Assembly: GCA_964351525.1 (NCBI GenBank)
Contig: CAYGOD010000002.1
Span: 230,327 to 294,326 of the forward strand
Source: an uncultured Bdellovibrionales bacterium
Lineage (GTDB): Bacteria; Pseudomonadota; Alphaproteobacteria; Micavibrionales; GCA-2720935
Direction: 5' to 3'
DNA: 64,000 nucleotides
The notes under the pieces are model-generated. The model did not search any database. It saw only the letters and a program-made list of their open reading frames with translations, and had not been told where the DNA came from. A program made the position numbers and the translations under genes. This document shows positions 1 through 64,000 of the stretch, piece by piece; positions within the stretch are counted from its first letter, which is position 1; every line of letters begins with the position of its first letter.

Positions 1-598
1 CGGCGCGTATATTAACAGCTTTTTGTGCAATGTTTTTAAGGGGGGTTGTGTCACCGCTTGCTTCCATTTCATCAAGTAAGCCTTGCCAATTCTCGGCATA
101 CGCCATGATTTCTGGATCATTAATAATGGCCTGTACATATTTTTCATTGACCTCAATCCACTTTAATTGCATCGCGGGGGGGAGATCAATGGCGTTATAT
201 AAAGCCGTTTTTAAGATATCGGGCAAGATTATATTCTCTGCGCTTAGGCGTTTGGTAATGCGCAATTTATCAAGATTGGTTATGCTATTAAAACCGCCAT
301 TTTCTTGTAATAAATAGAGATAATTTACCAATGTGTTACGATTGCCGGATTCGGCCATATGTTGAATATAATAACTCGCACACGATTGTTCATCGCTTAT
401 GGCCGCGGGTACATTGTCTAACGCCCATGATCCGGGAACCGCAATGCGTTCACTAGTCGTTGAGGGCATAACAGTATTGTTGCCTGATATAGGCTCGATA
501 ATGATACGTGTTTCCCCAGTCTGGGCTAGCGCATTCGTCGATAAACCCAAAAGACCGAGTGATAATGCTGATTTTAGGAATGTTTTTAATAAATTCAT
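1..598 (-). CDS. Secreted hypothetical protein, 3' end outside the window (partial)
   Basis: Hand translation of the minus strand from ATG at 598..596 is open down to position 2. No tta/cta/tca occurs in that frame, and an in-frame stop lies upstream at 650..652. The N-terminus MNLLKTFLKSALSLGLLGLSTNALAQ looks like a Sec signal peptide. It is absent from the ORF track because it runs off the edge. The plus-strand ORFs 30..317 and 399..605 are its shadows. Confidence 0.5.
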   Translation of the reverse strand, partial: MNLLKTFLKSALSLGLLGLSTNALAQTGETRIIIEPISGNNTVMPSTTSERIAVPGSWALDNVPAAISDEQSCASYYIQHMAESGNRNTLVNYLYLLQENGGFNSITNLDKLRITKRLSAENIILPDILKTALYNAIDLPPAMQLKWIEVNEKYVQAIINDPEIMAYAENWQGLLDEMEASGDTTPLKNIAQKAVNIRA

Positions 599-692
599 AA
601 CGTGATTATATAATACTTTACATAAAATGTAAATCACAAGCTTTTGCCATTAAGTTTTTGGTAAGACTTATTTAGTAGGAAAGGGCTGTTCT

Positions 693-1802
693 CTATGTGG
701 GGATAGGGCAGTTAATACCGCCAGATTTTTTAACTTTTTTTCTATAAGAGTTTGATTCTGCGATTGCCGTTAGAAACGCTTCTTTATTTTCCTGATATTG
801 CTTTTGGTAAGAGGTCGGATTATTAAAAGATAATTCAATTTGTTTAGCTGTTGCCCAAGCAACCGTTTCAATAGGATTGCTACGATAAGTCTTGCTTGTC
901 GCGTTCTTGTAATAGAACTTGGTCCCGTTTAGTTGAAAGATTGATGCTAAATAAGCGTGTTCAATATTCTGACTATTTGCTGATGTCTCGACCTCTAACT
1001 CTTTAAAGATATTTTGTACAAAGTGATCCATTTCGTGAGCAATTAAATTAGTGAGCTTGTGAGGATCATTTATTTTGTGATCTGGCTGTCCAACGTTGAT
1101 TTTGATATGACCGTTTTTATGTGATCCATTAATTATTCCTGTTTTTTCTTTAACAGCAGGATCATTATAAAAACTATGTGTTGGCATCTTGTTGAGACCA
1201 AATGCTTCAGCACGAATTTCTATAAGCCGTACGACATATTGTTTATGTGCTTTAGAAAGGTGGGTGTTTTCTTTTCCTACCCCAGTTATTGTGATGGTCT
1301 TTTCGTTCCATGATTTCGACAATTCTTTAAGCTGTTTATCTGTTGATACTGCGTTTATATAAGCATCGTTTCTTTCAAGCCACCAAAGTGCGATTTCTGG
1401 GGAAAGATTTACACCAGAGTAAAATTTATAGGCAATATCATTGTCAAAATTTAGACGGTTTTCAGAAATTGTCTCAAAGAGCGTTGCCTCAAACGATAGG
1501 GGAAGGCGCTCATAATCCTCGGCTGAAAGTCCCATAAACCAAGGGATAAAAGATCCGACAGCAACATTGTAATTGTGGGGGTTTGTGTCATGTCTAGTTT
1601 TTTTCATCGCGTTTCTGTGATGGTTTAGCGTCGTTAAATAATTTGAGGTAAAACAAACATCATCGTCATTTGTCATGCTATAGGCGTTTTGATTAATCCA
1701 ATCAGCGGAGATGTTGGGTTCTTTGACATGACAGCCTGAAACCGCAAAGCCGCCGGCGATTAGAAAAGATGTGATAAATTTACGCATAATATTATTATGC
1801 AT
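693..1802 (-). CDS. Putative lipoprotein with HExxH zinc-metalloprotease-like motif
   Basis: The N-terminus FITSFLIAGGFAVSGC has a lipobox-like VSGC. LIAHEMDHFVQ contains HExxH. AAGGA lies just upstream of the ATG. I recognise no family. Confidence 0.5.
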   Translation of the reverse strand: MHNNIMRKFITSFLIAGGFAVSGCHVKEPNISADWINQNAYSMTNDDDVCFTSNYLTTLNHHRNAMKKTRHDTNPHNYNVAVGSFIPWFMGLSAEDYERLPLSFEATLFETISENRLNFDNDIAYKFYSGVNLSPEIALWWLERNDAYINAVSTDKQLKELSKSWNEKTITITGVGKENTHLSKAHKQYVVRLIEIRAEAFGLNKMPTHSFYNDPAVKEKTGIINGSHKNGHIKINVGQPDHKINDPHKLTNLIAHEMDHFVQNIFKELEVETSANSQNIEHAYLASIFQLNGTKFYYKNATSKTYRSNPIETVAWATAKQIELSFNNPTSYQKQYQENKEAFLTAIAESNSYRKKVKKSGGINCPIPT

Positions 1803-1886
1803 AATGTCCTTTTGTGGGCAAGTTAAAATCTTAGAATATTTAAAAAACGCAACATTATTTCTATTTTCTAAAATTTACCATTCGCG

Positions 1887-2798
1887 TTATTTTTTAACGG
1901 GGCGTGGTTTTATCGGTTCTTCGGATGTTTTGAGGCGCTCAAGGAGGTCACGAGAGACAACAGTATCTTTTGTGATTTGCCCTTCTGGAAGCAGGCCTAA
2001 ACGACTTGCAAGATCTTGATAGTTGGTGATGTCACGATTATGATCTCTACCAAAATCTTTTTCATCCAAGACACCATTTTCTTTTAAGGGCCATAAGCGA
2101 CAGTTATTTGGCGAGAGTTCATCCGTCAAAATCATAAAGCTTTCATCTTCATAATAAAGGCGTCCAAATTCAAGGCGTACATCAACCAATTTGAAGCCGA
2201 TCCCCAAGAAAAGTCCACTTAAAAAGTCATTGACGCGTAGCGCCATCATGTAAATATCTTCAATCTCATCTTGGGTTGCCCAGCCAAAGGCGATTATGTG
2301 TTCATCGCTGATTATTGGATATTGACGCTTTTCATTTTTCAGCTGAAATTCAACGATTGATCGCGGCATTTGTGATCCCTCATCAATGCCTAGGCGTTCT
2401 GAAATATCCTTCGCGGCTAAGTTACGCACGACAATTTCAAAGGGCGGCGTATCTGTATCCCATACTAATTGCTCACGCATATTCATGACTTTAATGAAAT
2501 GTGTCGGCACACCAATCTCATCCAATTGGGTCATTAAATAAGCTGATATACGATTATTTAAAACACCCTTGCCAAAGATCAGGTCGGTATTTTTTGCGTC
2601 TACTGGCGTCGTGCCACCAATAGAGGTGACGTTATTGGGGGTTTTTGTGGATACGGGCTTTTCTTTAACGTCTTTTTTCTTATCAAAAATCGTAAAGGGA
2701 CGCATTGTGTCTTTGAAATGCTGGATTAATAATCCGTCTTCTGGACCTTCGAATAATGTCTTGGTGTGACCGTCATAAATTGTTTTGCGATTAATCAT
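1887..2798 (-). CDS. purC: Phosphoribosylaminoimidazole-succinocarboxamide (SAICAR) synthase
   Basis: GKGVLNNRISAYLMTQLDEIGVPTHFIKVMNMREQLV, EIVVRNLAAKDISERLGIDEG, RVNDFLSGLFLGIGFKLVDVRLEFG and LTDELSPNNCRLW match my memory of alphaproteobacterial PurC. It carries an extra Lys-rich insertion near the N-terminus and a C-terminal tail. Confidence 0.9.
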   Translation of the reverse strand: MINRKTIYDGHTKTLFEGPEDGLLIQHFKDTMRPFTIFDKKKDVKEKPVSTKTPNNVTSIGGTTPVDAKNTDLIFGKGVLNNRISAYLMTQLDEIGVPTHFIKVMNMREQLVWDTDTPPFEIVVRNLAAKDISERLGIDEGSQMPRSIVEFQLKNEKRQYPIISDEHIIAFGWATQDEIEDIYMMALRVNDFLSGLFLGIGFKLVDVRLEFGRLYYEDESFMILTDELSPNNCRLWPLKENGVLDEKDFGRDHNRDITNYQDLASRLGLLPEGQITKDTVVSRDLLERLKTSEEPIKPRPVKK

Positions 2799-2886
2799 GG
2801 CTTTATAAATTTCGTCATCTTGGTTTTTCTTTAATCATATTACTCTATTATCTATAACGTGTTTATGATTATTTAAAAAGGAAACA

Positions 2887-3201
2887 ATGATGTCTGACGT
2901 AAAGCAAAATAAATATCACCATGATCAAAATATGCAATTCAAGGTACAGGTAAAGGCCTCTAAGCTATTTGGCCTATGGGCGGCAGGTATCATGGGGTTT
3001 GATGGTGCCGAAGCTGAGAGTTATGCGTCAGAAGTTGTTGAGGCCGATTTCGAAGAACCAGGTTTTGAAGATGTCTTGCGTAAAGTTTCAAAAGATTTTA
3101 AAAAATCTGGTGCTAGGGTTGATGATAAACAAATGCGCCGCGTGCTAGATGAAAAGATCACAACGGCAAAACATGCCGTTATGGACGCGGAGAAATTGTA
3201 A
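2887..3201 (+). CDS. DUF1476 protein (F1-ATPase inhibitor zeta-subunit family)
   Basis: It is 104 aa. LFGLWAAGIMGFDGAEAESYASEVVEADFEEPGFEDVLRKVSKDF resembles the Paracoccus zeta subunit / DUF1476 pattern (LLGEWAA..., SDFDEPGDEDV) as I recall it. Confidence 0.65.
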   Translation: MMSDVKQNKYHHDQNMQFKVQVKASKLFGLWAAGIMGFDGAEAESYASEVVEADFEEPGFEDVLRKVSKDFKKSGARVDDKQMRRVLDEKITTAKHAVMDAEKL

Positions 3202-3218
3202 AAATAGCGCGATACGTC

Positions 3219-3905
3219 TTAATAATATAGATGTATTTCTGGTGGCAGGTCATTGTCTGAGAGGGCGGGGAATTTATTGTAAAAATCTGGCAATAAACGA
3301 AAATCCCACCACTCTTCGGGTAGCGGCATAATATTTAGTCCTAAATCCGTGGCGGCTGTTAAGAATGCATTTTCTAAAGCGTGACGATTATCTAGTATCT
3401 CTTGTTTAAATGATGTGACGTTGCGTGCGGCTAAATTCGGTTCACCATCGGGTGCCAAATAGTCAAAGAGCGTCCCCATGTCGCGTTTTTCCTGTGTTGT
3501 ATCATCGAACAATTCAACATCAACTGCCATTGCCCTTGGGTGTCCACCACCACCGGGCGTTGAGATAAGTTGATTTGGTTCTTCCAACCAATGCGGGTTA
3601 GCCCTAACCAGATCACAATTTTGCATGGCTGTTTGGGCATCAATTGTGCGCAAACAATCTTTAATGACTAAAGAATAATTATGCGTTTGCTTTAATAGTG
3701 TGGCCGCACCCAATGTTATGTGTGCTAAATCTGTATCACACCAACAGCGCGCCTGTTTTTTATAAAAGGCTGTTTTGAAAACATTATCGGGATGGTCTTT
3801 ATCGCTATAGGCGAGATCAATTTTTATCGCATGAGATTTTTCAAAATCGTTCAAACAGACCAAACGATTGATTAAATCTTGCTTACTGTGGGATCGGGCA
3901 CTCAC
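3219..3905 (-). CDS. D-Ala-D-Ala dipeptidase-like zinc peptidase (VanX/DdpX, M15D-like)
   Basis: GGGGHPRAMAVDVEL gives an H-x6-D zinc motif. PLPEEWWDFRL corresponds to the E-W-W-H catalytic/ligand motif, but with Asp in place of His. The start lies 4 nt after the stop of the Mur ligase gene. Confidence 0.55.
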   Translation of the reverse strand: MSARSHSKQDLINRLVCLNDFEKSHAIKIDLAYSDKDHPDNVFKTAFYKKQARCWCDTDLAHITLGAATLLKQTHNYSLVIKDCLRTIDAQTAMQNCDLVRANPHWLEEPNQLISTPGGGGHPRAMAVDVELFDDTTQEKRDMGTLFDYLAPDGEPNLAARNVTSFKQEILDNRHALENAFLTAATDLGLNIMPLPEEWWDFRLLPDFYNKFPALSDNDLPPEIHLYY

Positions 3906-3909
3906 GTAC

Positions 3910-5244
3910 TTATTGTCCAGTGGCTATTTTTTTGAACAGTGCGCTGCGCTCTTTGTAATTATTAAAGGGTGGGCCAGATGGGCCCGCAGGGGCAAAAAGT
4001 ATGACTTCATTTTCGCGCGCTTTTTCTTCCGCACCCCTAACGGCTTCTTCGAAGCTATCGTAAAAACTGGCAAATTTTGGTTTTAAAGCCATTAAATTTT
4101 CACCGCACGGATCAAAACAATGAATATGAATTTCTTCTTCGTCGTTTAAAATAGAAACGAAATCAGTAAAATCTTGACCGTTATCTTTACCACCGATTAG
4201 GAGATGAATATTATTCTCAGGGAATTGATCCAGCGCCATCAAGGATGCCTCTGGAATTGTTGCCAATGAATCATCTATCCAAAACTTCCCATCACGTTCA
4301 CTGACCACTTCCAGACGATGTGCCAAGGTTTCCCAATCTTGTAAATAATCGCCTAAATTATCCAATAAGGCCGCCATATTGACCCACTCGGTTTGCTGTA
4401 AAATGGTCAAGACCTGTAACAGGTTGCGCTGTAAAGGGTCGCGAAAAAAGCGCTCGCCAATATCACTCATTTTTACTGCTAGAATATCCATGATGCGCAA
4501 GAAACCCTGACTGATATAAACATTATCCTCGACGAAATGCGTATTCTCATATCCTTCTGGCATATATTGATTCAGATCTTTCCAGATAAGCGCTTGGCAC
4601 GTATTATCGCGCTCAAAGGGACTGAACTTGGTGGCGATATATGCATCTGTGCCGCCGTGCCAATCTGTGTGGGCACGGTAAATACTGGTCACCGCATGAT
4701 AGGGGGCGTTATAGCGCATATCTGATAATTGATAAGATGATGTTTCAACAACAGCTACGGAATTTTCACCAAATAATGTGGTAAAGGGGCTTTCACCAAT
4801 ATTGCCCATCGCATAGGCATCAAGGCCGGCCTTGTTCAAAATATGTGTTAATAAAGAAACGGTCGTGCTCTTGCCTTTTGACCCCGTAATGGTAATTGTG
4901 CGTTTTGGTGCAAAATTCTCTAACCAGAAACTTAATGGTGTTGTATGGGGAATGTTTTTTGCACGTGCAGCAACCAATGCTTCATGCTCTAACGTAATGC
5001 CTGGGGATCTTAAAACGATAGCTTTTTTGGCATCTGGTACAGTGTTGATCTGTGTTAGAAAATCAGCTTCGTTTAAATATGTAATATTTTTTTGATTCTC
5101 AAATTGCTCGAATAAAGATGTTTTTGAATCTGTCACATAAAGATGACCATCTAGTTCCGCATTGGCTAAAAAATTGACACATGATGTGCCCTCAAGCCCA
5201 AGTCCGAGAATAAAAAAATCAGTGTTTTGATAGACGTCAATCAT
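3910..5244 (-). CDS. Mur ligase family protein, MurD-like (possible MurD2-type UDP-MurNAc-L-Ala:Glu ligase)
   Basis: The N-terminal Rossmann-like FFILGLGLEGTSCVNFL, the P-loop ITGSKGKSTTVSLLTHIL, the C-terminal DDSLATIPEA and LLIGGKDNGQDF follow the MurD layout. It is not in a dcw context. It overlaps the upstream gene by ATGA. Confidence 0.75.
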   Translation of the reverse strand: MIDVYQNTDFFILGLGLEGTSCVNFLANAELDGHLYVTDSKTSLFEQFENQKNITYLNEADFLTQINTVPDAKKAIVLRSPGITLEHEALVAARAKNIPHTTPLSFWLENFAPKRTITITGSKGKSTTVSLLTHILNKAGLDAYAMGNIGESPFTTLFGENSVAVVETSSYQLSDMRYNAPYHAVTSIYRAHTDWHGGTDAYIATKFSPFERDNTCQALIWKDLNQYMPEGYENTHFVEDNVYISQGFLRIMDILAVKMSDIGERFFRDPLQRNLLQVLTILQQTEWVNMAALLDNLGDYLQDWETLAHRLEVVSERDGKFWIDDSLATIPEASLMALDQFPENNIHLLIGGKDNGQDFTDFVSILNDEEEIHIHCFDPCGENLMALKPKFASFYDSFEEAVRGAEEKARENEVILFAPAGPSGPPFNNYKERSALFKKIATGQ

Positions 5245-6653
5245 GGATACTCTGCTAATTCGTGTTCAACTACGGTCATTATCCGTTGTGGTAATGACGT
5301 TTTTATATCGTTGTTAGTGTCGTTTTTTTTCGCCTGTAACGCAATTAAATTCGTCATAAAATCATCGGTCCATATGTTTTTTTCAAGGCGTTTTTGTTCA
5401 TAAAGAGTAATCAAAGAGGCTCTAGATTCGGTAATCGTACCAACACATTCCCATGGTTTTTGGTCGCTCAACCCTAAAATTTCTGTGTAATAAGGGTGTA
5501 ATTCAGAGCCATTAACAAAGTCACCGCCAAAAATTGCTATGGCTTTTTCTTTTGACAAATAGGGTGATAAAATCAGCGCCGTAAACGCACATTTTGGACA
5601 GTTACCGCACCATGGTTGGTGTGTTGCGCTTTTATTATCATGGGTAAAGTTCTTATTACAGCTTAAAAAATAGGGATGATGTTCTGTTTGTTGCGCGAAT
5701 AAATACCCAATTTTTTGTTCGTCAAGGGGGCGCAGAATTGAAAAATAACTGGGATAGTCGCCATCTAAGTTTTGTAAAAAGACGTTTATGTCGTTTTCGC
5801 ATGCAGCACTTTTACTATATTGGTGATTAACGGGCATAATATCGCCCGTTTCTGTTTTATGCATCATTGTTGCCTCATCCGCAGATTTCTCATTGGCAAA
5901 AATAACGGCTTGTTTGTTTGTAAGACTGGCAAATACGAGCAAAATAAAACTATTAATCGCCGTAACGGGGACGTGACCATTGTGGCCTTGTTGTAGCGCT
6001 TTTGATTTTGGATCTAACAGTGATTTATCAAGGCGTCTCTGGATGAATGTCACCGCATTATCGCTGGCGGATTGAATGGTTTTTTCGATGGCTGGCGACA
6101 ATGAAACACTGGCACGTATAGTGTTAGAGCACCCTGCTTTTTCAATTAAGGATTGTGCGACATACGAATCTTTACCGCCACCAAAGGCAACGATTGCAGA
6201 GTGTGGCATCAGCGGTGTTGCCATCACTCGTGTTTCTGTGTCTGTTGTTTTTTGAGGAAAAGCCCAGTCTTGCTGGTAGGGATAGGGAAGGTCGGCACGT
6301 ATGAAGAATTCACCTAAACCTTCTTGATATAGGGATTGAATTAATATGCGAGCCGTATTTTTTTGAAAAATAAGATGGTCACATTTAAGGTTTTGGGCGG
6401 CATTTAATTTATAATAACTAACGCCGATAATTGCATGGAGCATATCGATTAACGGTTTTTGTTTTTGTAACGCCTCGGTTGTTGTCGGTAAAGGCAATGT
6501 GATAGTTTCGATGAATTCCCCAAAGGCCGAACAACGATAGTGAAAAGATAGCTTATTTGCTGCCTCGTCAAAGACCCAATCTATTATATGAAAGCTTGCT
6601 GTCATTGTGAAATCGCGTATAGTTAAAGGGTTAGTTGCTTGACTTTTATGCAC
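5241..6653 (-). CDS. PP-loop ATP pyrophosphatase-like protein, possible MurL-type UDP-MurNAc-L-Ala-L-Glu epimerase
   Basis: AFGGGKDSYVAQSL is an SGGxDS-type PP-loop. WCGNCPKCAFTAL is a Cys cluster of the kind seen at the C-terminus of PP-loop enzymes. It is translationally coupled (ATGA overlap) to the MurD-like gene. The start is uncertain: GTG at 6653 or ATG at 6605, neither with a clear SD. Confidence 0.45.
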   Translation of the reverse strand: MHKSQATNPLTIRDFTMTASFHIIDWVFDEAANKLSFHYRCSAFGEFIETITLPLPTTTEALQKQKPLIDMLHAIIGVSYYKLNAAQNLKCDHLIFQKNTARILIQSLYQEGLGEFFIRADLPYPYQQDWAFPQKTTDTETRVMATPLMPHSAIVAFGGGKDSYVAQSLIEKAGCSNTIRASVSLSPAIEKTIQSASDNAVTFIQRRLDKSLLDPKSKALQQGHNGHVPVTAINSFILLVFASLTNKQAVIFANEKSADEATMMHKTETGDIMPVNHQYSKSAACENDINVFLQNLDGDYPSYFSILRPLDEQKIGYLFAQQTEHHPYFLSCNKNFTHDNKSATHQPWCGNCPKCAFTALILSPYLSKEKAIAIFGGDFVNGSELHPYYTEILGLSDQKPWECVGTITESRASLITLYEQKRLEKNIWTDDFMTNLIALQAKKNDTNNDIKTSLPQRIMTVVEHELAEYP

Positions 6654-6706
6654 GAAAACACACTATAAATCAAAGTAAATAGCACGATATTGAAAGAGAC
6701 TAAAAT

Positions 6707-6940
6707 ATGCCAATTGCCGAAACAGATTTAAAAGCCATGCTGGTTGAGGGTTTTCCAGATGCCGATATTATCCTGACAGATTTGGCAGGAGATGGCGATC
6801 ATTATAAGGCCGTTATAAAAAGTGATGCTTTTGAAGGAAAAAACCGTGTTCAACAACACCAAATGGTCTATAAATCATTACATGGAAAAATGGGCGGTGA
6901 ATTACATGCCCTTGCCCTTGAAACAGGCACAAAATCGTAA
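6707..6940 (+). CDS. bolA: BolA family protein
   Basis: It is 77 aa, with HYKAVIKSDAFEGKNRVQQHQMVYKSL and ELHALAL typical of BolA/IbaG. It lies directly upstream of a monothiol glutaredoxin, its usual partner. Confidence 0.85.
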   Translation: MPIAETDLKAMLVEGFPDADIILTDLAGDGDHYKAVIKSDAFEGKNRVQQHQMVYKSLHGKMGGELHALALETGTKS

Positions 6941-6977
6941 TAAATAAAGAATAATAAAAACAAGAAGGATCTTTATC

Positions 6978-7316
6978 ATGACAGAAATGACACCAATACA
7001 CGCCGACATTCAAAAAACCATCGACAGCAGTGATGTTGTCTTGTTTATGAAGGGCACAGATATTTTTCCACAATGTGGATTTTCCGCGGCCGTTGTACAG
7101 GTTTTAAACCATATGGAAGTAACATTTACATCTATCAATGTTTTGGAAGATGCTGAATTACGTCAAGGCATTAAAGAGTTTTCAAGCTGGCCAACAATCC
7201 CACAGCTTTACGTTAAGGGATCCTTTGTCGGCGGGTGTGACATTATTAAAGAAATGTACACAGAAGGTGAGTTACAGACATTATTCGCCGATCAAGACAT
7301 TCAACATGTTGCGTAA
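6978..7316 (+). CDS. grxD: Monothiol glutaredoxin (Grx4 family)
   Basis: The CGFS active site ([14 protein letters not shown]) and [19 protein letters not shown] are present. Confidence 0.9.
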
Positions 7317-7395
7317 GATTTTTTTTAAGATCTCGCATTTCTAATAAAATTAAAACATAATAAAGTCCTGATAATAACTTCAGAGCTTTATTTAT

Positions 7396-8196
7396 ATGAT
7401 GGATATTTTTTTACAATTTTTGCCCTTTGTAGGGCTCGGCTTCGCGATGGGGTTCATTACCTCTGTTTCTGGCGGTGGTGGCGTTTTTGGTGTACCTGCA
7501 TTCCTTATGTTGGGCTTGCCGCCCATGCATGCATTGGCTTTGAACCGTATCTCTGATATTGGTTGTTTGATTGGTGCGCTACCGAACTTTATGAAGGCGC
7601 GATTAATTGAAAAGAAACAATCTCTTCCTTTGCTTGTTTGTCTTTTGCTCGGTGCTGTACTGGGCGTTAATGTCATGGCTAATTTATTAGAAGAAGTACA
7701 AAAATATATTATTTTTAGCGGCGCCGTTTTGGCTATTTTATTAATGATTTTTAGTGATTTGCGCGGTTCTACAATAGTTGAAAATAAAGCATCTTTTTTA
7801 CAATTATCAACCAAAACTAAAACCGCGTGCGGTTTTCTGTTTATATTTTTGTGTGGTATATGGGACGGCGTTTTGGCGATGGCTGGCGGTACAATGATTT
7901 TATTGGTTCTACATATTTTCTTTGATATGAATCTAAAACAAGCGCGTGGTACAGGGCTGTTTTTGGCTGTGCCCGAAACCCTGTTTACAACAGTCTTTCT
8001 ACTTTATTATATCTATAATGATGCAACCAATTTCGCTGACTTTACCTCATATGGCTTTATTATCTTCTTATCGTCTTTGGTTGGTGCAATCATTGGCTCA
8101 AAAATGATGATTAAATATGATGTGCGCTTTATCCGCGGTTTTATATGTCTTGTTGCCGTTTTGATTATTGGTCGGCTTGTTTTCTTGCCGTTATAA
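7396..8196 (+). CDS. TSUP (TauE/SafE) family anion exporter
   Basis: It is polytopic and hydrophobic. The Gly-rich first helix SGGGGVFGVPAFLMLGLPP and a second half with GGTMILLVL are characteristic of the TauE/SafE duplication. Confidence 0.7.
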   Translation: MMDIFLQFLPFVGLGFAMGFITSVSGGGGVFGVPAFLMLGLPPMHALALNRISDIGCLIGALPNFMKARLIEKKQSLPLLVCLLLGAVLGVNVMANLLEEVQKYIIFSGAVLAILLMIFSDLRGSTIVENKASFLQLSTKTKTACGFLFIFLCGIWDGVLAMAGGTMILLVLHIFFDMNLKQARGTGLFLAVPETLFTTVFLLYYIYNDATNFADFTSYGFIIFLSSLVGAIIGSKMMIKYDVRFIRGFICLVAVLIIGRLVFLPL

Positions 8197-8538
8197 GAGA
8201 TCTATTTCCAATAAAAACGCCTCTAATTCTTCTTGGCTTTCTTGTATGATGAGGGCATGTGCAATCTCTGTTTCATAAATTTCTTGGTTTATTGTTTCAT
8301 TCAAAAATGCGGCTATTTCGCGATCAGCCACTTGTGGCCCATAGAAAAATGAATAGAGACTAAGGACGACCAAGGTTATGCCCATTAAAGGCACAGCACG
8401 GCGCATCATCGTGAAAATAAACGGTGTTTCAGATGTTTTACGATCACTTATTTTGGTCATAATTTTCTCATTTAAATTTTGTGACGGTTTTGGGGTATCA
8501 TATCCGTCAAGCATCGTGTTTAATGTTTTATCATCCAT
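8191..8538 (-). CDS. Putative single-pass anti-sigma factor
   Basis: It is 115 aa with one TM segment (AVPLMGITLVVLSLYSFFY). It lies 15 nt downstream of the ECF sigma gene on the same strand. The call is positional only. Confidence 0.4.
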   Translation of the reverse strand: MDDKTLNTMLDGYDTPKPSQNLNEKIMTKISDRKTSETPFIFTMMRRAVPLMGITLVVLSLYSFFYGPQVADREIAAFLNETINQEIYETEIAHALIIQESQEELEAFLLEIDLL

Positions 8539-8553
8539 TGTCTTTACCTTTTT

Positions 8554-9081
8554 CTACTTTTGTAAGAAATCTTTCATTGTCTGGCGCGCTTTTGATAGAT
8601 GTCGTTCAATTGCTTTTGGCGTTGTTTTTAGGCTTTTTGCGCATTCTTGATTTGTTAAACCATGATAATAGGTCAAAATCAAAATGGTGCGCTGTTTTTC
8701 ATTCAAAACGGCCAAGCCATTACGTACCATATTTTTATGCTCAAGGGCTTTGTCGTTTGTCGGTGCAGACGTTGTTTCTATCATCTCTTTTTGATGGTCG
8801 GCGCGGCGCTTCATAGCGCGGCCAATATCACACCATTTATTGTAACAAAGCGTGTAAAGCCAGCTTGTGAATTTTGCTTTTTCGGGATCATAGTTTTTTG
8901 CTTTTTCCCAGAGTGTTAAAGCAACATCTTGGGTTAAATCCTCGGCATCATTTTGATTGGCACCCATACGATAAAAATATTTAAACATGATGGGGATAAT
9001 ATACGTCAATAATTTAGAAAAAGCAGCCCGATCACCATCGGCAACATGATTGATAAGCGATATGTAATCGGGCTGTTTCAT
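8554..9081 (-). CDS. ECF-type RNA polymerase sigma-70 factor
   Basis: Region 2 is DAEDLTQDVALTLWEKAKNYDPEKAKFTSWLYTLCYN. Region 4 HTH is LNEKQRTILILTYYHGLTNQECAKSLKTTPKAIERHLSKARQTMK. Confidence 0.85.
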   Translation of the reverse strand: MKQPDYISLINHVADGDRAAFSKLLTYIIPIMFKYFYRMGANQNDAEDLTQDVALTLWEKAKNYDPEKAKFTSWLYTLCYNKWCDIGRAMKRRADHQKEMIETTSAPTNDKALEHKNMVRNGLAVLNEKQRTILILTYYHGLTNQECAKSLKTTPKAIERHLSKARQTMKDFLQK

Positions 9082-9103
9082 TACTTTAATTAATTCTCTT
9101 GTA

Positions 9104-9550
9104 TTATTCGGCGTCTTTAAGTTCTTGACGTTTTTGCTTATGTTCTTTTTTGAACTCTTTGCGCATTTCTTTCATTTTTGCACGGCGCTCTTCAGGTGAT
9201 AGACCTTCTAATTCAGTTTTCATTTTTGCACGACGTTCTTCCATGCGCTCAAGACGTTCTGCGCGTTCTTCTGCAGTCATGCTTTGGAATTTCTCGCGTT
9301 TTTTATCAATGCGTGCTTTTTTTTCATCACTGAGGGCGTTGTATCGCTCCGTTGCTTTTTCGCTCTCATGCGTCCACCAGGGGCCTTTTTTAACATTATG
9401 TCTTTTATCTTTTATGGTTTCAGAAACCGTGGAGGGTGATGTTGTGATGTCTGTATCGTCGGCCATGGTTGGGCTGATTGATAGACCAAGAACGATGGCA
9501 CCAGCCATTAAAAATGATGTTGTTTTTTGTGTGAATGTGTAGGTCATTAT
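9104..9550 (-). CDS. Secreted, highly charged helical protein (first gene of the ECF operon)
   Basis: I prefer the ATG at 9550 (AAGGA 8 nt upstream) over the track start at 9598. The signal peptide is MTYTFTQKTTSFLMAGAIVLGLSISPTMA, followed by K/E/R-rich repeats (AEERAERLERMEERRAKMK, SPEERRAKMKEMRKEFKKE). Confidence 0.5.
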   Translation of the reverse strand: MMTYTFTQKTTSFLMAGAIVLGLSISPTMADDTDITTSPSTVSETIKDKRHNVKKGPWWTHESEKATERYNALSDEKKARIDKKREKFQSMTAEERAERLERMEERRAKMKTELEGLSPEERRAKMKEMRKEFKKEHKQKRQELKDAE

Positions 9551-9647
9551 AATATCCTTTTTAGGGTTAATAGATAAATAAACAAAATGTCTATTCATAC
9601 TATAATACGCTTGGGCGATAAAAATCCCCCCTTTTTAATTTTAAGAC

Positions 9648-9679
9648 AAAAAAAACCCGCTATAAAAGCGGGTTTTTTA
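9648..9679 (-). terminator. Rho-independent terminator (usable in both directions) after the 582-aa gene
   Basis: An A-run, stem AACCCGC (9654..9660), loop TATAAAA, stem GCGGGTT (9668..9674), then a T-run. On the minus strand the hairpin is followed by 8 T. It lies 15 nt past the stop at 9694. Confidence 0.75.
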
Positions 9680-9693
9680 TAAATTATGTTTTC

Positions 9694-11442
9694 TTAATAA
9701 GCGTTCCAGCCACGGTTGAAGGCACGTCCCATGCTTTGTGGGTTGCTTCTTTTTGTTCTTCGCTTAGTTGATTGTGCCATTTGATATGATTTACGCAACT
9801 TTTCAACATGTCTATCCATGGCACTAAAGGCTGCATCATCAAGCCTCAGGCTGTCTGCCAGAACGTGATTTGCATTCTGAGTTCCCTCCATAAAGCGGGA
9901 CATTAGCACGCCCTCTTGTTCTGTCTCACATAATTGATATGCTTTTGAGATCAGAGTAGGCGTGAATTTGGCGCCCATAATAAGCGGGACATCTGTTGGA
10001 TCAAAATCATACTCGTCTTCAATCGCTTTTTGCTCTGCTTTGGCAATGCGTTGTTTCTGCATGATGGCACGGGCCAGAACAGTGTCGGACATGGTCTTCC
10101 ATACATGTTCTTGTTTAATGCCACGCTCTGTTGATTGGTCTAAAAATTTCTCGGATTCTTGCAAATAAACCTGCACTGCACGGCATATTGATAGGGCTGC
10201 TGATGTTGTTTTCTCAACCTGTGACAAATCAACGTGAACAGTATCTAATTCTTCTATTATATCATCTTGACGTAGCAGGAGGCCGACTCTTTGGACAAGA
10301 AGATTTGCTTGAAAGGCGCCTTGTTCTAGATTTTTTAATGGTTCATAATAATTAGTCATGACTAGGTTTAAGAACTCTTGCATGTCACTGACAATTTGAA
10401 GGCGTAAATCTTTTTGCTGTGCAATATTTGCACTATTCATGAAATAGGGATCTTTAGCCATGATAACAGAACAGAGTTCATCATTTTTTGATAAAACGGT
10501 CGCCGTTTCCTTAAGAACAGCTGCATATGATGCATTCATTTTCTTTTTGGTGGCTTCATAGTCTTGCATGAAGGCTGACTGTAACGTGAGTAAGTCTTTG
10601 TCGGTTCTTAGCTCTTCTCTTCTGAGCGCACGTTCTTCGCGTTTTTTACAGGTTCTGTCATAGGCTTGAATTTTCCCAAGGATGTCATTCTTTTTGACAC
10701 GGACATTTGCTTTGCGACTCGTTGCTTTTTTAACAAATCTACTAAATTCTGTTGCACCAACACCGCCTTTACGCGCTAGATAACTTGTATATGTTTCATC
10801 ACCCAGTTTTTCGCCGCCAATATATATAATCATATCACCAACATGGGTGGAATAATCATAATGATATGATCCTTGGCGCATACGAGACATTTCTTTGTCT
10901 GCTTCGCGATATATATCATCCTCAAAATCATAGTTGCTGGTGGTCATGCGGAGTGTTTCATCTAGTGCGCTTTGTGAACCGTGTTCATTAAGAATTCTTT
11001 GAACATCGTCCTTCATCTCATCCAGTTTCGCTTGTGCCTCATCATGTGTTTTTAGAAGATCGGCGGCACCATCTTTATGACCGGTATATGCGTTTTTGTA
11101 GGTACGAATAAATTTAACAAGTGTTTCTGTATCAGTGTCGCCACGGCGCTTTTGACGCGTAACAATATTTTTTAAGCCTTGCTTAATGGCGTCTACCGAA
11201 CCAATTTCTTTAATGGCTGTTGCTTTCTCATGAAAAGCGCTTAACGCCGCCGTTGCGTCAATAAGCGCACCTTTTTCGATATCTTCTGCATCGGCAACCA
11301 TAGAGGTTAATTGACCTATAGTATTTGATACTTCGTATAATGTATGGCGGGTCAGTTCTGGTGCTGCCGCTTCTTCAAATGGTTGTAGAACAGTGGCAGT
11401 TCCTGTCATTGGTGTGTCGTTTTGTGGTTCTGGCGTGCTCAT
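9694..11442 (-). CDS. Hypothetical protein, 582 aa, predicted largely helical, no signal peptide
   Basis: A long ORF with protein-like composition, its own terminator and its own upstream intergenic region. I recognise no motif. Confidence 0.6.
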   Translation of the reverse strand: MSTPEPQNDTPMTGTATVLQPFEEAAAPELTRHTLYEVSNTIGQLTSMVADAEDIEKGALIDATAALSAFHEKATAIKEIGSVDAIKQGLKNIVTRQKRRGDTDTETLVKFIRTYKNAYTGHKDGAADLLKTHDEAQAKLDEMKDDVQRILNEHGSQSALDETLRMTTSNYDFEDDIYREADKEMSRMRQGSYHYDYSTHVGDMIIYIGGEKLGDETYTSYLARKGGVGATEFSRFVKKATSRKANVRVKKNDILGKIQAYDRTCKKREERALRREELRTDKDLLTLQSAFMQDYEATKKKMNASYAAVLKETATVLSKNDELCSVIMAKDPYFMNSANIAQQKDLRLQIVSDMQEFLNLVMTNYYEPLKNLEQGAFQANLLVQRVGLLLRQDDIIEELDTVHVDLSQVEKTTSAALSICRAVQVYLQESEKFLDQSTERGIKQEHVWKTMSDTVLARAIMQKQRIAKAEQKAIEDEYDFDPTDVPLIMGAKFTPTLISKAYQLCETEQEGVLMSRFMEGTQNANHVLADSLRLDDAAFSAMDRHVEKLRKSYQMAQSTKRRTKRSNPQSMGRAFNRGWNAY

Positions 11443-11635
11443 ACGTCTGTATCCTTATGTGTTAAACATCATTTACAATCTGTTAATAATTATGGAATAT
11501 ATACACATTATGTAATCTTGTCAATAGATTCATTGTAGATTCATGGCAGATTCTTATTTTTTTTTATCTATTTCATAAAAACACGTTATTATAAGGCCTG
11601 TTTTGACGGGACATGCCCATTTAAAAGGATATATT

Positions 11636-12634
11636 ATGGCTTTTCGATTAGTGAATTTTTATGCAAGTGATGACCTAAGCCCAGATCTTATTACCACGAT
11701 AGAGGCAATCGATGGTGTGCGTGATTGGAATATCAAGAAAAACAAAGACGATGTTCAGTATAGTTTTCTTGTACAAGTTCAAAAAACCCAAGAATTAACA
11801 GATAAATTACAACCCATTCTGAATAATGACGAACGGGCACAAATTGTTGTCCTACCGGTTGTAACAACAATTCCGTCTTTAGAAGAAGAGGTTGAGGATA
11901 GCTCAAAGAAGAAAACCGCAGGCATTAGCCGCGAAGAGCTTTATGTCGATGTGGCCAAGGGTGCCGAACTTGATAAATCATATATGCTGCTTGTTTTCTT
12001 TTCCACCATTGTGGCGGCGATTGGTTTGCTTGAAAATAACGTAGCGGTTGTTATTGGTGCGATGGTGATTGCACCTTTATTAGGACCCAATCTGGCATTT
12101 GCGTTGGCAACCGTATTAGGTGACACAGAGTTGATGAAAAAATCAGTCCGTACCAACGTTGTTGGTTTATTGGCGTCGGTAGTTCTGTCCTTCTTATTGG
12201 GGCTTTTCTGGTCAGGGCCTTTGGAACAAAGTCATGAATTTATGTCGCGCACCGATGTTGGTTTTTCCGGTGTTGTGTTGGCGATTGCGTCTGGTGCGGC
12301 GGCGGTTTTATCGCTTGTAACGGGTGTCTCGTCTGCATTGGTGGGGGTTATGGTTGCGGTTGCCTTATTGCCACCAGCGGTAGTGTTTGGTACGTCCCTT
12401 GGTGCGGGTGAGTTTATCTATGCCTTTGGCGCGTTCTTATTGCTCGCCGCCAACATTATTTGCGTCAATCTATCGGCGATTTTGGTGCTTATCTATAAAG
12501 ATGTTCAACCCCGCAAATGGCAAGAAAAGAAAAACGCCAAAGTTATCTCTGGGCGCTATGTGGCCCTTTGGACGATTGCTCTGGGTGTGATCTTATTAAT
12601 GTTGATTGCTAAATCATACATGGCTGATTTTTAA
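11636..12634 (+). CDS. DUF389-like hydrophobic-domain membrane protein
   Basis: The ATG at 11636 is preceded by AAAAGGA (the track start at 11603 is TTG). A soluble N-domain is followed by a TM domain with GAMVIAPLLGPNLAFALA, resembling the DUF389/TIGR00341 signature. Confidence 0.55.
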   Translation: MAFRLVNFYASDDLSPDLITTIEAIDGVRDWNIKKNKDDVQYSFLVQVQKTQELTDKLQPILNNDERAQIVVLPVVTTIPSLEEEVEDSSKKKTAGISREELYVDVAKGAELDKSYMLLVFFSTIVAAIGLLENNVAVVIGAMVIAPLLGPNLAFALATVLGDTELMKKSVRTNVVGLLASVVLSFLLGLFWSGPLEQSHEFMSRTDVGFSGVVLAIASGAAAVLSLVTGVSSALVGVMVAVALLPPAVVFGTSLGAGEFIYAFGAFLLLAANIICVNLSAILVLIYKDVQPRKWQEKKNAKVISGRYVALWTIALGVILLMLIAKSYMADF

Positions 12635-13587
12635 GCGGCTTTTTGCTTTTGATTTTCAACGCTTTTGACAATGACGTTTGCATAGTTAAAGCGCTGTATT
12701 GGCTTGAACTGTCTTTTGAACAGGTCTAGGCTTTTTGTTTCAGAACCGCCAGGGCATAGGGTTTTTATGCCATTTTCATTCAAGTGCTCAGCAAGCTTTA
12801 AATAAGATAATCGTGAAATCTCTGTGACTGTATTGTCATAGACTAGCCATAGGAGATTGGCTTGTTGATCGTTACTCAGATCCCAGGCGATGTATGCAAC
12901 GGGGGTCTCGTCTATCTCTATCATTGCCGTTTGATAGGTATTCTTATTTGTTTCAATGATTTTAACACCTTCTAATAAGGTGTTAAAAATTTCTTCTTGT
13001 GATAGCCCAGGTTGTGAGGCGTCAATTTTTTTGGCTTGCTTTAACGCCCATTTCATTAAAACTTTTGGCTGTATTTTTGCGTTTAAACGGAAAGAAATTT
13101 TTTTGTCATCGAACTGGTATAGACAATATCGTAGTTTTCTGTATTTGCCACCTTTTAGCTCTGATAATTCTTGTGTTGAGTAATGGTATGTCGGATATAC
13201 CCAATCCATGACGGTTTCATTTTCCGTTGCAAAATCATCTGATCCATCAATAAAGTGGCGTGATATTTTTGTTATTTTAGCATCTATTTTTTGTTCGGCA
13301 TAACTTAACAGTTCTTCGCAATAGAGAGGCATATAATTGATGTGTTCATTGTCAATATTGGGGTGTTCACACTGTATTAAAATTGCATTCTTATTCCCTA
13401 AAATTGACGCTTTTTTACGACCCGTTATAAGGTAATAACCATAGGACGTGTTAAATGATGATAATTTTTGAAAACAGTCTTGGTTCTTTGTATTTGACGT
13501 AAAACTATCAAATAAAGCTTTACCTTCAGCGCTATCAAGGGGGAAGTGCTTAAAGTCATGGTCAGGGATTTTATAAGGAAGAATCAT
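12631..13587 (-). CDS. DUF2156-like (lysyl-PG synthase C-terminal / GNAT-fold-like) protein
   Basis: YHYSTQELSELKGGKYRKLRYCLYQF, and a C-terminal part ending in CPGGSETKSLDLFKRQFKP, resemble the DUF2156 pattern as I recall it. It lies 3 nt downstream of the XRE regulator gene. Confidence 0.4.
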   Translation of the reverse strand: MILPYKIPDHDFKHFPLDSAEGKALFDSFTSNTKNQDCFQKLSSFNTSYGYYLITGRKKASILGNKNAILIQCEHPNIDNEHINYMPLYCEELLSYAEQKIDAKITKISRHFIDGSDDFATENETVMDWVYPTYHYSTQELSELKGGKYRKLRYCLYQFDDKKISFRLNAKIQPKVLMKWALKQAKKIDASQPGLSQEEIFNTLLEGVKIIETNKNTYQTAMIEIDETPVAYIAWDLSNDQQANLLWLVYDNTVTEISRLSYLKLAEHLNENGIKTLCPGGSETKSLDLFKRQFKPIQRFNYANVIVKSVENQKQKAA

Positions 13588-13590
13588 TTT

Positions 13591-14241
13591 TTACGTATCT
13601 TTTAATATCGGTGCGCGAGATGAATTCCAAACGAGTTGGAAGTTCTTACGGCGCTCTTCTGCAAGTGCCGCATTGCGAATTAATAGGATTTGTACGGGTT
13701 GTTGCCACAAAACAAAGGCGACGTTATCTCCATAAACATATGTGAGCGATGATGCGAAGAATGTTTTTGGCATCCAGCGATATGTGTTTAGGTGGCCTAC
13801 AATTTCTTTTACGCCCTCACAAATAAGGAGGCGCTGGCGGATTTTTAATTTATCGCGTCTTTCAAGTTGGTCATTTAGGGTATCTAGTGAAAAATGTTTT
13901 AAGAACATTTCTTCGTCAGCACCAAAAGCTAGAAGCTCTCTTTGATCTTCTTCAACTTGTGATAGGCAGTTAATCATATCATCAAAAAGCGGAACAATTG
14001 CACGTGGGCCTTCAAATGTTTCAATAAGGCTTTTCTTCTTACGCACACCATCATCAATAAATTCAATGCCCGCTTGGTCAAAGGCGAGGATGATGTTTTC
14101 TTGGGTTTTTAGATTTGGTTTGTGTTTTTCGATCTCAATGTTACCGATCGCAGGTGTTGAAACGCCAACACGCTTGGCGAGTTCGCCTTGGCTCCATCCG
14201 ATAAGGGCGCGTGCGGCGCGAATTTGCTCTGCTTTTAACAT
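13591..14241 (-). CDS. XRE-family HTH transcriptional regulator with a C-terminal domain of unknown function
   Basis: The N-terminus IRAARALIGWSQGELAKRVGVSTPAIGNIE is a classic Cro/C1 HTH. Confidence 0.8.
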   Translation of the reverse strand: MLKAEQIRAARALIGWSQGELAKRVGVSTPAIGNIEIEKHKPNLKTQENIILAFDQAGIEFIDDGVRKKKSLIETFEGPRAIVPLFDDMINCLSQVEEDQRELLAFGADEEMFLKHFSLDTLNDQLERRDKLKIRQRLLICEGVKEIVGHLNTYRWMPKTFFASSLTYVYGDNVAFVLWQQPVQILLIRNAALAEERRKNFQLVWNSSRAPILKDT

Positions 14242-14372
14242 GGTATTTTTATACTTTATTTATGTATCTAGATCATTCTTTAAGATCGCGTTAATATGTA
14301 AAAATAAATCGTAATTAATCTTATAAACAATATATAATATAATGTCAAGTGATATGATATGCAAAAAACACC

Positions 14373-14401
14373 TTGACATTATGTAAATAAATAGTTAATA
14401 T
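14373..14401 (+). promoter_or_regulatory. Near-consensus sigma70-type promoter
   Basis: TTGACA (14373..14378), an exactly 17-nt spacer, and TAATAT (14396..14401). Confidence 0.5.
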
Positions 14402-14408
14402 CTAAACC

Positions 14409-14555
14409 ATAGAGCGAATAAAACGCTTAATCCTTTCGGGGTGATTGTCGGTTTCGATATCATGAAGGGGTTATTTATAAGGCGTTCTTATTTATATCTA
14501 TACCCCAACCTTGTTCTATACTTTAAGGCCGAATTTTATATTCGGTCTTTTTTTT
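14409..14555 (+). ncRNA. Candidate small RNA or 5' leader (about 145 nt) bounded by promoter and terminator
   Basis: It runs from the predicted TSS, about 7 nt after the -10, to the intrinsic terminator at 14527..14555. It contains internal hairpins (AGCG-AATAAAA-CGCT; GGGGT..ACCCC). The only ORF here (14441..14665) has poor coding character. Confidence 0.3.
14527..14555 (+). terminator. Rho-independent terminator upstream of yaaA
   Basis: Stem GGCCGAAT (14527..14534), loop TTTAT, stem ATTCGGTC (14540..14547, one G-U pair), then 8 T (14548..14555). Confidence 0.55.
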
Positions 14556-14631
14556 GTCCGCCCTTAAGCTTGATAAACCGTTCTTATCAGTCTATTTTGA
14601 TCTACAGCTCAATAGTTAAAGGACCTTCCAA

Positions 14632-15396
14632 ATGTATATTTTATTATCCCCTGCGAAAAAATTAAACTTTGCGGCGGCACCCGTCGAAATACCTGAATCA
14701 AAACCTGTTTTGATGAAAAAGACGGCAGCACTTTTGGGGGTTATGGCGCAAAAAACTCAAGATGATATAGCAAGGCTTATGCATCTCTCTGATAAATTGG
14801 CTATGTTAAATTTTGATCGTTATCAGGCCTTTGCTGCGCAAGAAAAAAAACAGGCGTTATTAGCATTTGACGGCGATGTTTATAAAGGGCTTGACGCGCA
14901 GGGCTTGGACGAAGAGGGCCTTAGCTATGCCGCCAATCACGTGGGCATCTTGTCTGGCTTATACGGCGTATTGCGCGGTAATGATGTGATGCAACCGTAT
15001 CGTTTGGAAATGGGCACATCATTAAAGACCGATCACGGTAAGAACTTATATGAGTTTTGGGGTGATGATGTTACCGATACGATTAATGATTTTGTTACGA
15101 CCGTCAAAGCGCCTTATATAGTAAACTTGGCATCACAGGAATATGCGAAAGTTGTCCAAAGAGATCGTTTATCTGTTCCTGTTATTAATGTGAAATTTAA
15201 AGAAATTAGGAACGGTAAGCCCCCAAAAATGATTGGTTTATATGCCAAGCGTGCACGCGGCATGATGGCGCGCTATGTGATTGATAATCGTATAACCGAT
15301 ATTGAGGCCTTGAAATCATTTGACACGGCTGGATATTTCTTCGTTAATAGAGATATAGATAATAACGAGATCGAATTTCACCGTATTCATAAATGA
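14632..15396 (+). CDS. yaaA: Peroxide stress protein YaaA (DUF328/UPF0246)
   Basis: The start MYILLSPAKKLNF and the overall length are typical of YaaA. AAAGGA lies upstream. Confidence 0.9.
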   Translation: MYILLSPAKKLNFAAAPVEIPESKPVLMKKTAALLGVMAQKTQDDIARLMHLSDKLAMLNFDRYQAFAAQEKKQALLAFDGDVYKGLDAQGLDEEGLSYAANHVGILSGLYGVLRGNDVMQPYRLEMGTSLKTDHGKNLYEFWGDDVTDTINDFVTTVKAPYIVNLASQEYAKVVQRDRLSVPVINVKFKEIRNGKPPKMIGLYAKRARGMMARYVIDNRITDIEALKSFDTAGYFFVNRDIDNNEIEFHRIHK

Positions 15397-15481
15397 GTAT
15401 TCATAAATAAAGCCATTTATTGGGGTGTTTTTTAAAGAGCCATAAAGCCGTGATCTTGTTTAAATTAAAACAGGATTTATA

Positions 15482-16831
15482 ATGACCAAAGCCTCAACGC
15501 CTAAACCGCTCGACATTGTTCATCAAACACTACGAGATAGTTTTGATTCTTCTTTAATTTATTCAGGAGGGTCTTTATCTATTAAGGAACGCCTATATCA
15601 TTATCAATCAGCGCAAATTCAGGCACGTATTGATCGGCGCGATGGCGCTAAAATATTGGGTAAACCATACCGTAGGAAAACACGTCTTGAAAAAACTCAA
15701 AATACTAAAAGAGGCAAAAGAGAGCGCCGTTATAAAACGCGCTTACTTAATAAGAAGCAACAGCAGAAATTATTAGATAAAGCCATGGATCAATTAACGC
15801 CGCGACAACGATTGATGGTTGAAAAGACACGTGCCCAAGATGAAAAAAGAAAACAAAATCGTCTTAAATTTAGATCACTTAAAAATGAGAAAGTAATAGC
15901 AAGGATGGCTGGTGAAGATAAAAAAAATGAAGCAAAGAGTTTAACGAGTGTTTTCACACTATCAACCAGTCCGCTGCGCCGGCAAAACCTGTGTCAAAGG
16001 GCTTATGTTTATTTGGCCGCACAAACCGCACAAAATGATTACACAATAAAAGATATAGAGAAGGTCTTTACACAAGATTTCATTCCTTTCATGAAGAGCG
16101 CTGGTTTATTCGATGTGTCTGTTAATGAAGCTGGCTATATAAAACGTTTGAAAGCGGCGTTTAAATTATATGAAACTGACCGCGAAGAATATTTTGACCA
16201 ATATGCGAGTGATATTTTTGCATATCAGGCAGAGATGGACCGTATGGACATGTTGGATGGTTTGATTCAGGCTTTGTTATCAACCGTTGCGGTAAAAGAT
16301 CTTAATATTATTGTGACCTCCGTTTATGATGTTGAGCAGGTAATAAAGGATAATGATATTGGTGTTGTATTGTCCATCGAACATCCAGGCGCAAAAGATT
16401 TAAAGGGCGGCCGTGCACCACGTTTAAAGGATGTTAATCAAAAAATTCTTTGTTTCTGGGATACTGAAAACGAAGATATTAAGCAAGGCCCAACAATGAT
16501 TGATGTGGCAGAGGGGTTGGCTTTTTTGGAGAATAACAAAGATCGCCCCATTGTTGTTCATTGCAAGGCGGGAAAGCGCCGTTCTGTATCGATTGTTCTG
16601 GCGTATTTAGCCAAAGAAAAAGGTATTCCAGAAGCTATTAAATTAATGAAACAAATGCGTCCAATCGCAACGCCGAATATTTTGATTATTGCTTTGGCAG
16701 ATAAATTCTTAAATATGGATGGTGCTTTGTTTAAGGCTGTTAATGAAGACCCTGAATTTAAGGCGCGGGCGGAGAAAATTCGTCAACGTATTAAGGATAC
16801 GCCAAAAACCCGTGATTTCGAAATGCGCTAG
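15482..16831 (+). CDS. Protein with C-terminal CX5R (PTP/DSP-superfamily) phosphatase domain and a long basic N-terminal extension
   Basis: VVHCKAGKRRSVSIVLAYL is the HCxxGxxRS signature. The preceding segment VLSIEHPG...LCFWDTEN resembles the small bacterial 'predicted protein tyrosine phosphatase' family. Roughly residues 60-150 are K/R-rich (RRKTRLEKTQNTKRGKRERRYKTRLLNKKQQQK). Confidence 0.7.
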   Translation: MTKASTPKPLDIVHQTLRDSFDSSLIYSGGSLSIKERLYHYQSAQIQARIDRRDGAKILGKPYRRKTRLEKTQNTKRGKRERRYKTRLLNKKQQQKLLDKAMDQLTPRQRLMVEKTRAQDEKRKQNRLKFRSLKNEKVIARMAGEDKKNEAKSLTSVFTLSTSPLRRQNLCQRAYVYLAAQTAQNDYTIKDIEKVFTQDFIPFMKSAGLFDVSVNEAGYIKRLKAAFKLYETDREEYFDQYASDIFAYQAEMDRMDMLDGLIQALLSTVAVKDLNIIVTSVYDVEQVIKDNDIGVVLSIEHPGAKDLKGGRAPRLKDVNQKILCFWDTENEDIKQGPTMIDVAEGLAFLENNKDRPIVVHCKAGKRRSVSIVLAYLAKEKGIPEAIKLMKQMRPIATPNILIIALADKFLNMDGALFKAVNEDPEFKARAEKIRQRIKDTPKTRDFEMR

Positions 16832-17476
16832 GCTTGTCTAAAGGGGCAAAAAAGAAGCCCCGAAAGACAAAGCGTGAATTCTTTTCACTAGTCTTACCGG
16901 GGCTATCAAGTCAGGTCTGGATCAAACTTTATTCACATATCAACGTGTTGCGTCTCTCCGTGGGGTACTATTGTCGCAAGTGTCGAGGAAGGACATTAAT
17001 TGGATCAATCGCATGTGTCGCAATGTGTATCTGATCTGACCATTTGGGGTAAAAGATTTTTCAAAAACATATCGTGAGTGTGTCAGGGGTAAGGGGTGAC
17101 ATGTCTTCTAAAATCTTAAAAAATTCCTTTTCTTTTATGCTTGTTCAACTGTTTTTTATTGTTTGACTTAATCAGCGTCACGTACCTTTTTATTCTGTGT
17201 CCAAGATTGGGGTATGTGTGTCATGTCATCGGTTTAATTAATCGATAAATATGTATGAACATAGGTAAAGATACGTGACGAGATTAGGGGGTCATGAATT
17301 GTTTTTATGTGATCCTTATTAAACGTTTTGCTTAAATTCTTTTTATTGTTTCTTGTCTAAAAGCGTTGCAGTCGCTGTGCCAAAAGATCTTGAAAATAGG
17401 ACGAGATGCTGTTTTTTGAATAAAAATCGTTTCATTACAAGTGTTTGTATATGTTAATAGAGGGTTAATGTAATTC

Positions 17477-17574
17477 TATAGGCAATAATTACCCATTTTA
17501 ATATAGGCAGTTATTGCCCAATAGTGTAAATATAGGCAATAATTACCTATTTTTACACTATTTAGGCTGTTATC
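17477..17574. repeat. Iteron/operator-like array of three 17-bp direct repeats plus a partial fourth, with a nested 11-bp inverted repeat
   Basis: TATAGGCAATAATTACC occurs at 17477..17493 and 17531..17547. The variant TATAGGCAGTTATTGCC (internally palindromic GGCAGTTATTGCC) is at 17502..17518. A partial TTAGGCTGTTATC is at 17562..17574. A perfect inverted repeat AATAGTGTAAA (17520..17530) / TTTACACTATT (17552..17562) brackets copy 3. Confidence 0.7.
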
Positions 17575-17628
17575 TTCTCTTTTATATTTGCTCTTTACTT
17601 TTGCAGTGGGGGTGATTAATTAAAAGAT

Positions 17629-18585
17629 ATGCATATGACCGTCGTTAAAAACCCATCAATATCAGAAGAAACTCGCCATGTTCTGGCGATTGGCAATTTT
17701 GATGGCATTCATATAGGGCATCAAAAAATCATCAATTATTGTGTGAATCGCGCCAAAGAAACGAGTATTTCTTCTGGATTACTTAGCTTTACCCCGCATC
17801 CAAAACGTTTCTTCAAGCCAGATAGCGACAGCTTTATGATTTCGTCACCTGACCAAAAGCATGATTTGTTGAATGATATGGGGCTTGATCGTTATTTTAT
17901 CCAAGATTTTAATAATGACTTTGCACATTTAAGTGCCGAAGATTTTATAACCACCATTCTTGTTGATGCCGTTAGGGTATCCACAGTCGTGATTGGTGCG
18001 GACTTTCGTTTTGGGCGTGATCGTGCGGGTGATATTGACTTGCTGCGCTCTTTTGGTAAAAAACATGATTTTACCGTAACTGTTATGGATGACGTTTTGG
18101 ACGATCATGATAAAATTTATTCTTCTACGGCGACACGCGGTGCTATTGCCGCGGGTGATTTGGCGCTGGCCCACGCTATGTTGGGGCGTGATTTTGAAAT
18201 AGAAGCTATTGTTGTGCACGGGGATAAGCGCGGGCGTGAACTTGGATATCCGACCGCTAATATGCGTTTAAAAGATGATTGTGGACGTGACTATATTCAT
18301 CCAAAATACGGAATTTATGCGGTTTCTTTTGGTCTTAAACAAGCTGACGGCACATATATATGGCATGATGGCGTTGCCAATTTAGGCACGCGCCCCATGT
18401 TTAAAGCGCCAGCCCCTCTATTAGAGACATTTATTTTTGATTTCGATAAAGAGATTTACGATCAAACCGCACGCGTGCGCCTCAAACATTACATCCGTCC
18501 TGAAATGAAGTTTGATAATTTAGACGATTTAATCGTGCAAATGGATCAAGACACAGCCCAAGCCAAAGAATTTTTAGCTAAATAA
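17629..18585 (+). CDS. ribF: Bifunctional riboflavin kinase / FMN adenylyltransferase
   Basis: AIGNFDGIHIGHQKII (the nucleotidyltransferase HxGH-type motif) and GDKRGRELGYPTANM (the kinase domain) are present. Confidence 0.92.
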   Translation: MHMTVVKNPSISEETRHVLAIGNFDGIHIGHQKIINYCVNRAKETSISSGLLSFTPHPKRFFKPDSDSFMISSPDQKHDLLNDMGLDRYFIQDFNNDFAHLSAEDFITTILVDAVRVSTVVIGADFRFGRDRAGDIDLLRSFGKKHDFTVTVMDDVLDDHDKIYSSTATRGAIAAGDLALAHAMLGRDFEIEAIVVHGDKRGRELGYPTANMRLKDDCGRDYIHPKYGIYAVSFGLKQADGTYIWHDGVANLGTRPMFKAPAPLLETFIFDFDKEIYDQTARVRLKHYIRPEMKFDNLDDLIVQMDQDTAQAKEFLAK

Positions 18586-18696
18586 TAGATTATAGATGGA
18601 TAAAACTTGGCATTCTGAGATGCTAAACGTTTTTAACGTAATCAGACCCAATCATTTTTGCTCTGTAGGACATGTCCTTGAGACGGGTCGCATAAT

Positions 18697-18731
18697 AAAA
18701 AACAGCGCTGATTATAAATCAGCGCTGTTTT
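18697..18731. terminator. Bidirectional rho-independent terminator between convergent genes
   Basis: AAAACAGCGCTGAT / ATCAGCGCTGTTTT forms a perfect 14-bp stem with a 6-nt loop, flanked by A-runs and T-runs. Confidence 0.75.
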
Positions 18732-18750
18732 AATTTTTATATATAGCTAT

Positions 18751-19404
18751 TTAGCCAAAACGTTTTGTACGTGGACGTGGGTTTATCACACGTATCATAT
18801 TTGTTTGTGATAGTGCGCTCAATGAACGCTTAAAATTATTTAATGGGGCCTCTAACTGACCGCTCATCATTGTGATCGCGGCTGTTAGGTGACCGCGCAA
18901 CACGACAGTGTTTTTACGTGTGTTGATAACAAAACTGTCTGCGCGCATCTGTGCCTGAACAAAGTCACCTGCGTTAAGATGCGTTTGGTATGTTAAATTA
19001 TTAACCCGCACAATGATTGCACCGTCAAAAATATCGTTATGACCGTTTGCGTCTATGTTCTCTCTAAGGCTATCTAAGTCGGCGCTATTAAACAAAACAC
19101 GGTTGCGGTTAATGTCTTTAATGTCGGCTGTTTCAAGGAATTTAGGGTCTCTACTTCCCCAGGGGCCTTTGTGGGCTTGTAACCCAGCAAATAAGTTACC
19201 GTTTTTATCCAACACGATATAGGTATCATGTGGCGATGTAAGGGCTGTGTTTAATCGTTCTCTGCCGGTATTAACAAACAGTGTGTCTGTGTCGGCGGCA
19301 ATCGCAAAAGCGTTGCCAAAGCGGGCATGAATTTCGGGTGTATGGGGAAAGGAAGCATTGTTAAATGCCGTCTGATTTTGAATGTCTAATACGCTTAGTT
19401 GCAT
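18751..19404 (-). CDS. Hypothetical protein, 217 aa
   Basis: The ORF has protein-like composition. I recognise no signal peptide and no motif. Confidence 0.45.
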   Translation of the reverse strand: MQLSVLDIQNQTAFNNASFPHTPEIHARFGNAFAIAADTDTLFVNTGRERLNTALTSPHDTYIVLDKNGNLFAGLQAHKGPWGSRDPKFLETADIKDINRNRVLFNSADLDSLRENIDANGHNDIFDGAIIVRVNNLTYQTHLNAGDFVQAQMRADSFVINTRKNTVVLRGHLTAAITMMSGQLEAPLNNFKRSLSALSQTNMIRVINPRPRTKRFG

Positions 19405-19649
19405 CGTCGTAACCTTTTGTGAATAAATATTTTTTGATTTTTGGGTGCGTTCTGACCCTGAATGTTTTACAATTTTTTTTGGCTATTTTCTTTTAGCTTT
19501 TATGTTCATGTGTGACGCATGTTTATCACATGAATTATCCTTTGCAATACAAACCCTATCGCTTTTCTTCAAAAGCAATAATCGAACAAAACCATGCAAA
19601 TTTTATTAATTTTCAATCAAGAAGTCGCGCTTCTACATTAGGATATTAC

Positions 19650-20606
19650 ATGGATATATTTTTAACTCTTTTGGCAAAGATTGCCCCATTCTTTATCTAT
19701 ATCGCAATTGGTTACGTGATTGGGCGTTTCGTAAATCTGGATGTTAAGCGCCTCACATGGCAAGTATTGAGTCTAATTATTGCCCCGTTTATTTTTGTGG
19801 TTTTATTACAAGCCCCAATTGATGGCGAGGCATTCATGTTGGTGCCAATTGTGATGACGCTTATTTTAATGATGGTTTTCCTCTCACGGGTCATTGGTTT
19901 TTTTGTCTATCCAGATAAACCTCATATGGCCAGTTTGTTGAGCCTATCAACCGCATGGGGAAATAATGGTATGTTTGGTATCCCTGTGGTCGGCACATTA
20001 TTTGGAACGGAGTATATCGCGATATGGGCATTGATGATTTTATCAAACTCTGTCACCTACCATACGGTTGGTTATGCGATCGGGGCGGCGGGCAATAAAG
20101 GCGATGATCACTTTATAAAGCGTCTAAAAATTATGGTGGTCGCTCTGGCTAAATTCCCTGTATTTTGGGGTATGGTTTTGGGCATTGTGGCAAATGTGTT
20201 TGTAACGGATATGTTGACGGATAATGCGCAACAAAATTTAGATATGATGTCTGATATTTTGAAACAAGCCGCTACGTTGGGTGGGATGGGCATTATAGGC
20301 CTTTTGGCTAGCCGTTATCATTTAAGGATTTCAACGCGATTTTTGGCATCGGTATTTTTACTGCGTTATTGTTTGTGGCCCTTATTAGCCACTTGTTTCA
20401 TTTTCTTCAATAATACAGTATTTCATTTTTTACCCCGTGATTTAGCATTCTTGATTGCTATTTTTTCGCTTATGCCGTCTGCGATCATGGTGTCGTCCTA
20501 TGCTGTTATTCATGATCTGGATGAGGGACAAGCCGTCATGATTATTTTTATTAATACCTTATTATCTTTATGCTTTTTGTCGTTGCTCAGTGTTTTTGTA
20601 ACTTGA
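19650..20606 (+). CDS. AEC (auxin efflux carrier) family transporter-like membrane protein
   Basis: I prefer the ATG at 19650 (AGGAT upstream). MDIFLTLLAKIAPFFIYIAIGYVIGRF is a typical AEC N-terminus, and the protein is about 10-TM hydrophobic. Confidence 0.6.
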   Translation: MDIFLTLLAKIAPFFIYIAIGYVIGRFVNLDVKRLTWQVLSLIIAPFIFVVLLQAPIDGEAFMLVPIVMTLILMMVFLSRVIGFFVYPDKPHMASLLSLSTAWGNNGMFGIPVVGTLFGTEYIAIWALMILSNSVTYHTVGYAIGAAGNKGDDHFIKRLKIMVVALAKFPVFWGMVLGIVANVFVTDMLTDNAQQNLDMMSDILKQAATLGGMGIIGLLASRYHLRISTRFLASVFLLRYCLWPLLATCFIFFNNTVFHFLPRDLAFLIAIFSLMPSAIMVSSYAVIHDLDEGQAVMIIFINTLLSLCFLSLLSVFVT

Positions 20607-20680
20607 AAAGTGTTTTCGTGACTTAAAACGCGTTATCTTTTAAGGCTTGTTTTAGAAAGAGAGCAAGATAAACTATCCCC

Positions 20681-21430
20681 ATGAAAAATAATCAAGTCAC
20701 CTCCCCTGTAAAGAAAACCCGTCACGAGAGATTTTTTCGTTTGATCGTTATCGCCGCTATTGTGGCGCTGATCGTTTTGGCCGGTTTTACCATGCATAAA
20801 AATTATAAAGACAAGATTGAAGGGGCAGCGCCCTATATAGAAGCCGTTGAGATGGCACGCATAAGCAGTGACTTGGTCGGCGCTTATAATGCGATGAAAG
20901 AAATTCCTGATACGCATTTTGAAACGGTTTGGGATATTATTAAAGACCGTATTCCAAATTATGAACCAACATTATATTACGCATTAGCCGATATTTATAT
21001 GCGTCAAGATCTAAAAGACGAGGCTTTGTTCTGGGTATTTCTTGCGCGCTTTCGTCTTAATCACGATGCACAATTATGTGCGGATAGTGAGACAGCAAAA
21101 AACTGGTACACGCATTTCGATGGGCGCTTTATGAATCAAGCATTGTGGGGGGAATATATAGCCCAATCAAAAACAAAAAAAGATGCGATGACGGCACGGT
21201 TATTGACGCGTGTTTTGGCATGGGACGCCGCTAACTTTAAACATTATGTATTACCGCTTTATTTATGTCGTTTATCTATTGGCCCACAAAAAATCAAAGA
21301 TGGCGGCGTTAGTTTAATGGGTGACACAGCAGGCTGGGGTTTCATGCGCCAGGCTTTGCGTGATATTACGCAACAGCAAATTGACGCTTTTTCAAAAAAA
21401 GAGATTAACGAGAGTTTAAATAAAGAATAG
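20681..21430 (+). CDS. Hypothetical membrane-anchored protein, 249 aa
   Basis: There is an N-terminal TM anchor (FFRLIVIAAIVALIVLAGF). The remainder is unrecognised. Confidence 0.5.
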   Translation: MKNNQVTSPVKKTRHERFFRLIVIAAIVALIVLAGFTMHKNYKDKIEGAAPYIEAVEMARISSDLVGAYNAMKEIPDTHFETVWDIIKDRIPNYEPTLYYALADIYMRQDLKDEALFWVFLARFRLNHDAQLCADSETAKNWYTHFDGRFMNQALWGEYIAQSKTKKDAMTARLLTRVLAWDAANFKHYVLPLYLCRLSIGPQKIKDGGVSLMGDTAGWGFMRQALRDITQQQIDAFSKKEINESLNKE

Positions 21431-21496
21431 GGCTGTAACGTTTTAGCTGTGATTGGCGAAGAACAAGTAACAGATTTTATAAAAGAGGATTATCAA

Positions 21497-23731
21497 ATGT
21501 CGATTAAACATGTTTACACATCTCTATATTCTTTTATCGCATTTGCCTTTCTCGTGTCTTTGATGGCGTGGCCTCAAGTCACGAAAGCGCAAGAGGCAGA
21601 ATATGTGCAGGCATCGTTAGTAACGCAGAATAATGCTTTTGTCGTTGGGCAAAAAGACGGCAATATTTTGGGTCTATTCCAAGATATTGCAGATCATTGG
21701 CATGTTTATTGGCGTAATGCTGGCGATAGCGGCTTGGAAACGCGCATAACATGGAATGATCTGCCCGATGGCGTAACAATTTCTGATATGACATGGCCTG
21801 TGCCACAGGTTATGCCTTATGAAGGGCTTATCAATTACGGTTATGAAGGCTCTGCCCTTTATCCGATGACGGTTGCGTTGGATGATAATTTTGTTGGTGA
21901 TGAGGTCACGTTAAATGCTGATGTGACGTGGCTTGTTTGTATGGAAATTTGTATTCCTGAAAGTGCCAAAATTTCAATAACTGTGCCAGTTGTACAAGAT
22001 GTATCTTTGGTGAATCCTTCTGTTAATGCGCCGCTTTTCAATGATGTGAATAAGCCCTATCCAGTTACCATAGAGGGCAATACGCGCGCTACGATTGCCA
22101 AAATAGATGTGGTGAACAATTTGGTTATCAATGCCGATATTGACGGCATATCTGATTTTAATCAGATTAAAACAGCGCATTTTTTCCCGTATGAATGGGG
22201 TATGTTGATTTATAGTGCCCCGCAAAAATACGGCGTACAGGACGGGCAATTCATTTTAGAAGTAGCCTCGCCAAGTGACCTCTTTCCAGCGCCTGAAGCA
22301 CCACTAAGCGGAGTGTTGCGTTTGGATTTAACGGATGGTTCGGTTAGGGCTTATGAGCTGAATGCGGCCAAAGCCTTAGGTGCTAGTGATTTTTTAAGAT
22401 TAAACGCAGGTGATGTTCAAAATAATAATATTGAAATAACGGCTCCTGTTATACAAGAAATTATCCAAGAAACAGGTGCAACCGTTACCCCTAATTTGCC
22501 ACTTCCCTATTTAACAATTTTATTCTTTGCTCTATTGGGCGGAATTATTCTTAATTTGATGCCGTGTGTCTTCCCTGTCTTATCGATGAAGGCAATGGAT
22601 TTGGTGCGTAAAACAGATGACGTTGATGCGACCGAAAAGACTTTCCGCATGGGCGGCCTTATTTATACCCTTGGTGTTGTGGTTTCATTTGGGGCCCTTG
22701 GTGGTCTGTTATTAGTGTTGCGCGCGGCTGGTCAAGAATTGGGCTGGGGTTTTCAATTACAATCCCCGATCTTTGTTGCCGCGATGGTGACATTATTCAT
22801 GTTGGTTGGCTTCAATCTATTGGGCGTGTTTGAGATTAGTACAAAACTCATGTCTGCTGGTGGTGATTTGGCCACCAAGAAGGGCCATGCTGGATCATTC
22901 TGGACGGGTGTTCTTGCGGTGGTCGTTGCGTCACCTTGTACGGCACCGTTTATGGCGTCTGCCCTTGGTGCAACACTTATTCTGCATCCCGCTCAGTCTC
23001 TCTTGGTGTTTGTGGTGCTTGGTATTGGTTTGGCCTTGCCATACTTATTAGTTAGTTTCGTGCCCTTCCTACGTCGTGCGTTACCAAAACCAGGCGCATG
23101 GATGGATGGGTTTAAACAATTTATGGCATTTCCGATGTTTGCGTCTGCCTTGTGGTTGTTCTGGGTTTTATCCCAACAAGCCAGCGCGATGGTTTTGGTT
23201 GCTACCATGGCGATCACAATCGCGGCGCTATTCTTGTTATGGTCTAGCAACCGTCGAGGCCGTATTGGTGCATGGATTGGGATGATTGTTGGTGGTTTAT
23301 TGATTGCTTATTTAACGGTGAATGTTCTGGTTAAGGCGCCAAGTGCCCATGATATATCTGAATCGTCAGCAACAGAAATCACACAGAAAGTTCCTGTTCA
23401 GAAATTCTCTGCTGATAAATTGGCATTGTTGCGCGCCCAAAATAAAGCCGTTTTTGTTAACATGACGGCGGCGTGGTGTATTACATGTTTAGCGAATGAG
23501 GGCAGTTCTTTGTCTCGTGATGTTGTTCAACAAGCTATGGTTGATAACGACATTACCTATATGAAAGGTGACTGGACAAATTTTGATGCCGAGATCACCA
23601 CTTATCTAAAGAGCTATGGACGCTCTGGCGTTCCGCTCTATGTCTATTATGATGCAGATGGTAGTGAAAAAATCCTTCCGCAAATTTTAACCCCCGATCT
23701 TGTTCTGTCTGTCATTCAGGGCAATATCTAA
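21497..23731 (+). CDS. dsbD: DsbD/ScsB-family thiol:disulfide interchange (reductant-transfer) membrane protein
   Basis: The ATG at 21497 follows AAGAGGA, and a signal peptide is present. The TM-domain cysteines sit in LNLMPCVFPVLSMK and VVASPCTAPFMASALG. The C-terminal thioredoxin domain carries WCITC. Confidence 0.85.
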   Translation: MSIKHVYTSLYSFIAFAFLVSLMAWPQVTKAQEAEYVQASLVTQNNAFVVGQKDGNILGLFQDIADHWHVYWRNAGDSGLETRITWNDLPDGVTISDMTWPVPQVMPYEGLINYGYEGSALYPMTVALDDNFVGDEVTLNADVTWLVCMEICIPESAKISITVPVVQDVSLVNPSVNAPLFNDVNKPYPVTIEGNTRATIAKIDVVNNLVINADIDGISDFNQIKTAHFFPYEWGMLIYSAPQKYGVQDGQFILEVASPSDLFPAPEAPLSGVLRLDLTDGSVRAYELNAAKALGASDFLRLNAGDVQNNNIEITAPVIQEIIQETGATVTPNLPLPYLTILFFALLGGIILNLMPCVFPVLSMKAMDLVRKTDDVDATEKTFRMGGLIYTLGVVVSFGALGGLLLVLRAAGQELGWGFQLQSPIFVAAMVTLFMLVGFNLLGVFEISTKLMSAGGDLATKKGHAGSFWTGVLAVVVASPCTAPFMASALGATLILHPAQSLLVFVVLGIGLALPYLLVSFVPFLRRALPKPGAWMDGFKQFMAFPMFASALWLFWVLSQQASAMVLVATMAITIAALFLLWSSNRRGRIGAWIGMIVGGLLIAYLTVNVLVKAPSAHDISESSATEITQKVPVQKFSADKLALLRAQNKAVFVNMTAAWCITCLANEGSSLSRDVVQQAMVDNDITYMKGDWTNFDAEITTYLKSYGRSGVPLYVYYDADGSEKILPQILTPDLVLSVIQGNI

Positions 23732-23773
23732 ATAAATTAATGACACTTAATATAATAGTATAGGAGAAGAAGA

Positions 23774-24403
23774 ATGATTAAATCAGCAATGATGGCACTA
23801 TGTGCTTTTTTATGTCTCGGTTTTGCCGGCCAAGCAAATGCGGACGACCACGGTGATAAGGAAATGATGGCGAAGATCGGTGAAAAAGCACCTATTTTTA
23901 CAGCCACAGACAGTAACGGCGTAGAGCACACATTATCGGACTTTCTGGGTAAAACGGTTGTGCTTGAATGGACGAACCATGAATGTCCTTTCGTGAAGAA
24001 ACATTATGATAGCGGGAACATGCAGGCGCTTCAGGTAGAAGCTGGCGATGATGTTATTTGGTTGTCAATCGTTTCATCCGCAGAAGGCAAGCAGGGCTTT
24101 GTTGATGGCGCGCAAGCGAATGAGCAAACATTGATCCGTGAAGCATCACCAACGGCTGTCTTGCTAGATGCAAGTGGTACAGTGGGTAAAATGTACAATG
24201 CCAAAACAACACCACATATGTTTGTGATTGATACGGCTGGTACACTTGTCTATGCGGGCGCGATTGATGATAATACATCGGCGAATCCTGCTGACGCTTT
24301 AACGGCAAATAACTATGTCCGTGCGGCCTTAAATGATTTGAAGGCTGGCGAATCTGTAAAAGTTACGGAAACAAAAGCCTATGGCTGTGGCGTTAAATAT
24401 TAA
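23774..24403 (+). CDS. Secreted thioredoxin-fold (redoxin-like) protein
   Basis: The signal peptide is MIKSAMMALCAFLCLGFAGQANA. The redoxin-like core is GKTVVLEWTNHECPFVKKHY. It lies next to the dsbD-like gene. Confidence 0.65.
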   Translation: MIKSAMMALCAFLCLGFAGQANADDHGDKEMMAKIGEKAPIFTATDSNGVEHTLSDFLGKTVVLEWTNHECPFVKKHYDSGNMQALQVEAGDDVIWLSIVSSAEGKQGFVDGAQANEQTLIREASPTAVLLDASGTVGKMYNAKTTPHMFVIDTAGTLVYAGAIDDNTSANPADALTANNYVRAALNDLKAGESVKVTETKAYGCGVKY

Positions 24404-24430
24404 ATCACAATCGTAAATAATTAAGATAAT

Positions 24431-24463
24431 GCGCCCCTTTCTTAACGATTGGGGTGTTTTTTT
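24431..24463 (+). terminator. Possible rho-independent terminator
   Basis: GCGCCCC (24431..24437), a 13-nt loop, GGGGTGT (24451..24457), then a T-run. The large loop and G-U pairs make this only moderate. Confidence 0.4.
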
Positions 24464-24577
24464 ATGGTTTTTATTCGGTCTGTTTAAATATTAATGAAAT
24501 TTTTACCGTTTCGGTTGCATGCTTAGATATACGGTGCTTAAACCGTTTTTATAAGAATAAATAATGGGTATGAAAAC

Positions 24578-25243
24578 ATGACGATCTCGACACAAACCAA
24601 AGGCGTTTACAGCAAAGAAGAATTACTGATGAAGATGGGAACCGTCGGCGTTTCTAAATTCAAAGATTTTCGTCTTGAACATTGTGAACGTACTTCCAAA
24701 GAGATCACATCTTATGCGGTTGTTGGGTTTGAGCAAGGGGATCGGATTTTGCGTGCTGAATCAATCGTCAAACGTAAGCAAAAAGATACAGAAACCGTTA
24801 AAGATTTTAGACAAGAATTTGGCATGTATTACGAAACAGCCGAAGAATGTGAAAATGCCATACAACATTTTGAATTGGTTGCCGAAAAAGAATGGATCAC
24901 AGGCAATTACCGTATTAAAGACATTATTGTTGATGGCGAGGTTTACCCTGTTGAAGACGAAGGCCTTGTAGAATTGGCTTTGTCGATTTTCTATGCACGT
25001 TTGGTTGAAATTGAAATCATGAATGAAGAAAAAGTTGAGAGCTATAGTTATGACGACGTACAGGCTGATATGGTACGTGATGTTATAAATTCGGTTCTTT
25101 ATGGTGATGATGAAACGCAGAATAATATTGAGATGCATAAAAAAGCGCAAACAATTCACGCGCGTATGCCGATGATTTGCTTTGATGACCGCCTTGTTAC
25201 TTTTATTGGGGCCGGAAGCAACGAACGTGTTGCGACTAATTAA
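24578..25243 (+). CDS. Hypothetical protein, 221 aa
   Basis: The plus-strand frame has protein-like composition, while the antisense ORF 24761..25255 does not. I recognise no motif. Confidence 0.45.
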   Translation: MTISTQTKGVYSKEELLMKMGTVGVSKFKDFRLEHCERTSKEITSYAVVGFEQGDRILRAESIVKRKQKDTETVKDFRQEFGMYYETAEECENAIQHFELVAEKEWITGNYRIKDIIVDGEVYPVEDEGLVELALSIFYARLVEIEIMNEEKVESYSYDDVQADMVRDVINSVLYGDDETQNNIEMHKKAQTIHARMPMICFDDRLVTFIGAGSNERVATN

Positions 25244-25270
25244 ATAAAGCAGCAACGAACGTGTTGCGAC
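25217..25270. repeat. Perfect 20-bp direct repeat spanning a stop codon
   Basis: AGCAACGAACGTGTTGCGAC occurs at 25217..25236 and 25251..25270. Each copy contains the small palindrome GCAAC..GTTGC. Confidence 0.85.
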
Positions 25271-25300
25271 CTGATTAACTTAAACTACAGCTTATAAAAT

Positions 25301-26644
25301 CTATTCACCGCCAACTGTCATTGATGGGATCAGAATGGTCGGATAATTGTGACGTTTGTCGGTGGTGAGATCGTTCGCGACAATCATATCTTTGAACATA
25401 TCAATTAAGTTGCTCGATAATGTTACTTCATGGACAGGATAGGCGATTACGCCATTTTCAATCCAAAACCCACTTGCGCCGACACTGTAATCGCCATTAG
25501 CAAGACTATTTGGTCTAGACATCAGGCTGGTTGCTAAAAACCCTGTACCGATATCTTTTAATAGGGCTTCTCTGGTTTTTTCACCAGGGGCAATAGTTAG
25601 ATTGGTTGTAATGCCACTGCCACGCAAGTTTGGATCGTTTAGAGCATCACATTGACGCGCAGAACTTAAACCCCATATCCAGTTTGTTAAAACTCCGTCT
25701 TTGATAAGGTCGAGTTGCTTTAAAGCAAAGCCTTCGCCGTCAAATGGTTTACTACCAAGTCCACGTTTTTTGTGTGGGTTGTCAAATAAGTGAAGGTCTG
25801 TATTTTCAAAAAGCTTTTCGCCTTTTTTATCTTTCAGGAAACTAATGCCACGGGCAATATTACGCCCCGCAATGGCATCAATAAGTTGCCCGAACAAAGA
25901 ACCAGCAATATCTGCATCATAAAAGACGGGATAGGTGCCTGTTTTGACTTTTTGAGGGTTTAATTTAAGGGCGGTTTTTTCTGCCGCCTTTATCCCGACA
26001 TCTTCTGGTGATTTTAAATCTTCGAAATGTGCGGCGCCCGTATAATCATAATCGACTTGCATGGTTTCACCACTGCCGGCGATCGGTTGTACATAAAGAC
26101 TGTAATGGGTATTTTTGTAACTACCCTTGAAACCGTTACTGGAAAGCATATGAATTTCGCTTTCATCAAAACTAACGCCAGCACCCTTGCTGTTTTCAAC
26201 TTGCTTATGGCTTAGGGCTGCTGCCTCGGTGCGTTTGGCAAGATCGATTAAAACCGCTTCATCAATGATGTTATTATCTGCCAGCTCAAGCGCATCGATA
26301 TCTTCTTGGGTAATATTTTTCGCGATTTGATCTGTGCTGGCTAATCCGCAATAGGGATCTTCTGGCAATAGATCAATTGTTTCTAATGCCGCATTGATTT
26401 GATTCTTAAGCGTTTCAATATCATGTTGGGTTGATGATAATGTTTGTTTTTTTTGGCCTTTAAAAAGACGAATAGTAATGCCATTACTTTCCGCACGTTC
26501 CAAAGATTCTGGCGTACCCAAACGTTGGTCATAGGCAAAGCTTTTGGCCTGTGCGACCTTAATGTCACAATCTGTTGCCCCATTTTTAAGGGCATGGTCA
26601 ATAAGAGGCGAAAATTGATCGATAGAAAATTGGTCTGATGGCAT
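25301..26644 (-). CDS. pmbA: PmbA/TldD-family metalloprotease (TldE)
   Basis: The length and the C-terminal GDYSVGASGFWIENG and PTILIPSMTVGG are typical of PmbA/TldD. Confidence 0.85.
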   Translation of the reverse strand: MPSDQFSIDQFSPLIDHALKNGATDCDIKVAQAKSFAYDQRLGTPESLERAESNGITIRLFKGQKKQTLSSTQHDIETLKNQINAALETIDLLPEDPYCGLASTDQIAKNITQEDIDALELADNNIIDEAVLIDLAKRTEAAALSHKQVENSKGAGVSFDESEIHMLSSNGFKGSYKNTHYSLYVQPIAGSGETMQVDYDYTGAAHFEDLKSPEDVGIKAAEKTALKLNPQKVKTGTYPVFYDADIAGSLFGQLIDAIAGRNIARGISFLKDKKGEKLFENTDLHLFDNPHKKRGLGSKPFDGEGFALKQLDLIKDGVLTNWIWGLSSARQCDALNDPNLRGSGITTNLTIAPGEKTREALLKDIGTGFLATSLMSRPNSLANGDYSVGASGFWIENGVIAYPVHEVTLSSNLIDMFKDMIVANDLTTDKRHNYPTILIPSMTVGGE

Positions 26645-26699
26645 GGCGCATAACCCTTTTGTAAAAATAATAACTATCTTTTAAGTAAGGGTCTTTGAT

Positions 26700-27533
26700 C
26701 TAAGATTCAAGAACTTCGTCGGCAATAAGGTGTCCTGAGGGGATTGCCATTGTTTGGAATAGGATTCTGGCGGAGTTTTGCGGGAAGACTTCTTTGATAA
26801 AGCGTTCAACGACTTGCTTCATACGTAAGGTCGCATCAACCGGTTCGCGGTCGTTAATTGTGCGTTGCATTGTAATGACAAGGCGATTGGGGTCGATGTG
26901 GCCAATAAGGTCACTGCGGCGGCGACGTTGAAATAAGTTCTCTTTTAGGGCATCTATTGCAATTTGGTAATTGGCTTCTCCCATTTCACTTATTAATGTA
27001 TTCGCATTATCAATAATGACATTCATGACGTAGGCTTTTTCACCATAGCGATCGGCGCGGTCAATGGATGACAAAAGGATTTGTGCCGTTGCAATACGTC
27101 CCATAAAACCTTGTGCGCATGGTATTGATGAATCATGTTCAAAGCGTGTCATTTCACCTTCAAATTTAATCATGCGCTTTGCATTATTGATTTGTTCTAA
27201 GATGTTGGCCTTATCAAGTGGTTTTTTGAACAGGTCATTTGCCCCGTATTTTAGTGCAATATCTTGGCTGTTTTCTGGTGTCGCGGCAATCATATAAGGA
27301 TATGTTGCCTCTTTGCCGCCTAAGCGCCTAAGGGCAATAATCATAGGTCTGGCGGTGGGTTGAGGTTTTGGGTCGGCAAAAATTATTGACGCCTTTGTCT
27401 TCTCAAATAAACCCATTCCCTCTTCTAGCGACAAAGCATGGTGACAGGCAAGACCAGCACCGTTAAGGATTGCTTCAATATCGCTATATGCTTGGCGGTC
27501 ACGGTCTATGATGATAACGTCATTTAAGTTCAT
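26700..27533 (-). CDS. Response-regulator receiver domain protein with a degenerate GGDEF-like C-terminal domain
   Basis: REC landmarks are IIIDRD, IIFAD, MIAAT and FKKPL. The C-terminal part follows the GGDEF domain pattern, but the signature position reads DPNRL. Confidence 0.45.
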   Translation of the reverse strand: MNLNDVIIIDRDRQAYSDIEAILNGAGLACHHALSLEEGMGLFEKTKASIIFADPKPQPTARPMIIALRRLGGKEATYPYMIAATPENSQDIALKYGANDLFKKPLDKANILEQINNAKRMIKFEGEMTRFEHDSSIPCAQGFMGRIATAQILLSSIDRADRYGEKAYVMNVIIDNANTLISEMGEANYQIAIDALKENLFQRRRRSDLIGHIDPNRLVITMQRTINDREPVDATLRMKQVVERFIKEVFPQNSARILFQTMAIPSGHLIADEVLES

Positions 27534-27818
27534 GTTTTTTAAATCTTTTTGGCTTTATATTTAGAGAATATGTGAGGTGAAACGTCAAATAATGAAGATC
27601 ATCATTTTATTCTTAAATAACTTTATGAGATTTTCCCCTAATACACAACCCGCTAAACAAATATTATTTGCTTTAAGGTCTTATTTTAAAGGATTTAAAT
27701 GAAGAAATCTTTAAATCTTTTGTTGGCTGACTATAATCGCTGTAAAGCTTGCTTAAAAGCCTGATTTTGTGTTAAAAACACTTGAAATGTAATGTAAGAC
27801 ATAGATTAAGGACATACC

Positions 27819-28454
27819 ATGACAATTTATCTTCACAAGAATGACTTGCCGGCCGACATTGAAATCGGTGCTTCCGTTGCGATTGATACCGAGGCCATGG
27901 GTTTGCGTTATCACCGTGATCGTTTATGTGTTCTCCAATTATCCGTGGGGAATGGTGATGCTCATTTGATACAGTTCGAACAGCCAGTTGATGGTAAACC
28001 AAGCTATGATGCGCCTGTTTTAAAAGCCATTATGGCTGACTCAAAAGTTGAAAAAATATTTCACTTTGCGCGTTTTGACGTTGCGATGATTTATAAATAT
28101 CTAGGCGTTTTATGTGCACCGATTTATTGTACAAAAATTGCCTCTAAACTTTGTCGTACCTATACTAATCGTCATGGGTTGAAAGATTTATGCCGTCAGT
28201 TGATCGGTCAAGACATGAGCAAACAACAGCAAACCTCAGATTGGGGTGCGGTTGAACTTACTGAAGATCAACAAGTCTATGCGGCAAGTGATGTTTTATA
28301 TCTTCACCGTTTAAAAGAAGAATTAGACATCATGGTGACGCGTGAAGGACGAACAGATTTAGCGCGATCATGTTTTGATTTCTTACCACACCGCGCTTTA
28401 CTTGATCTTGAAGGATGGGAAGATCATGATATATTCTCTCACGAAGCGGCATAG
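27819..28454 (+). CDS. rnd: RNase D-like 3'-5' exonuclease (DEDD family, short form)
   Basis: VAIDTEAMGL (ExoI) and YAASDVLYLHRL (ExoIII) are present. Confidence 0.8.
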   Translation: MTIYLHKNDLPADIEIGASVAIDTEAMGLRYHRDRLCVLQLSVGNGDAHLIQFEQPVDGKPSYDAPVLKAIMADSKVEKIFHFARFDVAMIYKYLGVLCAPIYCTKIASKLCRTYTNRHGLKDLCRQLIGQDMSKQQQTSDWGAVELTEDQQVYAASDVLYLHRLKEELDIMVTREGRTDLARSCFDFLPHRALLDLEGWEDHDIFSHEAA

Positions 28455-28479
28455 TTAGGCTTAATAAGGAAATAGATAG

Positions 28480-29469
28480 ATGACTGTTACAGATGTAAAG
28501 ATTGACAAGACCAATCCAGATATTTTAAGCGCGTATCAAACGCTTGATATTGAAATTAGCGGTTTAGAACATTTGAAAGAAGCATTGGGGGCTGATTTCA
28601 TACGCGCTCTTGACTTCATGGAAAATGCAACGGGACGTGTAATCGTTACGGGGATGGGTAAATCTGGCCATGTGGCACGTAAAATTGCCGCGACCCTGTC
28701 ATCAACATGGACACCCGCTTTTTTTGTTCATCCTGGCGAAGCTAGTCACGGCGATTTGGGCATGATTAAGCGCGGCGAAGATGTTATTATTGCGCTGTCT
28801 GCATCGGGCAGTACGTCTGAATTATCAGATACGGTTGAATTTGCAAAACGTTTCTCAGTGCCGTTGATCGGCATAACAGCGAACGAAGATTCCTTATTAG
28901 GTCAAAAATCTGATGCGTTGCTATTATTACCACGTATTAATGAGGCTTGCCCGAATAATCAAGCCCCAACAACCAGCACAACAATGATGATGGCGTTGGG
29001 CGATTGTTTGGCGGTGGCGTTGTTAGAGCGCCGCAATATAACACCAGAGCAGTTTAAGGTCTTCCACCCTGGTGGAAAATTGGGACGTACTTTGTCTCGG
29101 GTTTCTGATGTTATGCAAGCACCGCGCGCTGTTGATTTTTTAAAGCCAGGGTCTGATTTTACACAAACACTTACTGCGATCACCAAAACAAATAACGGGT
29201 GCATTGCTGTTTCTGATGATAATGAAACCTTGCTTGGTTGGGTGACTGATGGAGATATTCGCCGTGCCAGCTTAAACGGTGAAACAACCAATCTAACGGC
29301 CCGCGACATGATGACGGAAAACCCGCGTCATGTATTGGTCGATGATTTGGGCGCAGAAGCCATGGCGATGATGAGTGAGAAACAAATCACAAATCTACCC
29401 GTTATGGAGGGTCAAAAACTAGTTGGTATCCTGCATATTCATGATTGTTTGCGTGCCGCAATCGCTTAA
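28480..29469 (+). CDS. kdsD: Arabinose-5-phosphate isomerase (KdsD/KpsF; SIS + tandem CBS)
   Basis: VIVTGMGKSGHVARKIAATLSSTWTPAFFVHPGEASHGDLGM is the SIS domain. There is a C-terminal CBS pair. It sits directly upstream of lptC-lptA-lptB. Confidence 0.9.
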   Translation: MTVTDVKIDKTNPDILSAYQTLDIEISGLEHLKEALGADFIRALDFMENATGRVIVTGMGKSGHVARKIAATLSSTWTPAFFVHPGEASHGDLGMIKRGEDVIIALSASGSTSELSDTVEFAKRFSVPLIGITANEDSLLGQKSDALLLLPRINEACPNNQAPTTSTTMMMALGDCLAVALLERRNITPEQFKVFHPGGKLGRTLSRVSDVMQAPRAVDFLKPGSDFTQTLTAITKTNNGCIAVSDDNETLLGWVTDGDIRRASLNGETTNLTARDMMTENPRHVLVDDLGAEAMAMMSEKQITNLPVMEGQKLVGILHIHDCLRAAIA

Positions 29470-29475
29470 ATTTAA

Positions 29476-30162
29476 ATGATAGATAGCAGTTCTAATAACA
29501 CCCAGAATGAACGCCGCGCCAGATTGGCGGGGGTTAATCGGTCTTATACTGGGCGATCTGCACGCCGTGATTTTTTTATTCGTTTTTTTAAATATGGCCT
29601 GCCTTTATTGGGGTTTTTCTTTCTTATTAGTTTGTTTGTTTTTCCTTACTTTTTGAAGCAAACAACAAATCTAACATTCGATGAAATTAAAATTGATGAA
29701 CAAGTTGGTCATATTGAAATGGTTAACCCTGTTTATAAATCTTTTGGGCGCGATCAAACGCCGTATCGTGTTTCCGCACAGACAGCCGTTCGGATGATCA
29801 ATAATCCAGATTCTATTTGGTTAAGTGAACCCCGCGCGACCATTGGTACAAAACAAGATGAAAATAGTACCAATATGGATGATTTTAAAAATAACAGCCT
29901 TAATGTTTCGGCGCGTTCAGGGGATTATGATCAAGAAATTGGTCAATTAAACTTAACGGGTAGCGTGCAATTAAGAGATCAGCAGGGTTATGTCCTTAAT
30001 GGTGAAAGCCTTATGGTTGATCTTAAAACGGGTGATGCAACATCCACACAACCTATTAATGGTACAGGGCCACGCGGTGACTTAAAAGCCGAAGGATTAA
30101 TTGTTAAACAAAGCGGATCCCATGTGATATTACAGGGACGTTCTCAAATTATTTTGCGTTAG
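29476..30162 (+). CDS. lptC: LPS export protein LptC
   Basis: There is an N-terminal TM anchor (LPLLGFFFLISLFVFPYF) and a beta-jellyroll-sized periplasmic part. The conserved position between kdsD and lptA supports the call. Confidence 0.7.
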   Translation: MIDSSSNNTQNERRARLAGVNRSYTGRSARRDFFIRFFKYGLPLLGFFFLISLFVFPYFLKQTTNLTFDEIKIDEQVGHIEMVNPVYKSFGRDQTPYRVSAQTAVRMINNPDSIWLSEPRATIGTKQDENSTNMDDFKNNSLNVSARSGDYDQEIGQLNLTGSVQLRDQQGYVLNGESLMVDLKTGDATSTQPINGTGPRGDLKAEGLIVKQSGSHVILQGRSQIILR

Positions 30163-30190
30163 GCATCTATTTCATTTAAAACTTATTCCT

Positions 30191-31108
30191 ATGAAATCTT
30201 TCATTTATTCATTTCTTGTTTTTATTGTGATCGCCACTATTGGCGCATCGTCACTTTATGCCGAAGAAACGCGCACGCCTGTTGAGATCGAAGCAGATCA
30301 AGCCATTGAATGGGTGCGTGATCCAATTAAAACAGATCAAGGACAGTATATTGCCCGCGGCAATGCCGTCGCAACACAGGGTGAATATACGGTCAAGGCC
30401 GATATTCTGATTGCTGATTATCGTGAAAATAAACAAGGAAAGACTGATGTTTGGCGCTTTACGGCTAGAGGAAACGTGATTGTTACCGCCAACGGCTATA
30501 AAGCCACTGCGGATGAGGCGATTTACTTGATTGATAAAGAGGAAACCACTTTAAGAAATATTAAGAATGATAATGCAGAAACAAAACCGATTATTGTGAT
30601 TAGTGAGGACGCCGAATTGCGCGCCTATGAGGAAATATATTTCTCACGTCAAGATAATGTGATTAAAGCGATTGGACGACCGCAAATCAAACAGGGTAAT
30701 CGTGTCTTGCGAGCGAACATCCTTGAGGGACGTTTGGCGCAGAATACATCTACCAATACATCTACCAATACATCTACCGCTGATAAATCATCCTTGGCGG
30801 GTTCGGGCACATTGCGCTTAAAACGCGTTGATGCGGTGGGGAATGTTAAAATTGTTAGTCCTGACGAAGTTATAACGGGCGATAAAGCCTGGTATAATCT
30901 TGATAATGACAAGGCCGAGATAACGGGCGCAGTCAAAATTACCCGCGGTTCAAACCAATTAAATGGCGACCGTGCCATTATTGATCTTAAAAAAGGCACA
31001 AGCCAACTTGTTGCCAAACCAACCACCGTTACAAAAGATGATGGTCAGCCAGTGTCAACCGGCCGTGTTAAAGGCATTTTCTTCCTTGATAATAAGGGGG
31101 ATAAATAA
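30191..31108 (+). CDS. lptA: LPS export periplasmic protein LptA (OstA-like), enlarged
   Basis: A signal peptide is present, with OstA-like repeats ([20 protein letters not shown]; [24 protein letters not shown]) and stop/start overlap with lptB. It contains an NTST x3 insertion. Confidence 0.75.
30743..30778 (+). repeat. 12-bp in-frame tandem repeat x3 inside lptA
   Basis: AATACATCTACC repeats three times perfectly, encoding [12 protein letters not shown]. Confidence 0.9.
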
Positions 31109-31830
31109 TGGCTGGATTAGTGATTGAGAAGCTTGGTAAAAGCTATGGTAAGCGTCCTATTTTAAAAGACATTTCTATGCGCCTGAACCAAGGGGAGGCG
31201 GTTGCCTTGTTGGGTCCTAATGGTGCAGGTAAAACTACCTGTTTTTATATCATTAGTGGTTTGATCGCCGCCGATAAGGGCGCGATTATGATGGATGGCC
31301 AAGATGTGACATCATTACCGATGCATGAACGTGCACGTTTAGGCATTGGATATTTACCACAAGAGGCCTCAATTTTTCGCGGCATGACAGTTGAGCAAAA
31401 TATCATGGCAATTATCCAGGCTACTGTTGAAAAAAAACACGAACGTGAAGCCTTTTTAGAAGATTTAATGGCTGAATTCTCTATCACTCATTTGCGCCGT
31501 ACGCCGTCTATGGCTCTATCAGGCGGCGAGCGTCGCCGTTTAGAAATTGCGCGCGCTCTGGCATCTCATCCTAAATATATTTTATTGGACGAGCCGTTGG
31601 CAGGGATTGACCCATTGGCGGTCTCAGATATTCGTGATTTGATCATGCATCTTAAAAAGCGCGGTATTGGTGTGCTGATTACCGATCATAATGTACGTGA
31701 TACGTTGGGTATTGTTGATCGTGCTTATATTTTGCATGAAGGCACAGTCTTGATGGAGGGTACACCCGAAGAGATCGTCGCCAATGAAGATGTGCGCCGT
31801 GTTTATTTGGGCGATTCCCTCGATCGCTAA
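31108..31830 (+). CDS. lptB: LPS export ABC transporter ATPase LptB
   Basis: Walker A is [14 protein letters not shown], the ABC signature is [15 protein letters not shown], and Walker B is ILLDEP. Confidence 0.95.
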
Positions 31831-31983
31831 GGTGGTTATGGGTGGTTATTTATTCACTTAATAAGCTTGATTGCATTTACCGGTTAAAAACGATAGAATA
31901 ACATTATCAATTGATAGGCGCAGTCCTTGCCCTACTTCAATATCAGTGCAAATAAGAAATCTTTTTAAAAGAGAGTTATATCA

Positions 31984-33513
31984 ATGTCTTCAGGTGGCCC
32001 AAATACTGGACCCAGATTAGATTTACGCCAAACCCAAGGGTTGGTGATGACTCCGCAGTTGCAACAGGCCATCAAATTGTTGCAAATGAGTAATCTTGAA
32101 TTGTCTGAACATCTCATGGAAGAGCTGGAGAAAAACCCACTTCTTGAACGTGCCGAAGGCAATAATGCCCAAGACCAAGAAGACGCCGATGCAACAAGCC
32201 GTGAAAAAGAATTTATCAAAAGTGAAAGCGATCTTGAAGCGCTACAAAATTTGCCTCAGAGTAGACAAGAAAAAGACCCCGATGTCACCAAGGTTGACGC
32301 CGCACCGCTTGATGATAATTTCGACCATATTTGGAGCGGCGGTGATTCTTATGCGGGTACTGGCAAGGGTGGATCAAGTAATTTTGATGACAGTGATTTT
32401 TCCTATGAGAAGACGCTCACTAAAGAAAAATCTTTGCGCGATCATTTAGAAGAACAAATTATGTTGTCTTTTGATCATCCGCGCGAAAAGGCACTGGCTT
32501 TGGCGATGATGGATCGGATCAGTGCGGCTGGTTATTTGCGCGAAACCGCTGATGAGTTGGCGTTGAGTTTGGGTATTGAAAAGCCAGAAGTTGAGGGTGT
32601 TCTAACAAAATTAAAAGGCTTTGATCCTACGGGCATATTTGCGTATGACCTAAAGGAGTGTTTAGCCCTGCAGTTAAAAGAAAAAGATCGCTATGATCCC
32701 GCGATGCAGGCTTTTGTCGAAAATATTGAATTAATGGGACAGCATGATCATAAGAAGATTTTAGATGTGTGCGGTGTTGAGATCGAAGATCTGCGTGATA
32801 TGATCATCGAAATCCGTCAATGTAATCCAAAGCCTGCTGGGCTGTTTGATCATGTGATTGTACAAACCGCCATTCCTGATGTTTTCGTTTTTCCGAAAAA
32901 AACAGATACGGGTATGGGTTGGCATATTGAATTAAATAAAGACACACTGCCGCGTGTTTTGGTCAATAATCGCTATTATACCGAAATTAAAACAATGGCA
33001 CATAACAAGGAAGAGAAAAGCTTTGTTGAAGAGCAAATGCAAAATGCGAATTGGATGGTGCGCGCGATGGACCAGCGTGCGCAAACAATTTTGAAGGTGA
33101 CGGCAGAAATCGTCAAACAACAAGACGCGTTTTTTGCCTATGGTTTACAATATTTAAAGCCCATGACCTTGCGCGATATTGCCGATAAAATTGAAATGCA
33201 TGAAAGCACCGTTAGCCGTGTGACGAGTAGTAAATATATCGGTACACCGCGTGGCTTGTTTGATATGAAGTTCTTTTTTTCAAGTGGTTTGGGGTCTACA
33301 GATGGCGGGATGGAGCATTCTTCCGAGGCAGTGCGTGCGCGCATTAAGGCACTTATTGAAGGGGAAGATAAAATTCTGTCAGATGAAAAATTAGCGGCTC
33401 TTTTAAAGGCCGAAGGCATTGATATTGCACGCCGTACCGTTGCTAAATATCGCGAAGCCATGAATATCCCCACATCTAGCCTTAGAAAAAGACAACGCAA
33501 GAGCCTTTTGTAG
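31984..33513 (+). CDS. rpoN: RNA polymerase sigma-54 factor
   Basis: Region I is LRQTQGLVMTPQLQQAIKLLQMSNLEL. The RpoN box is ARRTVAKYREAMNIP. Confidence 0.95.
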   Translation: MSSGGPNTGPRLDLRQTQGLVMTPQLQQAIKLLQMSNLELSEHLMEELEKNPLLERAEGNNAQDQEDADATSREKEFIKSESDLEALQNLPQSRQEKDPDVTKVDAAPLDDNFDHIWSGGDSYAGTGKGGSSNFDDSDFSYEKTLTKEKSLRDHLEEQIMLSFDHPREKALALAMMDRISAAGYLRETADELALSLGIEKPEVEGVLTKLKGFDPTGIFAYDLKECLALQLKEKDRYDPAMQAFVENIELMGQHDHKKILDVCGVEIEDLRDMIIEIRQCNPKPAGLFDHVIVQTAIPDVFVFPKKTDTGMGWHIELNKDTLPRVLVNNRYYTEIKTMAHNKEEKSFVEEQMQNANWMVRAMDQRAQTILKVTAEIVKQQDAFFAYGLQYLKPMTLRDIADKIEMHESTVSRVTSSKYIGTPRGLFDMKFFFSSGLGSTDGGMEHSSEAVRARIKALIEGEDKILSDEKLAALLKAEGIDIARRTVAKYREAMNIPTSSLRKRQRKSLL

Positions 33514-33644
33514 GCGTCTTAAATTAATTCAAACTTATTTCATTTTTAAAGTATCTATTAACGCTTATAAGATAGAATAAAGATGCTTAATAATTTTTAC
33601 TATTTATCCCCCAAAAAATAACAACACGCATCAAGGAGAAAAAT

Positions 33645-34205
33645 ATGCAAGTTGAAGTCAGTGGTCTACATATCAATGTCGGTGATAGCCTTCGTAATCA
33701 CGTCAATGAATCACTCACAGATATGAAAGAAAAATATTTCGATCATGTCAGTAATGCGACCGTATTCTTTAGTAAAGAGCGCCACTTATTTAAGGTTGAT
33801 ATTCACATGAATGTTGGTCGTGGTATTGTTTTGAAAAGTTCTGCCGAAGGTGAAGATGCTTATCCAGCCTTTGATGGTGCAGCAACGCGCCTTGGTAAAA
33901 GATTGAAAAAATACAAATCTAAATTGCGCGATCATCAAAATCAAAATGTTGCGACAGCTGTTCAAATGTTAGCACAAGAGCGCACAATTGAAACAAAAGA
34001 AGACATTGATGATGCACCCAGTGAGCCATTGGTCATTGCTGATATGAAAACAATTATTGAAGATCTAACGGTGAGTGATGCAGTAATGCGCCTTGAATTG
34101 GGTGACTTACCAGCGCTTATGTTTAAGAACAAAGCCGATGGTGCATTTAATATGATTTATCGCCGTGCGGATGGAAATATTGGCTGGGTTAATCCAAAAG
34201 ATTAA
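33645..34205 (+). CDS. hpf: Ribosome hibernation promoting factor (long HPF)
   Basis: MQVEVSGLHINVGDSLRNHVNESL is present, the length is typical of long HPF, and it occupies the conserved position after rpoN. Confidence 0.9.
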   Translation: MQVEVSGLHINVGDSLRNHVNESLTDMKEKYFDHVSNATVFFSKERHLFKVDIHMNVGRGIVLKSSAEGEDAYPAFDGAATRLGKRLKKYKSKLRDHQNQNVATAVQMLAQERTIETKEDIDDAPSEPLVIADMKTIIEDLTVSDAVMRLELGDLPALMFKNKADGAFNMIYRRADGNIGWVNPKD

Positions 34206-34270
34206 CCCTAAACGTGATGTGTTAATCCAAAAGATTGATCTCAAACGTGATGCGTTAATTCGAAAAGAAT
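34188..34270 (+). repeat. 33-bp tandem repeat (about 2.5 copies) spanning the hpf stop codon
   Basis: GTTAATCCAAAAGATTAACCCTAAACGTGATGT (34188..34220), GTTAATCCAAAAGATTGATCTCAAACGTGATGC (34221..34253), and the partial GTTAATTCGAAAAGAAT (34254..34270). Confidence 0.8.
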
Positions 34271-34448
34271 AAGGAAAAACGCGTTTTATTAACAAATACG
34301 ATACGATATTAAAAAGTTACGAATCCCATTAGATTACTGTCACTGTGGATTTGTAACTTTTATTTATCATAATCATCAAAGGTGCTTGCTTTTTAAAAAA
34401 GACCTGTGGTAAAATGAATATCAATCATAACAGCGCAGAGGTTTATTT

Positions 34449-34994
34449 ATGCAGACTATTAGTTCTACAAAAACATCACCGACTCTTAGTACAACGACGA
34501 CATTTGATTTAAATGACACAACACTTCAATTGGTGGCATCGCATGATGTTTCTGTTGGATCCAAGAAAACTGTTTTCCAGCTCTTGTCTGAAATTGCCTC
34601 TGAGGCTTCTGGCGTCAATAGCTATTCAATTTTAGAGCGCATGCAAGAGCGCGATAAATTATTAACCAGTGCGGTTGGTGACGGCGTCATGTTGCCGCAG
34701 GCTGAAATTCCGATGATTGATACGCCTGTTTTGGTTGTCACAACGTTGCATGCTCCAATTACATTTGAATATATGGTCGATAAGACACCCATTGATATCG
34801 CCGCTTTGTTACTTGTTCCCGAAAATAAGGGCACAAAAAATCTGCGTGATCTATCTCGCATTGCACGTCATCTGCGTGATGCGCGTATGCTAGAACTTAT
34901 CCGCGGGGCTGATTCCTCAGATGCAATTATTTCTATTGTCTGCATGGCTCATGATGGGCCTGGACAAAATACTGTCTTGCGTAAAGCGGCCTAA
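34449..34994 (+). CDS. ptsN: PTS-Ntr EIIA-like protein PtsN, with Gln at the phospho-acceptor His position
   Basis: NDTTLQL, SKKTVFQLLSEIA and DIAALLLVPEN align with E. coli PtsN as I remember it. The active-site stretch reads AVGDGVMLPQAEI where E. coli has GIGNGIAIPHGKL. Confidence 0.8.
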   Translation: MQTISSTKTSPTLSTTTTFDLNDTTLQLVASHDVSVGSKKTVFQLLSEIASEASGVNSYSILERMQERDKLLTSAVGDGVMLPQAEIPMIDTPVLVVTTLHAPITFEYMVDKTPIDIAALLLVPENKGTKNLRDLSRIARHLRDARMLELIRGADSSDAIISIVCMAHDGPGQNTVLRKAA

Positions 34995-35001
34995 GCTTTG
35001 T

Positions 35002-35631
35002 ATGGTCAATAGCATGTTAGGTAAATTGCAATCGACAGACCATATTATTAAGGGCGCTGAATATTGCCACGAACCACTAATTTTTTTCTCTCATTTTTCC
35101 TCTGCTTGGCAAGGGCTTCGTGACAAGGTACGTAAACTCGAAACGCGCCAGTCTTACCATGAACCAGAAAACCCAAGTTATTGTGCTTTTTTAAGGGGCG
35201 ATTTTGATCTTGCAATCACCTTAATTCAAGAATCAAAATTACAAGACGAAGCAGAAATATACACACTTTGTCGTGATCGTAATATTGACTTTATCAGATG
35301 TCGCCCCATAGCCTTTCCACTAACGGATTACTTAAAATGGGAAGTAGAGAATTATAAATATTCAATAGAAGCTGGCGAAAAGATTTTTTACTGTGATCTG
35401 AAGGACACATCATCTGTTTTTGATGAATTTGCAAAACATGATTTCATGGTTTTCGATAGTTCTATCGCTTTTATACATGATTATGATGAGCAAGGATTAA
35501 TTCGAGGGGGGTGGATTATTAAAAAAGAGTCATCTATTCATGCCTTATGTGCGCTACATAATTATATATTACTAAAATCGGATCCCTTTGATCTGTTTTT
35601 CCATATTCAAAATAAAGTCCGTGACTCCTAG
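35002..35631 (+). CDS. Hypothetical protein (about 209 aa)
   Basis: I prefer the ATG at 35002, because the track start at 34921 overlaps ptsN. The composition is protein-like and I cannot confidently assign a family. Confidence 0.45.
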   Translation: MVNSMLGKLQSTDHIIKGAEYCHEPLIFFSHFSSAWQGLRDKVRKLETRQSYHEPENPSYCAFLRGDFDLAITLIQESKLQDEAEIYTLCRDRNIDFIRCRPIAFPLTDYLKWEVENYKYSIEAGEKIFYCDLKDTSSVFDEFAKHDFMVFDSSIAFIHDYDEQGLIRGGWIIKKESSIHALCALHNYILLKSDPFDLFFHIQNKVRDS

Positions 35632-35816
35632 GATTTTTTTCTTCACACTAAACTATATCCTAAAATAACGGTCTGCTAGCCACAGCTCTAGGGATATATA
35701 AAATTTTCGTTCTACTTAAAGCCCTAGCGACAATTTTTATTATTTTATAAGAACTGCCGTTTAAATAACAAAAAGATCGTGTAAAACGATATGCAATAAT
35801 AGGGAAGTAAAAGCGC

Positions 35817-36305
35817 ATGGCCATTAATAAAAGGCCCACAGATAAAAAGCGTACCACATCCGAAGACAATACTCTGTCTGGGACACAATTAGACGATTCA
35901 TTATCGTCGCGCCTATCTGATGGCAAAACATCACAAGAAAAACTTTTTGAAGCCGTTTCAGATATTACACGCATTACAGATAGTGGTGTTGATAGTGTTA
36001 CTGAATATGATCAAATAGAGCGTCTATTATCGATTATTGTTAGACAACAATCTGATGCTTGTTACTATGAAAAAATTGGCTCAATTCGGATTTTTGATGT
36101 GAAAAAAAGCCCCGATACGTCTGTTTTAAGGCATGACCGCTCTATTAAAAAGGTCTTCACCCTTTATGATTTGCGTGAAGCTTTGGAGAGTCCCGCTGTG
36201 AAAATGATAATGGTACCAGATAGTGCAGCAATTGCACGCTTGGCTGTTTCTGATATCTGTGAATATTACCTACAGGCAAAAACAATCTTTGTCGAAACGT
36301 CCTAA
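35817..36305 (+). CDS. Hypothetical protein, 162 aa
   Basis: The ORF has plausible composition, and the competing minus-strand ORF 35660..35974 looks non-coding. I recognise no motif. Confidence 0.4.
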   Translation: MAINKRPTDKKRTTSEDNTLSGTQLDDSLSSRLSDGKTSQEKLFEAVSDITRITDSGVDSVTEYDQIERLLSIIVRQQSDACYYEKIGSIRIFDVKKSPDTSVLRHDRSIKKVFTLYDLREALESPAVKMIMVPDSAAIARLAVSDICEYYLQAKTIFVETS

Positions 36306-36352
36306 TATTTACCTCATTTGTGTTCAGCTGATTTTCTGTTATCATTATCGGT

Positions 36353-36688
36353 ATGATAAAAGATATATCTCAAAATAATAGTCGGTACGATCAACCCCAA
36401 GAAGAAGGTTTGATAGATTTTCGTCAAGAAATTGACGCCGTGGATGCCGAAATTGTGGCCTTGCTTGCGAAACGGATGAATATTGTAAGTCGCGTTGCCG
36501 CTTATAAGCATATCCATGATATTGCGCCAATATTGCCCAAGCGTATTAAGCATGTTCGTGAGCAAGCTAAACAATATGGCCGCGAAAAAGGCCTGAACCC
36601 GCATTATCTGCATGATTTGTGGACGCGTATTATCGATGAATCATGTCGCGTTGAACAAGATTTTATCAACCATCATAAAGAGACTTAA
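36353..36688 (+). CDS. Chorismate mutase (AroQ class)
   Basis: DFRQEIDAVDAEIVALLAKRMNIVSRVAAYK is the typical CM_2 first helix. Confidence 0.8.
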   Translation: MIKDISQNNSRYDQPQEEGLIDFRQEIDAVDAEIVALLAKRMNIVSRVAAYKHIHDIAPILPKRIKHVREQAKQYGREKGLNPHYLHDLWTRIIDESCRVEQDFINHHKET

Positions 36689-37069
36689 GGGCGTATTTAA
36701 ATCAATCATCTTGATTTTTAAATAATAGTCCCCCATAATAATTTTATCTTAATGTAATCTGCATTCTGCGGTATTCACATTTTCCTTATAAATACTGTTT
36801 CTGCCCCATTCTTTGGGACGAATTTATCATTGAATCTTTAAAGGATTTTTAAACGATGAAATTTTTTAATATCAATAGCCGCCTTGCTATATATGGGCTT
36901 ATGGCTTGTGTTTGGTGTATCGGCGCGATGGTCTTTATTATTAGTTAAAATAATAAGCGCTTTTTGGTCACTTGACATAGCTTTATAAAGAATTGATTAT
37001 ACCAATCATCAATTTGGCGTCCGCCATTATTGTTATTCAACGACATGACATACTCAGAGGAAAAATTTC

Positions 37070-38122
37070 ATGACATTTACAAAAAAACTTCTTTCTGGCG
37101 TGGCGGTTATTCTTCTGTCCGCTTCAATCAGTACTGTCTCATTTGCTGGATCAGATGGCTCTGAACTTAGTGCCGATCAACTATTCTTTCAAAATGGTGA
37201 CCGTATGTCTGGTACGGTTTTAACGGTCAACCAAGATATCGTTTCTTTTAAAACCGCTTACGGTAATGTTTTAGAAATACCTGTTGATAAGATTGCGCGT
37301 GTTTCACAAGATAATGGCACATCACAATACAAGTTTGATGCAGAAACCGAAAGCCTAACATTAAGTGCTGTAGAAGAAATTAAAGCACCAAAATCAGATG
37401 TTGTAACAACGTCATATGAAGAAAAAGATGCCAGCATGGTTGGCGGTGTGCTTGATACATTGCTTGGTTTTGAAACCAAAGGTCACATCAAAATTGGTGG
37501 CGATAAATCACAAGGGAATACAGATCGCTCTAACATTAAACTTGATGCTGGTTTCAGTGGCGATATTGACGATAAGAATCGTGTGCGCTTGGATGCAGAT
37601 GTTTACTATTCTGTTGATAAAGGATCACAAAAAGAAAATAACGCTGAGCTAGCCTTGAATTATGACCACTTTGTTTCAGAACAATGGTTTGTTAATGGTA
37701 ATCTTTCGGCACGTAAGGATAAGTTAGCAGATCTTAAGCTAGAAACAATTGTCGGGGTGTCCGCTGGTTATCAGCCATATAAAAGTGATGACTTAAATCT
37801 TTTAGTAACATTGGGTCCAAGCTTTGTGATGCGTGAAGATGAAGATGGTAGTGAAACAGAAGCACTTAATGCCCATTGGTCGATGCGGTATGATCAGAAA
37901 ATTTTTGATGGCCCTGTCAGTGTATTCCACAACCACGATATCTTCCAAAGTGTCGAAGAGAGCAAAGATTTAGTATTGCAAACCGAAACGGGTCTATCTG
38001 TGCCGATCACGGGTAACTTTATCGGGACAATGCAATTTGATTATGACTTTGATAATGATCCCGCGGCTGGTGCAAAAAACAAAGACCAGAAATACACAAT
38101 TCTTTTGGGATATAAGTGGTAA
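37070..38122 (+). CDS. Outer-membrane beta-barrel protein, DUF481-like
   Basis: A signal peptide is present, the strands alternate, the DUF481-like core is NAELALNYDHFVSEQWFVNGNLSARKD, and the C-terminus LLGYKW is aromatic. Confidence 0.65.
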   Translation: MTFTKKLLSGVAVILLSASISTVSFAGSDGSELSADQLFFQNGDRMSGTVLTVNQDIVSFKTAYGNVLEIPVDKIARVSQDNGTSQYKFDAETESLTLSAVEEIKAPKSDVVTTSYEEKDASMVGGVLDTLLGFETKGHIKIGGDKSQGNTDRSNIKLDAGFSGDIDDKNRVRLDADVYYSVDKGSQKENNAELALNYDHFVSEQWFVNGNLSARKDKLADLKLETIVGVSAGYQPYKSDDLNLLVTLGPSFVMREDEDGSETEALNAHWSMRYDQKIFDGPVSVFHNHDIFQSVEESKDLVLQTETGLSVPITGNFIGTMQFDYDFDNDPAAGAKNKDQKYTILLGYKW

Positions 38123-38152
38123 TTTCAAAATAATATCTCTATAAATACGACT

Positions 38153-39538
38153 ATGCAGAATAAATTAACGACGTTCCTTAGAAGCCAATTTCAAGAATTT
38201 GTCTCGACAGATTTAAATAGGGTTTCTGGTGGACGTCGTTTTTTCTTGCGCGTTGGCCGTATTATTTATGCCTTGTTGGGTGATTTGGTAAAGGGGCATT
38301 TATCGCTTCAGGCAATGAGCCTTGTTTATACGACTCTTATAACTCTTGTTCCTTTGTTGGCGATTTCTTTTTCCGTCTTAAAAGGGTTTGGTATTCACAA
38401 CCAAATAGAACCTTTCTTGCTTAATCTACTAGAACCATTGGGACGTGAGGCTGGCAAGATCACAGATAATATTATTGGTTTTGTTGATAATATTGAAGTT
38501 GGCGTTCTGGGTGTCGTTGGATTGGCATTCTTGGTTTATTCTGTTATCGCTTTGATGCAAAAAATTGAACGGGTTTTTAATACGATTTGGCGCGTAGAAC
38601 GCAACCGTAGCTTGGCGCAACGTTTTAGCGATTATCTGTCAATTCTACTTGTATGGCCGTTGTTCATTTTTATCTCTGCAGGTCTGTCCACAACTGTTCA
38701 AAATTTTGATGTTCTATCCTATGTTGGTCTGCCAGAATATACAGATCAATTAGTGGCGTTATTTGGTGTGGTTATTCCTTATTTGATTATGACGCTGGCC
38801 TTTACATTCATTTTTTCTTTTATGCCAAACACACGCGTTAATATTTTTCCTGCGTTTGTAGGGGGCTTGTTTGCCGCCTTTATGTGGAAGGCTATGGGCT
38901 TTTTATTCTCGGCTTTGATTAGTAGCTCCGCCAGCTATGTCGCGATCTATGCCGCATTTGCAACGCTGATCTTATTTATGATTTGGATTTATCTGGGTTG
39001 GTTGGTTGTTTTACTAGGTGCAAGCATAAGTTTTTACGTGCAACACCCCCAACATATCTTAATGGGTTATTCCCGAATGACGCTTTCAAATCGCATGAGA
39101 GAAGCCTTAAGTCTTTCCATGATGGTTTTATTAACACGTTCTTTTTATAACAATAATAATGATTGGGATGCGGTTAAATTTAGTCATCATCTAAACGTGC
39201 CGGTTTCAACCGTTTTGGACGTTATGGCGACGCTAGAGAGCCTAGATTTTGTCACAAAAACAATCGATCATAATTCAACTTATTTACCTGCTATCCCTCT
39301 GGATCGCATGACGGTCGCGGCATTTCTAAATGCTGTACGCGCAGATGGTGAAGATGGCTTTATCGCCTTTAATCCAAAGAAGTTCGCTACGAATATAGGA
39401 CTTGTATTTGACGGCAGTGTAACCGCAAGGCAAGCCCCCTTTAATCAATCGCTCAAGGATTTTAGTGCCGTGCAAGAAAAGGTGGCTTCTTCATCTAAAA
39501 AGGCGGTTAAGAAGAAAGAGATAGGTCGTAAGAAATAA
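38153..39538 (+). CDS. YihY/BrkB-family inner membrane protein with a C-terminal soluble extension
   Basis: It is polytopic with the YihY pattern (IERVFNTIWRVERNRSLAQRFSDYLSILLV). Confidence 0.8.
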   Translation: MQNKLTTFLRSQFQEFVSTDLNRVSGGRRFFLRVGRIIYALLGDLVKGHLSLQAMSLVYTTLITLVPLLAISFSVLKGFGIHNQIEPFLLNLLEPLGREAGKITDNIIGFVDNIEVGVLGVVGLAFLVYSVIALMQKIERVFNTIWRVERNRSLAQRFSDYLSILLVWPLFIFISAGLSTTVQNFDVLSYVGLPEYTDQLVALFGVVIPYLIMTLAFTFIFSFMPNTRVNIFPAFVGGLFAAFMWKAMGFLFSALISSSASYVAIYAAFATLILFMIWIYLGWLVVLLGASISFYVQHPQHILMGYSRMTLSNRMREALSLSMMVLLTRSFYNNNNDWDAVKFSHHLNVPVSTVLDVMATLESLDFVTKTIDHNSTYLPAIPLDRMTVAAFLNAVRADGEDGFIAFNPKKFATNIGLVFDGSVTARQAPFNQSLKDFSAVQEKVASSSKKAVKKKEIGRKK

Positions 39539-39546
39539 AATTTCAC

Positions 39547-39903
39547 TTAAGCGTCTGGCTTAAATTTCACACATAGCTCATAAATCATCAGGCGGTCAAT
39601 CTTTTTGAAGCCTTTGATTTTCTTGAGTGCATGTTTATCCGCTAAAATTGTACAGCCCTGTTTGATAAGAAGCGTTTTGACATTAATAACCGCGTCTAAT
39701 AACGCCCCTGGGCTTACTTCAAAGAAATGTGCTATTTGTTCTAACTCACTGATTGTTAAGTCGGCGTCGCCTTTCTCAAGGCGAGAGATTGACATGACAC
39801 TCGTATCTAGGGCTTTTGAGATGCGTGTTTGAGACATGCTGTGCGTGTCACGCATCGCTTTTAGCATTTGACCTGTGATGATTGTAAAGGTTGTACCAAT
39901 CAT
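39547..39903 (-). CDS. XRE-family HTH transcriptional regulator
   Basis: MRDTHSMSQTRISKALDTSVMSISRLEKG is a Cro/C1-type HTH. It borders the tad locus. Confidence 0.7.
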   Translation of the reverse strand: MIGTTFTIITGQMLKAMRDTHSMSQTRISKALDTSVMSISRLEKGDADLTISELEQIAHFFEVSPGALLDAVINVKTLLIKQGCTILADKHALKKIKGFKKIDRLMIYELCVKFKPDA

Positions 39904-39984
39904 TTTATAACCATTCTTTAATTAACAATTCTGTTAACCATAGGATGCTCTATAAATAATGTAAAGAAAATCTTCTTGATGGGC

Positions 39985-41373
39985 TTATTCTACGATACGT
40001 AGATTACTTAATTCATTCCCGATTTTTTGGAAAACAGAGCGTAACTCACTGTTATTCGGGGAATTGAAATAATGCGCATTAGACGTCGCACAATTTCTAA
40101 ATAAGTTTTGAGCCGTAGAGTTATTTAACTGAAAAGTGATTGTATAGACTGTAATCCCTTCATCTTTCATGGCCTCACAGGTTGCGCTCATGCGGCTGTT
40201 AACTTCTGTAGTGACTTGATTATTATTTGTCACGCCAAGGCGACCCCAGTTTTTACGACCATAGGCGGTGTAATCCGACCCAGATGGCCCACCACCTTGA
40301 TAATCAAAAAATTGATTTGTTCCATCGGTTAAGATAATCGCTACTTTATCAATGAGTGGCTCGTCATAGGCTTTGGGGAGGGATATATCATCGGTTTCCC
40401 AGAGACCTTGCCATTTGGGTGAGAGGGTGCGCCACCCCCATACAAGTCCGAGATTGGTTAATGTTCCGCCACGGTGCCAAGGTAACATTTCATCAATAGC
40501 ATCAATGACTGTTGTCTTAATGCCCGTTAATGGTGTAATGGCTGGCCCACAACCAAGATTAGGCCCAAGGCCATTATTCTGCCATGAATTTTCTTCACGG
40601 ATTGGGGGATAGTTATTATCGACATCATCGGGATATAAATAAGGGGTGAACAAAGAATCGGCAGGAATGGTATCTGTTAAATCTTCGCCGTCACTGCGCG
40701 CTTCAACGCACCCTTTCCAGACAGTTCCTGTATAATCGCTCGGGTTATAGCCCTGCAACCATTCATCATAACCGCTACCAACATTAACGCTGGCTGAATA
40801 GGGGACGAGGCTGACCCAGAAATTATCAATTTCTTCTTGCTCACCATAAAGAATATTAATCAGATCGGTTGCGGCATCTTTCATCGCATCCATTTTGCCG
40901 CCACCCCGCATTGATCCAGTATTATCCATGATAAGGGATAACTCCATACCACGGACATTACGTTGGATTTTTGTTCTAGCAGAAACGCTTAAATTTTGTT
41001 TGTTTAAGATCCGCATAAAGCTGGTATCAATTGTTGCGCTTGCGGTCACGGTGATTTCATTTGTATTTTCATCATAGGTCGCAAAAGGACCTACAATTGT
41101 GGCATTCATGTAGTCATCTTTGAAGTTCAGATTAAAAAATCGTGTGACGTCTGCCTCAATATCTTCAACTGTAAGCGCTCTACCGGCTGCTAAACTGGCG
41201 GCATCTAAGCTTTCTGATAAATGACTTTTGATCATATAACCACGCGCACTATCTACGGCGATGCCCGCAAAACCGACAAGCGGAATGAAAGCTAAGGCCG
41301 CGTAAACCAAGATACTGCCGTCATGGTTGTGCAGAAAAGAGCTGATATGTTTCATTGGCTTAAAAGTAATCAT
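39985..41373 (-). CDS. tadG: TadG-like pilus-associated protein with vWA domain
   Basis: The TadG/TadE-like N-terminus is LVYAALAFIPLVGFAGIAVDSARGYM, and the MIDAS motif is LIMDNTGSM. It is divergent from flp. Confidence 0.8.
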   Translation of the reverse strand: MITFKPMKHISSFLHNHDGSILVYAALAFIPLVGFAGIAVDSARGYMIKSHLSESLDAASLAAGRALTVEDIEADVTRFFNLNFKDDYMNATIVGPFATYDENTNEITVTASATIDTSFMRILNKQNLSVSARTKIQRNVRGMELSLIMDNTGSMRGGGKMDAMKDAATDLINILYGEQEEIDNFWVSLVPYSASVNVGSGYDEWLQGYNPSDYTGTVWKGCVEARSDGEDLTDTIPADSLFTPYLYPDDVDNNYPPIREENSWQNNGLGPNLGCGPAITPLTGIKTTVIDAIDEMLPWHRGGTLTNLGLVWGWRTLSPKWQGLWETDDISLPKAYDEPLIDKVAIILTDGTNQFFDYQGGGPSGSDYTAYGRKNWGRLGVTNNNQVTTEVNSRMSATCEAMKDEGITVYTITFQLNNSTAQNLFRNCATSNAHYFNSPNNSELRSVFQKIGNELSNLRIVE

Positions 41374-41678
41374 TCTACCATTATGCCACAGTCATCTTAA
41401 AAAAATTTAAGTTTATGATTCAAACAAGATTAAATTTGAAAAATATCTATTAAAAATAAGCACAAAATTTTATTCAATTTCGAAACGAAAAATAAAAATA
41501 TTGATACCTTATATATAGGCGGGCCTTTTTGATATATTTTTCATAATTTATTACACCTGTGGATAAATCTTAATAATTTGTTCATAAATAACCTGTTAAG
41601 CTAAAAGGGTAGACAAAACACACACATCAACGTTTACAACAATATATAAACTAAGTTTGTAACCTGAGGAGGTACATT

Positions 41679-41912
41679 ATGATTACTTTAATTATGTCAC
41701 ACATCAAAGCATTTCAAGAAGCACAAGACGGTGCAACAGCCATTGAATACGGCCTTATTGCCGCCCTTGTATCGGTCGCAGCCATTGCCGGTTTCCAGGC
41801 GCTTGGTGGATCTTTAGACGGAATTTTTGAAGGTATTTCTGGTGAACTAGATACTGCAGCAACAGGCTTTACTGGTGCCGGCGGTGAAACACCACCAGCA
41901 GAAACTCCATAA
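41679..41912 (+). CDS. flp: Flp-family type IVb pilin
   Basis: The Flp motif is QDG/ATAIEYGLIAALVSV. A strong SD GAGGAGG lies upstream. There is an unusually long Gly/Thr/Pro-rich C-terminal tail (TGAGGETPPAETP). Confidence 0.85.
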   Translation: MITLIMSHIKAFQEAQDGATAIEYGLIAALVSVAAIAGFQALGGSLDGIFEGISGELDTAATGFTGAGGETPPAETP

Positions 41913-41940
41913 TAATATAACGTTGATTATGCCGAGAGTG

Positions 41941-41982
41941 TTTTTATGCGCTCTCGGCAAATCTTCTTTTTTATCTTTAATT
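41941..41982 (+). terminator. Hairpin/terminator immediately after flp (probable attenuator)
   Basis: GCCGAGAG (41941..41948), a 12-nt loop, CTCTCGGC (41961..41968), and a T-rich run at about 41975..41982. Confidence 0.55.
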
Positions 41983-42022
41983 TATTAAAGACCAAGTTTT
42001 AAGTCTGGCGGGGTTTTAAACA

Positions 42023-42574
42023 ATGGGTATCTTTGATACATCACTAAGTCTGTTTGGTCGTGTATTTTCAGGTCTAGAAATCTTACAATTCACGTGTCTA
42101 TTGGCAACGGGGATTGTTTTATTAATTGCACTGAAAACCGATGCACAGAAATTCCAAATACCAAATTGGGTTTCTTATGTGATTATCATTTCTTACGGCC
42201 TATTTATATCTGTTTCATATCTGCTTGGACATGTTGATATTATTGATATCGTCTATCATGCACTAACGGCAATTGGGTTCCTCATTATTGGTTTTATCCT
42301 TTTTGTTAAAAAATTATTCGGTGCGGGTGATGTCAAATTAATGAGTACTTTTGCATTATGGGTTGGTCCCAACCTTGCAATGCCATATTTGTTTCTCATT
42401 ACACTTGCTGGCGGAATTGTTGCCCTTGTATTAGTAGGGTATCATTTCACAAAGCGCCGCTTTTGTGGTAATATCAAAGTCCAGAAGGATAATCTCCCGA
42501 TGGTTAAGGTGCCCTATGCATTTGCCATCGTCCCAGTCAGCCTCTTTTTCTTGGCGCGTATCTATATAATATAA
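42023..42574 (+). CDS. cpaA: Prepilin peptidase CpaA/TadV (A24 family)
   Basis: It is polytopic and carries FGAGDVKLMSTFALWVG, the second catalytic Asp motif. Confidence 0.8.
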   Translation: MGIFDTSLSLFGRVFSGLEILQFTCLLATGIVLLIALKTDAQKFQIPNWVSYVIIISYGLFISVSYLLGHVDIIDIVYHALTAIGFLIIGFILFVKKLFGAGDVKLMSTFALWVGPNLAMPYLFLITLAGGIVALVLVGYHFTKRRFCGNIKVQKDNLPMVKVPYAFAIVPVSLFFLARIYII

Positions 42575-42593
42575 CAACCGATCGGATGAGATC

Positions 42594-43535
42594 ATGTTAC
42601 GACGTATTTTATTTATGGCATTGGCCATTATTGCCGCGGCGATGATGTTTGTATTTGTTAAAAATGCAAAAAAACCAGCTATAAAAAATAATCAAGAACA
42701 AGCCGTTGTTCAGCAACAACCAGAAAATTTCGTCTTGGTTGCCGCCAAAAATATGTCTGCAGGAACATTTGTAGCGCCCGAAACAATCACATGGCAAGCA
42801 TGGCCTGAAACGGGTTTGAATGATGCCTTCATTACAAAATCAAATAATGAAGCGGCCAATGAAAAAAAATTAGAAGAATTTTACGGTACGGTTGTGCGCC
42901 GTGGCTTGGTCAAAGGCGAGCCCATAAGTAGCAGTCGTATTATTAAGCCTGGTGATCGTGGATTTGTAGCCGCCATCTTACAAAAAGGAATGCGCGCGGT
43001 TTCCGTACAAGTTAATGCACAATCAGCGATTGCTGGTTTGGCTTTCCCTGGTGACAAGGTTGACATTTTGCTTACTCATTCTATCAGACAGCCTGATAAT
43101 GAAGAGCGCCCAGTGCGCCAAGTTGCAGAAACGATTTTAGAAGATGTTCGGATTTTAGCGATGGATCAAAAAGTGGATGACCAAAATGCGGCGCCTTCTG
43201 TACCGAAAACAGCGACGCTTGAGGTTACGCCAAAACAGGCAGAAATCCTTATGGTTGCCACACAAATTGGCCGTCTATCTTTAACGTTAAGGGCCTTAAC
43301 AATCGAAGATGCTTCTGATGAGAAAATTTCAAATGAGACGGATTCGGAAAATATCTCTTTGATAGAAGCGTCTGTTGCAGATGGCAATAAAGACATTATC
43401 GTTCCTGAAGAACGTGTTCGTTACACACTCGATGGCGAAGCTAGTCAAATATTATCGAATGATATGATGCAACGCAAAGTACAAATTATCCGCGGCAGTG
43501 TCACAGAAAATGTGACTATTCAAGGAGATGAATAA
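42594..43535 (+). CDS. cpaB: Flp pilus assembly protein CpaB/RcpC
   Basis: It has an N-terminal anchor and a SAF-like segment (AKNMSAGTFVAPETI), and its position in the locus fits. Confidence 0.8.
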   Translation: MLRRILFMALAIIAAAMMFVFVKNAKKPAIKNNQEQAVVQQQPENFVLVAAKNMSAGTFVAPETITWQAWPETGLNDAFITKSNNEAANEKKLEEFYGTVVRRGLVKGEPISSSRIIKPGDRGFVAAILQKGMRAVSVQVNAQSAIAGLAFPGDKVDILLTHSIRQPDNEERPVRQVAETILEDVRILAMDQKVDDQNAAPSVPKTATLEVTPKQAEILMVATQIGRLSLTLRALTIEDASDEKISNETDSENISLIEASVADGNKDIIVPEERVRYTLDGEASQILSNDMMQRKVQIIRGSVTENVTIQGDE

Positions 43536-44989
43536 TGAATAAAATTTTAAAAGATATCGGTCTTGGTGTAATTCTGGCATTAACTGTTTTCTTCTTTGCC
43601 ACAGGCGGAGATGTTGAACGTGGCACCGATGGTTCTTTATCTATCACAACGGCGGCTATTGCTGTGCCTGCGGCTTACGAAGATATCAAAGATTACGGTG
43701 AAAAGCCTGTCCGTTTAATGGTTGATCAGGGTACATTAATGAAGTTGTCAAAACCAATTTCAACGGTTTTTGTGGCGGACGCAACAATCGCTGATGTTCA
43801 GGTTAAGACGCCAACATTGATTTACATTTATGGTCGTTTACCGGGGACAACAAATCTTTATGCGGTTGATGAAAATGAAAATGTCATTGTTAATCGCAAG
43901 GTAACAATTGCGTTTGAAACCCATCGCTTACAATCGGCGATGAACCAAATGCTTCCCCAAGCGGACATTAAGGTGAAATCATTGAATAACACTGTCGTCC
44001 TTCGTGGTGATGTGCGTAATGCATCTGATGCGGCCGATGCCGTTGCATTTGCACAACGTTTTGTTGGCAGTGGTAACAGTGTCATTAATCAATTAAAAAT
44101 TACGGGTGCAAATCAGGTTAATTTACAAGTAACTATTGCTGAGATCTCACGTAGCTCTCTGAAGGACTTGGGTGTTAACTGGGATGTTGCCTCAACGATT
44201 GGTAATTTTGTTTTTGGATTGGCAACGGGTTCGCCAACCACGGCCGCAGGTAGTTTCCTAACACGTACTGGTGGCACGAATAATTTAGGTGTTGGATTCC
44301 AAGGCAATAATAGTTCTGTCAGTGCTTTAATTGATGCACTTGAACAGGAAGGCCTTATTCAGGTTATGGCAAAACCAAATTTAACGGCTTTGTCTGGTGA
44401 AACAGCAAGCTTCTTATCGGGTGGTGAATTTCCGGTTCCTGTAGCCCAAGAAGATAATCGTATCTCAATTGAGTTTCGTGAGTTTGGTGTATCACTGGCC
44501 TTTACACCAACGATTTTAGATGATAATCGCATATCCCTCCGTGTTAGACCAGAGGTCAGCCAGTTAAGTAATACGGGTGCGTTTAATGATGGTAATTTAA
44601 ATGTTCCGGCCTTGAGTACACGCCGCGCCGAAACAACGGTTGAGATGGGATCAGGACAAAGCTTTGCGATTGCAGGTCTTTTACAACAGCGTATTGCACA
44701 AGATAACACCACAGTTCCAGGACTTGGCGATATTACGGGTGTATCGGCTTTATTCTCATCGGATAATATGGCGAAACAAGAAACTGAACTGGTTATTTTG
44801 GTGACACCGTATGTGGTTCAACCGACCAATGCGAAATTATCTAAACCAAATGATGGGTATGTGCCACCAAAAGATTCTGATCGTTATTTGCGCCGAGAGA
44901 CGCATCGTCAACCTTTACGCAAACCACAAGCAGATATTATGAAGCCAATTTTAAGTACAAATAAATCTTCTGGTTTTCAATTGAATTAA
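43535..44989 (+). CDS. cpaC: Flp pilus secretin CpaC/RcpA
   Basis: The secretin C-domain includes LSGETASFLSGGEFPV, VPGLGDI and ETELVILVTPYVV. Its start overlaps the cpaB stop. Confidence 0.9.
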   Translation: MNKILKDIGLGVILALTVFFFATGGDVERGTDGSLSITTAAIAVPAAYEDIKDYGEKPVRLMVDQGTLMKLSKPISTVFVADATIADVQVKTPTLIYIYGRLPGTTNLYAVDENENVIVNRKVTIAFETHRLQSAMNQMLPQADIKVKSLNNTVVLRGDVRNASDAADAVAFAQRFVGSGNSVINQLKITGANQVNLQVTIAEISRSSLKDLGVNWDVASTIGNFVFGLATGSPTTAAGSFLTRTGGTNNLGVGFQGNNSSVSALIDALEQEGLIQVMAKPNLTALSGETASFLSGGEFPVPVAQEDNRISIEFREFGVSLAFTPTILDDNRISLRVRPEVSQLSNTGAFNDGNLNVPALSTRRAETTVEMGSGQSFAIAGLLQQRIAQDNTTVPGLGDITGVSALFSSDNMAKQETELVILVTPYVVQPTNAKLSKPNDGYVPPKDSDRYLRRETHRQPLRKPQADIMKPILSTNKSSGFQLN

Positions 44990-44996
44990 GGAATAG

Positions 44997-45635
44997 ATGA
45001 GTATGAAACAGACATTAAAAAACACAGTTATTGCATGTGGCACGCTTATTTTTCTGACCGCCTGTGGTGCATCTAATAATGCCGAGTGGGAGCCACGTTA
45101 TGTTGCCCCAGAAGCAAATGTTGTTATGGCGCATGATGAAGTGGTGTTAGATTTTGTGGCTGGTACATGTACGCCGTATTTATCAAGCAAGGAAACGGTT
45201 GTTAGATCTCTAGAAGATATTCGTCCAGATCAGGTAACGAATATTGATATTTATGCACATAATAAAAATCAAGCAAACCGCGCCAAAGAAATGATAAAGC
45301 TTGCGGGTTTAAAGGAAAATCTGAAAACACATATGGTGCAGGCCGACATGTTTGACGAGAATAAGGCTATTATACATGTATCCCATTGGGATGCGCGCGT
45401 TGATGATTGCCCGAATTGGAACAAGCCATCTGGCACAGATTACAACAACAGCATGGGCAGTAGTTTTGGATGTGCAACAGCACAGAACTTAGCGGCGATG
45501 ATTGTCAATCCGCATGATTTAAAGGCGGGTAAAAAAGCGTCACCAGCAGACGCACATCAAGGCGTTGGTGCAATTGAGCGCTATCGTACTGGCGAGATTA
45601 TCGATATTGACCGAGAGGGTATTTTGTCACAATAG
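44997..45635 (+). CDS. cpaD: Pilus assembly lipoprotein CpaD-like
   Basis: The lipobox is LIFLTACGAS. It sits between cpaC and cpaE. Confidence 0.55.
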   Translation: MSMKQTLKNTVIACGTLIFLTACGASNNAEWEPRYVAPEANVVMAHDEVVLDFVAGTCTPYLSSKETVVRSLEDIRPDQVTNIDIYAHNKNQANRAKEMIKLAGLKENLKTHMVQADMFDENKAIIHVSHWDARVDDCPNWNKPSGTDYNNSMGSSFGCATAQNLAAMIVNPHDLKAGKKASPADAHQGVGAIERYRTGEIIDIDREGILSQ

Positions 45636-45643
45636 ACAAAAAA

Positions 45644-46897
45644 ATGACTATAAACAGGGCAAAAAAGAGAGATATGATTGTGGTTGAAGAAAGAAAACAG
45701 AAGAAAAAAGATGATATAAAATTTAAGGGCGCGTTCATGGGGTTTGCCACGGACGAACATACGCGCACAATCATCAATGAAGCCGCAAAAAATATTTGGC
45801 GTGAAGCATCCGTTAATTTAGCAGAGTTTGAAACAGTTCATAGCGTTCTTAAAAAGAATGGATTGGCCGATGTAACATTGGTGGATTTATCCCTAGAAGA
45901 TGATATTCGTTATGCCGCTCAAGATCTTATTGAAATCAACAAACTTAAATCATTGATTATTATTGGTCGTGAGAACGAAGTCTCTCTTTATCGTGATTTG
46001 GTTGAATTGGGTGTCCAAGATTATTTGGTGAAACCCGTTACTGCACACGAAGTACAGCGTTCTTTGAATCGTGCGATGGAAGCGAATATTGTTGTCGATG
46101 AAGATGACATTAAGCCAGAAGTTATTACGGTCGTTGGTACGCGTGGCGGGGTAGGGACAAGTACAATCGCGGCTAATCTTGCGTGGATCATTGCCGAAGA
46201 TATGAACCATACAACATGCTTGTTAGATTTTGATTTACATTACGGGACGAATGCATTGAATTTTGATATTCAACCGTGCATGGGGTTGCGTGATGCAATT
46301 CAGAAACCAGACCGTATGGATAATCTTTTATTCTCTAGTGCCTTAGTGAAGGTCACATCAAAGTTGAAAGTTTTTGCGGCAGAAGAAAATCCAGATTCTG
46401 AAATTCGTATTGCCTCTGCAGCTGTGAAAATGATGATTGATTTCTCGAAAGAAACGGCGCGTTACACAGTCCTTGATATGCCACGTTCTCATGTTCATTT
46501 ATATGATACAGTTTTTACCAGTAGCCATTATTTGATCGTCGTGTCTGATCTATCCTTGGCGGGTATTCGCGATTCTGTACGCATTAAAGAATCAGCAAGA
46601 AAAATTGCGCCCAAGTTAAAAATTATTTTTGTAGTGAATAAATATCAAGATAGCCATGCACAAGTTTCAGAAAAAGATTTTGAACGCGGTATTGGTGAAA
46701 AAATAACGATGTTAATTCCTGACGATCCAAACCCGATTGGTAAGGCAGCGAATGCGGGTTGCGCTATTTCCAAACTTGATCAGAATTGTAAATCTGTACA
46801 AGCTCTAAAAAAATTGTGTGGCACGATGGTACAAGGCCAACATCAGAAAAAAGCCAATTGGCTGAATAAAATATTTAAACCGAAAGAGGATGCATAA
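45644..46897 (+). CDS. cpaE: CpaE/TadZ pilus localisation protein (REC-like N-domain + MinD/ParA-like domain)
   Basis: The MinD-like P-loop VVGTRGGVGTSTIAANLA is present, and its position in the locus fits. Confidence 0.8.
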   Translation: MTINRAKKRDMIVVEERKQKKKDDIKFKGAFMGFATDEHTRTIINEAAKNIWREASVNLAEFETVHSVLKKNGLADVTLVDLSLEDDIRYAAQDLIEINKLKSLIIIGRENEVSLYRDLVELGVQDYLVKPVTAHEVQRSLNRAMEANIVVDEDDIKPEVITVVGTRGGVGTSTIAANLAWIIAEDMNHTTCLLDFDLHYGTNALNFDIQPCMGLRDAIQKPDRMDNLLFSSALVKVTSKLKVFAAEENPDSEIRIASAAVKMMIDFSKETARYTVLDMPRSHVHLYDTVFTSSHYLIVVSDLSLAGIRDSVRIKESARKIAPKLKIIFVVNKYQDSHAQVSEKDFERGIGEKITMLIPDDPNPIGKAANAGCAISKLDQNCKSVQALKKLCGTMVQGQHQKKANWLNKIFKPKEDA

Positions 46898-48582
46898 TGA
46901 AAGATCCCTTATCGCGCCTGAACCGGGGTAAAAATAAAGAGACCAACAAAGAAAAAGAACCAAAGGTTGAAACAGATCTTTTGCTTGATGATGATTTGGT
47001 TATAGAAGAGCAAGAGCATGTTCATGATGTTGACGACTCTTCTGCGGATTCTTTAGATACAGAAGAACCAAAAACGGTTTCTCATGTTCTATTAAACGCT
47101 TTACGCGAAGAGGGTTTATTGGAAAAATCGCCAAAGACATTGCGTGAGTGGTTTGATACGAAAATTAATAAAATCATGTCAACAGACAAACGTTTTATTG
47201 GCGATATTGATCATGATCAGGCTTTTAATGATTTACTTAGTCTCGTTCAATCTTACCGCCTGAATCATTTTAATGATGGGATGGGGGATGAAGGGAGTGA
47301 AGAGCTTGACGATACGACACGTATTGTCCTTGAAGCAAAAGACATTATTGCACCGGCTTTATTAGACAGAATTGACGCAACACGCGCCGCAACATTATCC
47401 GAAGAAGATTTACGTGGTCAAATTGAGGCCATTGTTTCAGAGCTATTGACGGAAAATGATTTCAGTCTTAATAAGGCCGAACAAGACCATTTAGTTGCAA
47501 CTTTATTAAATGACATGCTGGGTTTTGGTCCCTTAGAACCGATTTTAAATGATGAAGATATCACCGATATTTTGGTCAATGGATATGATCAGATTTATGT
47601 TGAGCGTAAGGGTAAGTTAGAATTATCACCGATTAAGTTTCGCAATAATGACCACGTCATGAATATTGCAACGCGTATTGTAACGGGTATCGGCCGTCGC
47701 ATTGACGAAACAACGCCGCTGTGTGATGCGCGTCTGCCAGATGGATCGCGTGTAAATATTATTATTCCGCCACTGGCCCTTGATGGACCATCAATCTCAA
47801 TTCGTAAATTCCCTAAACATGGCATCACGTTAGATGTGATGGCACGCCAAGGAAACATCTCTGATAATATGGCGACAGTTTTAAAAATTGCTGCGCGGTC
47901 GCGTTTGAATATTCTAATCTCTGGCGGTACTGGTTCTGGTAAAACAACAAGCCTTAATGCCATGTCACAAATGATTGATGCGGGCGAGCGTATCGTAACA
48001 ATTGAAGATGCGGCTGAATTACAATTACAACAGCCCCATGTTGTACGCCTTGAAACACGCCCTCCAAACTTAGAAGGCGATGGACAAATCACCATGCGTG
48101 ACCTTGTAAAGAACTCTCTTCGTATGCGCCCGGATCGTGTGATTTTGGGTGAGATTCGTGGCTCGGAAGCGGTCGATATGTTACAGGCCATGAACACGGG
48201 GCATGATGGGTCTTTATGTACAATTCACGCGAATAATCCTCGTGAGGCATTAACCCGACTAGAAAACATGGTTGGGATGGCAGGTATTAATTTACCCGCA
48301 AAGGCCGTTCGCACACAGATTTCATCAGCTGTGGATTTGATCTTACAGGTTAGCCGTATGCGCGACGGTATGCGCCGCATCACACATGTTACAGAAATTG
48401 TTGGCATGGAGGGTGACGTGGTTACGACACAAGATTTATTCACCTATGAATTTACAGGCGAAGGCGATGACGGGAAATTAACGGGTGAGTTTAAATCATC
48501 TGGTCTGCGTCCTTATTTTGTTGATCGGGCGAATTACTTTGGTTTAGAGCGCGCCTTGTTGGCCGCTATGGGTGTTAATTAG
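46897..48582 (+). CDS. cpaF: CpaF/TadA secretion ATPase with an acidic N-terminal extension
   Basis: Walker A is ISGGTGSGKTTSLNAM, with RPDRVILGEIRGSEA and the His box TGHDGSLCTIHAN. Confidence 0.93.
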   Translation: MKDPLSRLNRGKNKETNKEKEPKVETDLLLDDDLVIEEQEHVHDVDDSSADSLDTEEPKTVSHVLLNALREEGLLEKSPKTLREWFDTKINKIMSTDKRFIGDIDHDQAFNDLLSLVQSYRLNHFNDGMGDEGSEELDDTTRIVLEAKDIIAPALLDRIDATRAATLSEEDLRGQIEAIVSELLTENDFSLNKAEQDHLVATLLNDMLGFGPLEPILNDEDITDILVNGYDQIYVERKGKLELSPIKFRNNDHVMNIATRIVTGIGRRIDETTPLCDARLPDGSRVNIIIPPLALDGPSISIRKFPKHGITLDVMARQGNISDNMATVLKIAARSRLNILISGGTGSGKTTSLNAMSQMIDAGERIVTIEDAAELQLQQPHVVRLETRPPNLEGDGQITMRDLVKNSLRMRPDRVILGEIRGSEAVDMLQAMNTGHDGSLCTIHANNPREALTRLENMVGMAGINLPAKAVRTQISSAVDLILQVSRMRDGMRRITHVTEIVGMEGDVVTTQDLFTYEFTGEGDDGKLTGEFKSSGLRPYFVDRANYFGLERALLAAMGVN

Positions 48583-48604
48583 ATTTGAAAGAAAGACGTA
48601 ATCG

Positions 48605-49600
48605 TTGGATTTATTAACTGGAGACATAACATATCTTTTTTATATCGGTGGTGCGATATTCTTTGTGATATGCGCTTATCTAGCACTTGCCCCCTCTAAT
48701 GTGCCTGACCGTTATAATGACCGCCTGAAACGCGTTCGCGCTGACGGATATGGTGCAACAGCGATGCAAAAAATATTAAAAGGGAACGCCGTTGATATTC
48801 GCAAACATGGCAAGGAAAGCAATCTTGATGCATTCTTAAAACGCATAACACCAAAGCCAGAATTATTACAATCCCGCTTGGATAGAACTGGTAAGTCCAT
48901 TCGTATTATTCATTTCTTTATTGCGACATTAATTTTAACTATATTGATTTCTTTTATTCTTATTTCTAAAAAAATTGCACCTTTTTTGGCTATTGTGGGG
49001 GCGCTTGTTCTTGCTTATAAGGTCATTGATTTTATTATCTCATTCTTGGTAAAACGACGTACTGCAAAATTCATTAAATTCTTTCCTGATGCCATTGATT
49101 TGATGGTGCGTGGTATTAAATCGGGTTTACCGTTAACGCAGACGATTCAATCAATTGGGTATGAAATGGAGGGCCCTGTTGGGGTTGAGTTCAGTCATGT
49201 CGCCAATGCTATTAAATTAGGTGTTGATATGAATGAGGCCTTGTTAGAACGTTCACGTATTTTGGATATTGCAGAGTTAAAATTCTTTTGTATTGCGCTG
49301 TCTATTCAACAAGAAACGGGTGGTAACTTAGCAGAAACTTTGTCTAATCTTTCCACAATATTGCGCAAGCGAAAACAAGTGCAAATGAAAATTAAAGCCA
49401 TGTCATCAGAGGCAAAGGCCAGCGCCATTATTATTGGTTCGCTACCTTTTATCATGTATGGCATTTTGAAAATTATGAGTCCTGAATATGTTGAACCATT
49501 ATTTAATGACCCGCGTGGTATTAAGCTGGCAATCTTTGGATTGTTTATGATCGGTCTTGGTGCATTTGTAATGAATAGAATTGTGAGCTTCGAAATATAA
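48605..49600 (+). CDS. tadB: Flp pilus platform protein TadB
   Basis: It has a TTG start and a T2SSF-like domain (FPDAIDLMVRGIKSGLPL). Confidence 0.85.
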   Translation: MDLLTGDITYLFYIGGAIFFVICAYLALAPSNVPDRYNDRLKRVRADGYGATAMQKILKGNAVDIRKHGKESNLDAFLKRITPKPELLQSRLDRTGKSIRIIHFFIATLILTILISFILISKKIAPFLAIVGALVLAYKVIDFIISFLVKRRTAKFIKFFPDAIDLMVRGIKSGLPLTQTIQSIGYEMEGPVGVEFSHVANAIKLGVDMNEALLERSRILDIAELKFFCIALSIQQETGGNLAETLSNLSTILRKRKQVQMKIKAMSSEAKASAIIIGSLPFIMYGILKIMSPEYVEPLFNDPRGIKLAIFGLFMIGLGAFVMNRIVSFEI

Positions 49601-50574
49601 TGATGTCATTTCTCACGGAATATAGATTGGAATTAGGCGCCGCCATGATGGCGTTCTTAACCGTGCTTGGTTTGTGGAAATCTATGTTACCAGCGGATCC
49701 GGTATCGAATCGTATTAATAAGATCAATGCGCGCCGTGAAGATCTTATCGCCGATCAATTATCGGCAAAACGTCTTAAAGCGGCGGATAAATTTTCTCGC
49801 GATCAAATTGGCATGAATACCGTAAAGCGTGTTGTTGAGAAATTAAAACTAATGGGTTCTGAACATGCCGAAGGTCTGCAAATGCAGTTGGCACAAGCGG
49901 GCTATCGCGGGCGCGATGCGATGATGGTCTTCCTGTTTTTTAAAGCAATTTCACCGCTTATTTTTGGTGCCTTTGGGGTGTTCGTTGCCTATAGTATATT
50001 GGATGGAAAGATCACTGGCACAATGCAATTACTCGTTTCTGTTGTTGGTGTAACGGGGGGGTATTATGCACCGCAAGTTTTTGTTAAAAACATGAAACAA
50101 AAACGCGGCGCCGCAATTCGCAAAGCAATGCCGGATGCTTTGGATTTACTGGTTATTTGTGCACAATCGGGATTAAGTTTGGACGCTAGTTTAAAACGCG
50201 TTGCCAATGAAATGGCTGAGGCTTATCCAGAACTATCAGAAGAATTTACATTGGCATCGGTTGAGTTAGGCTTTTTACCGAACAGAACAGATGCGCTGTA
50301 TAATTTAAATAAACGTGTTGATTTAGCACAAATGCGTTCTCTTATTTCAACACTAATTCAAACGGAAAAATATGGAACACCGCTTTCAAATTCTTTGAGG
50401 GTTTTAGCCGCGGAATATCGCGATGAACGCATGATGAAGGCAGAAGAAAAGGCGGCACGCTTGCCAGCCATCCTAACATTACCCATGATTATTTTTATTT
50501 TGCCGCCTTTATTTATCGTTCTGTTATCGCCAGGCCTTTTAAGCGCGATTGATAGTTTCCGTACAATGAACTAA
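49600..50574 (+). CDS. tadC: Flp pilus platform protein TadC
   Basis: The T2SSF-like domain includes MPDALDLLVICAQSGLSL. Its start overlaps the tadB stop. Confidence 0.85.
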   Translation: MMSFLTEYRLELGAAMMAFLTVLGLWKSMLPADPVSNRINKINARREDLIADQLSAKRLKAADKFSRDQIGMNTVKRVVEKLKLMGSEHAEGLQMQLAQAGYRGRDAMMVFLFFKAISPLIFGAFGVFVAYSILDGKITGTMQLLVSVVGVTGGYYAPQVFVKNMKQKRGAAIRKAMPDALDLLVICAQSGLSLDASLKRVANEMAEAYPELSEEFTLASVELGFLPNRTDALYNLNKRVDLAQMRSLISTLIQTEKYGTPLSNSLRVLAAEYRDERMMKAEEKAARLPAILTLPMIIFILPPLFIVLLSPGLLSAIDSFRTMN

Positions 50575-50578
50575 GGCT

Positions 50579-51262
50579 TTATAGACCATTAATTAATCGC
50601 AATAGCTCTAACGACGAAGCGGTCGTTTTGCCATAGGTTGCAATCAATGCATCAATATCGCCCGCGGGCATGATATTTGATAATTCTTCTCGTACTAATG
50701 TATCATCACCACTTAGAATAGTCGCTATTGCCTTATTTTGATGATAGAGGCTGTTGTCTGGCTCTAGGGCTATCACCTTATTGAATAAAGCGCGCGCGGC
50801 CTCTGTTTGCCCTGTAACGGCAAATGAAAGACCTAGATTATTCATCAATGAGATGTTCTTCGGGTCTATGTTTAGGCCATCTTGATATATTTTTTGTGCT
50901 TTTATGTGGTCGGCATTTAGATCAAGACTTACACCATACCAATTATAAAGGCGGGGGCTTTGTATATCTTGTGTCGCTTGTGATAAGTATGTGACGGCAT
51001 CATTTATGTCATACAGCATTAAGTTTTTTGCGTAGGTAACGACGACATCTTCGTTGGTTGGTTCATTTGAGGCGGCTTTTTGAAAAAAACCTAAACCGGC
51101 CTCAACATCACCCGCGGCAATCATACTATTGCCCAAGTTAATTAATTTTTGTGTGGCACTGTGGGGGGCTGTTGGCGGTGTTTTTTGTTGCTGGGTTGTC
51201 GTACAACCGCTCAACATAAAAACGATCAAAAGCGTCGAAAATAAAGATAAAAAGCGAGACAT
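50579..51262 (-). CDS. tadD: TPR-repeat lipoprotein, TadD-like
   Basis: The lipobox is MLSGCTT, followed by multiple TPR-like repeats. It is embedded in the tad locus on the opposite strand. Confidence 0.65.
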   Translation of the reverse strand: MSRFLSLFSTLLIVFMLSGCTTTQQQKTPPTAPHSATQKLINLGNSMIAAGDVEAGLGFFQKAASNEPTNEDVVVTYAKNLMLYDINDAVTYLSQATQDIQSPRLYNWYGVSLDLNADHIKAQKIYQDGLNIDPKNISLMNNLGLSFAVTGQTEAARALFNKVIALEPDNSLYHQNKAIATILSGDDTLVREELSNIMPAGDIDALIATYGKTTASSLELLRLINGL

Positions 51263-51347
51263 AATAAACCTTTTTTCAAAGTAAAAGAACTATACTGTAA
51301 GATAGACGATAATTCTGTGTATAGAAACATTATTTTTAAAAATCAAT

Positions 51348-51941
51348 ATGATGACAATAAAAAATATAGAAAAAAAACTAACCGACTTTGCCAAAAGCGA
51401 AGACGGTGTTGCCGCCGTTGAGTTCGCAATTGTGGGCAGTGTAACATTATTATCGGTTATTGCCGTGATTGAAATTTTAATGGTTCTAGCGGTTTCTATT
51501 TTAGTAGAGGGAGGCGTGCGCGAGGCTGCCCGTTTTGGTATTACAGGATCAGAAGGTAGTAGTTCCCGTATAGAGCGTATTCAAGAGATCATCGGTAATC
51601 ACACATTAGGGTTGATAGACATGAATACGGCCAGCGTTGAAACCTTCGTTTATGAGAGCTTTGCTGATATTGGATTACCAGAAGAATTTACTGATAACGC
51701 ACCGAATAACGGAATTTGGGATGAGGGCGAGGCATTCGTCGACGCCAACAGTAATGGTGTTTGGGATCCCGATCGTGGCACTGTTGGTTTAGGGGACGCC
51801 GATGAAATTGTTCTCTATCGTGTATCTTATGATCTGCCGTTTTTAACGGGATTAATGGCGCCGATTATAGGGAAGAATTTCACGCGTTTAGAAACGGTTG
51901 TTCCTGTTCGGAATGAACCATATAGAATTATTGATTCATGA
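51348..51941 (+). CDS. tadE: TadE-like pseudopilin
   Basis: The TadE N-terminal motif DGVAAVEFAIVGSVTLL is present. Confidence 0.75.
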   Translation: MMTIKNIEKKLTDFAKSEDGVAAVEFAIVGSVTLLSVIAVIEILMVLAVSILVEGGVREAARFGITGSEGSSSRIERIQEIIGNHTLGLIDMNTASVETFVYESFADIGLPEEFTDNAPNNGIWDEGEAFVDANSNGVWDPDRGTVGLGDADEIVLYRVSYDLPFLTGLMAPIIGKNFTRLETVVPVRNEPYRIIDS

Positions 51942-52501
51942 TAAAAAACATACGATCTCTCATGCATAAATTTCATCACAATCGCTCTGGATCGATTGTG
52001 ATTGAGGCGGCTATCTTCTTGCCTATGTTGGCATTATTCTTGGTTTTTTCCTTTGAAACCGCACGCTATATACTCATTAATCAGAAACTATCACGGGCTA
52101 GTGCCTCTTTAAATGATTTGATGTCACGCGTTGAAAGCCCAGAAAATAATATTGATGATTTTATTAATATTGCGGCACAAACAATGGCGCCTTTTTATAA
52201 TTCAAGTGCGATGCGTGTTTTTTCAACAATCATGACAAAACCAGAAGACAGTTTGGCGGAGATCGTATGGCAATATAATGGTGGTGGAACCTTAGCCGCA
52301 TCTAGTGCTTATGGTGTTGAGGGAAGTGTGCCAAATATGCCAGGTGATTTTACGTGGCGTGATAACGAAACGATTTTATCAACTGAGATTTATTATCAAT
52401 ACAGCACGTTCTTCAATCTACCGACATGGGAGAGCCGTACACTTTATGTGGCCTCCTTTAATAAGCCGCGCTTACAAAATTTAACTACGCTTGAAAATTA
52501 A
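51938..52501 (+). CDS. tadF: TadE/TadF-like pseudopilin
   Basis: GSIVIEAAIFLPMLALFL is present. It overlaps the tadE-like gene by 4 nt. Confidence 0.65.
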   Translation: MIKNIRSLMHKFHHNRSGSIVIEAAIFLPMLALFLVFSFETARYILINQKLSRASASLNDLMSRVESPENNIDDFINIAAQTMAPFYNSSAMRVFSTIMTKPEDSLAEIVWQYNGGGTLAASSAYGVEGSVPNMPGDFTWRDNETILSTEIYYQYSTFFNLPTWESRTLYVASFNKPRLQNLTTLEN

Positions 52502-52504
52502 GTC

Positions 52505-53449
52505 TCAATAGTAACTTCCAACCAGATTTATCGTCTGACCGTTTAAGCCTTCTTTAAAACGTGTTAAGCCGACAGCATGCTGCTGATTTACCCCCCCCAA
52601 ATCCAGATGCGCCGTACCATGATTTTCTTTCAAATATTGAAGCCCTGACCATAGTGCCAGATAGCCCGCATTTACCGATCGTCCGGCATTGGATTGCCAC
52701 GCCGCTTGGTAAGTTGCGCTGGTGTTGTGGCGCAGAAACACAGCAAAGGAAATGACTTTATTATTTTGAAGAATACGGGTAAATGTAACGGCGTTCTCTG
52801 TGGATGCTTTTTTAAGTAATAAATTTAAGAATTGTGAAGAGGGGCCATCATAATTTTTATCTCTTTTATAATAAAGCAGAAACTCTTTCGCATATTTCAG
52901 GCTATCATCATGGATAACGGTTAGGTCTGATTTTTGTGCCTTATTAAGGCTGTTGCGCCATTTCTGTTTTAGGTTTTTGCGTAAGTCCCCAGTGTTTGGT
53001 TTCAAATTGAGCAAACATGTTTGATAGGGTTTTGTATTTATGACGCTACGCCATTTGGCGTTCTCTATGAGCGGAATTAATTCTTGGTCATATATTTCAG
53101 GCATGAAAATCGTTTTGTGGAAAAGATGTCTTGGCATTAAATCGCGTAATACAAGCATAAATTCTGCTATATTTTCTGTTGTTGGTTCGATCAACCAAAT
53201 AGGACCACGATCTAACCGTGTGCGGCGATAAAATCCACCCAGACTATAGAAATCGGAGATCATAAAAAATCCGACTGTTTTTGTGTCTTTTAATAGGGTG
53301 AAAAAACGCGGCCGTAAATTATGTTTGATTAAAACGGTTTGACCGTAATAATGGCTTTGCGTGATTGGAATAAAAACGTCGCGATATTCCGTACCGCATT
53401 GTTCGATCATTGCGCTATATGTATCATGTTCATGAAATGTGATGGTCAT
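52505..53449 (-). CDS. FemAB-family / GNAT-fold peptidyl-transferase-like protein
   Basis: KNLKQKWRNSLNKAQKSDLTV and AAWQSNAGRSVNAGYLALWSGLQYLKENHGTAHLDLGG follow the FemAB-family pattern as I recall it. It lies 6 nt downstream of the NrsF-like gene. Confidence 0.45.
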   Translation of the reverse strand: MTITFHEHDTYSAMIEQCGTEYRDVFIPITQSHYYGQTVLIKHNLRPRFFTLLKDTKTVGFFMISDFYSLGGFYRRTRLDRGPIWLIEPTTENIAEFMLVLRDLMPRHLFHKTIFMPEIYDQELIPLIENAKWRSVINTKPYQTCLLNLKPNTGDLRKNLKQKWRNSLNKAQKSDLTVIHDDSLKYAKEFLLYYKRDKNYDGPSSQFLNLLLKKASTENAVTFTRILQNNKVISFAVFLRHNTSATYQAAWQSNAGRSVNAGYLALWSGLQYLKENHGTAHLDLGGVNQQHAVGLTRFKEGLNGQTINLVGSYY

Positions 53450-53455
53450 GGGATA

Positions 53456-54100
53456 TTAACGGTACAAGAAGCGGCCAATCAAATAGCCAAGTCCAGCAAG
53501 CACCAAAATGGGTAAGTAATGCCACAGAAGATTACCGTAGAGGGAGTCAATGGGGCAGGTCATGCGACAACCCATCACAGCGATTGATGATACACTGAGG
53601 AAGCACGCAAAACCAGCCATTGAAGTGTGGACGGGGCGTGCGCGTTTGACCAAATAAACCATGATAATGATCGGGAAAACACTGAGCATGGCTAGGTTTT
53701 TAACGCGGTACATAATTTCATCAAAATTTAAATAACGATCAAGATCTGCGCTGTCGCCCATGATCATGCAATATGACGATAACCCAATAATGATGAGGGT
53801 TGAAATACCCAATTGGATCTTTGTGGTCAGATCAATGGTGTCACGGGGTATAGAAAGGCGGAATGTTGCCAGTGCCGCAATAAATCCAGATAGAAATAAG
53901 GCAACCAATTGATAAAAAACGGCTTTATTTTCCATGATGGTGGCAATGTCATGACGAAACCCAAGGCCAGAAACACCGATAGCAACCAATGTATAGGCAA
54001 TGAAAATAAAGGCAATAGCGCGTCGGTTCCAACACATTGTTGGTTTCACCGGATCGGCGTCTTTGCAAAGGCTGCTTATAAAATCTTTATGATTTTCCAC
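53456..54100 (-). CDS. nrsF: NrsF-like (DUF1109) six-TM anti-sigma factor
   Basis: The N-terminus DFISSLCKDADPVKP resembles the DUF1109 start. About six TM segments and conserved-looking Cys residues (MGCRMTCP) are present. It sits directly downstream of an ECF sigma, as in the Caulobacter sigF-nrsF pair. Confidence 0.55.
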   Translation of the reverse strand: MENHKDFISSLCKDADPVKPTMCWNRRAIAFIFIAYTLVAIGVSGLGFRHDIATIMENKAVFYQLVALFLSGFIAALATFRLSIPRDTIDLTTKIQLGISTLIIIGLSSYCMIMGDSADLDRYLNFDEIMYRVKNLAMLSVFPIIIMVYLVKRARPVHTSMAGFACFLSVSSIAVMGCRMTCPIDSLYGNLLWHYLPILVLAGLGYLIGRFLYR

Positions 54101-54170
54101 GTGTTTGACCTTTAATTCTTTTTGTTATCTTTATCTAATATTGGTTTAATCTATTGTTTTTCAATTATTT

Positions 54171-54743
54171 TTATTGTGCGCTGTGTTGTTCTTTCAAATC
54201 ATGAAAGGCGCGATGGATAATAACCTTAATATTGCTCTCTGTTGTTTTATAGGTCACTGCAATATCAGCCAATTTTTCCCCCATAATTTTTGAGCGATAG
54301 ACAATATCACGCTGTTTTTTTGGTAATGTATTGAGGATTTTCTCAACATCTAACCGTGCCTCATTATCATTATTCGTTTCATCCCCGAAAAAGGTTTCAA
54401 GAGAATCTGGAATTTGTACTTCACGGTCAGATTTTTTGTATGATTTTCTTAAGGCATCCAGCATTTTAAAGCGCGCAAGACCGTATAACCAATTCTCAAA
54501 GGGCAGGTCTGGTACATAGGTGTGTCTGCTTGTATGAACAGCCATAAGCGTTTCTTGGATAATGTCATCAACATCACCATCAAAGATGCGTTTTTTGAAA
54601 TAAGTCGTTAAGAGGGGCACTGCGGCTTCTAAAACAAGTTGATAGGCTTTTTGATCGCCTTTTTGTGCGGCGCGCATATGGTCGCTTAATGTTAGTGTAT
54701 TATCACCACTATCTTGCTTGGAATTTTTTGACCATTTCATCAT
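54171..54743 (-). CDS. ECF-type sigma-70 factor (SigF-like by context)
   Basis: Region 2 is ETLMAVHTSRHTYVPDLPFENWLYGLARFKMLDALR. Region 4 is LPKKQRDIVYRSKIMGEKLADIAVTYKTTESNIKVIIHRAFHDLK. I moved the start to the MMKWSK Met, because the track start at 54803 abuts the upstream terminator hairpin (54804..54833). Confidence 0.8.
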   Translation of the reverse strand: MMKWSKNSKQDSGDNTLTLSDHMRAAQKGDQKAYQLVLEAAVPLLTTYFKKRIFDGDVDDIIQETLMAVHTSRHTYVPDLPFENWLYGLARFKMLDALRKSYKKSDREVQIPDSLETFFGDETNNDNEARLDVEKILNTLPKKQRDIVYRSKIMGEKLADIAVTYKTTESNIKVIIHRAFHDLKEQHSAQ

Positions 54744-54803
54744 GATGTTTAGAAGACTATATCTGTTGTCCAAAAGCAAGGAAGATTTAATAATCCAAGA
54801 CAC

Positions 54804-54833
54804 AAAAAAACCACCATTTTGATGGTGGTTTTT
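54804..54833 (-). terminator. Rho-independent terminator ending the 4-gene vWA/AAA+ operon
   Basis: AACCACCAT (54809..54817), loop TTTG, ATGGTGGTT (54822..54830). On the minus strand the hairpin is followed by 7 T. It lies 16 nt past the stop at 54849. Confidence 0.8.
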
Positions 54834-54848
54834 GTTAACGTATAAGCA

Positions 54849-56351
54849 TTAAGGTTTTAATTTCCGCTCACGTCTTTGTTTTAATTTTTGATGCGCACGC
54901 CTTAGTGTCTCAACATTTGTACTGGCAACTTTATCACCAAAATTATGTACGGCATCCTTTGCGTGGCTTGGTCCGAATGCATCCCAGAACTGTAACATCA
55001 GTTTCCCATTGCCCGCCCATAGGCTGGCATCAAAAAGATCGTGAATTTTAAAATCGCGCTCAATAGCATCAAGGAAGTTGTGCCCTGTACTGCTTTTTTG
55101 AGAGGCGTGTTCAAAAGAGAGGTAAATGTCATTCTGTGGATCAATTAAAGACAGAACATGGCCATGATGACCGAAGCGCACGGCTTTTGACATGAGCGTT
55201 TCATCTGTAAAGCCAGTTGTTTGATACAGGTCTTCTAACGTTATCGGCGTGCCTTTTTGCTCCATCATATCCATGATCATATCAATCTGGTCCCACGCGG
55301 CCTTTGTGCCCATGAAACAAACGCCGTGATTGCAGCCATCAAGTGTTATTGGCATGAATAAATCTTCTTTGGTGGTATTGGCGTCCAATGTAAAATCAAG
55401 CGAAGCAAATGTTTGGTCTTCTGCCTCTTCATAAACAACATTGATATCTACATCTTTGGCCTTTGATTTGTCTTGTGGCACATGTGACCAAAGCTCTAGC
55501 ATTTCATCAAGGCGCCCTGCCCAAATATCTTTATGGAAGATAGCGCCCAAATTAGTATCAGCGGCCTCTTGAATGAAGCTATTTGAATCACCATAGGGGC
55601 GTGCCAGATCTTCTATTGAAAATTCTAGACCGTGATTTCTGAAGAAAATAACCCAGCGTCTAAAGCTATTGAAATGCGCGACCATATGAAAATTTGAAAC
55701 CCCGTCATCATCTTGTGGAATCATAAGGTCTTGCGTGTCGGGATCAAGGTTAACCAAATCCAGAACTTCTTTATACAAATCTATAAGGCCTTTATCAATA
55801 ACCTCTTCTAATGATGAGCTGCGTTGATTTAGAGCCATCTCAATAATATCTAGGCGATATGATTGTCCCGCGCGTGACGCAATTTCTCTACGGACATTTG
55901 TGATGGGGATTGCAGTTCTTTGTTGTTTTGAGAGCATATAATAGACGCTCATCATTTCGGCTTCACGCCCTTCCCACAGATCTGGATTAAACACGGCACC
56001 GCGTGCCTGTGAGGCATAGCTATATTCGATAACCTTATTATTATCATTGATTTTTCTACCAAAGAAAAATCTATCAAGCTTAATGTTCGATTGTTGTAAA
56101 AGGGGAATAACTGTTTTAAATTCTTGCCAGAATTTTTGTTCTTCCAAAAGGGTGTGGATTACGCCATCAATATGATCATGACGATAGGGTGTGAAAAGAG
56201 CATCCTTTTCAATGACAACATTTTCTAGGCCGCGCACTTCTTCTAAGGCGGCTTTGTTACCGCCAACCAGATGGATTAAATTTTCTTCTTTAATACCAAT
56301 TTGAAGGCCCAGCCAGAGCTGTTGGACTTTTATGCTGTCTTTATGTGTCAT
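54849..56351 (-). CDS. Hypothetical protein, 500 aa, with internally repeated W-x-G-containing modules
   Basis: The recurring segments are VFNPDLWEGREAEMMSVYYML, IFHKDIWAGRLDEMLELWSHV and LFDASLWAGNGKLMLQFWDAF. It is the last gene of the operon. Confidence 0.6.
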   Translation of the reverse strand: MTHKDSIKVQQLWLGLQIGIKEENLIHLVGGNKAALEEVRGLENVVIEKDALFTPYRHDHIDGVIHTLLEEQKFWQEFKTVIPLLQQSNIKLDRFFFGRKINDNNKVIEYSYASQARGAVFNPDLWEGREAEMMSVYYMLSKQQRTAIPITNVRREIASRAGQSYRLDIIEMALNQRSSSLEEVIDKGLIDLYKEVLDLVNLDPDTQDLMIPQDDDGVSNFHMVAHFNSFRRWVIFFRNHGLEFSIEDLARPYGDSNSFIQEAADTNLGAIFHKDIWAGRLDEMLELWSHVPQDKSKAKDVDINVVYEEAEDQTFASLDFTLDANTTKEDLFMPITLDGCNHGVCFMGTKAAWDQIDMIMDMMEQKGTPITLEDLYQTTGFTDETLMSKAVRFGHHGHVLSLIDPQNDIYLSFEHASQKSSTGHNFLDAIERDFKIHDLFDASLWAGNGKLMLQFWDAFGPSHAKDAVHNFGDKVASTNVETLRRAHQKLKQRRERKLKP

Positions 56352-56397
56352 TCTTTTATCTTTTACGTTGTATGGGCTTTATAATATGTGTGTTTTA

Positions 56398-56748
56398 TTA
56401 ATCTTCATTTTCAAGGAAGATAATTTTTTCCGATGTTGCCTTTGCACAAATAAAGGCAAGGGCCGAAACAGGCACATATAAAGCATCAGTAATAAGAATT
56501 GTTTTTACCGTGTTGCCTTCGACGGCTTCTTTAAGCTCATTAAAGCTTTGCGGCTGAACGATGCTTTCTTCTTGGCGCAACCAGTCGCCCTGCCAATCAT
56601 TTTGTAAAAAGAAGACTTTCACCATCCCGAAAACTTTAACGGGGTTAGATGTGGCTTGTTTTAGTGCTAGCTGCGTTAAAACTTTGTTACGCTGGGTTAG
56701 GTCAACACGCGATTGTTGCTTCGTCTCCGTTTTGTTGTTTTGTGTCAT
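56398..56748 (-). CDS. Hypothetical protein, 116 aa
   Basis: It is an ORF between the AAA+ gene and the 500-aa gene on the same strand. I recognise no motif. Confidence 0.45.
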   Translation of the reverse strand: MTQNNKTETKQQSRVDLTQRNKVLTQLALKQATSNPVKVFGMVKVFFLQNDWQGDWLRQEESIVQPQSFNELKEAVEGNTVKTILITDALYVPVSALAFICAKATSEKIIFLENED

Positions 56749-56853
56749 TAGTGCTCTCCTGTTAGTACCCTGTTATTTTTATTTTTTTATTATTATTCCA
56801 TGTTTATTTATGGTGTTTTATTATCTTTTTTTATTACTTATATATAGCCAACA

Positions 56854-59658
56854 CTATATTGCGCGCTTTTGCAAGAGGCTTCCGCCCTTTTTCACAAGAT
56901 AGTTCTTGTTAAAGCATTCAATATCGTCATTGACTAATAGCTCTTCTAGAGACCTGTTCTCTTCGGCACCAAGGCCAAAAACAGATTGATTGCGCATCAA
57001 GAAAGCCAATTTAAGAGATTTGTTAAGGTCATCACTCTGTTTGCCAGCAACTTTTAACAAACCATCTCTAATTTTACGTTCTGCGTGCGGGTCTTTACGT
57101 GATACATAATTATGACGTGCAAGCATAAAGTTACGGCTTAGTGTTTTGTCATCAATTGTTCCAATAACCAGTGTTTTACCTGTTTCTCGGCTGCGTACAA
57201 TATGAACGGGGCTCTCTAGGCCATCTTCGTCTTGTACCATGACTGTGGTAATAGCGATTTTACCGCCTGTGTTTTCGGCCATTTTCACAGATTTGTCGTC
57301 GTCATGAATGGCTAATAAACCAGAATCAGAAAGACCATTATTCCAGAGCGCCCCCATGTTAATTTGACCGATAACGGGCATAACAAGTGTGCTTAGGAAC
57401 GACTTTTCATCAATCAAATCATTGTCATTAACATCTGGGGTCGTATCAATAAGGTTTCCGTCTTCATCTTCTCTGGGGGTTGCATCCAAAGATTGTCCAC
57501 TAACCAATGGCTGGCGGATAAAGGTGCGCTTGCTTGGGTTTAAGAAGATTAAATCCTGTGCATGATTGTTAAATGTTTTGGTTAAACTTTCTTCATCATC
57601 ATTGGCGGGTTTAAGATCACGCGTATCAAGCGTGTCTAAATGTGTAATTAGGCTAATAATCTGACTTTTCGGCACCAATGCATTGTCACTTTTGTCTTTA
57701 TGCGTCGGCATGGTTTCGCGGATATGGTCGGCTAATAATTTTTGAATAACATCGGCTTTTGATGATATATTATAGCCATTAAGTGGACTAATGTTAAAGC
57801 CTCTACCAAAACGATGATTTGTGTTTTTGCGGCCTTCATTCAACTCATTATCTGCTAGGCCGTGTTCACGCGCCCATGTCATAAGCTGTTCATAGGTTGC
57901 CATTTTTCCGCGTCCAAAAGTATGGTCTAGGATCTCTTGAATAATAATTTCATTCAGGCGCGTCCCATAATTAAGAGATGTCGGCTCAATTTCACCCTGT
58001 ACAAGAGAGGGTGGGGTGTCGTAACGTCCAATATCATAACCATCACTTTGTGATAGGGGTTTTGACGACGCAAAATTGTGACGAACTTTTTCAAGCCATG
58101 TAATAATCTTACGATATCCCATTGCGACTTCTTTGCGGTATTCTGGCTCATCAATTTCTTCCATGACGCGCGCATCATCAACGCCGATTAGATCAACATT
58201 ATCAGGATCCAGCATAAAGGACCACTTATGACAGAAAGAGGCAAGCTTTTTGCAATCGGTAAAGAAATGTTTCCAGTTCTTGATGAAATCAAATGATTCA
58301 TCGGGAATCATCGCAATATCTTCGTCTGACAAACCGTCTGTGCGACGATTATAAAGAAATTCACGGAAAGCTTCAGGATCAGCATCCCATTGATTGACGC
58401 CATTCTTGTACCCTGTTTTGAAAAGGGTTGAAATGGGAACGCCCGTGGCAAATTGTGTCCATGCGTGCAACCAATCATCTTCGGTTGATTTTGCAATCGT
58501 GTAGGGGTTCCAACGCTGGTTGGCTGATTCTGATAGCTCGCGTGTTGTCACGCCGTCAACAACGGCATTACCGGCGGCGGTCACGAAAAAGTTTGGCCCC
58601 ATATCTTTGCGTTTTAATGTGTATGACTTACCGCCTTTGCCTTCATTTTTAAGGGGGCTTTGAATTGTGATCTCACCTGGTCCTTCACCGCGGAAGAACT
58701 GTAAGATTGTCTGCATACAATCATCTGTACCCTCTTTGGATTTATTATATTCATCCAAAATAATCGGGCAATCTTCAGTGAACGCCTGATAGATAGGTCC
58801 TGGAACCATTTTAAGACCAAGGGCGTTTTGTCCGCCTTGATCTAATCCCTCTAGGCGACGCACGGCTTCGAGCGCTGTTTGAACGCGCTTCATGTATTCA
58901 GGGTGATCGTTATAGTCGGTATGATCGCCTTCATAACCTTCTTCTCGCCCATTGATACTGTCTGCATTGCCGATGCGATCCCATAAAAAGACAACACGGC
59001 CCGTTTCAGCATCTTCAAGATAGCCTTCACCCATGGCATTTTGTAACAGACTTTTTGAAACAGGGTTTAGTTCACCAGCGGCGGCCTTGATCTCAAGTTC
59101 TTCAAAAAAACCCTTGTCGCTGTCAAAATCAAGAACGGTTTCCCACAAAAGATCGTGTAAGTTTTTACCACCACAATCAACGAAGAAGGGTTTCTTGGTT
59201 GTGCGCAATGAGGCATGGACACCAGCAAGGAATGTTTTACCAGCACCAGGATAACCCTTAACGAACTCAATACGGTTCATGCTGTCGGGTAGGCGTTTAT
59301 TTAATCCATCGATAAAGAATTTTAACATGCTTGGTTTTGGCATATTGCGGTAGAGCTGTCCCATCACCTCTGCTTCTGGCTTATCCGAATAGATGATGGT
59401 TGGTTTATCGTCATCTTCCATGACGCTCCATTGGCGTACGGGGACGGTTTTACCATCGATGATTTTCTCATCAATTTTTAACATGGGATAGGGACGACCT
59501 GTAACGCCAAAAATCATACGCCTTAAAACGACACCATTTTTGTCAGTAATTGTTGGCGGATAGCGCTTGTCGAATTCGGCGCTAGTGCCATTGCGTGCAC
59601 CAGTATTAACATCATCTTGATGTACTGGAGTCGGATTTTTCTTGTCGTTTTTACTCAT
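56854..59658 (-). CDS. Giant AAA+ ATPase, CobS/AAA_5 (dynein/midasin-related) type, 934 aa
   Basis: Walker A is FVKGYPGAGKTFLAGV and Walker B is CPIILDEYNK. FFVTAAGN and ANQRWNPYTI parallel the CobS RLFATANT and MDRWN segments as I recall them. About 500 aa C-terminal to the ATPase module are unassigned. The ATG lies 1 nt after the vWA gene stop. Confidence 0.75.
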   Translation of the reverse strand: MSKNDKKNPTPVHQDDVNTGARNGTSAEFDKRYPPTITDKNGVVLRRMIFGVTGRPYPMLKIDEKIIDGKTVPVRQWSVMEDDDKPTIIYSDKPEAEVMGQLYRNMPKPSMLKFFIDGLNKRLPDSMNRIEFVKGYPGAGKTFLAGVHASLRTTKKPFFVDCGGKNLHDLLWETVLDFDSDKGFFEELEIKAAAGELNPVSKSLLQNAMGEGYLEDAETGRVVFLWDRIGNADSINGREEGYEGDHTDYNDHPEYMKRVQTALEAVRRLEGLDQGGQNALGLKMVPGPIYQAFTEDCPIILDEYNKSKEGTDDCMQTILQFFRGEGPGEITIQSPLKNEGKGGKSYTLKRKDMGPNFFVTAAGNAVVDGVTTRELSESANQRWNPYTIAKSTEDDWLHAWTQFATGVPISTLFKTGYKNGVNQWDADPEAFREFLYNRRTDGLSDEDIAMIPDESFDFIKNWKHFFTDCKKLASFCHKWSFMLDPDNVDLIGVDDARVMEEIDEPEYRKEVAMGYRKIITWLEKVRHNFASSKPLSQSDGYDIGRYDTPPSLVQGEIEPTSLNYGTRLNEIIIQEILDHTFGRGKMATYEQLMTWAREHGLADNELNEGRKNTNHRFGRGFNISPLNGYNISSKADVIQKLLADHIRETMPTHKDKSDNALVPKSQIISLITHLDTLDTRDLKPANDDEESLTKTFNNHAQDLIFLNPSKRTFIRQPLVSGQSLDATPREDEDGNLIDTTPDVNDNDLIDEKSFLSTLVMPVIGQINMGALWNNGLSDSGLLAIHDDDKSVKMAENTGGKIAITTVMVQDEDGLESPVHIVRSRETGKTLVIGTIDDKTLSRNFMLARHNYVSRKDPHAERKIRDGLLKVAGKQSDDLNKSLKLAFLMRNQSVFGLGAEENRSLEELLVNDDIECFNKNYLVKKGGSLLQKRAI

Positions 59659-59659
59659 T

Positions 59660-62600
59660 TTAGGGCCTCATCCTGTTATAGGCACGGCGCGCTGCGCTCT
59701 TTTTATTTTTAGCGGACTTTGCTATGAAACTTCCACTTTGTCTTATTTTTTTAAACAATAATTTCACAATTGCCAAGGGAATTTCTTGATAATTTGCCGT
59801 AGTGGTTATGTCTATTTTTTGAATTGGTCTTTTAGTTTCAATGTCTTGAGACACTTTATACATGCGTGTATTCATCGGTGTGGTGTTAATAACTGAGAAA
59901 TCAATGGTTACTTCACGCGACTGTTCGAGGAATATTTCTATAGCCTTTGTTGCCGCTGCCGAATCACTAATATCTCCATCAGAGATGACGACAATATGCG
60001 TATAACCAGAAATATCACCGGCATTTGCCTTTTTCTCGGCGAGCATTTTTGCGGTATCAATAATGGCAGGCCCCAAGTTAGTTCCAGAGTTTAGGCCCGT
60101 ACGGAAGCTTTCAAAACTTTCACCAACTTTGTTGCGTGGGTCCTTGGGTTTCGCGAACCATTTAACCGTGCTGTCACCCCACATACCGACATACAGATTA
60201 ATCCCATCAAGGCGCCTTGATGCCTCATATAATATTGCGGCTGTGGTCAGGGCTACATCAATGGGTTTTGCGCCACCCGTACCCATGTAACCATTTGAGC
60301 TCATACTGCCAGAGCCATCAATAAGAAGAACAATGTCAACGGGGGCGGGGCTCATGGATTGCTGATCATCATGAAAGCGCTCTAAATGTTTCTTTTCAAT
60401 ATTTTGACCAGTTTTTTTTCTAATAACCAACGCGCGATGTTTATCTAAATTCAGACGATCAATTTCTCCCGCTTTCGGGATAAGCGTCATTTGTTTTGAA
60501 CGAATAGTTTCACGTTTTAACTGGGCTTCCTTAAGTTTAACCATGCCTTTTTGCGCCGCGGAAATTGCAGAGCTTAATTTGGCCATTTGTTCTAAATAGC
60601 GATCCCATCCTTCATCAATAATGGGGACGTCGTCGCGACCTTTGTTCTTGCCGCCTTCTTTGGGTTTCTTCTTACTGGGCTTACCAGGCTTGTCGCTTTC
60701 TTGCCCGTCAGCGTCACTATCACCATCTCCGTCGCCATCTTCGCCGTCTTGACCATCTGCGTCTTGACCTTCTTGATCGGCTTCCATATCGGATATTTCA
60801 TCGGCTAGATCGTCGGCGCTTTGACCCTCTTGATCACCATCATCATCCAAGCCGTCGGCGCTTTCGCCCTCATTGGCCTGTTCGTCGCCATCTTGACCTT
60901 GTCCGTCATTGTCTTGGCTCATTTCTTTGGCTTGTTCTTCTGGTGTTTCAGACGGGGTGTCGACATCGGGCATGTCGCCGACATCATCCACATCGGTATT
61001 ACTGTCTCCCTGACCTTGATTTAGTTCTTGATCATAGTCATCGGATTCGCTTGTCTCGCCATTCTGATCGCTATCAGCGTCTTCTTCAGTAGCGCTTTCG
61101 CCAGATTCCGCCTCTTGACCGTCCTGATTTTCACCATCGTCTCCCTGTTCGTCAGGGTCGGGTTTAGCATTAGGATCAGGTTTAGCATTAGGATCAGGTT
61201 TAGCATTAGGATCAGGTTTAGCATTAGGATCAGGCTTAGCATTGGGATCAGGCTTAGCATTAGGATCGGGTTTAGCATTAGGATCGGGTTGCCCTTCGCC
61301 ATCTTGGCTCTCACCGTCCTGATTTTCACCGTCTTGCCCGTCACCACCTTCTTGATCGGCGCTGTCGTCTGGTTCACCGTCTTGGTTTTGTTCTTGATCT
61401 TGTTGGTCTTGGGCTTGATCCATTTCTTCTTCAAGCTTTTCCATCTCTTGCTTGATAATGGCCTCGACATGATGTTTGGCAAAATCGTCCCATAATTTTT
61501 CAATAATAGCATTGCGCTTTTTGTTGGTCGCGCCGGCTTGTGCCATGAAATAATCCAATCCATTGATCAGATCATCATAATTAGGCTTTAAAAAGCGCAG
61601 GCCGTTATTTTTATCTTGGAGCGCACCAAGAAGGTCTAAATAATCATGTTCACTTGGTGTTTGACCACCAGCTTTGCGACGTCGGCGTATTTTCTCTGGA
61701 TATAAATTAACGCCGTGCCAGCCCTCTAATGTGTCATCGAATAACCCATTTTTCTGCTGATAGCTGTATTTCATGATATCAACGAGTTTGAAGAAAGATG
61801 TAACGGCATCATCTGGCTTTGGATTGTCAGCGTCTTTTGTTTCTTTTGCGTCACGCGGTCTTAATCCGTCCAACGTAGCCGTCAGGTTATTCAAGGAGAA
61901 ATCAAAATCTTGATATGAATTGCTCGCCATATCCGAACTATTTTGATGCATAGTTGATGTTTGGGCGCCTTGTGAGAAAAGATTATAAAGTTGCCATTCT
62001 AAATTAAAGCGTCGTAGGTGTTTGTACGCTTCACGATCTAGCTTTTTTCCTTGTTTCTCAAGTGCTTTTTGTGTGTCTTTAATGCGCTTTATTTGTTTTT
62101 GTAAATAAGCCATGCGAGGCGGATATTGTTGCACCAAAAGCCCTTGACCAACTTTATCCATGATCCGTGATCTATAGTGCCCTAAGCCAGCAGTTAGCGC
62201 CTCCATAAGATCAATGCGCAGTAATTTCGACGATGGTAAATAATGTGTTCCGCCACCAATTTTACCCCAAGAGATTTTATTGCTGTCTCTGGTGGCTGTG
62301 TTGGCGTTATTCACATTGGCGTAGAGTTCTTTTTTCGCACGAATAGAGCCGGTTAATTGTTGCCATAAAATGCTTTTCGACACAGATGGCGGCGTCCCAT
62401 CTTTATTGGCTTCTAACCCCCAATTTAGGGTCATTTCAGGTGTTGTGTGAATAATGCCCAATGCGGCCGCCCAGACAAATTGCTTTTCTTGTGATGTTAA
62501 ATCTGGCGGTGTTGTTGTGCGCCCCATAAGCAAGGCTAGCTTGGCTTTCTCTATTTCTGCGCGGAGGGATTGGTTTTTTTCAAATCCTTGAAAAAGAAGA

Positions 62601-62800
62601 TCTAGATGTGCAGGGCTTAATTCTTTGCGCTTTATGAGGGTGCTTAAAACATGGCGTCTTGCGGTCATGTGGTCTTGGAAAAGGCTCTGAATATCGGGCA
62701 TATTTGGTTTTTGGCTCGGCCAAGCATACCGATTGAAAATAGTTTTAAAGCCATTTTTTATAGCTTTATTCTTTGGCTTTTTTTGATCGTTTTTTGCCAT
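59660..62800 (-). CDS. vWA (MIDAS) protein with a huge D/E/Q/G-rich acidic tract, CobT/midasin-tail-like architecture, 1046 aa
   Basis: The C-terminal MIDAS motif is VDIVLLIDGSGSMSS. Roughly 270 aa are acidic low complexity (QDQQDQEQNQDGEPDD ... DGEDGDGDGDSDADGQ) and include PDPNAK x7. The N-terminal ~440 aa are unassigned. Confidence 0.8.
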   Translation of the reverse strand: MAKNDQKKPKNKAIKNGFKTIFNRYAWPSQKPNMPDIQSLFQDHMTARRHVLSTLIKRKELSPAHLDLLFQGFEKNQSLRAEIEKAKLALLMGRTTTPPDLTSQEKQFVWAAALGIIHTTPEMTLNWGLEANKDGTPPSVSKSILWQQLTGSIRAKKELYANVNNANTATRDSNKISWGKIGGGTHYLPSSKLLRIDLMEALTAGLGHYRSRIMDKVGQGLLVQQYPPRMAYLQKQIKRIKDTQKALEKQGKKLDREAYKHLRRFNLEWQLYNLFSQGAQTSTMHQNSSDMASNSYQDFDFSLNNLTATLDGLRPRDAKETKDADNPKPDDAVTSFFKLVDIMKYSYQQKNGLFDDTLEGWHGVNLYPEKIRRRRKAGGQTPSEHDYLDLLGALQDKNNGLRFLKPNYDDLINGLDYFMAQAGATNKKRNAIIEKLWDDFAKHHVEAIIKQEMEKLEEEMDQAQDQQDQEQNQDGEPDDSADQEGGDGQDGENQDGESQDGEGQPDPNAKPDPNAKPDPNAKPDPNAKPDPNAKPDPNAKPDPNAKPDPDEQGDDGENQDGQEAESGESATEEDADSDQNGETSESDDYDQELNQGQGDSNTDVDDVGDMPDVDTPSETPEEQAKEMSQDNDGQGQDGDEQANEGESADGLDDDGDQEGQSADDLADEISDMEADQEGQDADGQDGEDGDGDGDSDADGQESDKPGKPSKKKPKEGGKNKGRDDVPIIDEGWDRYLEQMAKLSSAISAAQKGMVKLKEAQLKRETIRSKQMTLIPKAGEIDRLNLDKHRALVIRKKTGQNIEKKHLERFHDDQQSMSPAPVDIVLLIDGSGSMSSNGYMGTGGAKPIDVALTTAAILYEASRRLDGINLYVGMWGDSTVKWFAKPKDPRNKVGESFESFRTGLNSGTNLGPAIIDTAKMLAEKKANAGDISGYTHIVVISDGDISDSAAATKAIEIFLEQSREVTIDFSVINTTPMNTRMYKVSQDIETKRPIQKIDITTTANYQEIPLAIVKLLFKKIRQSGSFIAKSAKNKKSAARRAYNRMRP
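61161..61286 (-). repeat. 18-bp in-frame tandem repeat x7 (PDPNAK hexapeptide) inside the vWA gene
   Basis: On the plus strand, the GGTTTAGCATTAGGATCA unit occurs at 61161, 61179, 61197, 61215, 61233, 61251 and 61269. The first four copies are identical, the last three carry 1-2 substitutions each, and partial copies lie at both flanks. Confidence 0.95.
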
Positions 62801-63219
62801 TATGCCGTATTGCTAAAGCGCCCTGTTTTTATTTTTTTATCAAAAATTTGATCGTTTAAGCCTGTTATGAATTGAATTTATGTAATCAATGCATGAATTG
62901 AACTATATTTTTGAAATTTTATTTTATTAAAAATAGTATGCACGCGAATATTCTTCATGTCACGCATTAATTCTGAATGACATTAGGTGGCGAAAAAATA
63001 TGAAAAAACTGTTATTTTTCATAGCGATAGATTCTTCTTTAAATTAGCAAACCCACACATACGCTAGTGTTTTCTTTACCTTTTTGAGGTAAACTAAAGG
63101 TGGGAAAGTGTGTCTGTATGAACGTTGGTTTTTACGGTTTGACGTAGTGCGCTGTTTTTAAATAAGAAAATAGCATTTTGAAAAGAGAAAAAAGAAAGGT
63201 TTAAGACAAAAAAAATTAA

Positions 63220-64000
63220 ATGACTATTGCTCTTTCACCATCGATAAGAAGAAATGTTTTGAGTTTACAGCAAACTCAACGCGTTTTTGATCGCACATCT
63301 TTGCGATTATCGACGGGTAAAAAAGTTAATAGTGCACTTGATAACGCCAATTCTTTCTTTGCCTCTCAAAATCTTTTAAGCAGTGCACGTTCCTTCAATC
63401 GTATTCGCGATAATTTAGGGCAAGTGCAAGGTAATATTAGAAATGCACAAACAGGCCTTGAGGCCATAGAGCGCTCTTTACTTCAGGCGGAATCTCTAGC
63501 GCAACAAATCTTAGAGACAGAGGATTTTGGTTTTGCTGGTGGCGCAACACCGCAAACATTAAATGATTTAATCGTGGCGGACAATCCGAATGGTTATTGG
63601 CGTTTAAATGAGACTGGTGGGACAACCGCAACAAATTTGGGGTCTGGTGGGGGTATTAACGGTACCTATCAAAACGGTGCCACCAATAACGGTGCGGCCA
63701 TTATTACCAACCAGGGTGAAACAACGGGTGTCTTCAATGGCGGGAATGATCGTATTCGCATTCCCAATAGTAACCAGATCAACCTCGGTAATCAGGCAGA
63801 GCGCACGATTGAAATCACCTTTAGCACCAACCGTGTTAGTGGTCCACGTCAAATATTGTGGGAAGAGGGCGGCGGCGTTAATGCACTAAATATTTATATT
63901 GATAATGACCGTCTTTATGTGAATGGCGTCGATCAGGCCGATTGGGGACCCTTTAACATCAGTCGCGGCATTTCTGCGAATACGACATATCACGTAGCAT
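63220..64000 (+). CDS. Flagellin N-terminal domain protein fused to a LamG/concanavalin-like region (partial, continues past the window end)
   Basis: Hand translation from ATG 63220 (in-frame TAA immediately upstream) is open to the window end. LSPSIRRNVLSLQQTQRVFDRTSLRLSTGKKVNSALDNANSFFASQNL matches the alphaproteobacterial flagellin N-domain. From about residue 125, NGYWRLNETGGTTATNLGSGGGINGTYQNG ... RIRIPNSNQINLG ... TIEITF resembles Laminin_G_3 domains. It is not in the ORF track because it is edge-truncated. Confidence 0.7.
   Translation, partial: MTIALSPSIRRNVLSLQQTQRVFDRTSLRLSTGKKVNSALDNANSFFASQNLLSSARSFNRIRDNLGQVQGNIRNAQTGLEAIERSLLQAESLAQQILETEDFGFAGGATPQTLNDLIVADNPNGYWRLNETGGTTATNLGSGGGINGTYQNGATNNGAAIITNQGETTGVFNGGNDRIRIPNSNQINLGNQAERTIEITFSTNRVSGPRQILWEEGGGVNALNIYIDNDRLYVNGVDQADWGPFNISRGISANTTYHVA

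Follow-up and report, generated by a model that had tools for sequence, protein, structure and literature searches.

A MurL–MurD2 gene pair with an adjoining VanX-fold peptidase gene in an uncultured alphaproteobacterium

The organization of the investigated locus is summarized in Table 1. It is located in a stretch of 64,000 nucleotides (the window) from the 99.99% complete genome of an uncultured alphaproteobacterium (1.95 Mb, 39% GC), whose family also includes a genome deposited as 'Rickettsiales bacterium SP2989'. Three minus-strand genes for a MurL-like PP-loop protein, a MurD2-type Mur ligase and an M15 metallopeptidase are tightly packed. The murL stop and the murD start overlap by 4 nt ('...CC ATGA TTG...') and the peptidase gene begins 4 nt after the ligase stop ('...CAA TAA gtac GTG...'); ORFs and junctions, as read in the sequence, are identical to those of the initial annotation. 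Homologues and the structure model of the MurL-like protein start at about residue 17 to 20 of the ORF, thereby suggesting that the true murL start is probably the ATG at position 6605.

Table 1. Features of the murL–murD2–M15 locus (positions refer to the window).
Feature	Position	Strand	Description
MurL-like PP-loop protein	5241-6653	(-)	470 aa ORF
murD2-type Mur ligase	3910-5244	(-)	444 aa ORF
M15D (VanX-fold) metallopeptidase	3219-3905	(-)	228 aa ORF
Candidate sigma-70-like promoter TTGGCA-18-TATCGT	6684-6713	(-)	consensus scan, 9/12 positions
Terminator-like hairpin, 10 pairs then T-rich tail	3159-3183	(-)	pattern scan

The candidate promoter sits in the 53-nt divergent gap that separates murL from bolA-grx4, but it is weakly evidenced, as the scan retrieved 17 sites compared with 13.2 +/- 3.7 in shuffled sequence and thus no excess. 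The terminator-like hairpin follows the M15 stop at a distance of 36 nt and falls within the 3'-terminal part of the zeta gene, which is convergent, and the pattern scan revealed no minus-strand hairpin of similar strength between the three genes. The dcw cluster (murE-murF-mraY-ftsW-murG-murC-murB-ftsQ-ftsA-ftsZ) is found on the same contig at a distance of about 140 kb; murD is absent from this cluster, and mraY and ftsW are spaced by just 8 nt. The operon is accordingly located outside the dcw cluster, as initially proposed.

The 470-aa protein matches the MurL model NF041275 with an E-value of 2.9e-80 (270 bits; model positions 7-413 of 447). This score is below the cut-off of 700 bits, which is tuned narrowly to Xanthomonadales and passed by only six of the 19 MurL-positive genomes in a phylum-wide sample. 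The precomputed Pfam domains PF26299 (MurL_N) and PF26298 (MurL_epimerase_C) are present in the window protein and in its orthologue. All 53 invariant columns in an alignment of 25 homologues are kept, and they include positions of the two motifs that had been recognized initially, i.e., the GGGKDS PP-loop (residues 158-163; G158-G-G-K161) and the CGNCPKC cluster (residues 349-355; C349, C352, C355). PDB sequence searches with MurL and the M15 protein yielded nothing useful and only fold searches were informative. The AF2 model of MurL (pLDDT 89.7) retrieved QatC and QueC as best PDB folds, followed by the further PP-loop ATP pyrophosphatases LarE, TtuA and MnmA. QueC (7-cyano-7-deazaguanine synthase) and QatC, which come closest to the MurL core in structure, share its SGGxDS-type PP-loop, the CxxCxxC zinc motif and an adenylating chemistry that converts ATP to AMP. 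Their likeness is visible by fold alone (10-17% identity), and MurL differs from both by extra N- and C-terminal domains as well as in substrate and reaction. This PP-loop fold fits the AMP formation published for MurL (PMC8788868, PMC5808125).

The 444-aa ligase is composed of the domains MurD-like_N, Mur_ligase_M and Mur_ligase_C and represents the sole above-cut-off match to TIGR01087 (murD) in the genome (268 bits, cut-off 212), compared with about 374 bits for the canonical enzymes of order-mates. A second or canonical MurD was not detected in the genome with this model. The general assignment of a MurD-like ligase and an M15-type peptidase, both already named in the initial annotation, is based on matches to family models far beyond chance. 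In the phylogenetic tree the ligase is placed within the MurL-linked clade (support 98/96), where it forms a subclade with Parvularculaceae that is supported by 100/100. It carries the MurD2 markers L327 and P422 at the positions of E. coli K319 and A414, respectively. Position 319 is occupied by I, L or F in 88/88 MurL-linked ligases and by K in all four canonical MurDs; position 414 harbors Pro in 78 of the 88 linked ligases and Ala in the canonical ones. The window ligase thus has a non-Lys residue and Pro at the two diagnostic sites.

Further searches of the 99.99% complete genome detected neither a TIGR00067 match for murI nor a D-amino-acid aminotransferase (no TIGR01121 dat, no class IV aminotransferase). 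As murI and dat are lacking, and likewise a canonical murD, MurD2 and MurL would provide the only route to D-Glu in this genome. A TIGR00035-type amino-acid racemase is encoded as well and could in principle be a source of some D-Glu. The possibility that this PF01177 racemase represents a hidden MurI was rejected, because it is TIGR00035/CuyB-like, lacks a TIGR00067 match and has weak matches in MurI-positive relatives, too. Our comparison of 41 genomes of the order showed that a true MurI is present in none of the nine MurL-positive strains (0/9) and in 27/32 MurL-negative ones; murL and murI are thus mutually exclusive among these order-mates. One example is genus g12, where an M15-murI pair in G013 is swapped for murL-murD2 in G019 between identical flanking genes. 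This slot swap illustrates, in a clear-cut natural case, how one D-Glu route has displaced the other.

The initial reading of the gene pair as murL-murD2 is accordingly well supported by homology, the QueC-like PP-loop fold, the clade of the ligase, the complementarity of murL and murI, and a genome that lacks a second murD along with murI and dat. It had been proposed to check the genome for murI and for a murD in the dcw cluster, and both turned out to be absent. The two outcomes named at the time as speaking against the reading, a PP-loop protein unrelated to MurL or a canonical MurD accompanied by murI, were not observed: similarity to MurL is present, the ligase is positioned outside the canonical MurDs and murI is missing.

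Knowledge of the MurD2/MurL pathway dates from 2017, and the window adds one lineage to its carriers. Its prototype is the system of X. oryzae, and orthologues have been assayed in Micromonospora and Salinispora (Feng et al. 2017; reviews PMC8788868, PMC5808125). MurD2 (XOO_1320) and MurL (XOO_1319) of X. oryzae are equally encoded by an adjacent pair in the order murL-murD and outside the dcw cluster, the genome encodes no MurD besides this ligase and lacks murI as well as dat. Conserved are also the PP-loop and Cys-motif architecture of MurL and the non-Lys and Pro residues of the ligase at the K319 and A414 positions. A Xanthomonadales-type genome is organized alike, its one MurD being encoded next to murL, and murD is adjacent at 77/80 MurL loci. 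Among species-representative genomes, at least 596 MurL-MurD2 loci were retrieved, with Patescibacteria accounting for many, which confirms that the pathway is far more widespread than the published genus list. The window differs from the X. oryzae system in its divergent MurL (270 bits on the Xanthomonadales model; 30-43% identity to other MurLs), in the Ala/Asn residues of the ligase where X. oryzae has Glu197/Arg358, in the third co-directional gene for an M15 peptidase and in its host, an uncultured alphaproteobacterium with a small genome of 1.95 Mb and 39% GC. The operon is a variant of a known system and mostly ordinary.

The nearest relatives of both proteins are the MurL-MurD2 pairs of Parvularculaceae (Parvularcula, Aquisalinus) and Woodsholea, which share the murL-then-murD order, 37-43% identity in MurL and the 100/100 ligase subclade; Parvularcula is already among the published carriers. 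They differ from the window in that no M15 gene is found within 6 kb and that their ligases keep Arg at position 348. The localization of the closest homologues in Parvularculaceae rather than in order-mates is indicative of a horizontal acquisition of the pair.

The ligase of the window deviates from nearly all other MurL-linked ligases at precisely those sites that define the amino acid specificity of MurD2. Mutation of Glu197/Arg358 to D/K in the X. oryzae enzyme switches it to D-Glu (PMC8788868). The corresponding positions harbor A191 (D182/E197) and N355 (K348/R358), hence the ligase lacks both L-Glu determinants, i.e., Glu at the D182 and Arg at the K348 position. The 88 MurL-linked ligases contain E or D at position 182 in 86 cases and R at position 348 in 85 cases, and the Ala/Asn pair is restricted to the window ligase and its closest relative (L171). 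With this pair replaced, the L-Glu specificity of the ligase is not assured. A natural MurD2 without either of the switch residues defined by mutagenesis represents a ready-made test of the switch model. The initial annotation had left the Ala/Asn residues unremarked.

An enzyme that no longer uses L-Glu is one conceivable consequence: the ligase of the window genus would take D-Glu from the TIGR00035-type racemase, or another amino acid, and the chemistry would differ from the Xanthomonas model. Both experimentally defined switch residues are replaced, the replacements are kept in the 82% identical orthologue of L171 and in no other of the 88 linked ligases, the two sequences are subtended by a long branch, and an asp_race-type racemase is encoded in the genome. 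However, an intact MurL with every invariant residue is located beside the ligase in both genomes, an arrangement that would be pointless unless an L-configured product were still formed. The ligase retains the remaining MurD2 markers (non-Lys at 319, Pro at 414) and has regained none of the canonical MurD features, and a similar racemase family, with weak matches in MurI-positive relatives, does not track the need for D-Glu. We therefore regard such a change of substrate as very improbable.

The third gene encodes a protein that exceeds the cut-off of PF01427 (Peptidase_M15; 46 bits, cut-off 27) and falls below those of the specific models for DdpX (NF007557; 53 bits vs. 176) and VanX (NF033115; 18.5 bits vs. 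320). Its AF2 model (pLDDT 96.9) has VanX (1r44) as top PDB fold (E 2e-9, TM 0.72), followed by the L-Ala-D-Glu peptidases LysECD7, ChiX and RB49. The gene is present as a single copy in the genome and a signal peptide is absent. The subfamily is characterized by the motif 'HPRxMAxD...EWWDFR', and the window protein carries R86, H122, D129, E198 and D201. Compared with the zinc triad H116, D123 and H184 of VanX, the His-Asp-His signature is not complete: H122 and D129 are present and Asp201 of the EWWD motif stands for the third His. This Asp occurs in 64 of the best 80 subfamily representatives, while E198 is nearly invariant and R86 invariant. From motif position, we take E198 and R86 to be the equivalents of the catalytic Glu (E181) and the transition-state Arg (R71) of VanX.

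VanX and E. coli DdpX, both M15D D-Ala-D-Ala dipeptidases, resemble the window protein in fold, cytoplasmic localization and a size of about 200-230 aa, and they share the H-x6-D zinc motif and the conserved catalytic Glu and Arg. The vicinity of the M15 genes of relatives to a Dpp/Ddp-type transporter or alr echoes the logic of ddpXABCDF. By contrast, the subfamily has EWWD instead of EWWH and 'HPRxMAxD' instead of 'HN[RY]GxAxD', and the identity to VanX is only 20%. No names beyond 'M15 family metallopeptidase' or 'D-alanyl-D-alanine dipeptidase' were found for its members. The substrate is most likely D-Ala-D-Ala or a similar D-amino-acid-containing dipeptide.

The peptidase is near-core in the order of the window (125/161 genomes), including most of the MurL-negative members. 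Its commonest partner by far is alr, which lies within about 3 kb in around 43 genomes of family f5; in family f6 its neighbor is murI, and in f7 and f8 it adjoins an ABC transporter of the Dpp/Ddp type. The EWWD subfamily is thus habitually located next to genes for the supply of D-amino acids to peptidoglycan (alr, murI, here murL-murD2) or for their uptake. That a VanX-fold subfamily, so far uncharacterised and with a zinc-ligand exchange from His to Asp, is near-core in a whole alphaproteobacterial order and tracks these genes points to a housekeeping role in the metabolism of D-amino-acid dipeptides.

The linkage with murL-murD2 is confined to the family of the window (f1), where it recurs in G002 and L171. 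Both retain the arrangement of three genes whose stop and start codons overlap or almost touch, and the M15 junction varies from a 4-nt gap in the window to a 4-nt overlap in G002 and a 20-nt gap in L171. None of the 80 MurL loci of other lineages (0/80) contains the peptidase gene, which is in accordance with the initial remark that a dipeptidase is foreign to the published pathway. Four MurL-positive genomes from other families of the order (G005, G011, G023, G033) harbor the gene unlinked to murL, and it was not found in two others (G019, G027). The proposed check for synteny of the dipeptidase with murL-murD2 in other taxa therefore had a negative outcome outside family f1. Together with the presence of the gene in most MurL-negative strains, this distribution does not support the early suggestion that the dipeptidase may tie D-Ala-D-Ala turnover or precursor editing specifically to the MurL route. 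The M15 peptidase is a lineage-specific neighbor and not a component of the MurL-MurD2 pathway.

The analysis shows which genes are present, to what they are homologous, and their fold, phylogeny and synteny; the substrates, the co-transcription and the reason for the M15 linkage are inferred. The best explanation, which we consider likely, is that murL-murD2 is the sole D-Glu route of this bacterium, that the pair was gained horizontally and that the native M15 gene has joined it in family f1. The MurD2-type ligase would attach L-Glu to the cell-wall precursor; MurL would then adenylate the terminal alpha-carboxylate (ATP to AMP), followed by a one-directional epimerisation to D-Glu. The native cytoplasmic VanX-fold dipeptidase of the order would now be co-transcribed with both genes in family f1, and the linkage probably provides coordinated expression rather than a new catalytic step of the pathway.

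The peptidase adjoins genes of D-Glu supply in f1 and f6, which are not sister families, and this could nevertheless reflect a closer functional tie. A single ancestral M15-murI pair, in which f1 later exchanged murI at its original site, was rejected as the simple explanation for both arrangements, because the two loci have different flanks (bolA-grx4 and zeta-purC in f1, PBP1a and mlaFE in f6) and because the RpoB tree groups f6 with f2, f4 and f5 (97/99) apart from f1. G023, whose row in this tree came from an incorrect ORF and formed an extremely long branch, was disregarded. The peptidase might alternatively be a true accessory of D-Glu provisioning that releases or removes dipeptides of D-Glu or L-Glu (L-Ala-D-Glu salvage) or edits mis-made precursors, which would account for its linkage to murL-murD2 in f1 and murI in f6. 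It adjoins a D-Glu-supply gene in three different arrangements within the two families, the M15-murI pair was replaced as one unit in G019, the L-Ala-D-Glu peptidases rank next in the structural comparison, and the EWWD active-site variant points away from the classical VanX substrate. This scenario is nonetheless unlikely: the gene is missing at all MurL loci elsewhere and unlinked or not found in the six MurL-positive genomes mentioned above, it is unlinked to murI in all other genomes that harbor both genes, and its partnership with alr and the recurring Ddp-like transporter both point to D-Ala-D-Ala. Moreover, the argument from adjacency is post hoc, as it was made after the data had been seen.

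A related and similarly improbable idea is a three-enzyme module of family f1, in which the remodelled Ala/Asn pocket of the ligase has the EWWD peptidase as a dedicated partner that might hydrolyse mis-made or surplus L-Ala-L-Glu or L-Ala-D-Glu, or balance the D-Ala-D-Ala and D-Glu branches. If true, the EWWD subfamily would be a so far unrecognised housekeeping enzyme that maintains D-amino-acid homeostasis for peptidoglycan and acts on a substrate unlike that of VanX.

Finally, the adjacency could be an accident of the landing site of the murL-murD2 cassette without any regulatory or functional meaning, and the M15 gene may have its own promoter. The restriction of the linkage to one small family and the phylogeny of a foreign cassette beside a peptidase native to the order are compatible with this view, which we nevertheless consider quite doubtful, since the subfamily repeatedly neighbors peptidoglycan D-amino-acid genes elsewhere. 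Gene order and tight stop-start junctions are furthermore preserved between the window and G002 at a protein identity of only 40-46%, which argues for selection on the arrangement.

The three-gene locus is an ordinary case of a known system, found here in an alphaproteobacterial lineage new to it. Two features are specific to the lineage, namely, the appended EWWD peptidase and the Ala/Asn pocket of the ligase. The ORF coordinates and a direct reading of both junctions confirmed the tight minus-strand packing described in the initial annotation. The start of the ligase gene and the stop of murL share 4 nt (…CC ATGA TTG…), and 4 nt separate the ligase stop from the peptidase start (…CAA TAA gtac GTG…). 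A terminator-like hairpin of 10 pairs is located 3' of the peptidase gene, and a pattern scan found none of comparable strength between the three genes. The called murL ORF starts with GTG at 6653, and ATG at 6605 is the likelier start because the first 16 residues lack a counterpart in homologues and are of low confidence or disordered in the structural model. The promoter scan of the locus did not outperform shuffled sequence. One strong match that resembles a promoter, TTCACA-17-TATAAT at 6611-6583 (11 of 12 positions), overlaps the ATG at 6605. The divergent bolA-grx4 pair (6707-7316, +) is separated from murL by a 53-nt gap. This pairing is kept in locus L171 of the same family (f1), and in the family-mates G001 and G002 grx4 holds the same place next to murL.

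Genes of the locus and its flanks (window coordinates)
Feature	Position	Strand	Length	Remark
murL	5241-6653	-	470 aa	
MurD-type ligase	3910-5244	-	444 aa	
M15 peptidase	3219-3905	-	228 aa	
bolA	6707-6940	+		divergent from murL
grx4 (monothiol glutaredoxin)	6978-7316	+		divergent from murL
ATPase-inhibitor zeta subunit, alphaproteobacterial	2887-3201	+		flank on peptidase side
purC	1887-2798	-		flank on peptidase side

The 470-aa protein matches the NCBIfam MurL model NF041275 over almost its full length (E 2.9e-80), and its score of 270 bits lies below a cut-off of 700 that is tuned to Xanthomonadales and was passed by only 6 of the 19 MurL-positive genomes in a phylum sample of 401. The Pfam domains MurL_N and MurL_epimerase_C are precomputed for exactly this protein and likewise for its L171 orthologue, and an alignment of 25 sequences has 53 invariant columns, every one of which it retains, among them G158-G-G-K161, C349, C352 and C355. 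The protein is a MurL homologue. The nearest folds to its AlphaFold model (pLDDT 89.7) are QatC and QueC; LarE, TtuA, MnmA and the ATP-pyrophosphatase subunit of GMP synthetase come next. The model shows the adenylating fold of PP-loop enzymes, with a zinc motif of the CxxCxxC type, and fits the published reaction of MurL, in which ATP is consumed and AMP released (PMC8788868, PMC5808125).

The 444-aa protein comprises a MurD-like N-terminal domain and the middle and C-terminal Mur-ligase domains. It passes TIGR01087 with 268 bits (cut-off 212), and a whole-genome search retrieved no second MurD above the cut-off. The initial annotation had placed the locus outside a dcw cluster and had named murI and a canonical murD as genes to look for elsewhere. 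The cluster (murE-murF-mraY-ftsW-murG-murC-murB-ftsQ-ftsA-ftsZ) indeed lies about 140 kb away, and it contains no murD, as the interval between mraY and ftsW is only 8 nt. The ligase of the locus is therefore the only MurD of the genome (1.95 Mb, 29 contigs, completeness 99.99%), in which we found neither a TIGR00067 match for murI, nor a D-amino-acid aminotransferase, nor a class IV aminotransferase of any sort. The Asp/Glu-racemase superfamily is represented by one gene, a TIGR00035/CuyB-like "amino acid racemase"; similar weak matches also occur in murI-carrying relatives, so this gene does not track the need for D-Glu.

Comparative genome context supports the murL-murD2 pathway reading. 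In 80 MurL loci drawn from named genomes (Parvularcula, Aquisalinus, Woodsholea, Marinicella and many Patescibacteria), a murD-type gene adjoins murL in 77 cases, almost always directly downstream, and the single MurD of a Xanthomonadales-type genome (MurL 823 bits) is encoded immediately downstream of murL. MurL is present in nine of 41 genomes of the window's order. A true MurI was found in none of these nine (matches of about 25 bits or none) and, with E ≤ 1e-36, in 27 of the 32 MurL-negative genomes; several genomes are incomplete MAGs, and absence means not found in those searched. The exchange is seen directly in two genomes of the same genus. G013 exhibits the order PBP1a / M15 / murI / mlaF / mlaE (L059 = G013:C29:50500-65500, 4970-10466), and in G019 murL-murD2 is located between the same PBP1a and mlaF-mlaE (L047 = G019:C19:1-11000, 548-7095), with 66-85% identity of the flanking PBP1a, mlaF and mlaE genes. 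The slot is a natural case in which one route to D-Glu was replaced in situ by the other.

Five genomes of the order (G017, G028, G037, G038 and G040) harbor neither murI nor murL, and the TIGR00492 alanine racemase was found in none of the three genomes of family f6 and not in several of f3 and f4; the order may have further routes to D-Ala and D-Glu. G040, which is rated 6% contaminated, contains a second rpoB fragment with 15-16 in-frame TGA codons (G040:C231:4184-5935), probably contaminant DNA from an organism in which TGA is a sense codon.

In a MurD tree rooted with MurC, the MurL-linked ligases form a single clade (98/96) apart from the canonical MurDs. The window's ligase is nested within this clade, in a 100/100 subclade shared with Parvularculaceae and Woodsholea, whereas the MurD2s of its order-mates (f3, f4) group instead with the ligases of Xanthomonadales and Marinicella. 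These different positions point to horizontal gains of the murL-murD2 pair in separate events and suggest that the order acquired the cassette at least twice independently.

The MurD2 of X. oryzae and the MurD of E. coli differ at four positions (E197/D182, R358/K348, P433/A414 and F435/L416), the E197D/R358K double mutation switches the former to D-Glu, and K319T allows the latter to accept L-Glu (PMC8788868). We aligned 88 MurL-linked ligases with canonical MurDs.

Specificity positions of MurL-linked and canonical ligases (E. coli numbering)
Position	MurL-linked (of 88)	Canonical	Window
319	I, L or F in 88	K	L327
414	P in 78	A	P422
348	R in 85	K	N355 (GGKDNGQ)
182	E in 72, D in 14	D	A191 (RAHTDWH)

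The proposed assignment as murL-murD2 stands with respect to homology, the MurL-linked clade and the lack of murI and dat, but two published L-Glu residues are absent: Ala191 and Asn355 occupy the places of E197 and R358 of X. oryzae. The 82%-identical L171 orthologue carries the same residues, which rules out a sequencing error. The Ala/Asn pair was not seen elsewhere among the 88 MurL-linked ligases; at these positions G002 retains E and R, and residue 182 of the G001 ligase is T. Given that an intact MurL is kept beside the Ala/Asn ligase in both genomes, ligation of L-Glu is still favoured, and L-Glu ligation with subsequent epimerisation is the likeliest chemistry of the locus, with the term MurD2 used in a predicted sense.

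The 228-aa protein passes PF01427 and fails the DdpX and VanX equivalog models. The closest PDB match of its AlphaFold model (pLDDT 96.9) is VanX (1r44; E 2e-9, TM 0.72), followed by L-Ala-D-Glu LAS peptidases with partial coverage. Three residues (R86, H122, D129) do not vary, and E198-W-W-D201 is almost invariant; the third zinc-ligand His of VanX (EWWH) is hence replaced by Asp201. A profile search against 1.84 billion representatives showed "EWWD" in 64 of the best 80 matches, mostly together with "HPRxMAxD", and classical "HN[RY]GxAxD…EWWH" proteins prevail only lower in the ranking. The protein belongs to a distinct subfamily of VanX-fold peptidases. It is probably located in the cytoplasm, as VanX and DdpX are, because its N-terminus is, by eye, not hydrophobic.

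Within f1 the peptidase gene is part of a stable arrangement. The order is grx4 / murL-murD-M15 / zeta, purC in G002 (overlaps of 11 and 4 nt), grx4, bolA / murL-murD-M15 / zeta, purC in L171 (gaps of 24 and 20 nt) and grx4 / murL-murD up to the contig end in G001. It is kept at only 36-46% protein identity between the window and G002 and is therefore under some constraint. One family-mate contig (L065) was deposited under "MAG: Rickettsiales bacterium SP2989". The initial annotation treated the dipeptidase as an addition to the MurL pathway, and none of the 80 loci outside f1, including those of Parvularcula, Aquisalinus and Woodsholea, carries an M15 homologue within 6 kb of murL. The synteny sought in other taxa is accordingly confined to f1 (G002, L171). 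Furthermore, murL and M15 are unlinked in the MurL-positive genomes G005, G011, G023 and G033, no M15 was found in G019 and G027, and the peptidase gene, present in one copy, is nearly core to the order (125 of 161 genomes, most of them without MurL). The suggested tie between D-Ala-D-Ala turnover or editing and the D-Glu route is not supported by this distribution, and a D-Glu-specific role of the peptidase is unlikely.

The neighbors of the gene differ between families. In f5 it faces the alanine racemase gene in convergent orientation, and mlaE, mlaF and a class A PBP come next (e.g. L056, G018:C1, 6001-7898); according to our own comparison of two coordinate tables, 24 genomes have the racemase gene at a distance of ≤600 nt and 19 more at 1.3-3.2 kb (about 43 in total). 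M15 adjoins ribF-ileS-lspA in f4 and part of f5, and in f7 and f8 a SBP_bac_5/BPD_transp_1 peptide ABC transporter, an arrangement like that of E. coli ddpXABCDF. Adjacency to murI is restricted to f6; in all other genomes with both genes they reside on different contigs or >100 kb apart. Since the RpoB tree unites f6 with f2, f4 and f5 (97/99) and separates it from f1, the f1 and f6 adjacencies are probably independent events. In our reading, the EWWD subfamily is a predicted housekeeping dipeptidase for D-amino-acid dipeptides, with D-Ala-D-Ala as the simplest substrate, that would tend to stay near genes for the supply or uptake of peptidoglycan D-amino acids, an argument framed after the data had been seen. 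In f1 the resident M15 gene would have become co-transcribed with an incoming murL-murD2 pair.

The MurD2/MurL route was described in 2017, and curated NCBIfam and Pfam models exist for it. It has been listed for Xanthomonadales, for the alphaproteobacterial genera Devosia, Pelagibacterium and Parvularcula, and for some rare actinomycetes (PMC8788868). We found at least 596 MurL loci in species-representative genomes, many of them in Patescibacteria. Abundant MurL-MurD2 pairs occur in this group, for example in Uhrbacteria, Saccharibacteria, Peribacteria and Roizmanbacteria, as well as in Marinicella (loci L080-L141). The distribution far exceeds the list of genera given by the 2021 review.

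The window's genome may be unusual at the D-Ala-D-Ala end of the pathway, too. A second MurF-like ligase of 591 aa scores 201 bits on TIGR01143 (G000:C6:27000-41000 = L172, 5022-8041), whereas the dcw "MurF" reaches only 135 bits. The gene of this second ligase is convergent with that of the only Ddl of the genome, which has 415 aa, contains an insertion and does not reach the Ddl cut-off, and an alanine dehydrogenase gene adjoins both.

Follow-up and report, generated by a model that had tools for sequence, protein, structure and literature searches.

The window, meaning the whole 64,000-nt stretch of DNA analyzed here, contains four genes on its minus strand, designated g1 to g4. The genes and their flanking features are as follows.

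62801-63219, minus strand: leader/promoter region of 419 nt upstream of g1, in a divergent intergenic region
59660-62800, minus strand: g1, ORF of 1046 aa, CobT-like adaptor protein
56854-59658, minus strand: g2, ORF of 934 aa, AAA+ ATPase with a CobS-like motor and extra domains
56398-56748, minus strand: g3, 116 aa, fast-evolving family, conserved core member
54849-56351, minus strand: g4, 500 aa, three ~155-aa tandem repeats
54806-54833, minus strand: intrinsic terminator-like hairpin at the end of the operon, 12-bp stem and T-run

All four ORFs of the original prediction were confirmed at their coordinates, and so was the 1-nt gap between the stop codon of g1 and the start of g2. The gap between g2 and g3 is 105 nt, and that between g3 and g4 is 46 nt. 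The intergenic region upstream of g1 is shared with a flagellin gene, which starts at 63220 on the plus strand. It contains two weak sigma-70-like matches (9/12) at 62963-62935 and 62930-62902, and no Rfam match even at E <= 1. The prediction of a single shared leader and one strong terminator holds: inside the operon only two terminator-like matches are seen, each with a 5-bp stem, in contrast to the 12-bp stem at its end. Terminator-like sites in total are at the level of shuffled sequences. To judge from the sequence, g1-g2-g3-g4 is a genuine four-gene operon conserved in uncultured Micavibrio-like alphaproteobacteria.

Conservation and neighbourhood of the cassette

The original prediction proposed examining whether the four genes stay linked in other genomes. 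The cassette g1-g2-g3(-g4) is found with identical order and strand in ~45 species-level metagenome-assembled genomes, and the stop and start codons of its genes often overlap. Because the cassette recurs in so many genomes, the arrangement is far beyond chance. One clade is missing g4; therefore, the core consists of g1-g2-g3, and g4 is dispensable there and cannot be an obligatory part. The g2 family comprises 338 representatives among 1.84 billion proteins, none of them annotated, and forms a sharply isolated branch. No relative of g2 was found in 2.9 million viral contigs, and tblastn with the C-terminal region of g1 against phages and plasmids gave nothing at E <= 1.

In most lineages, the cassette occupies a fixed position in a syntenic housekeeping neighbourhood and not in a mobile island; no mobile-element genes were found beside it in the flanks examined for these lineages. 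The syntenic block spans FliX and DksA to ZapA. Upstream of g1, at a distance of 300-400 nt, 22 loci have a CobD/CbiB-like gene, which the clade of the window lacks. This gene could hint at a link to cobalamin, although the whole neighbourhood is syntenic. The divergence of the cassette tracks the lineage, which indicates vertical inheritance. The cassette thus has the look of a core trait passed on vertically within a poorly studied group of alphaproteobacteria, most of them uncultured, to which Micavibrio-like predators belong. A client of importance to the biology of this group is therefore likely.

Domain structure of the four proteins

The following regions are distinguished in g2.

59284-59553, minus strand: residues ~36-125, N-terminal beta-rich region and pre-AAA helices, from the secondary structure of the model
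58267-59283, minus strand: residues ~126-464, AAA+ module with Walker A (G135-T142), Walker B (D302-E303), sensor-1 N364 and arginine R382
58834-59145, minus strand: residues ~172-275, insertion of ~100 residues at the helix-2-insert position, partly acidic and disordered
56857-58266, minus strand: residues ~465-934, C-terminal extension of ~470 aa, first helical, then an alpha/beta domain, confidently modelled

The AF2 model of g2 has a pLDDT of 80.9 and a pTM of 0.78. The motifs are GYPGAGKT at residues 135-142 and ILDEY at residues 299-303, in agreement with the single AAA+ module originally described from GAGKT and ILDEY, and the AAA+ fold is confirmed by the model. K141, D302, E303, N364, and R382 are invariant in all 38 members of the family. 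Foldseek matches of the model in PDB are HslU (12% identity), Rea1/Mdn1, McrB, NorQ, and CbbQ, with E ~1e-3; there are no structural matches outside the H2-insert/PS1-insert group of AAA+ proteins. Pfam and NCBIfam give no hit for g2 of the window, and Pfam AAA_5 is seen in only 4 of the 38 members (best E 1.3e-3).

The profile of the g2 family is colinear with CobS 10-320 in hhalign (65% probability, E 6e-5), while the cross-controls remain below 1%. Residues ~36-125 are aligned, with an insertion, to CobS 10-58. Residues ~172-275 correspond to a gap opposite CobS, and pLDDT is low at 231-252. A hairpin at residues 329-349 fits a putative PS1 insert. On these alignments, of moderate similarity, the AAA+ module of g2 is a highly divergent, remote relative of CobS; a closer kinship with CobS than with the MoxR class at large is not secure. 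The C-terminal extension, which the original prediction had left unassigned, has no match in Pfam, NCBIfam, or PDB sequences, and is unrelated to the g1 N-domain, g3, and g4 in hhalign.

In g1, the order of parts is as follows.

61436-62695, minus strand: residues ~36-455, N-domain, helical with a three-stranded sheet, then a putative zincin-type active-site helix
62144-62158, minus strand: residues 215-219, HExxH-equivalent site, DKVGQ in the window protein
60626-61435, minus strand: residues 456-725, acidic low-complexity linker, 35% D+E and 6% K+R
61161-61290, minus strand: 18-nt tandem unit in 7.2 copies inside the linker (Tandem Repeats Finder, 95% matches)
60356-60598, minus strand: residues ~735-815, helices and shaft-like segment, aligned to CobT 343-406
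59708-60343, minus strand: residues ~820-1031, VWA domain with full MIDAS (D828, S830, S832, T907, D941)

Orthologues of g1 are present in ~40 loci. The extremely acidic tract and the C-terminal vWA domain with an intact MIDAS were both described correctly in the original prediction. The linker is found in all orthologues with variable sequence, and in the window the 18-nt repeat encodes seven copies of PDPNAK. It corresponds to the linker of CobT, which is disordered (preprint 10.64898/2026.07.21.739949). The MIDAS motif is DGSGS at residues 828-832, and none of the 35 orthologues deviates at any of the five MIDAS residues. Pfam VWA_2 matches the window protein weakly and under its cut-off (E 2e-4), and it matches all 35 orthologues (best E 8e-9). 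Pfam CobT_C gives E 0.28 for the window protein and is seen in four of the 35 members, at E >= 0.017, without reaching the cut-off. By hhalign, residues 735-1031 are aligned to CobT 343-626 with 95% probability and E 3.5e-8, which covers the shaft and the VWA domain. CobT 343-406, inside this match, contains the alpha0 helices and the shaft.

The N-region of g1, left unassigned originally, can now be interpreted. Its AF2 model has a pLDDT of 84 and a pTM of 0.82. In BFVD, the model is matched best by CobT-like proteins of phages, over ~300 columns but weakly (Foldseek E 0.09-1), and local matches are the minimal zincins jannalysin and selecase, and also SprT. Neither the window protein nor the 35 orthologues have a Pfam match here, the CobT N-domain model is never hit, and the comparison with CobT by sequence profile is not significant. 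The spacing R-x4-HExGH is common to the g1 family and phage CobT-like proteins. At the HExxH-equivalent site, 21 of 35 orthologues have REIGH, and only two (L003 and L008) retain intact HELGH or HEIGH; the first histidine is lost in the other 33. The closest relatives of the window protein have QVISQ and EVISK. The weak Foldseek matches and the short motif suggest that the N-domain is of the CobT_N type, zincin-derived and catalytically degenerate. The part order of g1, with a zincin-like N-domain, an acidic disordered linker, a shaft-like segment, and VWA, would then be like that of CobT.

The two smaller genes are less easily classified. An ORF corresponding to g3 is seen at the same position in ~36 loci, with an invariant tryptophan in a GW[EQ] motif. 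As predicted, g3 matches no known family or structure in Pfam, NCBIfam, PADLOC, and structure searches. The internal repetition of g4 was recognized originally, and profile self-alignment (E 1e-35 and 4e-16) resolves it into three units.

~55872-56264, 55392-55799, and 54882-55289, minus strand: three ~155-aa repeat units of g4

Ankyrin-repeat proteins are the sole hits of the g4 profile among PDB sequences, with weak E-values of 0.009-2, and Pfam Ank_2 is found in three of 37 members (best E 1.8e-4), while g4 of the window has no Pfam hit. The detected unit of g4 is ~155 aa, whereas ankyrin proteins have 33-residue tandem repeats. Based on these profile matches, g4 is probably an ankyrin-like helical repeat protein. 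The window proteins g2, g3, and g4 are recognized by no Pfam, NCBIfam, or PADLOC model.

Function of the operon and alternative explanations

We favor, with somewhat better than even confidence, the explanation that the products of the operon make up a remodelling machine of motor and adaptor, powered by ATP and similar in kind to CobST, NorQD, and CbbQO, and not a cobaltochelatase. Its task would be other than the insertion of cobalt into corrin. In this machine, g2 would be the motor, and six copies of its one CobS-like AAA+ module would be expected to assemble into a ring. As the adaptor, g1 would insert the helix and shaft preceding its VWA domain into the pore of the ring, a prediction by analogy with CobT and NorD from the structures of CobST (preprint 10.64898/2026.07.21.739949) and NorQD (PMC13036017). 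The N-domain, presumably zincin-derived and catalytically dead in the host organism, would dock outside the ring, likely at g2's small subdomain or its large C-terminal extension. The long acidic linker would tether both ends of g1, and ATP hydrolysis might pull or twist it. The intact MIDAS face of VWA and the N-domain of g1 would clamp a third component. The best candidates for it are g3, which is always present, and the ankyrin-like g4, which is usually present; they could be the client itself, or a platform recruiting an unlinked client. The contacts among the four proteins are predicted from their co-location.

Cobalamin genes were originally reported as absent from the window, and this is the case: the 64,000-nt window contains no CobN, cobalamin gene, canonical cobS/cobT or cobD, and the B12 riboswitch is also absent. 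Nevertheless, g1 and g2 might be the true class I chelatase motor of this lineage, as fast-evolved orthologues of CobT and CobS or as a Mg-/Ni-chelatase-type pair, with a CobN/ChlH-like subunit encoded elsewhere and g3 and g4 as lineage-specific accessories. The specific remote homology to CobS and CobT and the CobT-like domain order of g1 agree with this, as does the CobD/CbiB-like gene directly upstream in 22 loci, and one orthologue fragment carries the source annotation 'Mg-chelatase subunit ChlD'. However, the CobD-like neighbour belongs to the syntenic block of FliX, DksA to ZapA and is not present in the clade of the window; a CobN-sized gene is found in none of the ~45 loci with 10-kb flanks, nor was a B12 riboswitch found. 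Curated CobS, CobT, and CobN models remain below threshold for every member, the proteins are two to three times the size of CobS and CobT, and two additional genes are conserved alongside. We regard this explanation as unlikely. The original view that the system is not a cobaltochelatase is well supported by the window and the 10-kb flanks, short of proof.

Pairs of vWA and MoxR-like proteins with extra uncharacterized genes are a recurrent theme of conflict systems. The original prediction left the choice between a chaperone or remodeller and such a conflict system, and only its first half is favored now. In a vWA-MoxR anti-phage or conflict system, invasion would be sensed by the ATPase and the vWA protein, which would then release an effector; besides the known theme, phages and plasmids frequently carry CobST-like pairs, and the intact HExxH of two members could represent a peptidase effector. 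This peptidase motif is, however, dead in 33 of 35 members, while the MIDAS and ATPase residues are invariant. The locus is vertically inherited, as its divergence follows the lineage, and in most lineages it lies at a fixed housekeeping position not adjoined by mobile-element genes. PADLOC hits none of the four proteins, and the 2.9 million viral contigs are without a relative. Such a system is thus quite improbable here. An ATP-dependent protease, in which g2 unfolds and the zincin domain of g1 degrades a substrate, is very improbable. The zincin-like core of the g1 N-domain, the intact motif of L003 and L008, and the structural similarity of g2 to HslU could suggest it, but the match to HslU is of low identity and reflects the AAA+ fold in general together with a large insertion, and the first histidine is missing in nearly all members. 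With DKVGQ in place of HExxH, the usual binding of a catalytic zinc is impossible in g1 of the window, and its closest relatives are likewise changed; for the window protein, the sequence effectively refutes the protease reading.

The remodelling machine that we prefer may have a more specific meaning. It can be speculated, with more doubt than confidence, that Micavibrio-like alphaproteobacteria, which are predatory or epibiotic, possess in this cassette a maturation machine of their own, driven by ATP and not described before. Its motor and adaptor would derive from CobST and would have exchanged CobN for a new effector module made up of the ankyrin-like g4, g3, and the C-terminal half of g2. 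The target would be specific to the lineage and would either receive a metal or cofactor from the machine or be activated by it. To our knowledge, MoxR-class AAA+/VWA pairs are widespread, and their known clients are a handful only: CobN, cNOR, Rubisco, and fumarate reductase. Phage CobT-like proteins and two members of the g1 family have HExxH intact; most members retain it in part, and canonical CobT and g1 of the window have lost it. This gradient suggests that the CobT N-domain is a relic of a zincin peptidase, and offers a testable picture of an enzyme domain becoming a docking module. If the maturation-machine reading is true, the cassette records how CobT-type adaptors evolved, starting as active zincin-VWA proteins and ending with docking domains that have lost catalysis.

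Comparison with known systems

The closest resemblance is to CobS-CobT. The single AAA+ module of g2 shares the colinear motifs G.xGxGK[ST] and DEY[ND], the sensor-1 asparagine, and the arginine after it with CobS, and g1 shares a putatively zincin-derived N-domain, the disordered acidic linker, the helix and shaft, and VWA with full MIDAS with CobT. The two genes are adjacent in both cases. The affinity to CobS/CobT noticed originally is borne out by profile-profile comparison with authentic CobS and CobT sequences, in which the matches are specific. CobS and CobT are 328 and 637 aa long in the Brucella CobSTN structures (preprint 10.64898/2026.07.21.739949). A typical CobS consists of the AAA+ large and small subdomains only, with H2-insert and PS1-insert hairpins and without a PS2 insert. 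With 934 and 1046 aa, g2 and g1 far exceed these sizes, as had been pointed out: g2 has the ~100-aa insertion and the ~470-aa C-terminal half in addition, and g1 has an N-domain about twice as large and a linker of ~270 aa versus ~90 aa. The conserved genes g3 and g4 have no counterpart in cobaltochelatase. The canonical alphaproteobacterial context of cobS-cobT, BolA and a J-protein, is absent at this locus. Full homology to characterized CobS/CobT, which the original prediction had named as evidence that would overturn it, was not found, and g1 and g2 stay below the cut-off of every Pfam and NCBIfam CobS and CobT model.

CobS/CobT-like pairs of phages and plasmids (Rhizobium phage RHph_X66, phage T5S1, and IncC plasmids) also exceed the canonical sizes and lie in contexts unrelated to cobalamin. 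In RHph_X66, CobT precedes CobS; the vWA-first order of g1-g2, used as an argument in the original prediction, is thus not diagnostic. The phage CobT-like N-domains are the best structural matches to that of g1 and have R-x4-HExGH in common with the g1 family. Their HExxH is intact, however, and these pairs adjoin replication genes and are without equivalents of g3 and g4. A CobS probe finds them readily (27-41% identity), whereas the tblastn search with the C-terminal region of g1 gave nothing in phages or plasmids at E <= 1, and the viral contigs yielded no relative of g2.

NorQ and CbbQ are ATPases of ~260-270 aa recognized by Pfam AAA_5, and their clients, cNOR and Rubisco, are encoded nearby. 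The AAA+ fold of the NorQ-NorD and CbbQ-CbbO systems is among the best structural matches to g2. In contrast to them, g2 is missed by the family models, and the cassette has no gene of a known client linked to it. In NorQD, the finger of VWA enters the pore, and the ATP-driven remodelling of the adaptor linker acts on the client (PMC13036017).

Midasin/Rea1 shows the same order of AAA+, D/E-rich tract, and MIDAS, as noted originally, and Rea1 modules are among the structural matches of g2. This is an analogy only. Midasin is one polypeptide with six AAA+ modules, whereas g2 has one Walker A and one Walker B, and the MIDAS protein g1 is encoded by a separate gene with its acidic tract after a zincin-like domain. 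Membership in the Midasin/Rea1 family is rejected on the single AAA+ module of g2 and the separate MIDAS protein. At this locus, an AAA+ protein of the H2-insert/PS1-insert group lies beside a VWA protein with intact MIDAS, a linkage conserved in ~45 genomes, and the pair thus belongs to the broad class of MoxR-type AAA+/VWA motor-adaptor chaperones. The same motor-adaptor logic would operate here with new parts: the ATPase is three times larger, and two conserved partners without a recognized family are added.

Layout and inheritance of the cassette

ORF calls bear out the original prediction of four minus-strand ORFs, boundaries included. The operon consists of the following features.

59660–62800, minus strand: g1, the CobT-like adaptor gene, ORF of 1046 aa
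56854–59658, minus strand: g2, the CobS-like AAA+ gene, ORF of 934 aa
56398–56748, minus strand: g3, the small gene, ORF of 116 aa
54849–56351, minus strand: g4, the repeat-protein gene, ORF of 500 aa
54833–54806, minus strand: terminator-like hairpin 3' of g4, with a 12-bp stem and a T-run

The spacing between g1 and g2 is 1 nt, and the remaining intergenic gaps are 105 nt and 46 nt. No hairpin comparable to that at 54833–54806 is found inside the operon. The 419-nt region upstream of g1 is shared with a divergent flagellin gene (63220–64000, plus strand; Flagellin_N, E = 3.6e-8), which continues past the window end. Directly downstream of the terminator are an ECF sigma factor (54171–54803, minus strand) and an NrsF-type anti-sigma factor (53456–54100, minus strand). 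This pair also follows the cassette in L001 and L002, two 48%-identical relatives. Further genes in the window are a FemAB-like gene (52505–53449) and a Tad/Flp pilus gene set (46897–52501) with a CpaF-like ATPase, two TadB/C-like T2SSF proteins, a TPR protein and two TadE-like pseudopilins.

In the protein cluster search, the g2 query matches 39 unannotated clusters. A scan with one genome per species yields 46 loci, all of them in MAGs labelled Micavibrio sp., Rickettsiales bacterium, Rhodospirillaceae or Alphaproteobacteria. Genomes with the cassette include OZ257145.1 and GCA_027485855.1. Based on tblastn and ORF extraction, the order and strand of the cassette are the same in nearly all loci with enough flanking sequence. 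Overlapping stop and start codons are frequent between its genes, and the protein sizes are about 1000–1090 aa (g1), 880–1000 aa (g2), 103–145 aa (g3) and 490–540 aa (g4). The four-gene linkage, which the original prediction proposed to compare across genomes, recurs in nearly all of these loci, with g4 missing in one clade; in L034, a locus of this clade, a 97-aa ORF stands between g3 and ZapA. Because g4 is missing from this clade, the conserved core is g1-g2-g3. Both the homology and the conservation of the cassette are established.

In most lineages, the neighbourhood is FliX, DksA, a CobD/CbiB-like gene, the cassette, inositol monophosphatase, ZapA, 6S RNA and 5-FTHF cyclo-ligase. The clade of the window differs in having the ECF sigma factor and the NrsF anti-sigma factor downstream of the cassette. 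The flanks examined contain no mobile-element genes beside the cassette, and no relative is seen among IMG/VR viral contigs. The fixed synteny and these two negative results indicate that the cassette is a vertically inherited chromosomal operon. A phage origin of the family was rejected, as the search of IMG/VR yields no relative.

The 6S RNA between ZapA and 5-FTHF cyclo-ligase is located at 16197–16353 in L011, 16086–16243 in L013, 16302–16458 in L016 and 13270–13427 in L036. The order zapA-ssrS-ygfA is a classic arrangement, and its presence confirms the housekeeping character of the neighbourhood. The divergent lineage L003 has two genes seen in no other locus: an AAA_15/AAA_21 (OLD/ABC-like) ATPase gene upstream of the cassette (4617–6452) and a 383-aa DUF6782 gene after it (14731–15882).

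The predicted motor and adaptor

The g2 protein, a highly divergent CobS-like AAA+ ATPase, contains the motifs GYPGAGKT (residues 135–142) and ILDEY (299–303). It matches no Pfam, NCBIfam or PADLOC model, and AAA_5 is detected by Pfam in 4 of 38 family members (E >= 1.3e-3). Sequence and profile searches against PDB chains return P-loop noise only. The AF2 model (pLDDT 80.9, pTM 0.78) matches only AAA+ proteins in the PDB by Foldseek, namely HslU, Rea1/Mdn1, McrB, NorQ and CbbQ, at E ~1e-3 and 12–13% identity. When 1.84 billion representatives are searched exhaustively with an HMM of the g2 family, only 338 proteins are found at E <= 1e-3, 212 of them at E <= 1e-30. The best 150 of the 338 are all at E <= 1e-57, mostly full-length, at about 850–1000 aa. 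By these counts, the g2 family is sharply separated from ordinary MoxR/CobS ATPases.

Reference CobS/CobT genes were taken from Sinorhizobium, Sphingomonas, Cereibacter, Pandoraea, two phages and plasmids; the probe for them, an approximate CobS sequence, is 93% identical to a Shinella gene. With hhalign, the g2 family aligns with the CobS profile at a probability of 65% (E = 6e-5; CobS 10–320 to g2 38–464), and the cross-controls, g2 to CobT and g1 to CobS, remain below 1%. The colinear blocks are the N-terminal FG segment, Walker A, the Walker B block G.L..A...DEY[ND], LQTVLQF in correspondence with IQRVLE, sensor-1 T.(T)GN...DG.TT, and an arginine after sensor-1. Relative to CobS, g2 has an insertion of about 100 residues at the position of the helix-2 insert. 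All 38 members carry K141, D302, E303, N364 and R382 unchanged, and because of this invariance of catalytic residues, g2 is predicted to be an active ATPase. Residues ~465–934, a helical region followed by an alpha/beta domain, are confidently modelled by AF2 and have no match in Pfam or PDB sequences.

Scanned against Pfam, NCBIfam and PADLOC, the four window proteins give a weak vWA match and nothing else. Among the 35 g1 orthologues, VWA_2 is found in all and CobT_C in only four, weakly. The g1 family aligns with CobT by hhalign at 95% (E = 3.5e-8), where g1 735–1031 corresponds to CobT 343–626, which spans the VWA domain together with the shaft segment and alpha0 helices before it. Residues 828–832 form the MIDAS motif DGSGS; in the aligned MIDAS region, DGSGSM and SDGD of g1 correspond to DNSGSM and SDGAP of CobT, and all five MIDAS residues are invariant among the g1 orthologues. 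Searches of PDB sequences with g1 return an integrin I-domain fragment only, and tblastn with its shaft and VWA region gives no match at E <= 1 in phage and plasmid collections. g1 is a CobT-type adaptor. Its linker, residues 456–725, is acidic (35% D+E). An 18-nt unit, present in 7.2 copies at 61161–61290, gives rise to seven PDPNAK repeats within the linker. The listed ORFs 61021–61563 (minus strand) and 61028–61495 (plus strand) are by-products of this repeat region.

The N-domain of g1 and the g3 and g4 proteins

The N-domain of g1 (residues ~36–455) has no sequence match in Pfam or PDB chains. A word-indexed protein search is also empty, both with the single sequence and with the 35-sequence alignment, a negative that does not mean absence, as several orthologues are cluster representatives there. 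In the AF2 model (pLDDT 84, pTM 0.82), helices precede a three-stranded sheet, after which comes a long helix. By Foldseek, no match in the PDB is significant; local alignments are limited to the minimal zincins jannalysin and selecase (rmsd 2.4–4 Å, 64–81 columns). In BFVD, the best matches cover about 300 columns of phage proteins of ~650–740 aa (E 0.09–1, probabilities up to 0.97), named "Cobalt chelatase CobT subunit", "Cobalamin biosynthesis protein" and "VWFA domain containing protein", and local SprT-like zincin matches are also seen. The topology of the g1 model fits the description of CobT_N, in which helices come after a three-stranded sheet and the domain resembles peptidase M48C (preprint 10.64898/2026.07.21.739949).

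Sequences at the HExxH position, in the helix after the sheet
21 of 35 g1 orthologues: R-x4-REIGH
L003 and L008 (loci from other genomes): R-x4-HELGH and R-x4-HEIGH, HExxH intact
g1 of the window: R-x4-DKVGQ
Phage CobT-like proteins: R-x4-HEAGH and R-x4-HEVGH, HExxH intact
Canonical CobT: R-x4-SMALR

In all groups compared, the distance between the arginine and the HExxH position is identical. Because the motif position and this spacing are kept and the HExxH residues are lost, the N-domain is, judged from its sequence, probably a zincin relic, catalytically dead in the window organism.

g3 is fast-evolving yet a real family, with an invariant tryptophan; it has no match in Pfam, NCBIfam, PADLOC or PDB sequences. 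g4 consists of three repeats of about 155 aa (profile self-alignment, E = 1e-35 and 4e-16). The PDB sequences matched by its profile are all ankyrin-repeat proteins, at weak scores (E 0.009–2), and Ank_2 is found by Pfam in 3 of 37 members. g4 is likely to be an ankyrin-like helical repeat platform. A common origin of the unmatched parts of the cassette was rejected: g3, g4, the g1 N-domain and the C-terminal half of g2 are mutually unrelated, with all pairwise hhalign probabilities below 1%.

Possible function and relation to known systems

A true cobaltochelatase is unlikely. A fact in its favour is that in 22 loci a gene for a CobD/CbiB-family membrane protein precedes g1 by 300–400 nt on the same strand (L011 5606–6502, L013 5580–6464, L036 3192–4085, L053 1390–2370 and 18 further loci). 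These proteins are only 25–34% identical to the L053 probe copy. As the whole block from FliX/DksA to ZapA is conserved and the window clade lacks this gene, the association probably reflects synteny rather than functional coupling. Against a cobaltochelatase, there is no CobN or corrin gene at any locus examined, no canonical cobS, cobT or cobD within the window, and the canonical BolA/J-protein context is absent. A B12 riboswitch in the leader was rejected, since Rfam finds none in the window and six loci.

The synteny of the locus, the empty PADLOC scan and the absence from viral contigs argue against a defence or conflict system. The loss of HExxH from g1 excludes an ATP-dependent protease for the window organism.

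In the CobSTN structures, CobS forms a hexamer with the CobT shaft in its pore, gripped by H2-insert hairpins. CobT_N docks on extra helices of the CobS small subdomain, the CobT linker is disordered, and CobN is clamped between CobT_N and the MIDAS face via its armadillo-like helical-repeat domain (10.64898/2026.07.21.739949). NorQD works similarly, with the NorD linker remodelled (PMC13036017). Each CobSTN element has a candidate counterpart in the cassette: the AAA+ module of g2 for the motor, the C-terminal region of g1 for the shaft, VWA and MIDAS, its N-domain for the docking domain CobT_N, its acidic tract for the tether, and g4 for the helical-repeat partner. Beyond this scheme, the cassette has the obligatory g3 as well as the large extension of g2. 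Based on these correspondences and additions, we propose that the cassette encodes a motor-adaptor-effector machine, with CobN replaced by g3, g4 and the C-terminal half of g2. They might be the client itself, or a platform for an unlinked client. How the machine assembles, and what g3 and g4 do in it, is inferred.

CobS/CobT-like pairs larger than the canonical sizes are seen in phages and plasmids (L057 3302–7108, L058 1152–4891, L064 3168–4391 and L059 3977–5864). They lie amid replication genes: sigma factor, DnaE and primase, or ssb/bet/exo on an IncC plasmid. In the two phage CobT-like proteins, unlike canonical CobT, the HExxH of the N-domain is intact. The intact motif and the replication-gene context suggest that the phage proteins are zincin-VWA adaptors that are still active and serve a purpose other than cobalamin synthesis.

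The family is not described in the searchable literature, where the Micavibrio genome paper has nothing beyond an unrelated RTX/vWA adhesin. From sequence and models, the cassette appears to work like the motor-adaptor systems of the MoxR class and CobST. By curated model cut-offs, by size and by the CobN/cobalamin context, absent at every locus examined, g1 and g2 fall outside CobT and CobS. Compared with CobST, the cassette brings new conserved parts.
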